Part shown: piece by piece, positions 1 to 23,993 of the stretch
Layout of the letters: every line of letters begins with the position of its first letter
Position numbering within the stretch: position 1 is the first letter of the stretch
Origin: an uncultured virus (IMG/VR IMGVR_UViG_3300037517_002797)
Taxonomy: Duplodnaviria; Heunggongvirae; Uroviricota; Caudoviricetes
Length of the DNA stretch: 23,993 bases
Reading direction: 5' to 3' (one strand)
IMG/VR virus record: IMGVR_UViG_3300037517_002797
The notes under the pieces: model-generated
Seen by the model: the letters and a program-made list of their open reading frames with translations, nothing else
The model's database searches: none
Told to the model about the DNA's origin: nothing
Made by a program: the position numbers and the translations under genes

Positions 1-1245
1 CTTACCTTCGCCCGGAATCCACGAACACATTTGGGATTCAAGGTCGGCTAGGTAGTTGATGTGATGAATACGTCCTTGCTCGTAGGCCAATGTAACTGGT
101 TCTGCCCGCAACGCTTTACCGTATTTTGAATGGACTTCAAGGACTTTAATGTGAGGATCAATTGCGTTGATTGCATTACGAACGAGTGCGCCACCTTGGT
201 TAACTTCAGCAACGACTGGACAACCATACTTACGTGCCATCGCAACAACCGCATTTGCCCAGACTTCTGGCGAACCATGAATTGTTGCGTCTTCCATTAC
301 CCATGCTTGACGTTTATACAAATCGTGATCTGCAGTTGATGCGCATACAACGATCCCGCATTCGTCACGTGGGTTCTCTGCGACTGACGGGTCAACGCCG
401 ACTACACGAAGTGGCGCGCCTACTGGAAATACGTCTTGCCTGCTTTTTTCAATCAATTCAATTGTCCAAAGCGCACCTTCAACGTCGCTCAACATTTCGC
501 CATAAAGTTCTTGCGCGGCCAGACGAGTACCCGCATATACGCCTGTGATTGCGTCAAGATAGGTTTCAGATAGGTTACCCGCATTGTCCATCGTTGAACC
601 TTTTGAAATAACGACACGACCAGTCTTTTCAGCTTCATTGATTAGTGCGTACAAAACAGGAACTCTTTTTGGGGTTGTTGTGCAAATGATCTGTGGCGAG
701 CTGCCAAGTCGCGTTCCCACTCGTAAGTTATCCCATGACGTCATGCCCGCAGCGTCGGGCGACTGACGCCACGCAGCGATTTCATCTGCCCAAGCATAGT
801 GGAATTGAGGACCGCGTAAACCATCTGGTTCATCGGCAGTAAAACATGTAGCCGTATTACCATTTGGCCATGTTAGTCGGCGCTTTGATGGTTCGTACAG
901 TGGTCGTTCGCTTGGAGGTGACACGTTGATGATACCTGACTCACCTTCAACGATAACGTCACGCACGTCAGCTGCAGTACGTGCAACAAGCGCGAACCGC
1001 AATTGACCTTTGTCAGTTCGCTTTGCCATATCGCGTACCCACTCAGCGGCTGCACGTGTCTTGCCAGCACCACGACCAGCTAGGTACATCCATATCGCCC
1101 AATCATCACCCGCAGGCGGTAACTGTTCTGGCCGAGCCCACGCTTTCCAGTCCCATATCAACTGTTCCATGTCAAGACCTTCAAGCACGGCACGTTGTTG
1201 ATCAACTGGAAGCAGTGCAATCTGCTCCATTACGCTTTTACCCAT
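1..1245 (-). CDS. terL: Terminase large subunit (3' end outside window)
   Basis: Manual translation: MGKSVMEQIALLPVD...WDWKAWARPEQLPPAGDDWAIWMYLAGRGAGKTRAAAEWV (Walker A GRGAGKT) ... LESQMCSWIPGEGK at the edge. In frame to base 1 with no stop in window, hence missing from the ORF track. Confidence 0.95.
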   Translation of the reverse strand, partial: MGKSVMEQIALLPVDQQRAVLEGLDMEQLIWDWKAWARPEQLPPAGDDWAIWMYLAGRGAGKTRAAAEWVRDMAKRTDKGQLRFALVARTAADVRDVIVEGESGIINVSPPSERPLYEPSKRRLTWPNGNTATCFTADEPDGLRGPQFHYAWADEIAAWRQSPDAAGMTSWDNLRVGTRLGSSPQIICTTTPKRVPVLYALINEAEKTGRVVISKGSTMDNAGNLSETYLDAITGVYAGTRLAAQELYGEMLSDVEGALWTIELIEKSRQDVFPVGAPLRVVGVDPSVAENPRDECGIVVCASTADHDLYKRQAWVMEDATIHGSPEVWANAVVAMARKYGCPVVAEVNQGGALVRNAINAIDPHIKVLEVHSKYGKALRAEPVTLAYEQGRIHHINYLADLESQMCSWIPGEGK

Positions 1246-1280
1246 GCGCTAATTGTATACCGCGTTAGACGCAGTGTGGG

Positions 1281-1442
1281 TTAATCGTTGTCCCACGCCT
1301 CGTATTCGTCATCGCCCATCAGGTTACGCAAATATCTTTCATTACTATCCGCGTCACGCTTTGCGATACGACGTAGTTCACGTTGGTCGTCCTCAACCGT
1401 GGTTGGACCACCTTCAAGTCTTAGGTATTCTGGTTCATTCAT
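1281..1442 (-). CDS. Hypothetical protein, 53 aa (MNEPEYLRLEGG...EAWDND)
   Basis: Manual translation; follows promoter motif at ~1471-1495 and a GAGG SD. Confidence 0.7.
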   Translation of the reverse strand: MNEPEYLRLEGGPTTVEDDQRELRRIAKRDADSNERYLRNLMGDDEYEAWDND

Positions 1443-1497
1443 GTATTGCCTCGTGCTTACTTATGTTGGTGAGTACATTGTATCGTCTTGAGTTTCA

Positions 1498-1653
1498 TTA
1501 ACGAACCGCAAGCGATGATTCTTCGTACCTTTCACGAGCGACCTTTTCAATCAATACTTGGTCATGGTATTGACCGCGTTCAACTAAACCATGATACGCG
1601 CTTTCGCATAACCGCTTACGTGTATCCTCGTCAAGGTCTTCCCAACGCTTCAT
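1498..1653 (-). CDS. Hypothetical protein, 51 aa (MKRWEDLDEDTRKRLCE...)
   Basis: Manual translation; AAGGAG SD upstream. Confidence 0.7.
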   Translation of the reverse strand: MKRWEDLDEDTRKRLCESAYHGLVERGQYHDQVLIEKVARERYEESSLAVR

Positions 1654-1666
1654 GCGTCTCCTTTAT

Positions 1667-1936
1667 TTATGGATTACTTGGTAGAAATAGTTGCTGCCCT
1701 GGATAGATCTCTGTGAAACCGTACTCTTGAACCAGGTCGTCAACCGCGTTGACTACGTTACCTGAACAATTTGCGTGGGCTATTTCCCACATTGTGTCGC
1801 CTTCTTGGACGATCACTGGCTTGGTATTGCAGACGTACGCATTGAATTGATTGTTCATGCTATTCCAAATAGCAAATGCAGCTGCGATTACCGCAATGAA
1901 TACCGCATACATCACTTTTTCAAGTACCTTTGTCAT
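1667..1936 (-). CDS. Membrane-anchored LysM domain protein
   Basis: N-terminal hydrophobic helix; VIVQEGDTMWEIA...IYPGQQLFLP is a LysM signature. Confidence 0.88.
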   Translation of the reverse strand: MTKVLEKVMYAVFIAVIAAAFAIWNSMNNQFNAYVCNTKPVIVQEGDTMWEIAHANCSGNVVNAVDDLVQEYGFTEIYPGQQLFLPSNP

Positions 1937-1978
1937 TTCATCTCCTGTCGTAATCCGCCTGAGTTAATTGTACAATCC

Positions 1979-2602
1979 TTAGTTCGTACTTGCCTTCGTC
2001 TTTTTGCGTATGGCTGGCCTTACTGTCTGGTGCAGTACATGGAACGGTGCTCCTGATCCAGCATCAAGCTTACCCGCAATATGAAGTGCTTCACGTACGA
2101 GCTTTTGAGTATCCGCAAGGCTCAATTCGTTGAGTGCGTCTCCCCACTTTGCGTACATCGCCGCGAGTGCGTAGTCACCACCTGAACCGAACGAGTAGAT
2201 ACCTGTGGTGTCACGAACCCATGCGTAGTCTTCTCCGATTTCATAGATCTGACCATTGATCATCGCAAGAACGGTAGAACCATGAACCGCTTGCTCCTTC
2301 TGCTCTTTTGCGACGTAGCCATGATCTTCAAAGCATTGACGAAGCGCTGGTATGAACTTACTTGTCATGAACCTGTCTAAACGGATCCCTGTCAAGTCAC
2401 CCGCGCTAGGAGGTGAGAATGCGTAGGCAAGAATGTTAATTGCCCGCACGTCGCCTGCTGCACCAAGAAGGTACTGACCATTTTTCATTACCTTCGCTGA
2501 ACCACGACCAAGTGTGTACGAACGTCCACCTTCTTCGGTAACCTTTGAGTCAAACCCTACGACCGCCCATGTTGGACCTTGAACCGCGATGATAGTCGTC
2601 AT
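1979..2602 (-). CDS. Proteasome beta/HslV-like N-terminal-threonine peptidase
   Basis: MTTIIAV start, DS..T, K, GAAGD and GSGGDYALAAM motifs typical of the Ntn-hydrolase proteasome-subunit fold. Confidence 0.85.
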   Translation of the reverse strand: MTTIIAVQGPTWAVVGFDSKVTEEGGRSYTLGRGSAKVMKNGQYLLGAAGDVRAINILAYAFSPPSAGDLTGIRLDRFMTSKFIPALRQCFEDHGYVAKEQKEQAVHGSTVLAMINGQIYEIGEDYAWVRDTTGIYSFGSGGDYALAAMYAKWGDALNELSLADTQKLVREALHIAGKLDAGSGAPFHVLHQTVRPAIRKKTKASTN

Positions 2603-2646
2603 TGTCTACACGATACCAGGTAGCGCCTGTTACCGCGTGACAATAC

Positions 2647-2847
2647 TTAGATGTTCCAACCGCTTGCGACGATGCCGTGGATATCTTTGAGCGCACGGAT
2701 ATCTACAGAAACCGACAGCTCGAAGTCGGCTAGGTGTTTTGCGAGCTCTTCAAGCTCTTCTTTACGAGTTTGGATTTCGTATCCAAGAACCGCAATACGA
2801 GCTTGAACTGACTCAAGATCTTTAGTGTGCTTCTTCTTGATTGCCAT
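2647..2847 (-). CDS. Hypothetical coiled-coil protein
   Basis: ORF track; start moved to the ATG after GAAAGGA. Confidence 0.7.
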   Translation of the reverse strand: MAIKKKHTKDLESVQARIAVLGYEIQTRKEELEELAKHLADFELSVSVDIRALKDIHGIVASGWNI

Positions 2848-2898
2848 GATTGATCCTTTCATGATCGGATGTACGAGACTACTTTACAGTCCTGAGAT

Positions 2899-3138
2899 CT
2901 AATTTCTGTTAGGCGTGTTGTGGTCCCAGAAGTCTTCTGGGTACGTGACTCCACATGAACCGCATTCAAATACGCCTGGCTTTACAGGCTTAGTACAACC
3001 GCGGCATGAGATCGGCCTTAGTGGAAGATCTGCATGCCGACGGTAGCGTACATCGTGGTTGCGCATAACATGAATCATATGCTGCGTGATCGTCTCAAAG
3101 AGATCGTCACAGAACATGCACTCATGCTTGGCTGCCAT
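2899..3138 (-). CDS. Zinc-finger protein (C2H2 plus CxxC-CxxC)
   Basis: CMFC...HVMRNH and CRGC...CGSC. Confidence 0.75.
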   Translation of the reverse strand: MAAKHECMFCDDLFETITQHMIHVMRNHDVRYRRHADLPLRPISCRGCTKPVKPGVFECGSCGVTYPEDFWDHNTPNRN

Positions 3139-3141
3139 TAC

Positions 3142-3513
3142 TTACCCGCGGACTCGTGAAGTGTACTGATCCGCATACCAGTCTTGATATTCCTGGTCTG
3201 CGACATCGCACATGATGCCCCATACTTGTCCAGCTGCTCGAGCGAATGTCTTACCGCGTACTGCGTATAGCTCGTCCTTGAAGTTTGCGTACTCAATGGC
3301 GTCAACCATGACATTCATGAAGTCTTGGAGCATTTCTTTTGTCACGTACACACGATACTGGTAGTCCCGCATAGGCGTGAACTCAATTTCTGCGCCTGAC
3401 ATTTCTTGAAGAGTCTCAAGTGACTTTCTGTCTCGAGCACGAACTGCTAGATGACCTGGCTTGGCCTTGTTGTCTACCGCGCTAATAAATCCATCTGGGG
3501 TGAACACCCACAT
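3142..3513 (-). CDS. Conserved hypothetical phage protein (MWVFT...VRAR...DYxYR type)
   Basis: ORF track; AAGGAG SD. Confidence 0.8.
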   Translation of the reverse strand: MWVFTPDGFISAVDNKAKPGHLAVRARDRKSLETLQEMSGAEIEFTPMRDYQYRVYVTKEMLQDFMNVMVDAIEYANFKDELYAVRGKTFARAAGQVWGIMCDVADQEYQDWYADQYTSRVRG

Positions 3514-3566
3514 ACTTTTCTCCTTGTCGTTTTGTCGTTGGGTGCGAACCTATTTATTTGATGTAA

Positions 3567-3755
3567 CTACTTCTCGATGAGGCTTTCCTGTACATCAGCA
3601 GGATCAACTTCTTCAACCTCAACAATGCCGTACTCTTCGTTCAGCATTCTTACAAATTCACGTCGCTTTTTATCACCGCGAACGTGAACTTCCATCGGAG
3701 TTCCGTCACGCATAACCGTACTTATTTTATAGACCTTCTGGTCATCGTGTTCCAT
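3567..3755 (-). CDS. Hypothetical protein
   Basis: ORF track; promoter motif and GAAGGAG SD upstream. Confidence 0.75.
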   Translation of the reverse strand: MEHDDQKVYKISTVMRDGTPMEVHVRGDKKRREFVRMLNEEYGIVEVEEVDPADVQESLIEK

Positions 3756-3797
3756 GCGCTTAACTCCTTCTTGTGTAACTATACATTCCCTAGAATT

Positions 3798-3965
3798 CTA
3801 TGATTTCTGAGCTAAGACCGCAAAGATAAGGCCAAGAACCCCAAAGCCTGCGATCAACTCGAAGCTGCCGCCTAATACCGCGGTGGCCAGGGCGACGATC
3901 CCTGAAACCACCGCGAGTACGGCAGTCCATACGAGGTTTCGCAATTGCGAGAACCAAGTAGGCAT
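3798..3965 (-). CDS. Small two-TM membrane protein, 55 aa (MPTWFSQLRNLVWTAVLAVV...)
   Basis: Manual translation; two hydrophobic stretches; starts 1 nt after the HTH gene stop. Confidence 0.75.
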   Translation of the reverse strand: MPTWFSQLRNLVWTAVLAVVSGIVALATAVLGGSFELIAGFGVLGLIFAVLAQKS

Positions 3966-3966
3966 G

Positions 3967-4155
3967 TTAGGCGCGCTCTGCCTTACGGGTACGACCCTTG
4001 AGGCGATCAGATGCGTTACGGATTGGGGTACCGCTTGCGCCGATGAGCTTGCGAACTTGTGCGTACGTCATGCTGTACTCTCGTGCAACTTCAATGACGC
4101 TCTGGCCTGATGCGTACAGTTCACCCGCACGCTGGGCTGTCAATTCGGTGGACAT
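3967..4155 (-). CDS. Helix-turn-helix DNA-binding protein (in-frame extension to TTG 4281 possible)
   Basis: ELYASGQSVIEVAREYSMTYAQVRKLI...GTPIR; GAAGGAG SD precedes both 4155 and 4281. Confidence 0.82.
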   Translation of the reverse strand: MSTELTAQRAGELYASGQSVIEVAREYSMTYAQVRKLIGASGTPIRNASDRLKGRTRKAERA

Positions 4156-4341
4156 AATTGTGCTCCTTCGTTGTGTACTTGCTGTTTTGATTGTGTCTAT
4201 GTCTTCTGCGATAAGTTGCAGAGTTAACCGCGACGTTGCAATAAGCGCAGCCGCTTCGTTGAGTAGTTTATCGTTACTCAAGATCTGTTCTCCTTCGTCA
4301 TTGGTGAGTACTATACCACTTACTTTTTAGAATTTTGTGAT

Positions 4342-4479
4342 CTACTCAAACATTTCTTTTTTTGGCTTTACAACGCCAAGTAGCGTCGTCGGTGCCTTTC
4401 GTTTCCTGTTGCGATCCCAGTAGACGTAGCCGTACCCTGCAGTAATGACCGCAAATACCAAAGCTGTAAGTCTTTTCAT
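4342..4479 (-). CDS. Small membrane protein, 45 aa (MKRLTALVFAVITAGYGYVYW...)
   Basis: Manual translation; ATGA overlap with the upstream gene. Confidence 0.65.
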   Translation of the reverse strand: MKRLTALVFAVITAGYGYVYWDRNRKRKAPTTLLGVVKPKKEMFE

Positions 4480-4631
4480 TTCTTGACCTGCTCCATTGAC
4501 ACAACCTTACTCGTGTGCTTTGCTGGATTTTGGCATGTCGGTGGCTCTGAAACATTGACGTAAACCGTGACCTTATTACCGCAATCTGGACACTTCCATA
4601 TAAACTTATTTTTTGGCTCTCGTTCGCTCAT
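4476..4631 (-). CDS. Zinc-ribbon protein
   Basis: WKCPDCG...PPTCQNPAKH; GAAGGA SD before ATG 4631. Confidence 0.75.
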   Translation of the reverse strand: MSEREPKNKFIWKCPDCGNKVTVYVNVSEPPTCQNPAKHTSKVVSMEQVKK

Positions 4632-4688
4632 GATAGTCCTTCTACTTTTGAGGAATGACACTATATACTATGGCACGAGGTAACCGCG

Positions 4689-4943
4689 TCATTTCGCAAG
4701 ACCTGCCTTTTTGGCGATCCGCTTGACCTTGCGACGTTCGTTTGCTGTGAGTCCTCCCCACACTCCTTCTTCGTTATTGCGTAGCGCGTAGTCCAAGCAC
4801 TCCTGCTTTACCGCGCACTTGTCGCAAATCTTCTTCGCTCTGTTGACAACTGTCCGCATGCGATCTTCAAAGAACAAATCGCCATGTCCGATACACGCTG
4901 CCTGTGCTCGCCAAATTCCAATGTCAACTATCCGTACTGTCAT
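4689..4943 (-). CDS. whiB: WhiB family Fe-S transcription factor
   Basis: WRAQAAC...LFF...AKKICDKCAVKQECLDYAL...GVWGGLTANER: four Cys plus GVWGG; GGAGG SD. Confidence 0.95.
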   Translation of the reverse strand: MTVRIVDIGIWRAQAACIGHGDLFFEDRMRTVVNRAKKICDKCAVKQECLDYALRNNEEGVWGGLTANERRKVKRIAKKAGLAK

Positions 4944-4988
4944 TTCGCCTCCCATGTATATTACTGTCTTGAGTTTGATCTACTTATG

Positions 4989-5050
4989 AGCTGCCAGCCT
5001 GGGACGACCCGCATCGCGGTACAAGGTTATCGTCCCGGCTAGCAGCATTC
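4989..5050 (-). terminator. Intergenic hairpin, possible terminator
   Basis: gctgccagcctgggacga...tcgtcccggctagcagc imperfect inverted repeat. Confidence 0.5.
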
Positions 5051-5062
5051 GCATGGGTGCGA

Positions 5063-5578
5063 TCAACAAATGCTGAAGCCGCCGCTGTCTTTCAAGAAGT
5101 CAGCAAACGCTCTAACATTTTCTACATCAAACGGATAATTGGTGTCAAAAGGGTTGACTTCACCTTCGCCATTGCACCCATTGCACCAGCCGTAATCACG
5201 ACCAACAACTACCGCAACTGCTTCATCGAGCTTTCGCTCTGGCATACCCATGTCTTGACCAACCGCATCTGTCCTGACGCCTGTGCCTTCGCAGTACTTG
5301 CATTGTTCACGAGGTTGGCTTGCAATCAAATTGCGGTACATCGCTTCATATATTGCAGTGCGACCGCTTGCGAGCTCGTTGTACAGTATGACTGATAGAT
5401 CATCTGCGCCTTCAGCACCAAGTCCATCGCCTCCATTGCTGTGGCCATCAACACCCGCAACAAGATCTTCTGCAACTATAGTGCAGTATTCCCACAGCGG
5501 ACGCCAGTACCAAACATTGTTGCGAAAGTACTCGCCACTTTTAGATTTTGGCTCTTTGCCAAATACATCCATACCCAT
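5063..5578 (-). CDS. Hypothetical protein with DnaJ-type CxxCxGxG zinc motifs
   Basis: CKYCEGTG and CNGCNGEG; start MGMDVFG after AAAGGAC SD. Confidence 0.8.
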   Translation of the reverse strand: MGMDVFGKEPKSKSGEYFRNNVWYWRPLWEYCTIVAEDLVAGVDGHSNGGDGLGAEGADDLSVILYNELASGRTAIYEAMYRNLIASQPREQCKYCEGTGVRTDAVGQDMGMPERKLDEAVAVVVGRDYGWCNGCNGEGEVNPFDTNYPFDVENVRAFADFLKDSGGFSIC

Positions 5579-5640
5579 GCTTGTGTCCTTTGTCATTTGA
5601 AGCAGGCCACCTGTTGACCCGCGCCATTATCTTACTTTCC

Positions 5641-5862
5641 TTAGAAATTACCTGAAGCCGGGTGATTTCTCTTTGACCGCAACATATCTATGTCGTCACG
5701 GCCGACCTGAACAGTGTCCATTAGGTTAGCCCACGCCAATTCTCTGCGAAGACCGCGCTCCACTGCTGTTAGTGCTTCATGAGACGCGCTGTAGCTCGCT
5801 GTAGCGAGGCAGAGTGCCATAAAGGCTTGGACTACCGCAACGAGTGCTAGAAACGTAATCAC
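5641..5862 (-). CDS. Hypothetical membrane-anchored protein
   Basis: ORF track; GTGA overlap with upstream ORF; C-terminal RNHPAS. Confidence 0.7.
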   Translation of the reverse strand: MITFLALVAVVQAFMALCLATASYSASHEALTAVERGLRRELAWANLMDTVQVGRDDIDMLRSKRNHPASGNF

Positions 5863-5960
5863 TTACGTCCCCTGGTCATTGAGATTCCCGCAATCAAAAA
5901 TACTGCAATCGCCCAGGCTACCGCACTAATTGAATTGTATAAGTCAATATGAATTTCCAT
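5859..5960 (-). CDS. Small membrane peptide, 33 aa (MEIHIDLYNSISAVAWAIAVFLIAG...)
   Basis: Manual translation; AAGGAG SD. Confidence 0.6.
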   Translation of the reverse strand: MEIHIDLYNSISAVAWAIAVFLIAGISMTRGRK

Positions 5961-6087
5961 GATCTCTCCTTGTTGTTGTTGTGAATTACATAATACTTGG
6001 TGGTCTGGCCAATTTTGTGACTAACCACCGCGTCTGGATCTAATATACTTTCCTTAGAAAGTACTCCAGCTTACCCGCAAACCCTTA

Positions 6088-6195
6088 TTACGCCTCGCAA
6101 TCGTGTCCGTAGGCTGCTTCAGCTGCATCTTGCTCGCTGGTTAGATCAAACACTCGCCCGCATTCAACGCACTGGGTCATTGTCTGCATTTCCAT
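6088..6195 (-). CDS. Small zinc-binding protein, 35 aa (CVECGRVFDL...YGHDCEA)
   Basis: Manual translation; promoter motif plus GAGGAG SD. Confidence 0.7.
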   Translation of the reverse strand: MEMQTMTQCVECGRVFDLTSEQDAAEAAYGHDCEA

Positions 6196-6256
6196 GCTCT
6201 GTCTCCTCTTGTTGTTGGTATAGACATAATACTTTCTTGAGTTCTGGGCCTAGCCC

Positions 6257-6406
6257 CTATCGCCCGGATACCCGGACGATAAGGGTTTGGCGCGCTTGTG
6301 GCGCTTGGTTGGCCCAGTACTGATTACACTTCGTCTTGCTCCCACCGAAGACGATGAGTTTTCGCGACTGATCGTAGACTTCGTGTGCTCTGGTTGATGG
6401 CTTCAT
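6257..6406 (-). CDS. Hypothetical protein, 49 aa; paralog of 12001-12159
   Basis: KPSTRAHEVYD...CN.[YF]W..QAPQ.RQ.L.VRV shared; motif plus SD upstream. Confidence 0.8.
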   Translation of the reverse strand: MKPSTRAHEVYDQSRKLIVFGGSKTKCNQYWANQAPQARQTLIVRVSGR

Positions 6407-6470
6407 GATTTGGTCCCTTCGTCGTGGTGATGAGATCATTATAAAGTCCTGAGTTCTTACAACTAACCCA

Positions 6471-6689
6471 CTACTCCCACAGACCAGTCTTGCGGTTTCC
6501 CACCAATGGGTACTCAAAGTTAAGGTACCCCACTTCAAAGTCACCCGCAAAGCGATTGGTTGAGATGACTGTCGTCATATCAATACCGCAACGCTTGAGG
6601 TCATTGAAGAATGATGAGACAAGATGTGAGTACATCACTCGCTGACGGATCATTTGTCCATCGTGAAACTGAACGATGCTCTTGTTCAT
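6471..6689 (-). CDS. Hypothetical protein
   Basis: ORF track; motif plus GAAAGGAC SD. Confidence 0.75.
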   Translation of the reverse strand: MNKSIVQFHDGQMIRQRVMYSHLVSSFFNDLKRCGIDMTTVISTNRFAGDFEVGYLNFEYPLVGNRKTGLWE

Positions 6690-6781
6690 TGCGTTGTCCT
6701 TTCGTTAGGTTGACGAGACCATTGTACGATCCTGAGTTTGCCAGCCAGCCCGCATAAGCAGGCCAGCCGGCAACTCGTTAC

Positions 6782-7003
6782 TTAGTTGAATTGCTTGGTA
6801 ACCGGGTTGAATTCAAATGGATCGTACTCGTTTGCCGACTTGCTTGGCATCAAACCAGTCAATGTCCATTCAAATGACTCTTTGCTCTCACGAAGTACTT
6901 CGGCAAGCTCTTGAACTTCTTCCCGCATGTCTGTGATCTTGCGGCTCAGTTCGTAGATACGTGCCTCGGCGGCCTTCGGGTTGTTTGCGTACTTCTTTTT
7001 CAT
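6782..7003 (-). CDS. Hypothetical coiled-coil protein
   Basis: ORF track; motif plus GAAAGGAC SD. Confidence 0.75.
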   Translation of the reverse strand: MKKKYANNPKAAEARIYELSRKITDMREEVQELAEVLRESKESFEWTLTGLMPSKSANEYDPFEFNPVTKQFN

Positions 7004-7030
7004 GTTGTCCTTTCGGTTAGGTTGACGATG

Positions 7031-7396
7031 CTACTTTACTGTCTCGAGAACGCTTCCCGCAGCTGCCTCAATGAACTCTTTCAGCACTTGAATGTGCTCA
7101 TCGCTAAGTCCCTGCGTCTCGCCATCCGCATCTGGTGTCCCAGTCAATACAACCGTACCTACGATGTAGTCGGTTTCTTGGCCAAATGACATGTCCCAAA
7201 AGACTTGAGCAATTGGATTGTGCTCGAGTCTAATCATCTTGCCTTCTTCGTTGACCCAAAGCGAGAGGATGTTGCTGAGGTCAATTGCTTGTACCCAGCC
7301 TCCAACCGCAGTCTGCAACACGCTGAGCTCGTCAGGCTTTGAGAAGTCAATTACTTCAACCTCGCCTGCCGGCGTAATCTTAATTCCTTGCTTCAC
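7031..7396 (-). CDS. DUF3846-like protein
   Basis: LSVLQTAVGGWVQ...WVNEEGK...LEHNPIA...DYIVGTVVLTG. Confidence 0.85.
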   Translation of the reverse strand: MKQGIKITPAGEVEVIDFSKPDELSVLQTAVGGWVQAIDLSNILSLWVNEEGKMIRLEHNPIAQVFWDMSFGQETDYIVGTVVLTGTPDADGETQGLSDEHIQVLKEFIEAAAGSVLETVK

Positions 7397-7444
7397 TTTG
7401 TCTCCTTTGTCGTTGGTGAGTTCATTATATGTTCCGAAGTTTTG

Positions 7445-7478
7445 TCAGGCGAGCGCGTGGGGGACGCGCGTCGCTGAC
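7445..7478 (-). terminator. Hairpin after the 7491 ORF
   Basis: gtcaggcgagcgcgt-gggg-acgcgcgtcgctgac. Confidence 0.5.
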
Positions 7479-7490
7479 GGATTGATCTGG

Positions 7491-7667
7491 TTATCTGGTA
7501 ATCGTGATGAGATTATAGACGTCGAAGTCGTCGTTTGAAATCGTCGCGATATCGTTGGTCGTTAGATCGTTCGCGAGAAAATATTCGTACGCGTCGTACG
7601 CGCAGGAATCGTTATCGAGATTGATCGTGTATTTTCCGGATGGAACGCTGATCGTGTAGGTTTTCAT
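7491..7667 (-). CDS. Leaderless hypothetical protein, 58 aa (MKTYTISVPSGKYTINLDND...)
   Basis: Manual translation; TATAAT-AATCTC-ATG. Confidence 0.72.
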   Translation of the reverse strand: MKTYTISVPSGKYTINLDNDSCAYDAYEYFLANDLTTNDIATISNDDFDVYNLITITR

Positions 7668-7726
7668 GAGATTATTATACGTTCCCTAGTTTTACCCGCA
7701 AGGGTTGGTAGGGTAGGGCTTGCGCC

Positions 7727-7924
7727 CTATCCCATGCGCCTCGCTTCGGCCATTGCCTCGGCATGGACCGCGCCGGAGCTCACTTCGCCTACCCACACCG
7801 CATACTCGCTCGAGTTCAGGGTTTCACGTGCTTCGGCGAGTTCGGCCTCTGTCGCATCCAATTCAAGCGTTGGTGGGTTGTCGCCGTGCTTTGCGAGGTA
7901 TCCCCATTCAATTACCACCATCAT
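7727..7924 (-). CDS. Hypothetical protein
   Basis: ORF track, start moved after GAAGGAG; a GCAA-loop hairpin overlaps the stop. Confidence 0.72.
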   Translation of the reverse strand: MMVVIEWGYLAKHGDNPPTLELDATEAELAEARETLNSSEYAVWVGEVSSGAVHAEAMAEARRMG

Positions 7925-8081
7925 TCTCTCCTTCGTCGTTGGTTGTGAGTACATATTACTGTCTCGAGTTTACTACCGCGCTAGGACGTGAGTTTGTTGA
8001 TGCGCGTGCGAAGACGTGCGGCGGCTAACTCGGGACTGTAAAATATAATCGTTATACCAACCCAATACGAAAGCGAAAAAC

Positions 8082-8324
8082 ATGGCACAATACTCCATCA
8101 GCATCGACTATAACGACGAACCATACGAAACCGGCCTAACGCTCGACGAACTAATCGCCCTCTACCTTCCAGCCGGCGTCAGCTTCGTTCGTTACGCCTG
8201 GCGTAACCCGCACCAGCCAAACGACGTCACGATTATCGTAAACGCGAACGACGAAACCGATCTAAACGAACTCTGCGATTACGCCGGCGTAAACGATCCC
8301 GACGAACTCGAGCGCGTTTTATAA
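8082..8324 (+). CDS. Hypothetical acidic protein in inverted cassette
   Basis: ORF track; plus-oriented motif AACTCGGGACTGTAAAAT at ~8027; terminator downstream. Confidence 0.8.
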   Translation: MAQYSISIDYNDEPYETGLTLDELIALYLPAGVSFVRYAWRNPHQPNDVTIIVNANDETDLNELCDYAGVNDPDELERVL

Positions 8325-8351
8325 CGCGAACGCGATCCTCAAACGAACTAA

Positions 8352-8381
8352 CCCGGGCGTCTTACAGCGTCCGGGCTTTTT
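8352..8381 (+). terminator. Intrinsic terminator
   Basis: cccgggcg-loop-cgtccggg followed by cttttt. Confidence 0.8.
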
Positions 8382-8429
8382 CGTGCGCATTTTCAGCTGC
8401 AAAAAACTAGGGTAAGTATAATAATAAAC

Positions 8430-8606
8430 ATGAAAACCTACACAACACTTACATATGTAAACCACCACGACGAAGTGCATTGCGTACAATGCGCAAGCAA
8501 CTCAACCGAATTCCTTATCCCCGCGCCTTACACGTACAACCCGCAAACCGACGCTTACGACCTATTTTGCCTCCTCTGCGACACGCAAATTCACGAAACC
8601 TTATAA
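8430..8606 (+). CDS. Leaderless zinc-finger protein, 58 aa (MKTYTTL...HCVQC...FCLLCDT)
   Basis: Manual translation; AACTAGGGTAAGTATAAT-7 nt-ATG; two CxxC. Confidence 0.75.
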   Translation: MKTYTTLTYVNHHDEVHCVQCASNSTEFLIPAPYTYNPQTDAYDLFCLLCDTQIHETL

Positions 8607-8633
8607 ACTTTACAAACCACGCAAACACGAACC

Positions 8634-8663
8634 AGCCCGGCGCTCATCGCGACCGGGCTTTTT
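8634..8663 (+). terminator. Intrinsic terminator
   Basis: agcccgg...ccgggct followed by tttt. Confidence 0.8.
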
Positions 8664-8674
8664 CGCGTCCCGAA

Positions 8675-8899
8675 TTACATCGGGAACGCTCGCTTGATAT
8701 TCATCTCCGCGTACCACTCGTTCAGGCCCTTTATTTTTTCTTCAACCGCGCTCAGAATTTCCCCGATCTCTTCGCTCGAGAACTCTCCATCACGAACCAG
8801 TTCACGAACCAGCCCACCGTAAACCAGATCAGCTTCGCGATCCGCGCCTTCAATCGTTTCAACGATCTCACACGCCTTATCGTCTAATCTCTCGTCCAT
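8675..8899 (-). CDS. Hypothetical protein; paralog of 12378-12584
   Basis: MDER[LI]DDKA.EI.E..EG.D...VYG.LVRELV..G.F..EEIG.IL..VEEK shared. Confidence 0.85.
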   Translation of the reverse strand: MDERLDDKACEIVETIEGADREADLVYGGLVRELVRDGEFSSEEIGEILSAVEEKIKGLNEWYAEMNIKRAFPM

Positions 8900-8963
8900 C
8901 GTATTCCTTTCGTCGTAGTGATAGGATCATTATACGATCCGGAGTTTTCCCAGCACTGGCAGT

Positions 8964-9032
8964 CTACGGCTGATCGCGCAGCCAAACAGCTGCCATCAGC
9001 GTAAGCGCCGACAGTAGTACTAGCAAGTCCAC
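8964..9032 (-). CDS. Hydrophobic micro-peptide, 22 aa (MDLLVLLSALTLMAAVWLRDQP)
   Basis: Own motif plus AAAGGAG SD, GTG start. Confidence 0.55.
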   Translation of the reverse strand: MDLLVLLSALTLMAAVWLRDQP

Positions 9033-9076
9033 CCGCGCTCCTTTTTTCGTTGTGAGTACATTATACTTTCCCGATT

Positions 9077-9307
9077 TTAGCTTTCGGGAAGCATGTCGCA
9101 GAGCTCGTCGAGCTGGTTGTCGCGGCACATGCTGGCGAAGTCGGCTTCGGTAAAGTTGCTTGGGAAGTTGAGGGTGAATGTGATGAGGTTGTCGTCGGCG
9201 ATGTCGTACGTGAAGTTTGAAAATGTTAGGTCGTGTTCGGCGGCGGCGATAAATAGTGGCTCGAGTGCGCCGCGGTCGGAAGCGCTGGTGATTTGCATTG
9301 GTTTCAT
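9077..9307 (-). CDS. Hypothetical acidic protein
   Basis: ORF track; motif plus GAAAGG SD. Confidence 0.75.
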   Translation of the reverse strand: MKPMQITSASDRGALEPLFIAAAEHDLTFSNFTYDIADDNLITFTLNFPSNFTEADFASMCRDNQLDELCDMLPES

Positions 9308-9364
9308 GTTTTGTGCCTTTCGTCGTTGTGTAAGTTTATTATACTCTCCCGAGTTTTTGTCGCG

Positions 9365-9568
9365 TTACGCGACGCTCACCCAGACTGGTCGGGTATCGGG
9401 ACGGACGGCGTAGGCGACGAAGCGCCCAGCGATTGCGTGTTCGTGAAGTATTGCGCGCTGTTCGTGTGTGAGCAGGCTGAGAAGAAGGTGGTATGAGTCG
9501 TTATGAATAAGGGTGGCTGGTTTATCGGGATTCTGGATTAGTGATGAGTATTCGTTGGTCGATGTCAT
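9365..9568 (-). CDS. Leaderless hypothetical protein (MTSTNEY...)
   Basis: TATAAT-GATTAC-ATG. Confidence 0.7.
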   Translation of the reverse strand: MTSTNEYSSLIQNPDKPATLIHNDSYHLLLSLLTHEQRAILHEHAIAGRFVAYAVRPDTRPVWVSVA

Positions 9569-9612
9569 GTAATCATTATACAATCCCGAGTTTTGTACTC
9601 TTGTTGCCCGCG

Positions 9613-9798
9613 CTACGCATGCGCCGGCATCACGACAATCTGCTCGTCGTATCCCCAAACCGTCTTTCCTGACTCGAGCGTCATGTCAAAGCCTGGTTGA
9701 CCATTCTTGACATCCGCATACTTCCCAGTCACTACACCCGTACGGAGCACGCCGCCCCAGGTCTCGTAACTAATCGTGTCGCCTATTTTGTAATCCAT
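9613..9798 (-). CDS. Small SH3/Tudor-like beta protein; paralog of 14077-14271
   Basis: MDYK[IV]GDT..Y...G...GV.T.K...QPGF.MT...WG.D.QI shared. Confidence 0.82.
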   Translation of the reverse strand: MDYKIGDTISYETWGGVLRTGVVTGKYADVKNGQPGFDMTLESGKTVWGYDEQIVVMPAHA

Positions 9799-9841
9799 GT
9801 TTTGTCCTTTCGTTGTGAGATCATTTTACGATCCGGAGTTC

Positions 9842-10015
9842 CTACCCCAGCTCTTTCATCAACCGCGCAACCTCGACGGCAGTCAACTTCTCTTCACGCT
9901 TATACACCCGTACCAATTCTTCCATCGCTTCGTACGGGTCGCAGTGCGAGTACTCGTATTTAACCATCTCGAGAATGTCACTCGCCATTTGCTTGATGTC
10001 TTTTGTCGTTGTCAT
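9842..10015 (-). CDS. Leaderless hypothetical protein, 57 aa (MTTTKDIKQMASDILE...)
   Basis: Manual translation; TAGAAT-AAGACC-ATG. Confidence 0.72.
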   Translation of the reverse strand: MTTTKDIKQMASDILEMVKYEYSHCDPYEAMEELVRVYKREEKLTAVEVARLMKELG

Positions 10016-10033
10016 GGTCTTATTCTACTTTCC

Positions 10034-10294
10034 CTAGAGGTCCTCAAGCTCTTTCACGAAGCCGGCGATAACCCATTCTTCGTAATCTTCAACCGCGCGC
10101 TCGGTCGCATTGCCGATGATCCTCGCAAGGCCTTTCGCCGTGTCAACCCGCTTGCGCAGGTAGGCTAGGCGCTCGCCGTCATCTTCGTTCTCGATGCTTT
10201 CAATCCGCTTGAGGATTGATAGCACTTCGCCGCCGATAGCTGTCTCGAGCCAGGTTAGTTGGGTCAGTGTAAGTTCAACGCTGTACTTTTTCAT
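10034..10294 (-). CDS. Leaderless hypothetical protein
   Basis: ORF track; TAGAAT-GACGAC-ATG. Confidence 0.78.
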   Translation of the reverse strand: MKKYSVELTLTQLTWLETAIGGEVLSILKRIESIENEDDGERLAYLRKRVDTAKGLARIIGNATERAVEDYEEWVIAGFVKELEDL

Positions 10295-10327
10295 GTCGTC
10301 ATTCTACTTTCTTGAGTTTTAGAGTCT

Positions 10328-10498
10328 TCACCCGCGCCTTGGCGGGCACTCAAGTAATCGGTTGATTACCTGAGACATCATCTGCTTCGTGAGAGCTGGG
10401 TCTTCAGCTGTCCGCAACAGCCACATGTTGTTTACTTCCCGCTCGAGTAGCAGCCGCTTTACCAGCTGCCTCTGCGCTGTCGTTGGTCCGTATTCCAT
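10328..10498 (-). CDS. Leaderless hypothetical protein, 56 aa (MEYGPTTAQRQLVKRLLLERE...)
   Basis: Manual translation; TAGAAT-GGTGAC-ATG. Confidence 0.72.
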   Translation of the reverse strand: MEYGPTTAQRQLVKRLLLEREVNNMWLLRTAEDPALTKQMMSQVINRLLECPPRRG

Positions 10499-10521
10499 GT
10501 CACCATTCTACTTTCCTGAGT

Positions 10522-10752
10522 TCAGTCCCAGCGGGACGGTGGACTGTAGTCCTTGCTCACCGTCTTGCTGCATTGCGGGCATTCCGCCTCCACATCATCG
10601 CAACCGCGCTCGTCAACCGTGACATCTGATTCAGTCCACTCGTGATCGCAGTCACTGCAGAAGAAGTCCATGTCTACTTCAATGTCGTTGTACCCCGGGA
10701 GGTCTCTTTCATAGCAACCCGGTGGTAAGTTGAATCCTGATCCAAAGCCCAT
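10522..10752 (-). CDS. Zinc-ribbon protein
   Basis: FNLPPGC, CSDCDHEW...CPQCSK; motif plus AAGGAG SD. Confidence 0.8.
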   Translation of the reverse strand: MGFGSGFNLPPGCYERDLPGYNDIEVDMDFFCSDCDHEWTESDVTVDERGCDDVEAECPQCSKTVSKDYSPPSRWD

Positions 10753-10803
10753 TGTTCTCTCCTTGTGTCGTCGTGTATGAGATCATTATAGGTTCCGGAG
10801 AAC

Positions 10804-10953
10804 CTATTCGGCCCACCGCTTGCCTCGGCAGGCTTGCCGTGCGGCGATCCGCTTCTTGTTGGGGACTTGAGTCGCCCGCAGGATATTGCGGTCGGCAAAC
10901 GCCTGGCGGTCGCCTTCGGTCCATCGTGTATTTGGTTTGGTCGCTGTTTTCAT
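10804..10953 (-). CDS. Leaderless basic protein, 49 aa (MKTATKPNTRWTEGDRQAFAD...)
   Basis: Manual translation; TATAAT-GATCTC-ATG. Confidence 0.72.
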   Translation of the reverse strand: MKTATKPNTRWTEGDRQAFADRNILRATQVPNKKRIAARQACRGKRWAE

Positions 10954-10978
10954 GAGATCATTATACATTCCTGAGTTT
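10953..10978 (-). promoter_or_regulatory. Exemplar copy of the cassette promoter (AACTCAGGAATG TATAAT GATCTC A)
   Basis: Perfect TATAAT preceded by TG; no conserved -35 across copies; conserved CTCAGGA just upstream. Confidence 0.85.
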
Positions 10979-11213
10979 ACTGCGCCTCGATGTCCTGGCG
11001 CAGTACCCGCAACTTCATTGCGAAGATGAGGACATCGTCATCTTCTTTCAGCTGGTCGGTCGCTTTCTCAAGCTCGAGCGCAAACTCATCGCGGAAGATG
11101 AGTTCATACTCAAGACAGTAATTGGCCTCGTAGATCGCGTTGAACGTGTCATGGAGGTCAAGTTGGCCTTCGATGCGCTCGATGACATCGAGCTTGGTCT
11201 CTTTCGTGTTCAT
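10977..11213 (-). CDS. Hypothetical protein
   Basis: ORF track; start moved to the ATG after GAAAGGA. Confidence 0.75.
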   Translation of the reverse strand: MNTKETKLDVIERIEGQLDLHDTFNAIYEANYCLEYELIFRDEFALELEKATDQLKEDDDVLIFAMKLRVLRQDIEAQ

Positions 11214-11258
11214 GGGATTCCTTTCGCCGTGGTGTGATCTCATCTTACTTTCCAGAGT

Positions 11259-11378
11259 TTACCACCCTGTCCTTGCGTACCAGTAGTGGTAGTGGCGGGC
11301 GCTCTTGATCCCGCGTCGGATTCCGGCTTTCTTGGTCCAGAAGATTCCGATCTGCACTGCACCGATGAATCGTTTCAT
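11259..11378 (-). CDS. Basic peptide, 39 aa (MKRFIGAVQIGIFWTKKAGIRRGIKSARHYHYWYARTGW)
   Basis: Manual translation; motif plus SD; paralogs at 11679 and 11821. Confidence 0.75.
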   Translation of the reverse strand: MKRFIGAVQIGIFWTKKAGIRRGIKSARHYHYWYARTGW

Positions 11379-11428
11379 TTTGGGTCCTTTCGTCGTGGTG
11401 TACGAGATCATTATACATTCCTCAGAAC

Positions 11429-11653
11429 GCTGAGGACGCCACAGCGGAGGTAGCTAACCTCACCGCAAGTTCCCCGTCGGGCGTTGCGAACTTGAACCGT
11501 ATGTAAGAGGAGGGCGGATGTCGTGAGAGGAGGACGGATACCGTGGTCCCGGGAACCGCGTAGAGCCTTATCTTCTGAACAGAGCCTTATCATTCAGTGA
11601 CGTCTCGTTCGCAACCTTGCGGCTGCTATGATGTCCTCAACGTGCTGAGGCAT
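11429..11653 (-). ncRNA. Putative structured ncRNA, family A copy 1 (~225 nt)
   Basis: Own promoter, no SD leader; collinear homology and covarying helices with 14322-14544. Confidence 0.8.
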
Positions 11654-11678
11654 GTACTCATTTTACTTTCCGGAGTTT

Positions 11679-11771
11679 CTACCACTTATGGAAGTTAGTG
11701 GCGGTGCGGAATCCGTGACGGATTCCATACGCACGGGAGCATGCGATGAACATTCTCAGTCTCAGAATCAT
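11679..11771 (-). CDS. Basic peptide, 30 aa (MILRLRMFIACSRAYGIRHGFRTATNFHKW)
   Basis: Manual translation; motif plus SD; GIRxG motif. Confidence 0.68.
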   Translation of the reverse strand: MILRLRMFIACSRAYGIRHGFRTATNFHKW

Positions 11772-11820
11772 TACTGGTCCTTTCGTCGTGGTGATGAGTT
11801 AATTATACTTTCCGGAGTTT

Positions 11821-11940
11821 CTACCACCGGGTCCTTGGAGCCCAGTAGTAGAAGTGGCGGCCCGTTTTGACGCCGGCGCGGATGCCGTTGGTACGTGCCA
11901 CCCCAATCCCAATCTTGATTGCGCGGATGATTGCTTTCAT
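11821..11940 (-). CDS. Basic peptide, 39 aa (MKAIIRAIKIGIGVARTNGIRAGVKTGRHFYYWAPRTRW)
   Basis: Manual translation; motif plus SD; paralog of 11259. Confidence 0.75.
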   Translation of the reverse strand: MKAIIRAIKIGIGVARTNGIRAGVKTGRHFYYWAPRTRW

Positions 11941-12000
11941 TTCGTGTCCCTTCGTCGTGGTGATGAGTACATTTTACTTTCCCGAGATTACGTGCCGCCC

Positions 12001-12159
12001 TTATCGGGCGGCCACGCGGACCTCGAGATCCTGCCGGACTTGGGGAGCCTGCGCCACCCAGAACTTGTTGCAGTTTTCACGTGAACCTGAGAACCTGATC
12101 AACTTGAACTTGCGATCATAAACCTCGTGGGCTCGGGTTGATGGCTTGGTCGTTTTCAT
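12001..12159 (-). CDS. Hypothetical protein, 52 aa; paralog of 6257-6406
   Basis: MKTTKPSTRAHEVYDRKFKLIRFSGSRENCNKFWVAQAPQVRQDLEVRVAAR. Confidence 0.8.
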   Translation of the reverse strand: MKTTKPSTRAHEVYDRKFKLIRFSGSRENCNKFWVAQAPQVRQDLEVRVAAR

Positions 12160-12207
12160 CTTTCGTCCTTTCGTCGTAGGTATGAGATCATTATACTTTC
12201 CTGAGTT

Positions 12208-12324
12208 TTAGTTGGATTGCTCCCACAGGTGAAGATCGGCGTTCTCTGGCGCTGGACAGGGTACGTCGTAATCCATCCAATCTTGATACGTGAATCCGCA
12301 TTTACAGGTTTGATCTGAATCCAT
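12208..12324 (-). CDS. Small Cys/His protein (MDSDQTCKCG...)
   Basis: Start after GAAAGGAC. Confidence 0.68.
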   Translation of the reverse strand: MDSDQTCKCGFTYQDWMDYDVPCPAPENADLHLWEQSN

Positions 12325-12377
12325 ATTCAGTCCTTTCGTCGTTTGAACTTGTGAGATCATTATACTTTCCTGAGTTT

Positions 12378-12584
12378 TTACATCCCCATCTTCTCGTACC
12401 ACTCACTCAGGATCTTGACCTTTTCTTCCACCTCGTTCAAGATCATTCCGATCTCTTCGTTCGTGAATTTTCCTTCTTGAACCAGTTCACGAACTAACTC
12501 GCCGTAAACTTGATTCACGTCAAGATCTGATCCTTCCATGATCTCGCAGATCTCGCTCGCTTTATCGTCTATTCTTTCGTCCAT
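12378..12584 (-). CDS. Hypothetical protein; paralog of 8675-8899
   Basis: ORF track; alignment by eye. Confidence 0.85.
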   Translation of the reverse strand: MDERIDDKASEICEIMEGSDLDVNQVYGELVRELVQEGKFTNEEIGMILNEVEEKVKILSEWYEKMGM

Positions 12585-12633
12585 TATTTTCCCTTCGTCG
12601 TGGTTACGAGATCATTATACGATCCCGAGTTTT

Positions 12634-12699
12634 AGTACTGGGTGGATAACTCAGACGCCGCCCAGTGCGACGAGGTTAGAGCAGTGTTATCCAACTGCG
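12634..12699 (-). ncRNA. Putative small RNA cassette G (~65 nt)
   Basis: Own promoter, no usable ORF; two hairpins plus TGGATAAC/GTTATCCA complementarity. Confidence 0.5.
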
Positions 12700-12722
12700 A
12701 TGATCATTATAAGTTCCCGAGT

Positions 12723-12890
12723 TCAGTCAGCTAGTCGCATGGCCGCTTCCATTGCGTCTTCGTGGTCAGCGCCGCAGTCTACCGCCGCTTCATACTGGGC
12801 CTGCCGCCTAGGCGTTAGGGCCTCAAACTCAAGGCGGGCCTTTCGGACCTTCGGGTTACTTGCCTCTCCAAATGCTGTGATCGTCGTCAT
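12723..12890 (-). CDS. Leaderless hypothetical protein, 55 aa (MTTITAFGEASNPKVRKARLEFE...)
   Basis: Manual translation; TAAAGT-AGTGGC-ATG. Confidence 0.72.
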   Translation of the reverse strand: MTTITAFGEASNPKVRKARLEFEALTPRRQAQYEAAVDCGADHEDAMEAAMRLAD

Positions 12891-12914
12891 GCCACTACTT
12901 TACATTCCTGAGTT

Positions 12915-13094
12915 CAGCGACGGCGCGTGTCAGCCGGCGACCATTCCGGCCGATCACGCGTCTCGCTTGCGTGCTAGCGCGCACGACGAAGAACGCGCTA
13001 GCAACTGCCCGTCAACAGTTCTTGGGCCTATGGCAGGCCGGGCCGCTCGAAAGCGTGCCCGTCATGCCTTTGCGGCCCTATGGCAGGCCGGGAC
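12915..13094. other. Structured intergenic element with direct repeat
   Basis: Several long inverted repeats; cctatggcaggccggg occurs twice. Confidence 0.6.
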
Positions 13095-13226
13095 TTATTC
13101 CCAGTCGCCATCATCATCGTCATACGACGGCTCGGCGTAGTAGTCCGCATAGCGGTCTTCCTGCGCCTTGATGATGCTTGCCTCTTCGTTCCAGTGAGCA
13201 TAGTCACTGATGCTTGGGTTGGTCAT
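13095..13226 (-). CDS. Acidic protein, 43 aa (MTNPSISDYAHWNEEA...DDDDGDWE)
   Basis: Manual translation; motif plus GAAGGGAC SD. Confidence 0.72.
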   Translation of the reverse strand: MTNPSISDYAHWNEEASIIKAQEDRYADYYAEPSYDDDDGDWE

Positions 13227-13293
13227 TGCTTGGTCCCTTCGTTGTTCGTTGATGAGATCATTATAGGATCCTGAGATCCCGTCAGCCGAAGCC

Positions 13294-13527
13294 TTACGAC
13301 TGGGACCCGTAGGCCCAGCCGTAAGTTGCTTTGTAGAAGTCTTCCATCCAGGCCAGTGCGCCCTTCTTGGTGTTCTTCGGGCACCCGTATTCCTGTGCCA
13401 CTCTGATCAATGAGACCCCCCGTACATATTTCATGCCCGTTTTGATCTCGAGGCGTAGCCCGCCGATCAGTAGGCACATTCGGTAGTGCTCGATGCCTTC
13501 CTGCGTGTCAATTGCCATTATTGTCAT
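13294..13527 (-). CDS. Hypothetical protein
   Basis: ORF track; motif plus SD. Confidence 0.78.
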   Translation of the reverse strand: MTIMAIDTQEGIEHYRMCLLIGGLRLEIKTGMKYVRGVSLIRVAQEYGCPKNTKKGALAWMEDFYKATYGWAYGSQS

Positions 13528-13577
13528 TGCTTGTCCTTTCGTCGTAGGTTGATGAGATTATTTTACAATCCTGAGAA

Positions 13578-13823
13578 TTAGCAGACCCAGTTGACCGCAA
13601 TTACTGATGACTTGAAGTCATAGTCATGACTAATTTTAGCCGAGACCATGTTCCAAAAGTCTTCTGCTTGGACTTCAGGTCCATCAACAATTTCAATCTC
13701 GGGACCAAACCAACCCGCAAAAGCTGCAGCTGGCTCGAAGTCAAATCCGACAATTTTTCCGTACTTTACTCGAGCGACAAAGCTTCCAGGAATATCTACT
13801 CGTGTCATTTCATCTTGGTCCAT
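13578..13823 (-). CDS. Hypothetical protein
   Basis: ORF track; motif plus SD. Confidence 0.78.
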   Translation of the reverse strand: MDQDEMTRVDIPGSFVARVKYGKIVGFDFEPAAAFAGWFGPEIEIVDGPEVQAEDFWNMVSAKISHDYDFKSSVIAVNWVC

Positions 13824-13862
13824 TGTTGTCCTTTCGTCGTTGGTGAGTACATTATACGTTCC

Positions 13863-14030
13863 CTAGATCGAGATCCAGAGAACGTAGCCAGAGTCATTGG
13901 TCTTGTTGTGGTGTGCGCATGCTTCCACCATCTCACGAGCGCGCTCGAGCGTGAGGCCAGTTCGGTAGACTTCGCTACCACCCGCATCGCCGATCATGAC
14001 CGTGTATGTCTGTTCCTGTGTGGCTTTCAT
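13863..14030 (-). CDS. Hypothetical protein (MKATQEQTYTV...)
   Basis: Start after GAAGGGAC. Confidence 0.72.
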   Translation of the reverse strand: MKATQEQTYTVMIGDAGGSEVYRTGLTLERAREMVEACAHHNKTNDSGYVLWISI

Positions 14031-14076
14031 GTGATGTCCCTTCGTCGTTGTTGAGCTCATTGTACAGTCCTGAGTT

Positions 14077-14271
14077 TTACACTTCGGCTGGGCGAACCTC
14101 AAGAATCTGTGAGTCCAGTCCCCAAAAGCCACTACCGACTTCTGTGGTCATTACAAAGCCTGGCTGACAGCCGTGGCCGACAATTGCATGCTTTGCTGTT
14201 ATGACACCTATCTTAACTCGTGTGCTTCCAAATGGTGAGTACACGACCGTGTCCCCTACTTTATAGTCCAT
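14077..14271 (-). CDS. Small SH3/Tudor-like beta protein; paralog of 9613-9798
   Basis: ORF track; alignment by eye. Confidence 0.82.
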   Translation of the reverse strand: MDYKVGDTVVYSPFGSTRVKIGVITAKHAIVGHGCQPGFVMTTEVGSGFWGLDSQILEVRPAEV

Positions 14272-14321
14272 GCGTTTTGTCCCTTCGTCGTTGGTGTGAG
14301 ATCATTATATGTTCCTCAGTT

Positions 14322-14544
14322 CGCCGGGAAGCAACATAGCTGGAGGAGCTACCTCCCTACCCTTCGCCCGTCGGCGGCCTTGAACGATACAACGTGTGCG
14401 AGAAGTGGACGGATAACTAAGAGGAGGACGGATGGTCAATCCCGGGATTGATCAGAGCCTTATCGTTATGCAGAGCCTTAACTTGCAGGGACGGGTCGTT
14501 CGCAACCAGGTAGTTGCTATGTTGTTTCCCGGCGTACCGGGTAT
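14322..14544 (-). ncRNA. Putative structured ncRNA, family A copy 2 (~223 nt)
   Basis: Own promoter; 18-bp terminal helix; homologous to 11429-11653. Confidence 0.8.
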
Positions 14545-14570
14545 GCTATCATTCTACATTCCGTAGTTTG

Positions 14571-14642
14571 ATGAGCGCCCTGGAACTTTTACCCTGGGCC
14601 AGGGCCTTCCATAATCGGAAGGTGTGGGTCGTTCCAACCCGC
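14571..14642 (-). ncRNA. Putative small RNA cassette D (~72 nt, three hairpins)
   Basis: Own promoter, no SD; GGGTTG/CGACCC, CCTTCC/GGAAGG, GCCCTGG/CCAGGGC. Confidence 0.55.
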
Positions 14643-14646
14643 GAGA

Positions 14647-14769
14647 CTATTTTACTTTCCTGAGATTCAGGTAGATCATTGTGAGAACCGCAAGGCTCGC
14701 TCCAATTATCATGAAGCTTACGCTATCAATGAACTCTCCTGAGATAACAATGTCTTGAGCTGCTAACAC
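14647..14769 (-). CDS. Small membrane protein, 40 aa
   Basis: GTG after GAAAGGAC; hydrophobic C-terminal half. Confidence 0.65.
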   Translation of the reverse strand: MLAAQDIVISGEFIDSVSFMIIGASLAVLTMIYLNLRKVK

Positions 14770-14816
14770 TTTGTGTCCTTTCGTCGTGATGAGATCATTA
14801 TACATTCCTGAGTTTG

Positions 14817-14957
14817 CTACTCCCAGGTTATCCACCCTTCAGGTGTCACGTAGGTTGGAAGGCCCATCTCCTTCAGGTCTTCCCAAGTGTAGCTGCCGCC
14901 TGACACTTTGTTGATGTGATTCACGTAGCCAATGTTGGCGAGTGCTTCGTCTGTCAT
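14817..14957 (-). CDS. Hypothetical protein, 46 aa (MTDEALANIGYVNHINK...)
   Basis: Manual translation; motif plus SD. Confidence 0.72.
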   Translation of the reverse strand: MTDEALANIGYVNHINKVSGGSYTWEDLKEMGLPTYVTPEGWITWE

Positions 14958-14993
14958 TGCTGTCCTTTCATCGTGGTCGGTTGTACGAGACCA

Positions 14994-15185
14994 TTATAAG
15001 TTCCGGAGTTTGCGCTTCAACTCAGGAGAGACTTCATCTGTGATGAATGTCCCGATCTCGACAACAGTGTCGCTTTCGCCTGCGCGCTCGCGATCCGCAA
15101 GCCAGTCGGTGGCTGCTTGCTTGAGAGCAACCACGAGGCTGTAGTGCTCCGCATTGAACGTGACTTCAACTGTCTGTAGTTTCAT
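14994..15185 (-). CDS. Hypothetical protein
   Basis: ORF track; motif plus SD. Confidence 0.75.
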   Translation of the reverse strand: MKLQTVEVTFNAEHYSLVVALKQAATDWLADRERAGESDTVVEIGTFITDEVSPELKRKLRNL

Positions 15186-15227
15186 GTGTGTCCTTCCGTC
15201 GTGTGTTGAATCATTTTACGTTCCCGA

Positions 15228-15456
15228 GAACAGAGACTTAGCGAGATGGTTCAGACGCCCCTTTCGGGATTGAGCCTTAGGCAGTCCGTGTGGCCACACG
15301 CCACCTCGCATATCTCCGTTCCTCACAGGTGGGAGGACGAGTGTCGGCCTAGTGGTCGCCATGCCACTTTGGTTAGTAAAGCCCCCTGCAGGAGGAATAC
15401 CGCTCACTCATGACCCGTCCGCGCTGTGCGGCTAGGCTTGCCCTCGCCACCTGTGC
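15228..15456 (-). ncRNA. Putative two-domain structured ncRNA B (~230 nt)
   Basis: Own promoter, no SD leader; CACAGGTGG/CCACCTGTG, GCCTAG/CTAGGC, GAACGGAGA/TCTCTGTTC, GCGAGGTGG/CCATCTCGC; G-U pairs work on the minus strand. Confidence 0.72.
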
Positions 15457-15478
15457 GAGATCATTTTACATTCCCGAG

Positions 15479-15763
15479 TTAGTCCCAGATCCCTGGGTGA
15501 CCTTCCTCGCGGATCGGTTCAATGTCGCACTCGGCGAGCAGACTTTCGGCCGTTGCGCCTTCGCCGCCATACCACGTGCAGAACCCGTCATTGTCCCACT
15601 CGTCGAGCCTGACCGTCACGACTGGCCATCCGCCACCCGGGCCTTCAGCCTGGTCAATTCTTACCCATGCCGATGGGCAAAGCTTTCGCAGGGCCTCAAG
15701 GGAATGTGTGAGTGTTGGGTAGTCATCGCTAAATGCGACATCCACTTCGTATGTAAGTTTCAT
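15479..15763 (-). CDS. Hypothetical protein (GPGGGWPVV motif)
   Basis: ORF track; motif plus SD. Confidence 0.78.
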   Translation of the reverse strand: MKLTYEVDVAFSDDYPTLTHSLEALRKLCPSAWVRIDQAEGPGGGWPVVTVRLDEWDNDGFCTWYGGEGATAESLLAECDIEPIREEGHPGIWD

Positions 15764-15807
15764 TTTCTTCCTTCCGTCGTTGTGAGATCATTTTACAATC
15801 CCGAGTA

Positions 15808-15952
15808 AAATTTGGAAGGCCGCTACTCATACTTGCGTGCTTGGCAGGGACCAGCCGGTGTCCGGCCAGTATGCTCTTGTGCTTGATGTGTGCTTTGCTT
15901 AGCAGGGATTACCCTGTACCTTCCTGGTCGGTGTTACCCGACCAATCCTTGT
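15808..15952 (-). ncRNA. Putative structured ncRNA C (~145 nt)
   Basis: Own promoter; TGGTCGG/CCGACCA, GGAAGGT/GCCTTCC, CAGGG/CCCTG, CATACT/AGTATG, GGCCGG/CCGGCT. Confidence 0.65.
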
Positions 15953-15956
15953 GAGA

Positions 15957-16298
15957 CTATTTTACAGTCCCGAGTTCTTGGACTTGCCACGGACCTTCGC
16001 CCTTCGCAATGCTGTCGCGGACCATGAATCCGTATGTCTGGACACGGTTGTCCATTGGCTTGCCAAATTCCTTTTCAGCGCCGTTGCACTTATAGCCAGG
16101 CAGCCAACCATTGACGCACGTCCCGTGCAGTGTTGCTGTTACCCAATACGCATTCTCGAGGTCAGTCTCGTCCCCGCCCAATGTCGTGCAGCGTGCCTTG
16201 TACACGCCGGCTGGTACAAGCACTTCGTAGTACCAAGAGGCAGTCTCGCCTGCCGACTTGTGGTACTTCGTTTCTTCTTTGACAGTGAATGTAAGCAC
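15957..16298 (-). CDS. Hypothetical protein (in-frame leaderless ATG also at 16325)
   Basis: ORF track; GTG after GAAAGGAC. Confidence 0.78.
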   Translation of the reverse strand: MLTFTVKEETKYHKSAGETASWYYEVLVPAGVYKARCTTLGGDETDLENAYWVTATLHGTCVNGWLPGYKCNGAEKEFGKPMDNRVQTYGFMVRDSIAKGEGPWQVQELGTVK

Positions 16299-16348
16299 TT
16301 GATGTCCTTTCGTTGTTTCGTTCATGCCACCATCTTACTTTCCTGAGT

Positions 16349-16531
16349 TTAGTCTTGGTACAGACCTTCCGCAAGAAGTTCAGCATGCTCAACGAGCGCT
16401 GACCAGAAGTCTTCAACTCCCTCTGGATCCTTGCTGTCCTCAATTGGGATTATGAGCCTTGGCATCTCGGCGAGCCAGACGTGTACTGCCATGTCTATGC
16501 GCTCGACGCGGAATGGGGTTCCTGTGATCAC
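16349..16531 (-). CDS. Hypothetical protein
   Basis: ORF track; motif plus SD. Confidence 0.72.
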   Translation of the reverse strand: MITGTPFRVERIDMAVHVWLAEMPRLIIPIEDSKDPEGVEDFWSALVEHAELLAEGLYQD

Positions 16532-16580
16532 TGTTTGTCCTTTCGTGTTGGGTTGATGCTGTTACTTTACATTCCGTAGT

Positions 16581-16751
16581 TTACGGACATGAACGATTTG
16601 CGTCACTTGCGTGCTTGCGTAGTTCAAAGCCGCAGTTGTCGCAGATGTCTGATGGGCCGTACGCGCTCGACGGCAGTCTGTCTCGCAGCCGAGTCCCTGA
16701 CGCTTTCTTCTTTCCGTACCTGTACGCTAGGTATGTAGTTAGTAGTCCCAT
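16581..16751 (-). CDS. Leaderless protein, 56 aa, with CxxC-H-C (MGLLTTYLAYRYGKKKA...)
   Basis: Manual translation; TAGACT-GATGGC-ATG. Confidence 0.72.
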   Translation of the reverse strand: MGLLTTYLAYRYGKKKASGTRLRDRLPSSAYGPSDICDNCGFELRKHASDANRSCP

Positions 16752-16760
16752 GCCATCAGT

Positions 16761-16967
16761 CTACTTTCCCGAGTCTTCTCGTGGGAAGAGTACTCGGATG
16801 ATCTCTGCCGAAGGTGCTTCTGGAATCTCGTTGACACTGAGCACGTCAATTGATGTCGGCTCAAGAGTCTGTTGGATGAAAGACCATGCCCGTTCAGCAA
16901 TTTGGTCCTCCATGCCGCTGTTTTCTTCAGTGACACGGAAGACCATGCGGACTTCGTACTCGGTCAT
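16761..16967 (-). CDS. Hypothetical protein
   Basis: ORF track; ATGA overlap with upstream gene. Confidence 0.72.
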   Translation of the reverse strand: MTEYEVRMVFRVTEENSGMEDQIAERAWSFIQQTLEPTSIDVLSVNEIPEAPSAEIIRVLFPREDSGK

Positions 16968-17356
16968 GCATCTACCAAGAAGCGCTTGACGCTTTCTTGG
17001 AAGAATGACATGCCACCCGTTTCCAAGTTCTTCACGTAGATCGGATACTTTGATCGGCTCGTTGCGATGCCTGCAAATGCGTAGTCAGTCCCGTTGACCG
17101 AGAACTTCTTGCCAAGCAAGCCAGCCGGCAATCCGTATGAACTGTGCAATGTCCTGTATGACTGGGCTTCAATTGTTGACTCGTTGATCCCGTTCTCGCC
17201 GATAGTTACCGGAGTTGCGTCAACGGTGAGCGAGTACGAGATGCCGTACTTGGTCCGTGACTTGGCTCGAGCCATGCCGTGCCGCGCAAAGATTGCATCG
17301 GCCGCAGCGTAGATCTCTTCGCTGATTGCGAGTGCTGTCTTTTTGTCTACTTCCAT
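16964..17356 (-). CDS. Hypothetical phage protein (LGKKF..NG..Y...G....RSKYPI)
   Basis: ORF track; motif plus SD. Confidence 0.82.
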   Translation of the reverse strand: MEVDKKTALAISEEIYAAADAIFARHGMARAKSRTKYGISYSLTVDATPVTIGENGINESTIEAQSYRTLHSSYGLPAGLLGKKFSVNGTDYAFAGIATSRSKYPIYVKNLETGGMSFFQESVKRFLVDA

Positions 17357-17395
17357 GATTGTCCTTTCGTGTTGTGTGAGTACATCTTACATTCC

Positions 17396-17686
17396 TTAGT
17401 TCTCATAGAACACGAAGGCATCCATTGCTTGATTCCATGTCTGGTCAAACTCTTGTTCAGATGATTGCCTAAAGCCGAAGTTGTCATTGTGCTCGGAAGC
17501 ATGAACCAGGACAGCTGCTCGAGCGAGCGCTGTACCGAGCGAGACATACTTTTCTTCCCAAGCATTGGCAACATAGTCGCCCCAAAGAACTTTGAAGCCA
17601 TCTGTCTCGAGCAAGATGAAGACCTCTGTATTGTCTCCGCGGCTCTGGAATAGCACCTTGTCTGTTTCTTTGATTAGTAAGCTCAT
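17396..17686 (-). CDS. Hypothetical protein
   Basis: ORF track; start moved after GAAGGA. Confidence 0.78.
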   Translation of the reverse strand: MSLLIKETDKVLFQSRGDNTEVFILLETDGFKVLWGDYVANAWEEKYVSLGTALARAAVLVHASEHNDNFGFRQSSEQEFDQTWNQAMDAFVFYEN

Positions 17687-17744
17687 AACTTTCCTTCCGT
17701 CGTTGTGGTTGATGTAGTCATTATACATTCCTTAGAAGGACGTC

Positions 17745-17942
17745 CTACTCGCTGTCTAGCGAGTAAGCGTGGACGTAGCCATGACGCTCGTCATGGAGGG
17801 TCTCCATCTTGAAGTCAATCAGGATCCGCAGGAACTGAGCGTACGCATCGCTTGGATTGATGAGTCCTCGGTTGAGTTGATTGGATACTTTGGTAATCGC
17901 TTCGTGAGCGTCACCGAGTGAGTTTGGATTGTGCTTGAACAT
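17745..17942 (-). CDS. Hypothetical protein
   Basis: ORF track; start moved after GAAAGGAC. Confidence 0.75.
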   Translation of the reverse strand: MFKHNPNSLGDAHEAITKVSNQLNRGLINPSDAYAQFLRILIDFKMETLHDERHGYVHAYSLDSE

Positions 17943-17992
17943 TGCTTGTCCTTTCGTCTTGGGTATGTAGTCATTATACATTCCTGAGAATG

Positions 17993-18145
17993 CTAGTCCT
18001 CAATCTCTGAAGCGTCAAACTCAAAGTCGCTGATCTTGATTGCCCTGTCACGGACGAGTTCAGCTGCTACTTCTTCGGCATTCTCTTTACTCGTGGCGTC
18101 AACATCCACGCAAGCGTAGATTGATACTCGGTAGTTGGTTGTCAT
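17993..18145 (-). CDS. DpnD/PcfM-like small protein, 50 aa (MTTNYRVSIYACVDVDATSKENAEEVA...)
   Basis: Manual translation; YxVxI...VxVxAxSxExA pattern. Confidence 0.68.
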   Translation of the reverse strand: MTTNYRVSIYACVDVDATSKENAEEVAAELVRDRAIKISDFEFDASEIED

Positions 18146-18192
18146 TGTTTCTCCATCGTTGTTCATGGTGTAATTGTATAGTCCCGAGAATT

Positions 18193-18244
18193 GGCGCGAG
18201 CACAGCAGGGACGAAAGGGGTTATACCTGCTGCGCTCGAGCGCC
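18193..18244 (-). terminator. Long hairpin after the 18248 ORF
   Basis: ggcgcgagcacagcagg...cctgctgcgctcgagcgcc. Confidence 0.5.
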
Positions 18245-18247
18245 GGG

Positions 18248-18661
18248 CTAGACGGTGACCAACCGTCCAGGCTTAGACTCATCAACGGTGGGGGCACCCT
18301 TGAGAGTCACGTGAATGTCAAACGGCCAGAATACTCGCCCGTCCTCGAGCAGCACGCTTTGCTTGCCTAAAATGAATCCTGGCGAGCAAGGGCACGTGCA
18401 ACCTGCGTATTGAGACCACGAGAACTTCTCGAGGCTAACCTGCGGGAGGTAAGACGCAAACAGCGGCTTGATGATCTTCTTCCACTCGGTGTGTGGCCGG
18501 CGAGTGCGATTCATCATGTCTTCTGCGATGTTGAATGTCTCGTCTGCCCAGACATACATCCGAGGTGCTACTGAGTAGCCACGCTTGTCGTTGTGGTTGT
18601 ATCGGCGTTCTTTGATTACTACCTCTGCTCCTGGGAGCAGGAACTTCGCTTGATTGGTCAT
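18248..18661 (-). CDS. Hypothetical protein with WSQYAGCTCPCSPGF motif
   Basis: ORF track; start moved after GAAAGGAC. Confidence 0.8.
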   Translation of the reverse strand: MTNQAKFLLPGAEVVIKERRYNHNDKRGYSVAPRMYVWADETFNIAEDMMNRTRRPHTEWKKIIKPLFASYLPQVSLEKFSWSQYAGCTCPCSPGFILGKQSVLLEDGRVFWPFDIHVTLKGAPTVDESKPGRLVTV

Positions 18662-18767
18662 TGCTTGTCCTTTCGTATTGGTTGGTGAGTCCATTATATA
18701 TTCCGTAGTTTGTGACTGGCTGTACCGGGGTTCGCTTTCCGGCCAGCCAGCCGCAACTTGGGATGGC

Positions 18768-19097
18768 TTACTTGGCTTGAAGCACCGTGTATGGTGACTC
18801 AACCAATGATGCCATGTACGCCTCGGGGAACGCTGTCTTGAGAAGATCACGATCAATCTTGCTCATGTTGCGATGTGAGACCCGGACACGCTCGACTCCA
18901 TTGATGAAGCCGATGTTGTTGCCCTTGAGTGCTTCACGGATCGCTGTCTCCGCTGCTTGCTTCTTAGCCTCGAGAGCCTTGATGGCTGCCTTGGCTTCGT
19001 TGAACTCAACGATCTTGGCTTCCATTGCTGGATCCAAGTCGGTGATGATCTCGATGATCTCGACTTTAGAAGTCGTGGTCACTGTTGATGTGGTCAT
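18768..19097 (-). CDS. Coiled-coil protein resembling the C-terminal part of YqaJ-type recombinase / Gam-like proteins
   Basis: Coiled coil followed by SKIDRDLLKTAFPEAY; family call tentative. Confidence 0.65.
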   Translation of the reverse strand: MTTSTVTTTSKVEIIEIITDLDPAMEAKIVEFNEAKAAIKALEAKKQAAETAIREALKGNNIGFINGVERVRVSHRNMSKIDRDLLKTAFPEAYMASLVESPYTVLQAK

Positions 19098-19144
19098 TGC
19101 TTGTCCTTTCGGTATGGGTTGATGTGATCATTATACTTTCCTTA

Positions 19145-19223
19145 GAAACGGCCCGGCTACTTTGGCTACAACCGACTTGACACGTGGTCCTCTATGTTGC
19201 GCGGTTTTGCCGGACCGCTTCGT
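19145..19223 (-). ncRNA. Putative small RNA cassette E (~80 nt)
   Basis: Own promoter; 13-bp terminal helix GAAGCGGTCCGGC/GCCGGGCCGTTTC with two G-U; no ORF. Confidence 0.62.
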
Positions 19224-19241
19224 GGAATCAGTATACTTTCC

Positions 19242-19427
19242 TTAGAAAGCTAAAGCTACGTGCTCGACATGAGAGTCGGCTGAATGGTAGACCAGTTTAG
19301 AGTCTATGCCTTCGCAGAGCTCATTGAGCTTGTCAATGAAGTCTTCGAGCAGCATGTCAGCTGCATCGCCATCCTCGGCTTCAAATTGGTCAAATGTCAG
19401 TACTACTGACGCACAGTATTTGTACAT
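19242..19427 (-). CDS. Hypothetical acidic protein
   Basis: ORF track; start moved after GAAAGGAC. Confidence 0.72.
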   Translation of the reverse strand: MYKYCASVVLTFDQFEAEDGDAADMLLEDFIDKLNELCEGIDSKLVYHSADSHVEHVALAF

Positions 19428-19472
19428 CGTTGTCCTTTCGTGTTTGGTTGTTGGAATCAATATACATTCCTT

Positions 19473-19544
19473 AGAATACAGTGGCGCTTAGTCGAGCTCA
19501 GTCTTATCTATGACTCGAGCGTCAGGCTTGCGCCGCTGTATTCT
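19473..19544 (-). ncRNA. Putative small RNA cassette F (~72 nt rod)
   Basis: Own promoter; AGAATACAGCGGCGC/GCGCCACTGTATTCT terminal helix; inner GCTCGAGTC/GACTGAGC. Confidence 0.62.
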
Positions 19545-19569
19545 GAGACCATTATAAGTTCCGGAGAAC

Positions 19570-19848
19570 TTACATACAAGGCATAGCACGCCCTGCGACA
19601 TAGACATAGATCATCCTCTTTCCGAGAATGTCCTTGCCGTAGATCCTGGCGAGCTTGGTTGCTTCTTTCTTGTCTGTCGCTCTGAAGTAACGGACATCCC
19701 AAAGGTCAACGCTCGGGTACGGCGCATCTTCTGGAATGAAGGTTGCTTCAAATAGCTTGGTACCTGGTCGGCCATGCAATGCATGCGAGACTAGGTCAAA
19801 GGCAGCGAGCACTTCTTCGTGTGTAGGCTTTGTCGTTGTTGTTGTCAT
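19570..19848 (-). CDS. Leaderless hypothetical protein
   Basis: ORF track; TAGAAT-AACAGC-ATG. Confidence 0.78.
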   Translation of the reverse strand: MTTTTTKPTHEEVLAAFDLVSHALHGRPGTKLFEATFIPEDAPYPSVDLWDVRYFRATDKKEATKLARIYGKDILGKRMIYVYVAGRAMPCM

Positions 19849-19857
19849 GCTGTTATT

Positions 19858-20118
19858 CTACATTCCTGAGTTCAGCGAGTCAACTGCCTTGCGAAGTGCA
19901 GTGTCAATATGAGCATCGTTGTACTCGTCACGATTACTGAGACGGAATCCAAGATCCCATGCACGATGGTATAAGTCCCAGCGATAGCGCATGTCAAGAT
20001 CATTTGCGCGCAGCTTGCCTTCGGCATGCAATGTGCGGTAGGTCTCGCGGAGGTCCGCTGTGTCAAATGGCCTAATCGTATTGACTAGGTCCTGGTAGTC
20101 TTCCTTGGTTACTTTCAT
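19858..20118 (-). CDS. Hypothetical protein (RYRWDL...YNDAHIDTALRK)
   Basis: ORF track; motif plus SD. Confidence 0.8.
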   Translation of the reverse strand: MKVTKEDYQDLVNTIRPFDTADLRETYRTLHAEGKLRANDLDMRYRWDLYHRAWDLGFRLSNRDEYNDAHIDTALRKAVDSLNSGM

Positions 20119-20156
20119 GTGTGTGTGTCCTTTCGTTGCGAGTTACTTTACTGTCC

Positions 20157-20354
20157 TTAGATTCCAGGAAGTGGATCTTGGTCAGGGTTGACGCTTGGGC
20201 CATTGCTCAGCTGCCATGCGATTGACATGCGCTCGCTGTCTGGTGCATTCTCGACAATGTCCCACTCGTCAATAGACCAGTTGGATGTGTCAACGATGAC
20301 CAGGTCGGCGCTGCCATAGCTGCCATCGGCAGCGAAGTAGTGTGTCAAGTTCAT
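20157..20354 (-). CDS. Hypothetical protein
   Basis: ORF track; motif plus SD. Confidence 0.78.
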   Translation of the reverse strand: MNLTHYFAADGSYGSADLVIVDTSNWSIDEWDIVENAPDSERMSIAWQLSNGPSVNPDQDPLPGI

Positions 20355-20444
20355 GTGTGTCCTTTCGTTGTTGATATGATTACTTTACATTCCTCAGAAT
20401 GCTGCCCGTCAATATATACCGGGCCTTGCCATGCCGCTTGCCGC

Positions 20445-20564
20445 TTACGTGTCAGCTGCCCGTCGTTGCGGACCTGCTCCGTCTATGCGAGCCTGACGTG
20501 CCCGTGCTTTGTAGTCTTTAATGTACCTATACAAGTACCGTGCGAGTATGAGCAGCGTGCCGAT
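20445..20564 (-). CDS. 39-codon ORF with ATC start (xGTLLILARYLYRYIKDYKARARQ...)
   Basis: Motif plus GAAAGGAG SD 5 nt before ATC; N-terminus resembles the 16581-16751 product. Confidence 0.45.
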   Translation of the reverse strand: MGTLLILARYLYRYIKDYKARARQARIDGAGPQRRAADT

Positions 20565-20602
20565 AGTCTCTCCTTTCGTTGTATGGTGATATCTTACAAT
20601 CC

Positions 20603-20806
20603 TTAGTTTGACAGCTCCTTGATCGCCGTCTTGATCTTTGCAATGTCAGAGTTTTTTGACGCCATCACGTTGACCGTGAACTTGCGCACGATGCGCTCTG
20701 TGAGCCCAGCCTGCTTGGCAACTTTCTCGATGCCAATCGCAATTACTTTCTCGGCCACTTCTTCCATCGTCATCACGGCGTTATCAATGTTTGGTCTGAA
20801 TGCCAT
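20603..20806 (-). CDS. Putative HTH (XRE-like) protein
   Basis: GIEKVAKQAGLTERIVRKF...DIAKI. Confidence 0.68.
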   Translation of the reverse strand: MAFRPNIDNAVMTMEEVAEKVIAIGIEKVAKQAGLTERIVRKFTVNVMASKNSDIAKIKTAIKELSN

Positions 20807-20863
20807 TGTCTGTCCTTTCGGTAGGTTGTGTGTCTAACTATACATTCCTGAGAATGTGCCAGA

Positions 20864-20902
20864 CCAGGGAGGCGGAAAGGACAAGTAACACACGCTCCCT
20901 GG
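20864..20902 (-). terminator. Hairpin after the VWA gene
   Basis: ccagggag...ctccctgg. Confidence 0.5.
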
Positions 20903-20911
20903 CCGGACGAC

Positions 20912-22687
20912 TTAGCCGACGCTCGTTAGAGCTCGAGCGGCCGCTGCACCTATCTCGGTGGCAACCGCTGTCGGCTGACTTGTGTTTGGTAGGAGCACTG
21001 CGCTCGTACCATTGGTAATGCTTCGTGCGTGAAGCCCGTTGTCAATTGACAGCCATAGCACGCCGACACCTGACTTACAACATTCGCTGACCCATCGCTT
21101 CGCAGCTTGAGACTCAGGTCCTGTGTAACAGCCATCGCTAACAACAACGAGAAGACGAGCGCCTGCTCCGTTGAGCAAGTTGAGTCCGCCGTTGAGTGCT
21201 TTGAATGCGCTGTCAAACTTTTCGGTGCCATCGGGCGCCGTGTAGATGTTGACTTCGCTCAGGTGCTGACCGGGCTTCAGTGTTGGGAACACTGCTTCAC
21301 CGTAGTACACCATCGCTGCACGCCCTTGCACTCTGCGCACTGCTTCGCTCATGACCCACGCTGTCACTGCCATCGGCTCCATCGCCTCTGACATTGAACC
21401 GCTGATATCCACCATCACGCCGATGGTGAGTGTCGGGTCATCAACGTGCTTGCGCACTGTGCGCCTCCACGGCTCTGCTTGTGCCATCACGCCCTTAGCT
21501 TTGAGCGCCGCACCTTGCACCATCGCACGAGTGCGAAGTCTGCCGGGAGGAAGTATTGAATGGATCTCAACTTCGTCCCTGTCTCGGTACTTAGCCTTGT
21601 CAAGCATCTGCGCAACCTTCACAGCAGCTGCTCGCTCTTCGCCACTTGGTGGACGTGTCGTTTGCAGTGTGCTGCGTGTGCGAGTCTCTGGCATTGGGCC
21701 AGTGCCCTTGCCGAAGCAATCGTCCGCAAGCTTTTCGTGCTCTTGTTGTTCCTTCGCTTTTGACTGACGAGCCTTGGCTTCTTCCTTCCACTCCTCTGTC
21801 GTCTGCTGATCAACGAGCTGCTCGTAAGAACCAAGCTCAGCAATCTCAACAGCTTCACCAAGCGCATCGAGCAGGTCAGCAAGTTCGCCGGCGGACATTC
21901 CACCTGACTGACTGCCGCCTTCATCTTCTTCCTCTTCGCCTGTGACTTCGTTGAGCAGTGCAACCCACTTGCGAGCGAGCTCGTAAAGTTCGGTAGCATC
22001 AATGTGCTTGTCGTGATTCTGTGCTTCAAGCCAGATGTCACGAAGCTTGCCAAGAGTGTCTTCGCCAAGTTGAGCAATGACGCTTAGCTTGATGCCTTCA
22101 ATGTCTGCTTCTTCAACTGAGCCAGCGTCAACTCGAGCGAGCGTCAGCGCAGCGAGTGCTGCTGCTGCACGTTGGCTGTTCTCTGGTAGTGGCTCGTCCT
22201 CAAGATCAGCGAGAACAATTTGGAGCACGCATGCACGGAGGAACCCTGCATTTTCTGGATAGATCTGAAGTCCCTGTGACTCGATGCGTCCTTCCTCAAG
22301 AAGCACGAGTGCTTTGAACTCTGCTGGAGTCAGCGTGCGCTGTGCTGCTTCAATGTCCCACAATGAGTAGCGAGCATGAAGCGCTTCGTGAAAGATGGCG
22401 CCAGTTGCCTTCGGCCATTCAAACTGCTGCGAGCGCTGACGGAGGTCGCCGATATCGGAAGGATTGACGCCCTTGCCGAAAGCAACATCCACATTGACTT
22501 CAACCTCGGCTGTCGCCGGCGTGAAGCATGCTGGTGCGATACCGCCGGCACCTGGGCCGACATATCCAACCAAGTCACCTCGGCCTGCCCAGATGTTAGC
22601 CAACTGGCCAACCTGCGAGCCAACCATCAACCACTTAGGGTCAGTGGCCTCGGCGCGTGTCTTGCGCCTGTAATCAATATGTCCCAT
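20912..22687 (-). CDS. VWA domain protein with N-terminal HExxH region (CobT-like MoxR partner)
   Basis: IFHEALH...LEEGRIE; acidic linker; MIDAS DISGSMS, T, VVSDG. Confidence 0.88.
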   Translation of the reverse strand: MGHIDYRRKTRAEATDPKWLMVGSQVGQLANIWAGRGDLVGYVGPGAGGIAPACFTPATAEVEVNVDVAFGKGVNPSDIGDLRQRSQQFEWPKATGAIFHEALHARYSLWDIEAAQRTLTPAEFKALVLLEEGRIESQGLQIYPENAGFLRACVLQIVLADLEDEPLPENSQRAAAALAALTLARVDAGSVEEADIEGIKLSVIAQLGEDTLGKLRDIWLEAQNHDKHIDATELYELARKWVALLNEVTGEEEEDEGGSQSGGMSAGELADLLDALGEAVEIAELGSYEQLVDQQTTEEWKEEAKARQSKAKEQQEHEKLADDCFGKGTGPMPETRTRSTLQTTRPPSGEERAAAVKVAQMLDKAKYRDRDEVEIHSILPPGRLRTRAMVQGAALKAKGVMAQAEPWRRTVRKHVDDPTLTIGVMVDISGSMSEAMEPMAVTAWVMSEAVRRVQGRAAMVYYGEAVFPTLKPGQHLSEVNIYTAPDGTEKFDSAFKALNGGLNLLNGAGARLLVVVSDGCYTGPESQAAKRWVSECCKSGVGVLWLSIDNGLHARSITNGTSAVLLPNTSQPTAVATEIGAAAARALTSVG

Positions 22688-22794
22688 GTTCTTGTCCTTT
22701 GTTTGTCCTTTTGCGTAGGTTCATAATACATTCCTTAGAATCCAGGAGGGGCTGGCCCACCTACTAGGCCAGCCTCCCCGGAACCAACCAAGAC

Positions 22795-23790
22795 CTAGAT
22801 CTTGGCTGGTCGGCATTCCTCGCCGAAGACCCTGGTAAAGACATCGGCGACAACCGGCCTGTCAATCTCGGGTGCGGCTGCGAGCAAGTTCGCAATTGCA
22901 AACTTCGTGCCGAAAGCTACGGCGAGATCACGGAAGGCTAAGAGCTCACGCATCTGCGGGGCCCACGATACTTCCGATGATTGCTGCTTCTTGTCTAGGT
23001 TCTGTGCTGCTGTCACGATTGGCGTTGGTGCGCCAAGCTTACGAGCAAGACCCCAGTCAGTAGTCATCTCTGCCTGCACTGTAAAGCGTGACAGCAACGC
23101 TTCCGAAAGTCGCACGCCTGGCGCATTCGGGTTGGTTGCTGCAATCACGAAGAAGCCAGGCTTAGCTTTGACAGTGCCTCGCTCGGGATTCGCTGTGACA
23201 GTGTACTCTTTACGGCCATCCATAAGACCATAGATGATGCTGAGCACCTTCGGGTCAATGAGGCCGACTTCGTCAATAAGAAGTGTGCCGCCTGCTTCAG
23301 CTGCTTTGAGCAGCGGGCCATCTTCCCAGAGGAAGCCGCCGCTTGGCGTTTGCACGTATCCGCCGACCAAGTCAGAGACTTCAGTGTCGCCAGAGCCGAG
23401 GACAGTCTGAAGACCGCCGGGCTCGCTGCAGAATGCAGCTTCAACGAGAGCAGTCTTGCCGCAACCTGGTGCGCCATAAAGCAGAATGTAACTGCTCATG
23501 TCACGGGCCTTGCGGAGGACCATCACGTCATCGTGTTCGCCCCACTTGCGAGTGTAGTAGTCCTCGCCATTAGGGCGTGGGAACTTGTCTGTCGCAACGA
23601 GTGCATCTGCTGTAGTCATGGTAGGCTTCTTCTTTGGAGCTGCTGCGCCGCGTGCTGTCGCACGGCCGGCCTGGGTTGTCATCTTATCCAGCACGGAGGC
23701 TGCCTCAGTATTGATTGGCTGAACAGCTACGCTGGTAAGCACTGACGATAGCCCAGAGTGTAGGCCATCGTAGATGGTATTCATTGTCAT
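22795..23790 (-). CDS. MoxR/CobS/CbbQ-like AAA+ ATPase
   Basis: Walker A GAPGCGKT, WEDGPL, Walker B LLIDE, AATNP, LSEALLSRF. Confidence 0.92.
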   Translation of the reverse strand: MTMNTIYDGLHSGLSSVLTSVAVQPINTEAASVLDKMTTQAGRATARGAAAPKKKPTMTTADALVATDKFPRPNGEDYYTRKWGEHDDVMVLRKARDMSSYILLYGAPGCGKTALVEAAFCSEPGGLQTVLGSGDTEVSDLVGGYVQTPSGGFLWEDGPLLKAAEAGGTLLIDEVGLIDPKVLSIIYGLMDGRKEYTVTANPERGTVKAKPGFFVIAATNPNAPGVRLSEALLSRFTVQAEMTTDWGLARKLGAPTPIVTAAQNLDKKQQSSEVSWAPQMRELLAFRDLAVAFGTKFAIANLLAAAPEIDRPVVADVFTRVFGEECRPAKI

Positions 23791-23838
23791 TTGGTGTCCT
23801 TTGTTTGTAGGTGTGAGTTTACTTTACATTCCTGAGAA

Positions 23839-23993
23839 TTAGACAGCTGGAATGCGCTTGTCAATGAACTCGGCTGGGAAGCCAAGAAACTTGCGAGCTT
23901 TCCAAATGCGGCCAAGAGTCTTGTAAGGAGTCTTGCCAGTGCGCACGCACTCGAGATCCTCTGCTGTAACTTCAACAACCACTGGCTCCTTGA
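23839..23993 (-). CDS. C-terminal part of a hypothetical protein (...KEPVVVEVTAEDLECVRTGKTPYK...KRIPAV)
   Basis: Open frame from the window edge ending in TAA just before the promoter motif. Confidence 0.7.
   Translation of the reverse strand, partial: KEPVVVEVTAEDLECVRTGKTPYKTLGRIWKARKFLGFPAEFIDKRIPAV

Follow-up and report, generated by a model that had tools for sequence, protein, structure and literature searches.

The window analysed here, 23,993 nt in length, is the minus strand of contig G000:C1:22483-46475, that is, a reverse-strand part of a 48-kb fragment from a freshwater actinophage of about 130 kb. The presence of two WhiB genes points to a host within the Actinomycetia (PMC10611076). 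The window opens, on its minus strand, with the N-terminal 415 of the 477 residues of the terminase large subunit, TerL (1..1245; PF03237, PF17289), the rest of which lies off the window. The same strand carries, at 6438..19556, a stretch with 25 conserved early promoter/5'-leader units (AAACTCnGGAAnnTATAATGATCTCA ... ACGACGAAAGGAC ... ATG). Two early-type genes are inverted and lie on the plus strand: one of 80 aa (8082..8324), with its own promoter-like and ribosome-binding sequences, and one of 58 aa (8430..8606). Genes were called using a simple purpose-made ORF scorer rather than a trained gene finder. Running through these features on the plus strand at 1..14692 is an array of the asymmetric hexamer MCCGCR ([AC]CCGC[AG]). 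Its densest part within the window (1..7476; contig 39,000-46,475) has 6-10 copies per kb, spaced more evenly than random, and its thinning tail (7477..14692) has 0-6 copies per kb. The promoter/5'-leader units overlap the thin half of the array only, with none in the dense half (contig 40.0-47.5 kb).

MCCGCR occurs 80 times on the plus strand of the window, against 11 reverse complements. The original prediction had counted 52 copies in 1-6600, few in reverse and none in 20900-23993, and these figures were exact: the first 6,600 nt hold 52 copies and 4 reverse complements, the last plus-strand copy is at 14,687-14,692, and that strand has none beyond, hence none in 20,900-23,993. On the plus strand of the genome, the word reads 5'-YGCGGK-3' with a conserved core of YGCGG, and the whole contig contains 107 forward and 26 reverse copies. 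Positions flanking the hexamer carry at most 0.35 bit of information each. The array extends past window position 1 by about 1.1 kb of contig (L003 6476-7540), closing in a cluster of nine sites. Overall, about 100 copies of the word run in the same direction along 16 kb of this freshwater actinobacterial phage genome.

The counts were compared with several null models. In contig 35,001-48,261, YGCGGK occurs 90 times in the forward and 7 times in the reverse orientation, compared with 12.8 copies expected from base frequencies and 15.8 ± 4.1 (maximum 30) in 300 dinucleotide shuffles; chance is excluded as the source of the enrichment in this interval. The 60 copies within gene calls compare with 19.2 ± 3.5 (maximum 29) in 300 synonymous-codon shuffles and 12.0 ± 3.3 (maximum 26) in 300 codon-order shuffles. 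Enrichment is 6-7 fold overall and three to five fold over the codon-preserving shuffles (z ~12). The word is as dense outside the gene calls (29-30 forward and 2 reverse copies in 4.8 kb) as within them (60 in 8.6 kb). The 107 forward copies comprise 42, 16 and 10 in the three sense frames, 27 that are intergenic, 11 that are antisense to small and mostly doubtful calls, and one on a gene edge. An oriented signal beyond codon usage, as originally predicted, thus withstands the dinucleotide, synonymous-codon and codon-order shuffles alike, and the copies are not confined to one reading frame, which the prediction had named together with codon-preserving shuffles as the way in which it could fail. 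The copies that it had placed between genes at 1259, 2632, 4683, 6074, 7695 and 7975 do lie outside our gene calls, and that at 6027 falls on a gene edge.

These data indicate that the word is selected at the DNA level as an oriented element and is not a consequence of codon usage. That the array has no function and follows from the usage of codons or dipeptides, from composition or from strand-biased mutation is extremely improbable: although the commonest frame, xxY GCG GKx (42 of the 68 sense copies), is that of lowest protein cost, the excess over codon-preserving shuffles, the equal density in non-coding DNA, a G+C content lower in the zone than in its array-free neighbour and the paired synonymous differences between lineages described below all argue to the contrary. 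Collagen-like Gly-X-Y coding repeats place copies at multiples of 9 bp in one ORF; gaps in the array are 12-387 bp, and neither 3-bp nor helical periodicity was found among them. Separately, such repeats explain other viral contigs in which the triple-word pattern was found, such as L175.

The density of the word climbs over 16 kb to the nine-site cluster just past the terminase gene and then ceases. From this boundary outward, the counts per kb are 16, 7, 8, 6, 10, 6, 9, 7, 6, 5, 3, 4, 4, 0, 2, 3, 0, 0, 0 and 0 (Spearman rho -0.92 between per-kb count and distance from the boundary, p 7e-9). The cluster occupies the final 360 bp of the array and adjoins a 38-bp tandem repeat. Across the 72 sites of contig 39,000-47,560, gaps had a coefficient of variation of 0.64 versus 0.98 for random placement; none of 5000 random sets was as even, and 4 gaps were under 30 bp versus 15.5 expected. 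The corresponding coefficients in three relatives were 0.82, 1.00 and 0.94, even spacing being significant in the present lineage only. Forward copies outnumber reverse copies by about 13:1 in the dense part.

Among 80 related loci or contigs, the array is strong in 32, weak in 20 and absent in 28. Five longer relatives each have a single zone of 14-18 kb that ends 2-4 kb after the TerL start, the remainder of their 69-129 kb being at background word density. Array density is kept while site positions turn over: a TerL alignment of 13 lineages contained 36 distinct site columns, 12 of which were used by one lineage only. The part of the TerL gene in the window has 12 forward YGCGG and 1 reverse, most arising through synonymous codons at conserved residues. 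Where array-bearing lineages use CGC GGT, GCG GGT, TTG CGG and TGC GGG, array-free lineages use CGT GGT, GCA/GCT GGA, CTT CGT and TGT GGA at the same residues. The preferred 3' letter depends on the lineage, being K in the present phage and N elsewhere. A search for an alternative word in the array-free relatives found none.

Presence or absence among close relatives with no substitute word would be expected from gain and loss of a reader, and this pattern, together with the varying 3' letter, favours a phage-encoded, sequence-specific protein that binds, nicks or modifies the sites on one strand. Such a protein could serve in coating or silencing, act as a strand-specific nickase, for which the strand-specific nicks of T5 are a model, or be a single-strand modification enzyme. 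A footprint would also suit the regularity of the spacing and the scarcity of gaps under 30 bp. We nevertheless consider a protein of this kind unlikely: coating needs neither a ramp nor a fixed orientation, one strand would be cut into fragments if nicked every 120 bases, the analysis turned up no candidate reader, and a pattern scan of viral contigs speaks neither for nor against a wider use of the word.

Eight inverted early-type genes in the zone (two in the present contig and six in relatives, totalling 1,764 nt) contain 15 sites in the array orientation and 2 in the opposite one, compared with 4.7 and 2.9 expected from base frequencies (p = 0.025). The 80-aa and 58-aa genes described above contribute 1 versus 0 and 2 versus 0, respectively. 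Since the inverted genes keep the array orientation, the polarity is that of the DNA and not of the mRNA. Past the boundary, it is the opposite orientation that shows a mild enrichment, while the gene strand is unchanged. More specifically, the overlapping contig G001 has 10 MCCGCR in the 4 kb past the boundary versus 0.64 per kb elsewhere (p = 3e-4), and reverse copies in the first 4 kb exceed the shuffle expectation by 1.2-1.8 fold in five of five genomes. The flip is weak, with Fisher p values against the genome background of 0.003-0.79.

Polarity of this type bears on a signal in the mRNA or non-template strand, such as a pause site, an endoribonuclease target or a site for a protein that protects 3' ends. 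T4 RegB, which cuts at GGAG and shuts off early messages, is a model for the second of these, and TGCG partly matches the elemental pause consensus. In nearly every gene of the zone, the word is on the sense strand, and of the 17 genes that encode at least 50 aa in contig 39-47.2 kb, 16 contain one or more copies; nine copies lie in a 3' untranslated stretch, and the array stops at the only strong terminator, which is bidirectional (L003 7549-7570). A role at the transcript level is nonetheless rather improbable, because eight inverted genes with their own promoter and leader keep the orientation of the DNA and the orientation enriched past the boundary is on the antisense strand of the late genes. 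Moreover, the immediate-early units (contig 26.9-31 kb) contain no copies of the word, the array of relative G002 ends with no comparable terminator, and the array had no family matches in Rfam.

A DNA end plausibly lies at about contig 48.26 kb, as judged from a step in sequencing depth and the terminal repeats of relatives. In Logan contigs from four of four runs, which may be the source samples, the sequence left of L003 7223-8254 has about twice the depth of that to the right; the values, each a single mean k-mer depth per contig, are explicit in X15 (17.9 and 19.8 versus 9.04). The step coincides with the end of the present contig and could stem from two strains sharing a segment. It suggests a terminal redundancy whose limit is about 0.7 kb past the array. 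The closest cultured relatives by TerL, Microbacterium phage Pumpernickel (61% identity) and Gordonia phage GodonK (49% identity), have exact terminal repeats of 19,963 bp and 7,581 bp, respectively.

The proximity of this proposed boundary to the 38-bp repeat and the nine-site cluster in which the ramp ends is in keeping with a track or stop signal read by a translocase of double-strand DNA, which the oriented words would steer to the terminal-repeat boundary or slow or stop there. The translocase could be an FtsK/SpoIIIE-like pump or terminase in search of the site that it cuts; the end of first-step transfer in T5 is a model for a transfer stop. The independence of polarity from gene direction also favours a translocase, as does the weak convergence of orientations on the boundary, KOPS converging on dif, and the zone, with its early-type small genes and 25 strong promoter units, is like terminal-repeat takeover modules. 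Such a track is also unlikely, however. A scan of approximately 60 ORFs in the present contig and beyond the boundary revealed nothing like FtsK, and the orienting words so far known are 8-mers and far sparser. To our knowledge, terminases do not read dispersed words, and we are not aware of any case in which ejection is braked by sequence. It is highly doubtful that the array, rather than being host Chi, is a strand-read track owned by the phage that guides or brakes a machine moving the DNA; the rise in density would then mark the end of the terminal repeat or the halt of first-step polar entry, as a ruler written in sequence for genome ends or for two-step injection, neither of which has a known sequence code.

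The presumed terminal repeat is also relevant to priming of lagging- or displaced-strand synthesis, in which CCGC(R) would be the template word of a phage primase, whose primers would begin with GCGG. Duplicating a long terminal repeat could need dense priming, relative DSL-LC01 encodes a primase/helicase, and the primase words of T7 and T4 are short and strand-specific. Priming is very improbable, however, as the rest of the genome needs primers too, yet is at background, copies are missing from the left half of the repeat that is presumed, and the ramp is left unexplained.

We tentatively favour a possible Chi-like role, in which the array would act as a shield and recombination track governing an end-processing helicase-nuclease. 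Among the mechanisms originally put forward, this one best fits the ramp, the gene-independent orientation, the positional turnover and the match in geometry to the terminal Chi clusters of phages in the excerpt of PMC12315714; a stoperator-like site fits poorly, and KOPS-like, packaging and ejection-polarity roles stay among the candidates. As would be expected of Chi, the word is short and asymmetric, occurs 90 times versus 12-19 under four nulls, is found in all frames and is equally dense in coding and non-coding DNA. Its orientation would be that of active Chi, on the strand ending 3' at the point of entry, if the candidate end near contig 48.26 kb, deduced from the depth step and the terminal repeats of relatives, is a true one.

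In this model, the reader of the recognition word, 5'-YGCGG(K)-3', would be a nuclease, and the host would own such an enzyme and use the word. The enzyme would most likely be of the AdnAB, AddAB or RecBCD type, although it might be phage-encoded. Loading would take place at a double-strand end immediately to the right of the array, which could be the right end of a long terminal repeat or an end freed by a terminase cut; the enzyme would then move leftwards, reading the strand whose 3' terminus is at that end, which is the word-bearing strand. Each site would offer some chance of a switch from degradation to production of a 3' tail and RecA loading. With some 100 sites, one per ~120 bp and densest by the end, the switch would be near-certain within the first 1-2 kb. 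The early genes would be saved, and the recombinogenic tail would be available for repeat-by-repeat circularisation or concatemer formation.

Several observations count against a Chi-like role. The evenness of spacing is limited to the present lineage, and the flip past the boundary is weak. The array halts at the terminator, 0.7 kb short of the proposed end, and the last 700 bp before that end contain no sites versus about 5 expected at the density of the zone. At the other candidate end (contig 16.5-20 kb), there is no reverse-oriented array, and YGCGG arrays are absent from Pumpernickel and GodonK despite their terminal repeats. Finally, according to the depositors' annotation, relative DSL-LC01 has genes for recombination: a RecA-like recombinase, a PD-(D/E)XK nuclease, a helicase and a RuvC-like resolvase.

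Regulation of actinobacterial AdnAB by any Chi is not known, according to the excerpt of PMC4824097. If the word is Chi, Actinobacteria would have a first candidate for a sequence that regulates their end-processing nucleases, and the array supplies a concrete pentamer, YGCGG (here YGCGGK), as well as a natural substrate for testing. The strategy of clustering Chi at a terminus, recently described in enteric and Pseudomonas phages, would then apply to large, uncultured actinophages of fresh water too, with sites tenfold denser. Whatever the reader, selection at the DNA level dictates synonymous codons in about 40 genes, a point that matters for gene finding, host prediction from codon usage and the analysis of recombination in these phages.

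Comparison with known systems indicates where the array is familiar and where it is distinct. T5 and SPO1 have long terminal repeats with early small genes. Pumpernickel and GodonK belong to the same terminase clade as the present phage and likewise have dozens of small genes upstream of TerL; their repeats were measured exactly, whereas that of the present phage is deduced solely from depth. Stoperators of Cluster A mycobacteriophages, which are 13-14 bp long, number ~25-35 per genome, are oriented with transcription and are bound by repressor, similarly consist of asymmetric sites repeated in one orientation through an actinophage genome. By contrast, the present word is 5-6 bp long, and its ~100 copies are mostly intragenic and oriented regardless of gene direction. 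KOPS and SRS, the words of FtsK and SpoIIIE, are 8-mers with kilobase spacing over whole replichores. Like the present word, they are oriented and G-rich and converge on a defined point, and a motor reads them as it moves along double-stranded DNA; the array differs in that its word measures 5-6 bp and converges strongly from the left but weakly from the right, and the scanned proteins contained no FtsK-like match.

The closest parallels are Chi clusters. According to the excerpt of Zheng et al. (Genome Res 2025, PMC12315714), phages LLS of E. coli, MD8 of P. aeruginosa and P1 have Chi clusters in one orientation (20 of 23 sites in LLS and 32 of 32 in MD8) at the end where RecBCD enters, and codon usage was excluded as the cause of the surplus. 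As in those phages, a short asymmetric word far exceeds expectation here, is nearly always in a single orientation and is massed toward a proposed genome end, with one zone per genome ramping to a boundary. The phages differ in that the published clusters consist of the 8-mers known from their hosts, at ~1 per 2 kb genome-wide, while the array consists of a 5-6-mer at 1 per 120 bp in 16 kb. They also differ in that the Chi-rich phages of that excerpt, a class marked by absence of a recombination module and nuclease inhibitor, lack recombination modules, whereas several recombination genes are annotated in DSL-LC01, a relative of the present phage, whose own contig is a fragment. In the excerpts of PMC5959072 (table 3) and PMC4824097, the Chi sequences of Firmicutes are 5'-AGCGG for B. 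subtilis AddAB and 5'-GAAGCGG for S. aureus. The present word shares the pentamer length, the GCGG core and the one-strand recognition of the Firmicute AddAB Chi, and differs in having Y rather than A as its first letter and in belonging to phages of Actinobacteria.

The original prediction held that an oriented hexamer, MCCGCR, occurs 52 times on the plus strand of positions 1-6600 of the window, more than codon usage alone would explain, and proposed a Chi- or KOPS-like, packaging or ejection, or stoperator-like signal. On recount, the 52 copies were exact, and the reverse complement was present in 4. Across the whole window, the plus strand carried 80 copies and the reverse complement 11, the final plus-strand copy starting at 14,687. 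CCGC was the top strand-asymmetric tetramer in the first 7 kb (71 vs 12). In window orientation, positions flanking the hexamer contained at most 0.35 bit each, the maximum being an A preceding the word, and their information content revealed no longer consensus. The window corresponds to nucleotides 22,483-46,475, read on the reverse strand, of a 48,261-bp virus contig, G000, on whose plus strand the word reads YGCGGK. In contig orientation, nearly all genes of the array region are rightward, with YGCGGK on the sense strand. The contig contained 107 forward and 26 reverse copies; its left 30 kb held 12 of the forward copies, and density rose from 31 kb and, at 47-48 kb, reached 11 per kb.

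Null tests were performed on contig 35,001-48,261. The 90 forward copies observed there compare with 12.8 expected from base frequencies and 15.8 ± 4.1 (maximum 30) in 300 dinucleotide shuffles. Within gene calls, 60 forward copies were observed, while 300 synonymous-codon shuffles yielded 19.2 ± 3.5 (maximum 29) and 300 codon-order shuffles 12.0 ± 3.3 (maximum 26). The enrichment thus withstood the codon-preserving shuffles with which the original prediction was to be challenged. Nor was it confined to one reading frame: the 107 forward copies were distributed as 42, 16 and 10 among the three sense frames, 11 antisense to small calls, 1 at a gene edge and 27 intergenic, the last class being approximate since genes were called with a simple ORF scorer. 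The 4.8 kb of DNA outside gene calls contained 29 forward and 2 reverse copies, a density equal to that within genes. The reverse word matched its shuffle expectation within gene calls (5 observed vs 6.6 ± 2.2), and is therefore not clearly avoided.

The array is graded towards its right end, a boundary just past the gene for the large terminase (TerL). Successive 1-kb bins leftward from contig 47,560 contained 16, 7, 8, 6, 10, 6, 9, 7, 6, 5, 3, 4, 4, 0, 2 and 3 copies, then none (Spearman −0.92). In the dense part, the gaps had a CV of 0.64 vs 0.98 for random placement, none of 5000 random sets was equally even, and gaps under 30 bp numbered 4 vs 15.5 expected. No 3-bp or helical periodicity of the copies was detected in this part. 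At least one copy was present in 16 of the 17 genes of at least 50 aa between contig 39 and 47.2 kb. That the copies serve as primase sites we consider highly unlikely.

The final 360 bp of the array, downstream of TerL and of a gene for a small peptidoglycan-binding protein, are non-coding and contain nine copies, several as TGCGGGTNAC. A 38-bp tandem repeat (2.3 copies, 98% matching; contig 47,188-47,275, or 7188-7275 of locus L003 of this contig; outside the window) adjoins them directly on the left. Their right flank is a bidirectional terminator, the region's only strong one, in which a 9-bp hairpin with 8 GC pairs has an A run on one side and a T run on the other (contig 47,549-47,570, L003 7549-7570; outside the window). 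This terminator separates the rightward early and middle genes from a small leftward gene encoding an 81-aa coiled-coil protein.

Of the array, the thin half alone overlaps with a series of 25 copies of a conserved early promoter/5′-leader unit (window 6438-19556, contig 26,920-40,038; window minus strand), each ahead of a small gene. The unit consists of roughly AAACTCnGGAAnnTATAATGATCTCA, then ACGACGAAAGGAC, a few bases and ATG. TATAAT occurred 32 times on the sense strand of this stretch vs 4 times on the other. The unit lacks a classical −35 hexamer, and a conserved GGAA box is directly upstream of the −10. An Rfam scan of contig 20-48 kb returned no families.

G000 encodes two WhiB-like regulators, a ribonucleotide reductase, a CHAP endolysin, an AAA+/VWA pair, an HslV-like peptidase and a T4-type large terminase; the start of the contig truncates an Fpg/Nei glycosylase gene. 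A leftward block outside the window (L001 5617-14751, on the same contig) encodes two 2OG-Fe(II) oxygenase-like proteins, a staphylococcal-nuclease homologue, a fatty-acid desaturase and a 1303-aa beta-helix protein, an auxiliary set unusual in a phage. G001, a further contig of 69 kb, matches contig 16,550-48,261 at 100% identity over 31,712 bp. It starts at 16,550, immediately ahead of a tRNA-Thr gene, and extends 37 kb beyond G000 on the right, into a portal gene and structural genes. According to TerL, the closest named relative is DSL-LC01 (89% identical), a metagenome-assembled Actinomycetia phage with a circular assembly of 129,469 bp, followed at 61% identity by Pumpernickel-group Microbacterium phages and at 49% by Gordonia phages, GodonK among them. 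The available portions of the DSL-LC01 paper give the predicted host as ‘Actinomycetia’ only. A search of genome contigs with a WhiB protein returned a sole match, to Bacteroidota, that we judged spurious. A nucleotide search of a phage collection with the first 8 kb of the window yielded no matches.

A TerL search of IMG/VR identified 230 relatives, of which 80 loci, several duplicating one phage, were kept and scored with fixed thresholds over a region made up of 8 kb upstream of TerL and a further 2 kb. Forward excess of the conserved core, YGCGG, was strong in 32, weak in 20 and absent from 28; the 3′ G/T preference was confined to the present lineage. Each of five longer genomes (69-129 kb) had a single zone of 14-18 kb that ended 2-4 kb past the TerL start, the remainder being at background. 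In array-free relatives, YGCGG was near shuffle expectation and no other polar word was convincing. In two of these, L053 and L058, the forward word was slightly depleted, marginally so under dinucleotide shuffles. Their TerL genes had 0-1 forward and 8 and 6 reverse copies, respectively, small numbers whose bias is opposite to that of array-bearing lineages.

In a codon alignment of TerL from 13 array-bearing lineages, sites occupied 36 columns, 12 of which were used in a single lineage. At conserved residues, synonymous codon differences between array-bearing and array-free TerL create the word: CGC GGT as opposed to CGT GGT, GCT GCG GGC to GCT GCA GGT, AAT GCG GGT to AAC GCT GGA, TTG CGG to CTT CGT, and TGC GGG to TGT GGA. 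The alignment provides direct evidence that selection acts on the nucleotide word itself, maintaining how densely it occurs and not where. An array with no function is, next to this pattern, exceedingly improbable. The word could be read by a strand-specific binder, nickase or modifier encoded by the phage, a reading that is credible if unlikely; were the reader a phage machine, the array would be something new.

Repeats of other origin can resemble the array. A scan of viral contigs for three close copies of TGCGGGT identified at least 121 stretches, of which 80 loci were counted and 14 profiled per kb. Among the matches listed, only L177, the same contig as L004, belongs to the present phage family; the other loci inspected were local coding repeats. 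In L175, L176 and other loci, collagen-like Gly-X-Y repeats (GGT CCT GCG GGT ...) generate dense one-strand TGCGGGT at multiples of 9 bp, and such collagen-like arrays occur in unrelated viral contigs, giant-virus bins among them. The scan speaks neither for nor against unrelated phages using the word. Similarly, GTGGTG in the GodonK terminal repeat (21 vs 2; L108 3000-6200) was rejected as a parallel, being part of a minus-strand ribosome-binding leader, GAAAGG-CACCAC-AATG. Repeated translation-start regions can thus mimic a polar DNA word.

Inverted genes bear on whether the polarity belongs to DNA or to RNA. Long antisense ORFs proved mostly spurious as inverted genes and were replaced by genes with a reversed promoter and leader. 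Two early-type genes of G000 (window 8082-8324 and 8430-8606) are inverted and carry a promoter and leader of their own, likewise reversed; six more such genes lie in relatives L007, L012, L014 and L059. Within these eight genes (1,764 nt), 15 sites followed the array orientation and 2 opposed it, against 4.7 and 2.9 expected from base frequencies (p = 0.025); at 8.5 per kb, the sites are as dense as in the array around them. Past the boundary, with genes again rightward, the opposite orientation was mildly enriched. G001 had 10 MCCGCR in the 4 kb right of the boundary vs 0.64 per kb further on (p = 3e-4). In all five genomes, the reverse word was 1.2-1.8 fold over shuffle expectation in the first 4 kb past the boundary, and tests of the forward/reverse ratio against genome background were mostly not significant. 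On this evidence, we take the polarity to belong to the DNA region itself. A transcript-level signal, for which the word's position on the sense strand of nearly all genes in the zone might speak, is decidedly unlikely. We further conclude that the polarity converges just beyond TerL, with a strong approach from the left and a weak one from the right. That the array is a track or stop signal for a translocase we also regard as unlikely.

Evidence for a DNA end near this point came from Logan contigs of four lake runs, possibly the source samples, placed on contig 44.0-48.26 kb. The contigs broke at the 38-bp tandem repeat in all four runs. The long left-hand contig (8.8-21.4 kb) had depths of 20.4, 34.5, 17.9 and 32.9 across the runs. 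In run X15, the next 1 kb had a depth of 19.8 and a contig starting at L003 8220 a depth of 9.04; longer right-hand contigs of the three other runs were at 11.7, 20.1 and 16.9. These depths are consistent with a two-fold level up to ~48,255 and a single level beyond. The step (L003 8220-8261; G001 31,712) coincides with the end of contig G000. Together with the continuation in G001, it points to a long terminal redundancy, possibly with TerL inside. It resembles a collapsed terminal repeat, and two strains sharing a segment would look identical. The GodonK and Pumpernickel records end in exact direct repeats, of 7,581 and 19,963 bp, respectively, that are full of small genes upstream of TerL; these relatives provide independent support for an end near the boundary. 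Among the 80 related loci, contig ends did not pile up at the boundary, the +2-3 kb bin holding 6 of 50 vs an average of ~5 per bin.

Past the boundary, the first gene, which heads the late operon (L091 16881-17447, minus strand, in G001), encodes a 188-aa protein conserved in 96 database clusters and matched by no Pfam or PHROG family. In its model (pLDDT 80.7), a disordered linker separates two helical HTH-like halves; no PDB entry matched at E ≤ 0.001, and sigma factors were the top rows at E of about 1. Candidate roles for the protein are those of a small terminase and of a late transcription factor, and family and structure searches did not support calling it the former.

Our tentative preference, at somewhat under an even chance, is that the array provides Chi-type control of a helicase-nuclease that enters from a DNA end. 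This is the best match because such a process reads one strand, is blind to genes, uses many sites, is weighted towards a boundary and tolerates site turnover. The strand bearing the word is the one whose 3′ terminus would be at the putative end near 48.26 kb, a geometry that suits Chi reading. This reasoning would apply equally to the upstream end freed when the terminase cuts at the boundary and packages rightwards. Against Chi-type control, the DNA end is deduced from the depth step and relatives' repeats, the array ends 0.7 kb before it, at the terminator, and the other candidate end is unguarded. Moreover, DSL-LC01 is annotated with recombination genes of its own and, according to the available portions of one source, AdnAB is not known to respond to any Chi (PMC4824097).

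Literature searches found no prior description of the array, and the available portions of the DSL-LC01 paper do not mention the motif. If the array is Chi-like, its word and host phylum would both be new and its density tenfold higher. In the accessible part of one report, phages LLS, MD8 and P1 carry 23-50 host Chi sites in one orientation, clustered where RecBCD enters, and recombination between the P1 terminal repeats requires RecA and RecBCD (PMC12315714). The word itself shares a GCGG core with the AddAB Chi of B. subtilis (AGCGG) and with the Chi of S. aureus (GAAGCGG), as these are given in the sections available of two further papers (PMC5959072; PMC4824097).

Follow-up and report, generated by a model that had tools for sequence, protein, structure and literature searches.

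A covarying phage RNA family with duplicated unpaired motifs, present in two copies in an uncultured virus

Two paralogous copies of one structured RNA

Within the window analysed here (the whole stretch of 23,993 nt from an uncultured Caudoviricetes virus, IMG/VR record IMGVR_UViG_3300037517_002797), the segments 11427-11643 (copy 1) and 14322-14534 (copy 2), both on the minus strand and both located in the phage early-gene region, are paralogs of one structured RNA. This RNA represents a previously uncatalogued phage RNA family that is common to many related uncultured phages. The family is defined by R1, a covariance model built in this analysis, which gave 221.5 bits (E 1e-83) for copy 1, 224.4 bits for copy 2 and 20-113 bits for distant members, all of the latter spanning model positions 1-216. 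Both window copies are full-length and contain helices P1, P2a, P2b and P5 together with motifs m1 and m2.

A preliminary description had reported two diverged minus-strand copies; both stretches are real, and every collinear block that it listed was recovered in copy 1 and copy 2 (CATAGCA, GGTTGCGAACGA, TAAGGCTCT twice, TCCCGGGA, ATCCGTCCTCCTCT plus a second ATCCGYCC, GTTCAAG, CCGACGGG and GAGG..TAGCT..CCTCC). Pairwise alignment of the copies, promoters included, gave a mean column identity of 81%. As had been claimed, the terminal helix differs in sequence between the copies and yet pairs in each (19 bp in copy 2, with an outer extension in copy 1 that reaches 11420-11650), and no ORF is common to both, since the ATG that opens a 19-codon frame in copy 1 is ATA in copy 2. 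The minimum free energies are -84.6 kcal/mol for copy 1 (z -2.77; 5 of 200 shuffles equally good) and -78.3 kcal/mol for copy 2 (z -2.54; 3 of 200). The proposal that each copy has its own promoter cassette also holds: a repeated phage promoter, whose core has 28 matches in the window versus 1.19 expected, lies directly upstream of both. On the minus strand, the promoter of copy 1 (AAACTCCGGAAAGTAAAAT, phage-type consensus, 11653-11680) has its -10 element TAAAAT at 11665-11660 and fits the repeated promoter of the window, and that of copy 2 (AAACTACGGAATGTAGAAT, same consensus, 14544-14571) has TAGAAT at 14556-14551. Transcription of each copy would start behind these promoters.

Distribution of the family

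Motif scans combined with the covariance model identified family members in about 20 viral contigs and in 24 metagenome contigs, the neighbourhood of the latter covering 400 nt only. A first loose motif scan had returned at least 119 stretches; among the matches listed, one was real and identical to copy 1. Contigs carry one or two copies, in one case on opposite strands, and the RNA sits among tiny promoter-cassette genes. The closest complete genome, that of the isolate DSL-LC01, encodes a terminase 89% identical to that of the window's phage and contains no copy of the RNA (BLAST best E 2.08; the top match of the model was partial, at 6.7 bits and E 0.23). This absence, the variation between one and two copies and the surrounding tiny promoter-cassette genes indicate that the RNA is an accessory element.

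BLAST against GenBank phages returned chance matches only (near mode for 4 kb, distant mode for copy 1, and a cutoff of E<=10 for two distant members). Of seven pattern matches in a collection of cellular genomes, the model supported none (best score 7.8 bits). A published set of 10,006 csRNAs was derived from IMG/VR by Fremin et al. 2023 (PMC10690425). The motif strings did not occur in those supplementary tables that were compared, nor did six contig numbers in file 4.

Covariation and the consensus fold

The suggestion that the copies represent a conserved structured noncoding RNA was borne out by strong covariation. In the covariance-model alignment of 26 distinct sequences, which is biased towards the structure in the model, 94.9% of pair cells are standard versus 66.9% after shuffling and 40-47% after sliding, double changes occur in 37 of 46 pairs, and none of 500 shuffles attained any of the five measures. 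RNAalifold applied to plain MAFFT alignments predicted 47 pairs (25 compensatory) for 10 sequences and 48 pairs (17 compensatory) for seven more distant sequences. G-U cells outnumber A-C cells (81 versus 11), which identifies the fold as that of the minus-strand RNA.

The same data bear on the alternative that the conserved unit acts as DNA, as an origin or a partition-type site whose iterons would be the repeated 11-mers and 13-mers and whose palindromes would bind proteins. Direct repeats, the presence of two copies per genome and, in some members, a perfect palindrome of 16-18 bp would suit such a site. However, compensatory changes maintain five helices, the excess of G-U cells points to a strand-specific fold, several stems of hairpin P4 depend on G-U pairing and, taken as DNA, form imperfect palindromes, and a promoter lies directly upstream of the RNA; we therefore regard a DNA-level element as highly improbable.

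The terminal helix P1 is a near-perfect duplex of 17-26 bp, and P2a and P2b are two further supported long-range helices (96.6% and 89.2% paired, respectively, with double changes in 12 of 13 pairs). The strands of P2a and P2b are those that had been assigned to a local hairpin, GCAGCC-GCAA-GGTTGC; they pair long-range instead, and the local hairpin fails across the family, with 64.9% of its cells paired versus 59.4% after shuffling. A stem CTGAAT/GTTCAG had been placed around the first motif; it finds weak support, since its register shifts between members. Hairpin P5 (CCC-GACG-GGG at 11472-11481 in copy 1, GCC-GACG-GGC at 14366-14375 in copy 2, minus strand) has a GACG loop that is invariant across the family and three stem pairs, all of which covary. 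Hairpin P6 (GAGGU-UAGCU-ACCUC at 11447-11461, with 4 of 5 pairs covarying, and GGAGG-UAGCU-CCUCC at 14342-14356, minus strand) is likewise supported, and is missing from group B members.

Exposed motifs and a palindromic hairpin tip

Between the helices lie near-invariant unpaired motifs, m1 (GAUAAGGCUCU) in two copies and m2 (conserved core AYCCGYCCUC) in two or sometimes three copies per molecule, as units of 11-14 nt spaced about 19-20 nt apart within one fold. All of the following are on the minus strand. In copy 1, m1a (11581-11591, an exact reverse-complement match) is invariant in nearly all members and m1b (GAUAAGGCUCU, 11562-11572) in 17 of 17 aligned sequences; m2a (AUCCGUCCUCCUC, 11527-11539) has no mismatch and m2b (AUCCGCCCUCCUC, 11507-11519) has one. 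In copy 2, m1a (GUUAAGGCUCU, 14472-14482) has one mismatch, m1b (14454-14464) reads GAUAAGGCUCU, m2a (14421-14433) has no mismatch and m2b (AUCCGUCCACUUC, 14402-14414) has two. The duplicated motifs had been described as single-stranded, and they do fall in regions without supported pairing: m1 and m2 form the most conserved columns, no supported pair touches them, and the sole predicted m1a-m1b pairing never varies.

Hairpin P4 lies between the two kinds of motif. In copy 1 the hairpin (11543-11558, minus strand) has the palindromic tip UCCCGGGA, with CCCGGG at 11548-11553, a string that is not unusual in the window (five matches versus 2.74 expected), and in copy 2 the hairpin (14436-14451, minus strand) is a 16-nt perfect palindrome, UCAAUCCCGGGAUUGA, a length reached by none of 1000 shuffles. 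A perfect palindrome of 6-18 nt occupies the tip in all 16 distinct spacers examined, and UCUAGA and CCUAGG tips were seen in additional members, giving seven different palindromes (CCCGGG, CCGCGG, AACUAGUU, UCUAGA, GCUAGC, CCUAGG and CCAUGG), whose central bases are unable to pair inside one hairpin. That the tip is always a perfect palindrome, in seven different sequences, suggests that P4 forms kissing-loop dimers. Since any single 6-nt palindrome is commonplace in such a spacer (23-46% of shuffles), this argument is one of position and repeated replacement rather than of a formal test. Kissing-loop dimerisation hairpins are known from the retroviral DIS, and interlocking loops from phi29 pRNA; these share with P4 a 6-nt self-complementary hairpin tip and paired substitutions that keep the self-complementarity, but are unrelated to the phage RNA in sequence, size and genome context.

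We tentatively read the RNA as an independently transcribed, trans-acting and probably dimeric multivalent decoy for a host factor, a proposal drawn from sequence patterns that we judge somewhat short of probable. Each copy would be a noncoding RNA of about 215 nt, encoded among the variable early genes of a large phage that infects an actinobacterium. The 5' and 3' ends come together in a long stalk (P1, P2a and P2b), which bears the small hairpins P5 and P6 and closes a central region, about 110 nt long, where the m1 and m2 copies stay unpaired; the P4 tip would most likely join two molecules. A dimer with at least eight exposed sites might then titrate a conserved host factor early in infection and thereby serve host take-over or counter-defence; the factor might be a protein that binds single-stranded RNA, a nuclease or an RNA. 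Should the RNA be such a decoy, these phages must have a conserved host factor to neutralise, and an RNA-only tool would join the known devices for take-over or anti-defence. A bolder and, in our estimate, unlikely version is that these RNAs form a new class of phage weapon, a symmetric kissing-loop dimer with two kinds of exposed motif that disables a conserved actinobacterial RNA-binding machine; possible targets include an RNA-targeting immune nuclease, a toxin RNase and a factor of transcription or translation. Were this true, the RNA would be an RNA-only counter-defence or take-over factor acting without a phage protein partner. Searches of phage early regions have been aimed almost solely at proteins. 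Whatever its function, one or two copies of a strongly covarying RNA are maintained by diverged phages of freshwater-type actinobacteria, and this clean new family provides a covariance model usable for structure determination and for annotation of viral metagenomes.

Alternatively, m1 and m2 may fold into a tertiary core, so that the RNA would act as a ribozyme, bind a ligand, or serve as RNA subunit in a ribonucleoprotein or in an RNA-only assembly like ROOL and GOLLD. Such cores, in ribozymes and aptamers, are usually recognised by near-invariant junction nucleotides beside helices that covary freely; the duplicated motifs, invariant GACG loop and self-complementary tip suit a pseudo-symmetric or multimeric architecture, and GACG is complementary to the CGUC inside most m2 motifs. 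However, member L166 lacks any CGUC, the m1a-m1b spacing, P4 length and m2 flanks are highly variable, some members carry a 55-nt insert, the Rfam ribozyme and riboswitch models gave no match, and neither an expression platform nor a conserved partner gene was found. We consider this alternative rather doubtful.

A base-pairing small RNA appears less plausible still. Here the CU-rich m2 (CCUCCUC) would provide seeds against the host Shine-Dalgarno sequence GGAGG and shut off host translation, from which the phage GAAAGGA sites would escape. Small RNAs of Hfq-less Gram-positive bacteria employ C-rich seeds, CCUCC occurs within m2 of most members, and the phage genes of the window use GAAAGGA or GAAGGGA ribosome sites. 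The invariant part of m2 is nevertheless AYCCGYCC-UC and not CCUCC (variants include CCACUUC, CCUCGCC and CCUCUGC), m1 is left unexplained, and a stalk of about 215 nt together with a kissing tip would be unusual among seed-type small RNAs. Unfavourable to the decoy reading, no pairing partner was found: within the window, m1 and m2 have complements solely inside the RNAs themselves, apart from chance-level near-matches. A combined m1/m2 complement had two matches versus four for the reversed control, none conserved, in 401 genomes sampled from the phylum of the Coriobacteriales genome behind locus L214. Apparent resemblances of m2 to the 3' tail or 1400 region of 16S rRNA, and of m1 to the 16S 5' end, an anticodon loop, boxA, RNase P CR-V or the phage -10 region, were dropped because they amount to partial matches and do not extend to the invariant cores.

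Comparison with known RNA classes

A scan of the whole window with the 4227 models of Rfam 15, which the preliminary description had proposed as a check, gave no match at or above the gathering threshold. At E<=10, four weak unrelated matches were found in 11000-15000, none overlapping either copy, and eight loci with distant members had no match at E<=1. ARAGORN found no tRNA or tmRNA gene in the window. 6S RNA, which binds RNA polymerase holoenzyme and templates pRNA, is a long irregular duplex whose central bubble separates the closing stem from the terminal stem; the consensus fold of the phage RNA lacks that shape, being a stalk that closes a multi-hairpin central region without a second long stem, and no Rfam 6S match was obtained. 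CsrB/RsmZ sponges, and 6S as a decoy, embody a similar idea, a stable noncoding RNA that presents several motif copies unpaired or in loops while the remainder serves as scaffold. However, the sponges present many GGA motifs in hairpin loops, whereas the phage RNA has two kinds of motif of 10-14 nt (GAUAAGGCUCU and AYCCGYCCUC), two of each, is phage-encoded and has no Rfam match. CsrA is not known from actinobacteria.

To counter RNA-based or RNA-targeting immunity, phages use RNA decoys such as pseudo-ToxI antitoxin repeats and RNA anti-CRISPRs. Like these, the family consists of phage-encoded noncoding RNAs with repeated units in an accessory region, and would neutralise a host factor by mimicry. 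Unlike the phage RNA, with its short motifs in one elaborate fold, they copy a known host repeat in tandem 36-nt units. No host counterpart of the motif repeats was found in the cellular genome collection or in the 401 sampled genomes. A type III (ToxI-like) antitoxin is not indicated: tandem repeats of about 34-36 nt are lacking, and in the G000 record and selected neighbours the adjacent genes encode small proteins without nuclease domains. Nor does the RNA resemble a retron or other RT-associated RNA, no RT domain being present in the 63 ORFs scanned, of 85 called, in a 48-kb record or in 16 conserved neighbours.

ROOL and GOLLD are reported (bioRxiv 10.1101/2024.12.08.627333) to be large ornate RNAs, often in phages and prophages, that form RNA-only multimers. 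The phage RNA is similar in being a phage-associated, strongly covarying orphan RNA for which self-association is plausible, but it measures about 215 nt rather than about 500-800 nt, has no Rfam match to their models, and its putative self-association is deduced from the palindromic hairpin tip.

Transcription and genomic context

Distant members have a U-run after P1 (UUUUUGUUUU in L171 and UUUUUCAUUUU in L194), which, like the promoters upstream of both window copies, favours a transcription unit of its own. These runs were read directly; terminator and promoter scans of the two members did not call P1 with its U-run, as P1 encloses about 170 nt. Downstream genes vary among family members, so the RNA is not the leader of a particular gene, and in the window a separate promoter follows the RNA; both observations argue against a cis-regulatory leader or riboswitch.

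Other cis-acting roles in early transcripts, whether as a stalk for RNase III processing, in attenuation or in insulating promoter cassettes from one another, would exploit the long P1 duplex; in the lineage of the window there is no terminator ahead of the next promoter, and the 3' strand of the copy 1 outer helix overlaps the upstream element of that promoter. Against them, other cassettes of the same array manage without the RNA, downstream genes differ, distant members have their own promoter-like sequence and U-run, one contig carries its copies on opposite strands, and about 110 nt of conserved sequence far exceeds the needs of a processing site. A cis element is thus very unlikely. A packaging role is also unlikely, because the phage packages with a T4-type large terminase and the RNA is missing from the closest genome.

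A conserved neighbouring RNA-binding protein was not found. Three small basic paralogs flanking copy 1 were considered as a protein partner and rejected, since they are confined to the lineage of the window. Elsewhere, the conserved neighbours yielded no informative domain other than KTSC and DUF3846, and a scan of 63 of the 85 called ORFs of the 48-kb record revealed no RNA-binding domain.

One RNA-labelled metatranscriptome run, the sole RNA library found, contained 0.12 of the sampled words. Its contigs came from relatives (85-99% alike) and include parts of both copies with neighbouring genes; lacking ends, strand and level, they provide no evidence of a discrete transcript. The contigs of these relatives display gains and losses of cassettes.

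The RNA in the window

The two stretches singled out in the preliminary description are real, and every block said to be shared was found in both. They are paralogs of one structured RNA of about 215 nt, here delimited as copy 1 (window 11427-11643, minus strand) and copy 2 (window 14322-14534, minus strand). Each has its own promoter cassette, as had been proposed, with the RNA start a few bases past one AAACTCRGGAAWGTATAATGATCTCA-type promoter, and no open reading frame is common to both. In single-sequence folds, which are moderately better than those of shuffled sequences (z -2.77 for copy 1 and z -2.54 for copy 2), a terminal helix joins both ends in both copies despite differing helix sequences. 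The local hairpin GCAGCC/GGUUGC that had been drawn earlier is possible in many members and lacks covariation support across the family; its strands form the long-range helices P2a and P2b instead. ARAGORN recognised nothing in the window, and a search of Rfam, consistent with the RNA having looked unfamiliar from the start, recognised nothing at either copy.

Distribution of the family

BLAST searches of GenBank phages returned no relatives, and no cultured phage carrying the RNA was found; collections were then scanned with combinations of the conserved motifs. Two motif scans of viral contigs gave 20 and 16 stretches, of which 13 and 16, respectively, look like relatives, as judged by eye from alignments and sequences; the covariance model later confirmed only some of them. 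Relatives accounted for 24 of the 31 stretches from metagenome contigs (17 model-confirmed, the other seven having an RNA identical or nearly identical to that of a confirmed one); the remaining seven gave no covariance-model match. When both m1 motifs were used in a later scan, 16 new loci appeared, namely eight further viral members, seven loci without a model match and one with a weak partial match only. Seven pattern matches in a bacterial and archaeal collection holding one genome per species were all rejected by the model.

The members split into at least four sequence groups: (i) the two window types and their close variants; (ii) members with a 40-55 nt insert (loci L225, L234, L237, L218 and L221 and the second copy of contig G004); (iii) the GC-rich group B, without hairpin P6 (L140, L166, L171, L174, L194, L200, L217 and L243); and (iv) distant forms, represented by L151/L165 and by L186/L190. 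The last pair (L190:245-570, also L186) is about 320 nt long, with a terminal helix of 41-44 bp, a more widely spaced GAUAAGGCUCU pair and the tip CCAUGG. Two copies are present in the window's record and in contigs G001, G004 and G005, and one copy in five other contigs, one of them estimated to be 79% complete. The paralogs of G005 (L231 and L224) lie on opposite strands about 13.7 kb apart; weak partial model matches elsewhere in that contig, covering the motif region alone, look like chance.

Covariation of the helices

The proposal of a conserved non-coding RNA family is borne out by helices that covary in 26 distinct rows and by counts from MAFFT and RNAalifold. The covariance model R1, built from a 10-sequence group-A alignment, aligns every group end to end at scores between 20 and 226 bits. 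In the R1 alignment (27 matches, 26 distinct rows), which was fitted to the model and hence leans towards it, standard pairs make up 94.9% of 1093 pair cells, versus 66.9% when shuffled and 40-47% when slid by 1-3 columns. Double-sided changes occur in 37 of 46 pairs, none of 500 shuffles reached any of five measures, and a smaller alignment set gave the same picture. Plain MAFFT alignments provide an independent check: RNAalifold found 47 pairs, 25 of them compensatory, in 10 group-A sequences and 48 pairs, 17 of them compensatory, in seven group-B and distant sequences.

Five helices are supported, with double changes in 17 of 17 pairs of P1, 5 of 6 of P2a, 7 of 7 of P2b, 3 of 3 of P5 and 4 of 5 of P6. 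Two further elements are unsupported: a predicted pairing of one m1 motif with the other, which is the same in all members, and a 3-bp 'helix 5', which is weak (78%). The supported helices contain 81 G-U cells versus 11 A-C cells, which indicates that the fold belongs to the RNA of the minus strand, or at least to that single strand.

The RNA as a putative transcription unit

In the window's lineage, promoters stand on both sides of the RNA and no terminator is visible at it. In copy-1-type members P1 is lengthened to at most 26 bp by pairing between the bases that immediately follow the presumed start and those just upstream of the next promoter. In group B the last P1 strand continues into a U-rich tract, as expected for an intrinsic terminator; a simple terminator scanner made no call there, since P1 encloses about 170 nt, too much for such a tool. 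In one metatranscriptome run, assembled contigs of relatives cover parts of both copies and also genes. A processing or attenuation element acting in cis we consider improbable. Downstream genes differ between members, so the RNA is not the leader of one gene.

A self-complementary tip

Every member has a hairpin, P4, between the second m1 motif and the first m2 motif, and its tip is where the longest perfect palindrome (6-18 nt) lies in 16 of 16 distinct spacers examined. Seven different tip palindromes were found (CCCGGG, CCGCGG, AACUAGUU, UCUAGA, GCUAGC, CCUAGG and CCAUGG); in insert-bearing members the corresponding hairpin has the tip UCUAGA or CCUAGG. Each palindrome is unremarkable singly, 0-46% of shuffles reaching equal length. 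Within a single hairpin the central four bases of a palindrome cannot pair, and the chance that a random tetramer will be self-complementary is 1/16. Repeated exchange for other self-complementary tips, together with this chance per tetramer, suggests a constraint on tip self-complementarity. Loop-loop pairing of two RNA molecules is the simplest, and a probable, explanation. The tip is CCCGGG in both window copies and differs between the paralogs of G004 (CCGCGG and ACUAGU) and of G005 (UCUAGA and GCUAGC); different tips in one genome would keep the dimers apart. Palindromes could also mark a site acting at the DNA level. Several P4 stems need G-U pairs, which indicates an RNA hairpin rather than a DNA palindrome, and we regard a DNA site as very improbable.

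Conserved unpaired motifs and possible function

The columns conserved in all groups are the two m1 motifs (GAUAAGGCUCU) and the two m2 motifs (AYCCGYCCUC), all long, near-invariant and free of supported pairing. The m1 copies are 7-8 nt apart in most members (start to start, 18 versus 19 nt in the two window copies) and the m2 copies about 20 nt apart. In the L151/L165 type there is one diverged copy of m1, and a related stretch containing CCGUC often precedes the first m1.

Taken together, a stalk that is rigid and covaries, a tip that probably mediates dimerisation and unpaired motifs of two kinds would make a multivalent display, and the RNA could act in trans by titrating a conserved host factor. 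We tentatively favour such a multivalent decoy, which rests on the stalk, the tip and the motifs free of supported pairing; no conserved neighbouring protein suggesting a partner was found. The main rival, somewhat less likely, takes the same invariant bases to form the tertiary core of an RNA that is catalytic, binds a ligand or self-assembles. A small RNA that base-pairs through its CU-rich motif appears doubtful. No complementary target of the motifs was found in the window, nor any target of the combined motifs among 401 genomes sampled from the phylum to which genome G006 belongs.

Tests of membership placed the RNA in none of the known families. In its proposed function the RNA is closest to sponge and decoy RNAs, and ROOL and GOLLD are closest as orphan, phage-borne ornate RNAs. 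A survey predicted 10,006 unnamed candidate structured RNAs from IMG/VR (PMC10690425), among which this fold may already be listed; no description, name or function of such an RNA was found in a general literature search or in part of the supplements of that survey.

Genomic context

A 48-kb viral metagenome record with an estimated completeness of 35% contains the window, and the genes lie on the minus strand. The large terminase shares 89% identity with its counterpart in DSL-LC01, a metagenome-assembled Actinomycetia phage (PMC10611076) and the closest genome; with the terminases of large Microbacterium phages the identity is about 61%. Two WhiB proteins and one DUF3039 protein encoded in the record point to an actinobacterial host. 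No copy of the RNA was found in DSL-LC01. This absence, the variable copy number and the location in an array where early cassettes are shuffled mark the RNA as accessory.

The array occupies about 6.4-19.6 kb (window 6432-19556, minus strand) and comprises at least 28 near-identical promoter-like cassettes, each with AAACTCRGGAAWGTATAATGATCTCA, then ACGACGAAAGGAC, then a start codon; the promoter core has 28 matches in the window versus 1.19 expected. An upstream CTCRGGAA block adjoins an extended -10, a combination that suggests a promoter type specific to the phage. Each cassette contains either a tiny gene (30-113 aa) or non-coding sequence. One GC-rich non-coding stretch, located after a 43-aa gene (12905-13094, minus strand), has two copies of CCCGGCCUGCCAUAGG and a predicted fold of -98.3 kcal/mol (z -3.9, 0 of 200 shuffles as good), possibly another structured RNA. 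Two further promoter cassettes without an open reading frame (14560-14648 and 12625-12703, minus strand) have folds that do not differ notably from those of shuffles (z -0.37 and -1.34); the former lies directly upstream of copy 2, a position kept in several relatives. Copy 1 is flanked by genes for three very basic mini-proteins that are paralogs of one another (30-39 aa; ..GIRxGxKxxRHxxYW..RxxW; 11259-11378, 11679-11771 and 11821-11940, minus strand); they are confined to the window's own lineage and absent beside distant members.

Paralogous small-gene pairs on the minus strand, MDYK[VI]GDT.. (14077-14271 and 9613-9798) and MDER[IL]DDKA.. (12378-12584 and 8675-8899), indicate that cassettes duplicate inside the array, as the RNA did. 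Compared with window 11000-15000, contigs of related phages from the RNA-labelled metatranscriptome run X1 skip entire cassettes (14652 is joined to 14801, for instance, and 11654 to 11817), which shows that cassettes are gained and lost between related phages.

Follow-up and report, generated by a model that had tools for sequence, protein, structure and literature searches.

The DNA analysed here, a stretch of 23,993 nt to which we refer as the window, carries all of its genes on the minus strand, and nearly every small ORF among them is preceded by one copy of a compact promoter, which reads on the minus strand too. An initial annotation pointed out that eight copies of this promoter are followed not by an ORF but by base-paired sequence, and proposed that the phage deploys small RNAs alongside small proteins. 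What, then, do these promoters express?

A repeat search of the window identified a 47-copy family. A weight matrix derived from 57 seed copies and scanned over the 48-kb record with a cut-off of >12 bits returned 71 sites on the gene strand and two on the opposite strand; above 20 bits the numbers were 60 and one. The conserved unit consists of a ACTCAGGAA-like word, a TAnAAT box, 6 nt and the dinucleotide CA, and it has a -10 box without a -35 box. In at least ten cassettes of the window an ATG lies exactly on the A of this CA without a Shine-Dalgarno (SD) sequence, and because these leaderless ATGs coincide with that A, we fixed the predicted +1 there. The promoters are spaced at about one per 250 nt, and most stop codons adjoin the next copy. 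They are probably used by the host polymerase; as to the host, TerL similarity narrows the phage down no further than Actinomycetia.

For ten of the 71 promoter copies, no ORF, whether SD-led or leaderless, intervenes before the next copy, and eight of these ten, which score 26 to 34 in the matrix, are those of the initial annotation. The positions it listed are the low ends of the cassettes, because the motif reads on the minus strand. Copies of the weight-matrix promoter head these segments and the protein cassettes alike, and we confirm the observation of eight ORF-less, promoter-headed, folded segments, here called cassettes 1 to 8. One of the two other ORF-less copies lies outside the window; the other is at 20606, and its cassette (20540-20606) combines a good SD with the lack of a canonical start codon. 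The search detected no SD-led ORF for seven promoter copies, including those of cassettes 1, 3, 4, 5 and 6, and the sole SD-led ORF of cassettes 2, 7 and 8 lies past the next promoter. Cassette 1 contains a 60-aa ORF without an SD, which its homologs do not keep, and cassette 5 a doubtful 31-aa ORF with GGAG just 2 nt before its ATG. These data show that the eight segments lack coding capacity.

Cassette 1 (11432..11653, 222 nt, minus strand; promoter 11654..11680, score 27.2, predicted +1 at 11653) and cassette 3 (14327..14544, 218 nt, minus strand; promoter 14545..14571, score 28.2) are paralogs of a family of about 220 nt, RNA-A, with compensatory changes in their closing helices. The covariance model of this family (R1) scores cassette 1 at 245 bits on the minus strand and 15 bits on the opposite strand, and cassette 3 at 184 bits; no match to it came from cassette 5 or from elsewhere in the window. 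Pattern scans and nhmmer, applied to viral and metagenome contigs, retrieved 34 distinct homologs of full length, and 36 distinct homologs from phage and metagenome contigs were taken into the covariation test. RNAalifold predicted 60 pairs from eight sequences, 33 of them with compensatory changes, and among the 36 sequences both sides have changed in 47 of the 60 pairs. Overall, 92.4% of the cells pair, versus 66.5% in shuffles and 42-47% when partners were slid, figures that are favoured because the alignment was fitted to the covariance model. The covariation score is 0.569 versus 0.156, and none of 500 shuffles reaches 0.569. The 181 G-U pairs, against 31 A-C pairs, fit an RNA read from the promoter strand.

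RNA-A is modelled as a rod of five covarying helices with two side hairpins. It holds two GAUAAGGCUCU motifs and two CCGYCCUC motifs, which in the model face each other as two copies of an invariant internal-loop module; these 11-nt and 8-nt modules are kept across the 36 diverged sequences. No ORF is kept among the homologs, whose longest ORFs range from 3 to 60 aa and start at varying columns. A TAnnnT box ends 3-25 nt upstream of 25 of the 36 copies, compared with 125 of 720 random positions, and 22 of the 36 are flanked by a shared word of at least 8 nt. Different contexts place different genes after RNA-A, mostly behind a second promoter. This speaks against a leader specific to one gene; RNA-A lacks the constant downstream gene family of a riboswitch-like cis-regulatory leader. 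In one homolog, L102, an SD and a gene come directly after RNA-A, and the 3' arm of several copies is able to pair with the upstream word of the next promoter. RNA-A is a widespread, previously uncatalogued phage RNA family; it was absent from DSL-LC01 and three cultured actinophages.

Cassette 4 (14571..14642, minus strand; promoter 14643..14669, score 31.7) encodes a predicted RNA of about 70 nt, RNA-B, nearly invariant in sequence, with three hairpins and a possible pseudoknot. Across four distinct variants, four of its 19 pairs show compensatory changes and none is broken. Its core at 14577-14641 is identical at 65 of 65 positions in G002, G003 and G004, which represent one shared relative lineage and match other stretches of the region at 69-85%. 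RNA-B lies directly upstream of RNA-A in five of the 36 RNA-A contexts examined. The remaining comparisons rest on two sequences each, the window and its relative G001. The 66-nt RNA of cassette 2, with two predicted hairpins (12634..12699, minus strand; promoter 12700..12726, score 26.4), has two compensatory changes and no broken pair among 14 predicted pairs, with an identity of 87% in the body and 71% in the promoter. The 143-nt multi-helix RNA of cassette 6 (15810..15952, minus strand; promoter 15953..15979, score 30.0) has three compensatory changes, one one-sided change and no broken pair among 39 (body 86%, promoter 59%). Cassette 7 (19150..19223, minus strand; promoter 19224..19250, score 27.2), a 74-nt RNA with a closed terminal helix, is conserved at 96% in the body and 71% in the promoter and offers no informative substitutions, with no compensatory change, one one-sided change and no broken pair among 21. 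The cassette 1 copies of the two phages are 89% identical, and overall the RNA bodies share 86-96% identity between G000 and G001, versus 59-82% for their own promoters.

No homolog of cassette 5, a 224-nt orphan (15233..15456, minus strand; promoter 15457..15483, score 33.7), or of cassette 8, a long imperfect hairpin of 66 nt (19479..19544, minus strand; promoter 19545..19571, score 29.9), was found in the relatives searched. The part of cassette 5 that is covered by a contig of a 90-95% relative differs by 11 listed substitutions and three insertions in about 45 nt. Without comparative support, cassettes 5 and 8 may be remnants or plain hairpins. At the level of sequence comparison, conserved RNA structure with compensatory changes is shown for five of the eight cassettes (1, 2, 3, 4 and 6). 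Relative G003 carries two further ORF-less cassettes, one of which, as read from its sequence, is closed by a 12-bp terminal helix.

Folding energies add to this picture for the set more than for its single members. Compared with 200 dinucleotide shuffles per cassette, the z-scores of cassettes 1 to 8 were -2.6, -0.6, -1.5, -1.5, -1.9, -3.9, -1.9 and -4.1, with 4, 53, 12, 15, 4, 0, 6 and 0 of the 200 shuffles folding as well or better. The mean of the eight (-2.25) lies below that of 32 coding controls (-0.54; Mann-Whitney p = 0.0012). Considered one by one, cassettes 6 and 8 are the only ones more negative than the lowest coding control (-2.86), and the fold energies of cassettes 2, 3 and 4 are unremarkable. 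Cassette 8 folds on either strand (z of -4.1 on the minus and -5.8 on the plus strand). The claim that base pairing spans the region from the predicted +1 to the next promoter agrees with the helix ends in cassettes 2, 4, 7 and 8 and in RNA-A: the terminal helix starts 1-2 nt from the predicted +1 in cassettes 4 and 8, about 4-7 nt from it in cassettes 2 and 7 and about 15 nt after it in RNA-A. The closing helices end just short of the next promoter, and the 3' arm of cassette 8 extends into it.

The RNAs were also proposed to be interchangeable, and a comparison of the presence and absence of whole cassettes bears this out, as relatives shuffle, gain and lose them. Cassettes that stand in the order 7-6-4-2-1 in the window are arranged as 4-6-7-1-2 in G001. 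Among close relatives, the copy number of RNA-A varies from 0 to 2 (two in G000 and G011, one in G001 and G006, none in G003). Contigs of a 90-97% relative contain a promoter-to-promoter joint from 19131 to 19232, by which the whole of cassette 7 is missing, and a second such joint from 14652 to 14801. The sole RNA library with related sequence consists of contigs only, possibly including DNA. The array is slightly less diverse than had been claimed, because cassettes 1 and 3 belong to one family; the others are unrelated to one another.

Searches of the whole window with the Rfam 15 covariance models gave no match at gathering thresholds; relaxing the limit to E-values of 5 or 10 yielded just chance matches to snoRNAs, miRNAs and sRNAs, none of them on the cassettes on their own strand. 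Among the candidates considered, 6S RNA, Y RNA/YrlA, riboswitches, ribozymes and GOLLD, ROOL and HEARO had no Rfam 15 match. ARAGORN found no tRNA or tmRNA gene in the window. A retron or UG27-type RNA that templates reverse transcription was rejected, no reverse transcriptase being present among the 66 window proteins searched with Pfam or the 28 larger record proteins searched with PHROGs. The one U-tract terminator that a scan identified on the gene strand lies within a coding region, and no cassette is followed by such a site; the RNAs could therefore be parts of longer read-through transcripts. Neither a complementary target in the window nor a partner protein nor a host sequence was found.

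Taken together, we consider it likely that at least five of the eight cassettes are real structured RNA genes. The reading we favour, with somewhat less assurance, is that the segments are stand-alone phage RNA genes in promoter-bounded cassettes, in the same format as the small protein cassettes, whose products we propose to act in trans; the interpretation of the initial annotation as a whole is partly supported. Transcription would start at or near the conserved CA of the compact promoter and may occur early in infection, and the 5' end would be locked in a helix with the 3' end, just before the next promoter. Such a locked fold might yield a compact, nuclease-resistant particle, or one that can be excised from a longer transcript. 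The invariant modules of RNA-A are taken as docking surfaces because they never change, whereas the helices have turned over completely. That the RNAs would bind or titrate a conserved host component in takeover or counter-defence, as a trans-acting binder or decoy, is a tentative suggestion. More speculative still is the idea that lake and marine actinophages trade a structured-RNA toolbox as mobile promoter cassettes, with RNA-A and RNA-B as a new trans-acting class for takeover or counter-defence. If this were true, RNA cassettes would be on a par with small ORFan proteins, and the RNAs would dock onto a conserved machine of actinobacteria, for example the ribosome, RNA polymerase, Rho or an RNase, or onto a defence protein.

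Alternatively, the segments might be cis-acting parts of transcripts, i.e. terminator or insulator stem-loops, RNase III sites or, like the put RNAs of HK022, antitermination elements near the promoter that modify the very polymerase by which they are transcribed. Each segment has a promoter on either side, and the array is dense, co-directional and free of intrinsic terminators, so that read-through is to be expected, and some protein cassettes have hairpins, read from the sequence, between stop codon and promoter (18191-18247 and 18712-18767). The simple long hairpin of cassette 8, which folds equally well on both strands, the possible pairing between RNA-A and the next promoter and the arrangement in L102 would fit as well, and the PeSL units provide a precedent for a promoter joined to a terminator stem-loop (PMC2839356). 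However, a terminator or processing site needs neither invariant 11-nt and 8-nt modules across 36 diverged sequences nor a 65-nt identical core in a region otherwise matched at 69-85%; RNA-A, at 220 nt, folds into several helices with side hairpins, and no U-tract comes after the helices. Moreover, promoters spaced at about 250 nt make antitermination unnecessary for the expression of the neighbouring genes. We regard a cis-acting role as unlikely.

Some cassettes, above all 5 and 8, could instead be empty or decaying, recombination between promoters having removed the ORF and left a functionless leader or 3' hairpin. The shuffled order and the two promoter-to-promoter joints show the kind of gain and loss that this would involve, and the absence of homologs of both cassettes and the many changes in cassette 5 are in line with it. 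Decay is excluded for cassettes 1, 2, 3, 4 and 6 because of their compensatory changes, and it fits poorly with cassette 7, whose body is better conserved than its promoter. For cassette 8, a fold that none of the 200 shuffles matches speaks against it; as an explanation decay appears improbable. Least probable of all is that the segments encode peptides that are tiny or begin in an unconventional way, or function at the DNA level, e.g. as an origin or as sites bound by protein. The GGAG of the cassette 5 ORF might speak for a peptide, and the cassette at 20540-20606 suggests that odd starts may occur, but the 2-nt spacer in cassette 5 contrasts with the usual distance of about 4-9 nt from AGGA to ATG in leaders of this phage, RNA-A conserves no ORF, and SD-led ORFs are either lacking or lie beyond the next promoter. 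Cassette 8 is a near-palindrome, as a DNA site might be, yet the excess of G-U over A-C pairs in RNA-A and the strand asymmetry of its model score point to RNA rather than duplex DNA.

How does the favoured reading, that of stand-alone RNA genes, compare with known systems? GOLLD, ROOL and HEARO are large structured RNAs of unknown function that are linked to phages and prophages. Like these, RNA-A is a family defined by covariation on phage DNA without a conserved neighbouring gene; unlike them, RNA-A and RNA-B are much smaller, have their own repeated promoter and match nothing in Rfam 15. In UG27 ncRNA arrays, hairpin units serve a neighbouring reverse transcriptase as templates for cDNA (bioRxiv 10.64898/2026.09.22.753630). 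They share with our array that several ncRNA units lie in a row on phage DNA and are gained and lost, whereas the eight RNAs described here are unrelated to one another except for cassettes 1 and 3. Phages also encode small non-coding RNAs for use against the host in the form of RNA anti-CRISPRs (Racrs), the precedent to which the initial annotation referred; these are reported to be mimics of CRISPR repeats found as solitary units (PMC10651486). RNA-A, by contrast, is a 220-nt multi-helix RNA. The PeSL (promoter-early stem-loop) cassettes of T4-type phages offer a similar format: a unit made up of a strong promoter and a terminator stem-loop is present in many copies, interspersed with small non-essential genes of a plastic region, where recombination between the copies shuffles, deletes and replaces the cargo (Arbiol et al. 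2010, PMC2839356). Our array resembles them in having many copies of one promoter unit between small genes (71 versus two on the opposite strand) and in the recombination between units that reshuffles cargo among relatives. It differs in that its promoter is of an actinobacterial type without a -35 box, often giving leaderless messages, in that the repeated unit has no terminator stem-loop, in agreement with the terminator scan, and in carrying conserved structured RNA in place of ORFs as part of its cargo.

In a 48,261-base virus record the window covers bases 22483-46475, read from the reverse strand, and the window's minus strand carries nearly all of the genes. The large terminase of this phage is 89% identical to that of DSL-LC01, a metagenome-assembled Actinomycetia phage with a 129-kb genome; it shares 61% identity with the terminases of Microbacterium phages and 48-49% with those of Gordonia phages. 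The gene order also agrees with that of DSL-LC01 (ribonucleotide reductase, endolysin, AAA ATPase, a 591-aa protein, many small ORFs, HslV, WhiB and terminase). Judged by its terminase identity and gene order, the element is a piece of an actinobacterial phage of roughly 120-130 kb; a blastn search with 5 kb against a phage collection gave zero matches. At 20912-23790 (minus strand), an AAA_5 (MoxR-like) ATPase adjoins the 591-aa protein, which has a weak VWA/CoxE match, and the label "cobalamin biosynthesis protein" that the latter carries in DSL-LC01 looks like an over-annotation.

The small genes are headed by a strand-specific array of promoter units. A repeat search identified 47 copies, and a weight matrix derived from 57 of them as seeds detected 71 sites scoring >12 bits on the gene strand versus two on the opposite strand, and 60 versus one at >20 bits. 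Read on the minus strand, the unit consists of a ACTCAGGAA-like word, a TAnAAT box, 6 nt and CA, and it usually runs on into a ACGAAAGGAC leader, with the ATG 40-51 nt past the CT of the ACTCAGGAA-like word. It has no -35 box, and a generic sigma-70 scan gave five sites versus 6.0 in shuffles. Intermixed with the leadered cassettes in this one array are at least ten leaderless cassettes in the window, in which the ATG falls exactly on the A of the conserved CA, 7 nt past the -10 box and with no SD; examples are located at 19570-19848, 15957-16325, 12723-12890 and 10034-10294 (all on the minus strand). Leaderless messages of such geometry are usual in actinobacteria. The coincidence of the ATG with the A of CA fixes the predicted +1, and we infer that the promoters fire at CA.

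Several other features of the array deserve mention. A WhiB-family protein (Pfam E = 6.7e-18) is encoded at 4689-4943 (minus strand); WhiB-type factors bind sigma region 4, and with promoters that lack a -35 box and have a conserved word immediately 5' of the -10 box, a link between this protein and promoter recognition is conceivable. At 5970-6057 (minus strand), a promoter copy is followed by a hairpin-containing leader of ~60 nt and then by two overlapping ORFs, a hydrophobic one of 33 aa and a GTG-started one of ~73 aa; this cassette is protein-coding with a structured 5' UTR and does not count among the RNA cassettes. In two protein cassettes hairpins separate the stop codon from the next promoter (18191-18247 and 18712-18767, minus strand), while in most others the stop codon abuts the promoter. 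Finally, 8702-8948 and 12387-12633 form a 247-nt duplication (75% identity) spanning two small protein cassettes (74 and 68 aa), and therefore paralogs within the array exist among protein cassettes too.

Ten of the 71 promoter copies are followed by neither a leadered nor a leaderless ORF ahead of the next copy. They comprise one copy beyond the window, one at 20606, and all eight for which the initial annotation had claimed that no credible ORF follows, a claim that is hereby confirmed. That annotation had placed these eight cassettes by their low ends; the RNAs run leftwards on the minus strand from predicted 5' ends at 11653, 12699, 14544, 14642, 15456, 15952, 19223 and 19544 (cassettes 1-8 in order). 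Their promoters score 26-34 bits, as high as those of protein cassettes. The early regions of phages are generally interpreted as strings of uncharacterized small proteins; in this array, 8 of 71 promoters, or about one in nine, appear to drive a folded RNA instead. A promoter copy without an ORF before the next copy provides a rule to search for more RNAs, and further examples are present in the relative G003. Behind the same promoter, this record has two more ORF-less cassettes, unrelated to cassettes 1-8 (L060:19537-19740 and L060:21785-21930, L060 being the G003 sequence), one of which, as read by eye, is closed by a perfect 12-bp terminal helix beginning at +1. The copy at 20606 has a good SD (AAAGGAGAG) with no ATG, GTG or TTG at the usual distance; behind this promoter and SD an open frame of ~44 codons begins at ATC (20397-20606, minus strand), which may represent a non-canonical start or a further non-coding cassette. 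The region 12917-13094 (minus strand) is a GC-rich ORF-less stretch of ~175 nt that lacks its own promoter and is bounded by the stop codon of a 43-aa gene and the following promoter. A ~19-nt word occurs in it twice, alongside several hairpins, and short segments match the relatives G002/G004 (75%) and G011 (85%). Located in a 3'-UTR position, the stretch may represent a ninth structured RNA.

The folding energy of each cassette was compared with that of 200 shuffles. The z-scores of cassettes 1-8 were -2.6, -0.6, -1.5, -1.5, -1.9, -3.9, -1.9 and -4.1, with 4, 53, 12, 15, 4, 0, 6 and 0 of the 200 shuffles, respectively, folding as well. Coding controls taken from this strand, 20 being 70 nt and 12 being 220 nt long, with a standard deviation of 1.11 in either group, had a mean z of -0.54 and a most negative value of -2.86. 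As a set, the cassettes are more structured than the 32 controls (Mann-Whitney p = 0.0012); individually, only cassettes 6 and 8 stand out. The initial annotation had stated that folding energies no better than shuffles would refute its proposal, and by this yardstick cassettes 2, 3 and 4 would have failed. The case for these three therefore rests on comparison with relatives. Neither Rfam nor ARAGORN gave a match for any of the cassettes.

This comparison is most informative for cassettes 1 and 3, paralogs that are ~71% alike (blastn), share blocks, and differ in their closing helices by compensatory changes. They define a ~220-nt RNA family, RNA-A, whose homologs were searched for with two spaced copies of a 9-nt motif. 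The scan yielded 59 loci in viral contigs and 72 in metagenomes, from which nhmmer separated the true homologs, the screened chance loci matching in the motif region only; 34 distinct full-length sequences were left. RNAalifold on eight sequences predicted 60 pairs, 33 of them with compensatory changes. With a covariance model (R1), two copies and no more are detected in the window, scoring 245 and 184 bits, versus 15 bits on the opposite strand. In an alignment of 36 sequences, which was fitted to R1 so that pairing is flattered, 92.4% of the cells pair versus 66.5% in shuffles and 42-47% with slid partners. Both sides change in 47 of the 60 pairs, and the covariation score of 0.569 (versus 0.156) was matched by none of 500 shuffles. 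Despite the model-fitted alignment, each of helices 1, 2, 3, 10 and 11 has between three and six kinds of pair per position. G-U pairs are more frequent than A-C pairs (181 versus 31), and no ORF is conserved across the homologs.

RNA-A is built as a rod, formed by helices P1-P2-P3, that bears two side hairpins. P3 contains two nested copies of an invariant module, GAUAAGGCUCU facing CCGYCCUC, which are separated by a covarying helix and capped by a variable hairpin. A K-turn, an anti-Shine-Dalgarno mimic, a sarcin-ricin complement and a Rho-loading site were considered, from consensus sequences, as hypothetical readings of the modules. At the RNA-A 5' ends (11639-11653 and 14531-14544, minus strand), the initial ~14 nt are, as read by eye, able to pair with the outer closing helix's 5' strand into a small hairpin, and in both paralogs this hairpin and the closing helix are mutually exclusive; in several homologs the 3' strand can pair instead with the CTGAGG word of the next promoter. 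These alternative pairings may constitute a folding switch.

A TAnnnT box ends 3-25 nt upstream of 25 of the 36 RNA-A copies, versus 125 of 720 random positions, and 22 of the 36 have on either side a shared word of at least 8 nt, which is the lineage's local promoter repeat. The genes downstream of RNA-A vary between contexts. Model R1 found no copy in DSL-LC01, Pumpernickel, GodonK or GMA2, and a motif scan of prokaryote reference genomes (one per species, described as 185,579 species) found none either: its 18 loci with a double motif were all rejected, since nhmmer covered the motif only (at most 51 of ~225 model positions). As read from the stretches by eye, about half of these loci are tandem, coiled-coil-like coding repeats.

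Cassette 4 encodes RNA-B, of ~70 nt, whose core (14577-14641) is identical at 65 of 65 positions in the records G002, G003 and G004, where matched stretches elsewhere in the region agree at 69-85%. Its four distinct variants give 19 pairs, of which four are compensatory and none broken. The loop of the first hairpin is, as read by eye, the complement of an invariant word close to the 3' end, which suggests a possible pseudoknot or alternative pairing, both partners being invariant and hence devoid of covariation signal. RNA-B lies directly upstream of RNA-A in five of the 36 RNA-A contexts examined, and occurs without RNA-A in G001 and G003. Compared with the relative G001, cassette 2 has 14 pairs (two compensatory, none broken) and cassette 6 has 39 (three compensatory, one one-sided, none broken). 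Cassette 7 has 21 pairs with zero informative changes, and its body is 96% identical versus 71% for its promoter. In all five cassettes common to G001 the body is more conserved (86-96%) than the promoter (59-82%). Exact-word scans of viral contigs with cassettes 6, 7 and 2 retrieved only the same phage and G001-type relatives. Altogether, conserved RNA structure is present in five cassettes and strong conservation in a sixth.

The initial annotation had regarded the RNA cassettes as interchangeable, and comparison with relatives bears this out. Along transcription, the order is 8-7-6-5-4-3-2-1 in this phage versus 4-6-7-1-2 in G001, and the RNA-A copy number is two in this phage, one in G001 and G006, two in G011 and zero in G003 (87% complete). 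Metatranscriptome run X1 contains 16% of the sampled words, and its contigs from 90-97% relatives cover 29 of 30 bins of the region; starts, ends and strand are not readable in these contigs and the library may contain DNA, and they were used for joints only. In them, 19131 is joined to 19232, deleting cassette 7, and 14652 to 14801, both joints falling at promoter copies. Whole cassettes are thus exchanged, and RNA and protein cargo move by the same mechanism.

How might these RNAs function? They would be discrete stable species, predicted to be expressed early and to act in trans, and we favour the reading that, as free RNAs, they bind a conserved host factor. This reading is favoured because the invariant modules have been retained through the turnover of all helices, because the RNAs are accessory and move like ORFan proteins, and because no neighbouring gene, reverse transcriptase or complementary phage target accompanies them; on the messages of the window, the complements of both RNA-A motifs match only RNA-A's own antisense. 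The chief competing reading is that the structures act in cis and would serve termination, processing or antitermination of read-through transcripts.

Cassettes 5 and 8 may be remnants. No homologs of either were found in any record searched, and cassette 5 contains a doubtful 31-aa ORF. Set against its predicted fold, a relative's cassette 5 has nine of 11 listed differences at unpaired positions and two that break pairs, in a comparison limited by indels and by incomplete listing of the differences. A single long, imperfect hairpin makes up cassette 8, which folds on either strand.

Phage-encoded small RNAs and promoter cassettes are each already known. What appears to be new is the presence of two covarying RNA families, together with several lineage-restricted RNAs, as cargo of an actinophage promoter-cassette array. 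This combination is absent from Rfam 15 and did not surface in the literature that could be searched, and the words promoter, non-coding, ncRNA, small RNA and leaderless are absent from the main text of the DSL-LC01 paper (PMC10611076). RNA-A, with 36 diverged members and unusually clear covariation, is itself absent from Rfam 15, and the two families are concrete and open to testing. Should these RNAs prove to bind host factors, the known ways in which phages take over hosts by RNA would come to include more than CRISPR-repeat mimics and antitoxin mimics.

What the first reader, a model, noticed from the sequence alone, without database searches (positions are those of the whole stretch)
15228..15456. 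Two-domain RNA B shares the TAAGGCTC motif with family A
Seen: domain 1 is closed by CACAGGTGG/CCACCTGTG with inner GCCTAG/CTAGGC and CCTCC-TGCA-GGGGG. Domain 2 is closed by GAACGGAGA/TCTCTGTTC and GCGAGGTGG/CCATCTCGC, with CGTGTG/CACACG and CCC-GAAA-GGG. It contains TAAGGCTC, the 8-mer present twice in each A copy, despite no other overall similarity. Inference: different scaffolds present one recognition motif for a common target.
Basis: partly seen in the sequence, partly recalled or inferred. Interest (0 to 1): 0.72.

Follow-up and report, generated by a model that had tools for sequence, protein, structure and literature searches.

The report
Promoter-driven structured RNA in phage
This 229-base stretch of an uncultivated bacterial virus is most likely a gene for a folded, non-coding RNA with its own promoter, but the short motif it shares with a neighbouring RNA family is lost in its nearest natural variant, so a shared target is not supported.

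Summary
The RNA strand is the minus strand, 15456->15228. It folds at -102 kcal/mol (z -3.67), against -86 (z -1.04) for the plus strand.

The stretch fills the gap between two copies of an 18-bp early promoter that occurs about 47 times in the window. It has no ribosome-binding site, no terminator, no Rfam match and no tRNA.

The host virus is a ~140-kb uncultivated phage of actinobacteria.

Contigs from RNA libraries carry a natural variant. Its 11 listed substitutions and 3 insertions all fall in a 44-nt patch of domain 2. They include compensatory changes, and they put a stop codon in the 63-aa ORF. I read this as a non-coding RNA gene.

In that variant the shared 8-mer changes at 4 of 8 positions, while family A keeps both of its copies. 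Family A is a real, covarying phage RNA family. B is not a member.

The function of B is unknown. My best guess is a trans-acting RNA that binds a protein or acts as a decoy.

The parts
15461..15478 (-). Promoter of RNA B. Minus strand CTCGGGAATGTAAAATGA, with a TG-extended -10 box TAAAAT.
   Evidence: One of 25 matches at 3 or fewer mismatches (expected 0.02), and one of 47 at 4 or fewer substitutions on the minus strand (no shuffle control was run at that threshold). In most other units the same box precedes a leader with GAAAGGA and ATG, or a leaderless ATG.
15228..15456 (-). RNA B, about 229 nt and 61% G+C. The predicted 5' end is G15456, 7 nt after the -10 box. The 3' closing helix ends at the first base of the next promoter.
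   Evidence: The start site is inferred from the 9 or more promoters whose leaderless ATG begins at the same distance. The 3' end is inferred; no terminator was found.
15324..15455 (-). Domain 1, 133 nt. A 9+6-bp closing helix, a branched interior, the CCUCC-UGCA-GGGGG hairpin, and an unpaired CUUUACUAACCAAA stretch.
   Evidence: Minimum free energy -60.2 kcal/mol, z -3.0, 0 of 200 shuffles as good. At most one unlisted substitution in the X5 and X1 variant contigs across 15295-15448.
15228..15321 (-). Domain 2, 94 nt. A 10-bp and a 9-bp helix lead to a junction with three small hairpins: CGUGUG/CACACG, GCC-UAA-GGC, and UCCC-GAAA-GGGG.
   Evidence: Minimum free energy -40.7 kcal/mol, z -3.9. 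The variant keeps this architecture.
15251..15294 (-). Variable patch (RNA positions 163-206). It holds all 11 listed substitutions and all 3 single-base insertions of the natural variant.
   Evidence: tables 3 and 4. Mapped onto the fold: A172:U202 becomes G:C, the GAAA hairpin stem is rebuilt, and the other changes fall in loops and linkers.
15272..15279 (-). The 8-mer UAAGGCUC shared with family A. It consists of the triloop UAA, the 3' strand GGC of a 3-bp hairpin, and two linker bases.
   Evidence: Changed at 15272, 15273, 15278 and 15279 in the variant.
15258..15269 (-). Hairpin with a GAAA tetraloop. The loop is constant and the stem covaries.
   Evidence: UCCC-GAAA-GGGG in the window, CACC-GAAA-GGUG in the variant.
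15211..15228 (-). Promoter of the next unit, the 63-aa gene at 15185->14994. It abuts the 3' end of B.
15216..15407 (-). The 63-aa ORF with a GTG start that overlaps B. Judged not to be a gene.
   Evidence: It has no GAAAGGA-type ribosome-binding site. Its codon score is -0.08, against 0.51 +/- 0.17 for 30 genes of the window. The variant has a stop codon in it. Its only database relative is a read-through gene call.
14310..14548 (-). Family A, copy 1 (for reference only; not part of B).
11426..11657 (-). Family A, copy 2 (for reference only; not part of B).

Best explanation
Window 15456->15228 (minus strand) is a free-standing gene for a ~229-nt non-coding RNA with stable folding. It lies in the early region of an uncultivated ~140-kb phage of actinobacteria.

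It is transcribed from its own copy of the phage's repeated 18-bp promoter. It folds into two closed domains. It is not tied to one downstream gene.

I put the odds that it is an RNA gene and not a protein gene or a DNA site at about 0.8.

How it works is inferred, not shown. Most likely (about 0.3) it acts in trans during host takeover, as a scaffold or decoy that binds a protein. In that picture, domain 1 and the long helices form the conserved body. The 44-nt patch of small hairpins in domain 2, with its constant GAAA tetraloop, is the part free to change.

The 8-mer shared with family A lies inside that changeable patch. It is not a fixed recognition element of B.
For: Transcription unit:
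- B fills the gap between two promoter copies exactly.
- It lacks the leader, ribosome-binding site and ATG that follow most of the other copies.

Structure:
- Minus strand -102 kcal/mol, z -3.67; plus strand -86, z -1.04.
- Both domains are significant on the minus strand.
- 9 G-U pairs would be A-C mismatches on the other strand.

Selection on structure:
- The natural variant in contigs of runs X1 and X5 has 11 listed substitutions and 3 insertions, all within 15251-15294.
- None of them breaks a predicted helix.
- A172:U202 becomes G:C, and the GAAA hairpin stem is rebuilt by an insertion plus a G-to-U change.
- The variant folds at -106.2 kcal/mol with the same architecture.

Not a protein:
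- The variant has a stop codon in the 63-aa ORF, and the ORF's codon score is 3.6 sd below the window's genes.
- The only protein-database relative, P0003, is a read-through of domain 2, the next promoter and a different downstream gene.
- The plus-strand ORF has no relative.

Not tied to one downstream gene:
- In the P0003 lineage, domain 2 is followed by another gene, again behind a promoter-like stretch.

Presence in RNA libraries:
- Contigs covering B were found in runs of 3 studies.
- X2 covers 15301-15478, X5 covers 15237-15448, and X1 covers 15182-15400.
Against: - No transcript ends, strand or level have been measured. Contigs cannot show them, and DNA can be present in RNA libraries (tool note).
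- X2's contig runs into the promoter, up to 15478. That does not fit a primary transcript starting at 15456.
- There is only one DNA-level variant, so covariation rests on two helices. Domain 1 has no variation at all, so its fold is prediction only.
- No homologue turned up beyond this phage lineage. BLAST found none in the 13 related records it searched; a fourteenth record was not held. The covariance model found none in 10 records and 16 loci. A blastn search of 50,697 GenBank phage records found none.
- No terminator follows B, so the 3' end is unexplained.
- No partner protein, target or nearby RNA-handling gene was found.
Confidence: 0.6

Rival explanations
1. One reading: B and family A are different scaffolds that present the same motif UAAGGCUC to one common target, an RNA with GAGCCUUA or a protein.
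For: - The 8-mer is real and rare: 5 in the window against 0.54 expected, and 18 of 5000 shuffles of B contain it.
- B also shares CGTCCTCC, the core of A's second repeat, and has a 12-of-13 match to A's UAAGGCUCUGUUC at its 3' end.
- Shared 8-mers: 6 against 1.7 expected; 38 of 1000 shuffles reach 6.
- The P0003 lineage keeps the residues PKAQS that the motif encodes.
Against: - The X1/X5 variant changes 4 of the 8 motif bases while the B scaffold is unchanged, and the same run's family A contig keeps both copies.
- The structural context differs: in B the motif is a triloop plus a stem strand.
- The family A profile does not match B, and local alignment is at chance: 173 and 47 of 500 shuffles.
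- CGUCCUCC in B is buried in the closing helix of domain 1.
- Only one sense-strand GAGCCTTA lies in the 48-kb record.
Confidence: 0.15
2. B is a cis-acting element: a long structured leader, processing signal or insulator for read-through transcripts that controls the downstream 63-aa gene (15185->14994).
For: - No terminator separates B from the next unit, so transcripts from B's promoter probably continue into it.
- X2's contig extends upstream into the promoter, as read-through from the upstream gene would.
Against: - The downstream gene has its own complete promoter and leader, like some 40 other units.
- In the P0003 lineage, domain 2 precedes a different gene.
- B has a dedicated promoter of its own.
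Confidence: 0.12
3. B is a primer or origin RNA for phage DNA replication, like the non-coding RNAs needed for replication of extrachromosomal mycobacteriophage prophages or ColE1 RNA II.
For: There is a precedent in phages of actinobacteria: a transcribed non-coding region is required for prophage replication (PMC7157519; abstract and passages read). B is promoter-driven and structured.
Against: - No parABS, rep gene or AT-rich unwinding region is nearby. B is 61% G+C.
- The phage carries several other promoter-driven non-coding units.
- There is no sequence similarity to anything in 50,697 phage records.
Confidence: 0.05
4. The signal is at the DNA level: a protein-binding palindrome, an origin, or a recombination site. 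The 14-bp perfect palindrome CGTGTGGCCACACG would be the core.
For: The variant changes the central GGCC to GCGC, which keeps the palindrome perfect. An RNA hairpin loop has no need for that.
Against: - Folding is strand-asymmetric and uses 9 G-U pairs.
- Compensatory changes sit in helices that are not DNA palindromes.
- Once both central bases change, keeping the palindrome has a 1 in 3 chance.
Confidence: 0.05
5. The 63-aa ORF (15216-15407, minus strand) or a smaller ORF is translated, and B is an mRNA.
For: The ORF is open in the window and in 5 identical contigs. A 105-aa database protein overlaps its C-terminal half at 90% identity.
Against: - It has a GTG start with no GAAAGGA-type site.
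- Its codon score is -0.08, against 0.51 +/- 0.17 for the window's genes.
- The natural variant has a stop codon in it.
- The 105-aa protein is a read-through across a promoter into another gene.
- It has no PHROG match. Pfam was not run on this ORF.
Confidence: 0.03

Closest known systems
Family A RNA of the same phage (window 14548->14310 and 11657->11426; 15 distinct sequences in IMG/VR contigs)
   Same: Both are promoter-driven with paired 5' and 3' ends, both are about 230 nt, and both lie in the same early region. They share the words UAAGGCUC and CGUCCUCC.
   Different: - Family A has two GAUAAGGCUCU copies, two AUCCGUCCUC copies, a CCGACGGG element and an ACAUAGC/GCUAUGU helix, with 24 covarying pairs. 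B has none of this architecture.
- B is not matched by the family A profile.
- Family A occurs in many phage lineages. B occurs in only one.
phi29 pRNA (Rfam Phage_pRNA; properties recalled, not from a call)
   Same: Both are phage-encoded, transcribed early from their own promoter, and form a two-domain structured RNA of 170-230 nt that acts as RNA.
   Different: - B has no Rfam match, even at E <= 10.
- This phage has a classical large terminase and is not phi29-like.
- Intermolecular loop pairing was not tested.
6S RNA / Ms1 (RNA polymerase-binding RNAs; properties recalled)
   Same: A stable, abundant ~200-300-nt RNA with paired ends that titrates a protein.
   Different: 6S is a single rod with a central bubble. 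B is two separate closed domains. B has no Rfam match.
Non-coding RNA of the RNA-based replication origins of cluster A mycobacteriophages (PMC7157519; abstract and passages read)
   Same: A non-coding, promoter-driven RNA region in a phage of actinobacteria that gene callers overlook or cover with spurious ORFs.
   Different: Those RNAs lie next to parABS in temperate phages and serve prophage replication. B sits among early genes, with no par or rep context.
GOLLD and ROOL, large phage-associated structured RNAs (PMC12286853; search listing and abstract only)
   Same: Structured RNAs of unknown function, often carried by phages.
   Different: They are much larger, are in Rfam, and form homo-oligomers. 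B has no Rfam match, and oligomerisation is untested.

Membership tests
Family A RNA (this phage group) | Two copies of GAUAAGGCUCU, 6-19 nt apart | tested here: not met
   B has one UAAGGCUC and one degenerate UAAGUCUC, 38 nt apart and in different structural contexts.
Family A RNA (this phage group) | Overall sequence profile: two AUCCGUCCUC copies, CCGACGGG, and the ACAUAGC/GCUAUGU helix | tested here: not met
   nhmmer --max with a profile of 13 family A sequences finds both A copies (E 2e-51 and 4e-48) and nothing in B at E <= 10.
Any Rfam 15 family (including 6S, Phage_pRNA, tmRNA, RNase P, SRP, riboswitches, ribozymes) | A covariance-model match at the gathering score, or at least E <= 10 | tested here: not met
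   0 matches at gathering score in the whole window. The 3 matches at E 2-9 in 11000-16500 all lie outside B.
tRNA / tmRNA | A cloverleaf or tmRNA detected by ARAGORN | tested here: not met
   0 genes in the window.
Protein-coding gene of this phage | Promoter, then a leader with GAAAGGA and ATG (or a leaderless ATG at +1) | tested here: not met
   After B's promoter comes TCTCGCACAGGTGG..., with no such site. The ORF starts with GTG 50 nt downstream.
Protein-coding gene of this phage | Reading frame kept open in relatives, and codon usage like the phage's genes | tested here: not met
   The X1/X5 variant has a stop codon in the frame. Codon score is -0.08, against 0.51 +/- 0.17.
Independent structured non-coding RNA gene (generic) | Own promoter, strand-specific stable fold, and compensatory changes in relatives | tested here: met
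   The compensatory evidence is limited to two helices in one variant.
Independent structured non-coding RNA gene (generic) | A discrete transcript with defined 5' and 3' ends | tested here: inconclusive
   Short contigs covering B occur in RNA libraries of 3 studies, but contigs cannot show ends or strand.

The most novel reading that the evidence does not exclude
B may be one member of an RNA toolkit that this group of lake and marine phages of actinobacteria fires off at the start of infection. At least 6 of about 47 early promoter units in the window encode structured RNAs and not proteins: two family A copies, B, and three smaller units.

On this reading, B's sharply localised hypervariable patch is an arms-race interface. 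The patch differs at about a quarter of its positions while the other ~150 nt covered by the variant contig show at most one unlisted change. B would then be an RNA decoy or inhibitor that binds a host factor, perhaps an immune sensor or nuclease, and changes its contact surface while keeping its scaffold.
Probability: 0.15. Interest if true: 0.8.

Novelty: new variant of a known kind. Interest (0 to 1): 0.5.

Why it matters
Phage-encoded structured RNAs with their own promoters are few, and most have turned out to do something unusual: packaging motors, polymerase mimicry, replication priming, anti-CRISPR decoys. This is a clean, testable candidate. It has a predicted start site, a two-domain fold, and a natural variant that keeps the helices but rewrites one patch. 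Several other RNA units sit beside it in the same early region.

The shared 8-mer is not a conserved feature of B, so experiments built on a 'common target' should not be the first choice.

Finally, gene callers place spurious ORFs over such RNAs. The 105-aa database 'protein' P0003 is one example.

Tried and rejected
Searches for homologues of B that found nothing new:
- megablast and blastn against 50,697 GenBank phage records.
- BLAST in the 13 related records it searched; a fourteenth record was not held.
- Covariance model R1 in 10 records and in 16 loci totalling 139 kb. Its positive control scored 289 bits.
- Two exact-word scans of IMG/VR, which returned only the same 5 identical contigs.
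- Neighbouring proteins used as bait, which returned the same 5 contigs plus 4 weak, unrelated loci.
- P0003 used as bait in IMG/VR: 3 weak loci with no B.

The single metagenome scan was wasted.

The family A pattern in bacterial and archaeal genomes gave 35 loci. All matched little more than the pattern itself, and none was from an actinobacterium. So no host-encoded counterpart was found.

AAGGCTC as a general mark of the RNA units was rejected, because it also occurs inside genes.

An RNA-RNA duplex test of B against the other RNA units timed out and was dropped.

The coverage gaps in the RNA-library contigs and the small word shares of runs X2-X8 are not used as evidence of expression level or habitat.

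Ideas considered by eye only and not pursued:
- a tRNA-Ile anticodon-arm mimic;
- an 11-nt GAAA-tetraloop receptor (CCUAAG is not kept in the variant);
- a cloverleaf reading of domain 2;
- a decayed promoter at the domain junction (about 9-10 of 18 positions).

Literature:
- A search for the motif letters returned only primers and unrelated sequences (15 of 590 papers listed).
- No paper on such RNAs in phages of actinobacteria was found, apart from PMC7157519.

Earlier findings of this scan: nothing on record.

Full report
**Where the window lies**

The window is the minus strand of a 48.3-kb IMG/VR virus record, judged 35% complete, which implies a genome of roughly 140 kb. All genes run on the window's minus strand.

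The large terminase is 89% identical to that of the metagenome-assembled Actinomycetia phage DSL-LC01. More distant relatives are Microbacterium and Gordonia phages. The record also encodes a WhiB regulator, a class II ribonucleotide reductase, a CHAP lysin and a MoxR/VWA pair. The host is therefore very likely an actinobacterium. The runs that hold parts of the stretch are labelled freshwater, marine and sediment; I use these labels only as context.

**The observation**

One of them, GCCUAG/CUAGGC, is an alternative to the pairing in the minimum-free-energy fold. TAAGGCTC occurs 5 times, all on the minus strand: four in the two family A copies and one in B. The expected number is 0.54, and 0 of 100 shuffles reach 5.

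The RNA strand is the minus strand.
- Whole RNA: -102 kcal/mol, z -3.67, 1 of 200 shuffles as good. The plus strand gives -86 kcal/mol, z -1.04, 27 of 200.
- Domain 1: z -3.0 on the minus strand, -0.94 on the plus strand.
- Domain 2: z -3.9 on the minus strand, -2.77 on the plus strand.
- 9 of 73 predicted pairs are G-U, which become A-C mismatches on the other strand.

**The transcription unit**

An 18-bp box, CTCRGGAAWGTAWAATGA on the minus strand, recurs throughout the window. There are 25 matches at 3 or fewer mismatches (expected 0.02). There are 47 on the minus strand at 4 or fewer substitutions (no shuffle control was run at that threshold).

Most copies are followed by a short leader, GAAAGGA and an ATG. 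At 9 or more copies an ATG begins exactly 7 nt after the -10 box, which marks the likely start site of leaderless mRNAs.

B fills the space between the box at 15478-15461 and the next box at 15228-15211. B has no ribosome-binding site, no start codon at +1, and no terminator after it.

Five other units in the window also lack a gene: the two family A copies, and units of about 151, 80 and 74 nt.

**Not a known RNA**

- Rfam 15 gives nothing at gathering scores in the whole window.
- At E <= 10 in 11000-16500 it gives nothing inside B.
- ARAGORN finds no tRNA or tmRNA.

**Relatives of B**

Five other IMG/VR contigs carry B at 100% identity. No diverged copy was found by any of these searches:
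- BLAST in the 13 related records it searched; a fourteenth record was not held;
- a covariance model of B in 10 records and 16 loci, with a positive control of 289 bits;
- blastn of 50,697 GenBank phage records.

These negative results cover phages that share the same promoter type and carry family A (records G008 and G009). B is therefore confined to one lineage as far as these collections show.

**A natural variant, and what it shows**

Laying contigs of four metatranscriptome runs on 14300-16000 gave short contigs over B in three studies:
- X2 covers 15301-15478 and is identical to the window.
- X5 covers 15237-15448.
- X1 covers 15182-15400.

X1 and X5 carry the same variant. It has 11 listed substitutions and 3 single-base insertions, all between 15251 and 15294. 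At most one further, unlisted substitution lies elsewhere in each contig. So 154 nt of B (15295-15448) are essentially unchanged, while a 44-nt patch differs at about a quarter of its positions.

Mapped onto the fold:
- A172:U202 becomes G:C.
- The hairpin UCCC-GAAA-GGGG becomes CACC-GAAA-GGUG, through an inserted A that pairs with a G-to-U change.
- The triloop hairpin GCC-UAA-GGC becomes GCC-AGA-GGC.
- The remaining changes fall in loops and linkers.
- No predicted helix is broken. The variant folds at -106.2 kcal/mol with the same architecture.

About 45% of the patch is base-paired, so eleven random substitutions would be expected to break several pairs. This is my estimate and was not simulated.

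This is evidence for selection on RNA structure, though it comes from two helices in one variant. Domain 1 shows no variation, so its fold rests on thermodynamics alone.

Contigs cannot show strand, ends or level, and DNA can be present in RNA libraries. The contigs therefore show presence in RNA libraries, not transcription.

**The overlapping ORF**

It fails on four counts:
- It has no ribosome-binding site of the phage's type.
- Its codon score is -0.08, against 0.51 +/- 0.17 for 30 genes of the window.
- The variant has a stop codon in the frame.
- Its only relative among 5.8 billion protein clusters is P0003.

P0003 is a 105-aa gene call. It reads through the 3' half of domain 2, across the next promoter, and into a different 63-aa gene. 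That promoter's -10 box there appears to read TATAAT instead of TAAAAT, which removes the stop.

P0003 shows that a third lineage carries at least domain 2 in front of another gene. Its three amino-acid differences map to positions that are unpaired in my model. It keeps the residues encoded by the 8-mer.

The plus-strand 55-aa ORF has no relative.

**Family A and the shared motif**

Family A is real.
- A scan of IMG/VR for two spaced motif copies gave 38 loci with 25 distinct sequences. I judge 15 of them family A and 10 coding or low-complexity chance hits. A profile search agrees.
- The members come from phages with different promoter types.
- A consensus fold of 9 members has 46 pairs, 24 of them with compensatory changes.
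- Hallmarks: two GAUAAGGCUCU copies, two AUCCGUCCUC copies (the first predicted to pair with a conserved GACGG), and a closing ACAUAGC/GCUAUGU helix.
- The family is absent from Rfam and from GenBank phages. It was not found convincingly in 35 pattern-selected loci of bacterial and archaeal genomes.

B is not a member.
- The family A profile finds both A copies and nothing in B.
- Local alignment of B to A is at chance: 173 and 47 of 500 shuffles.

The word sharing is still somewhat more than chance.
- The exact 8-mer appears in 18 of 5000 shuffles of B.
- B and A share 6 eight-mers against 1.7 expected, and 38 of 1000 shuffles reach 6.
- The shared words include CGTCCTCC, the core of A's second repeat, and B's 3' end matches A's UAAGGCUCUGUUC at 12 of 13 positions.

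Against a functional reading:
- In B the motif is a triloop plus a stem strand, and CGUCCUCC is buried in a helix.
- The X1/X5 variant changes 4 of the 8 motif bases, at 15272, 15273, 15278 and 15279.
- The same run's family A contig keeps both motif copies; its listed changes are at 14468, 14469 and 14489, between and beside them.

It is not excluded, because one of the two other lineages seems to keep the motif.

**How it most likely works**

Shown:
- a dedicated promoter copy;
- a strand-specific stable two-domain fold;
- structure-preserving change in a natural variant;
- no coding capacity;
- no fixed downstream partner gene.

Inferred:
- the start at G15456;
- a 3' end near 15228, protected by the closing helix or made by processing;
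- action in trans.

My best guess (about 0.3) is an early, abundant RNA that binds or sequesters a protein during host takeover, with the conserved domain 1 and long helices as the body and the small-hairpin patch of domain 2 as the changeable surface. The constant GAAA tetraloop suggests a tertiary contact (established knowledge of GNRA loops; untested here).

**Verdict**

This is a real, previously undescribed structured RNA gene of an uncultivated phage. It is one of several such units in the same early region. The two-domain description is right. The 'one motif, one target' reading is not supported by the only natural variant available. The function remains open.

Noticed in passing
window, whole length, minus strand (for example 15478-15461, 15228-15211, 14812-14795): About 47 copies of an 18-bp promoter-like box, CTCRGGAAWGTAWAATGA, each heading a small unit. 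The upstream half CTCRGGAA sits where no standard -35 box would be. A WhiB-family gene lies elsewhere in the record (G000 4810-5169), so a phage-directed promoter class is possible.
   Followed up: partly
window 14548-14310 and 11657-11426, minus strand; loci L179, L180, L185, L186, L187, L189, L194, L195, L198, L201, L206: Family A is a conserved ~230-nt phage RNA: 15 distinct sequences in IMG/VR, and 24 of 46 predicted pairs with compensatory changes. It is absent from Rfam 15 and from 50,697 GenBank phage records. It deserves its own report.
   Followed up: partly
window 14646-14567, minus strand; L206 about 3836-3915: An 80-nt promoter-driven unit with three small hairpins lies directly upstream of family A copy 1. 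It has a homologue in the same position in a more distant phage (record G009). Its first hairpin changes from GGGUUGGAACGACCC to UGGUUGGAACGACCA, which keeps the closing pair.
   Followed up: partly
window 15956-15806 and 12703-12630, minus strand: Two further promoter units, of 151 nt and 74 nt, have no ribosome-binding site or gene. They fold at -52.7 and -17.6 kcal/mol. They were not tested for conservation.
   Followed up: no
window, for example promoters at 19870, 18188, 16773, 12912, 10520, 10316, 10037, 9590, 7689: In at least 9 units an ATG begins exactly 7 nt after the -10 box, which implies leaderless mRNAs. That leaderless mRNAs are common in actinobacteria is recalled, not tested.
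   Followed up: no
window 14653-14800: A contig of run X1 joins 14652 to 14801, skipping 148 bases. The related strain therefore lacks one promoter-flanked cassette. This fits cassette shuffling between the repeated promoters.
   Followed up: no
family A second repeat, for example window 14412-14425 region, minus strand: The repeat AUCCGUCCUCCUCU resembles the 3' end of 16S rRNA (AUCACCUCCUU, recalled from memory). Family A might therefore carry two anti-Shine-Dalgarno look-alikes. Untested.
   Followed up: no
protein P0003 / P0013 (database entries): A 105-aa 'hypothetical protein' in public databases is a spurious call. It reads through the 3' half of an RNA B homologue and a promoter into a real 63-aa gene.
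   Followed up: yes
L195 1634-1753: A second, partial family A-like match (E 8e-11) lies about 2.3 kb upstream of the full copy in another phage contig.
   Followed up: no
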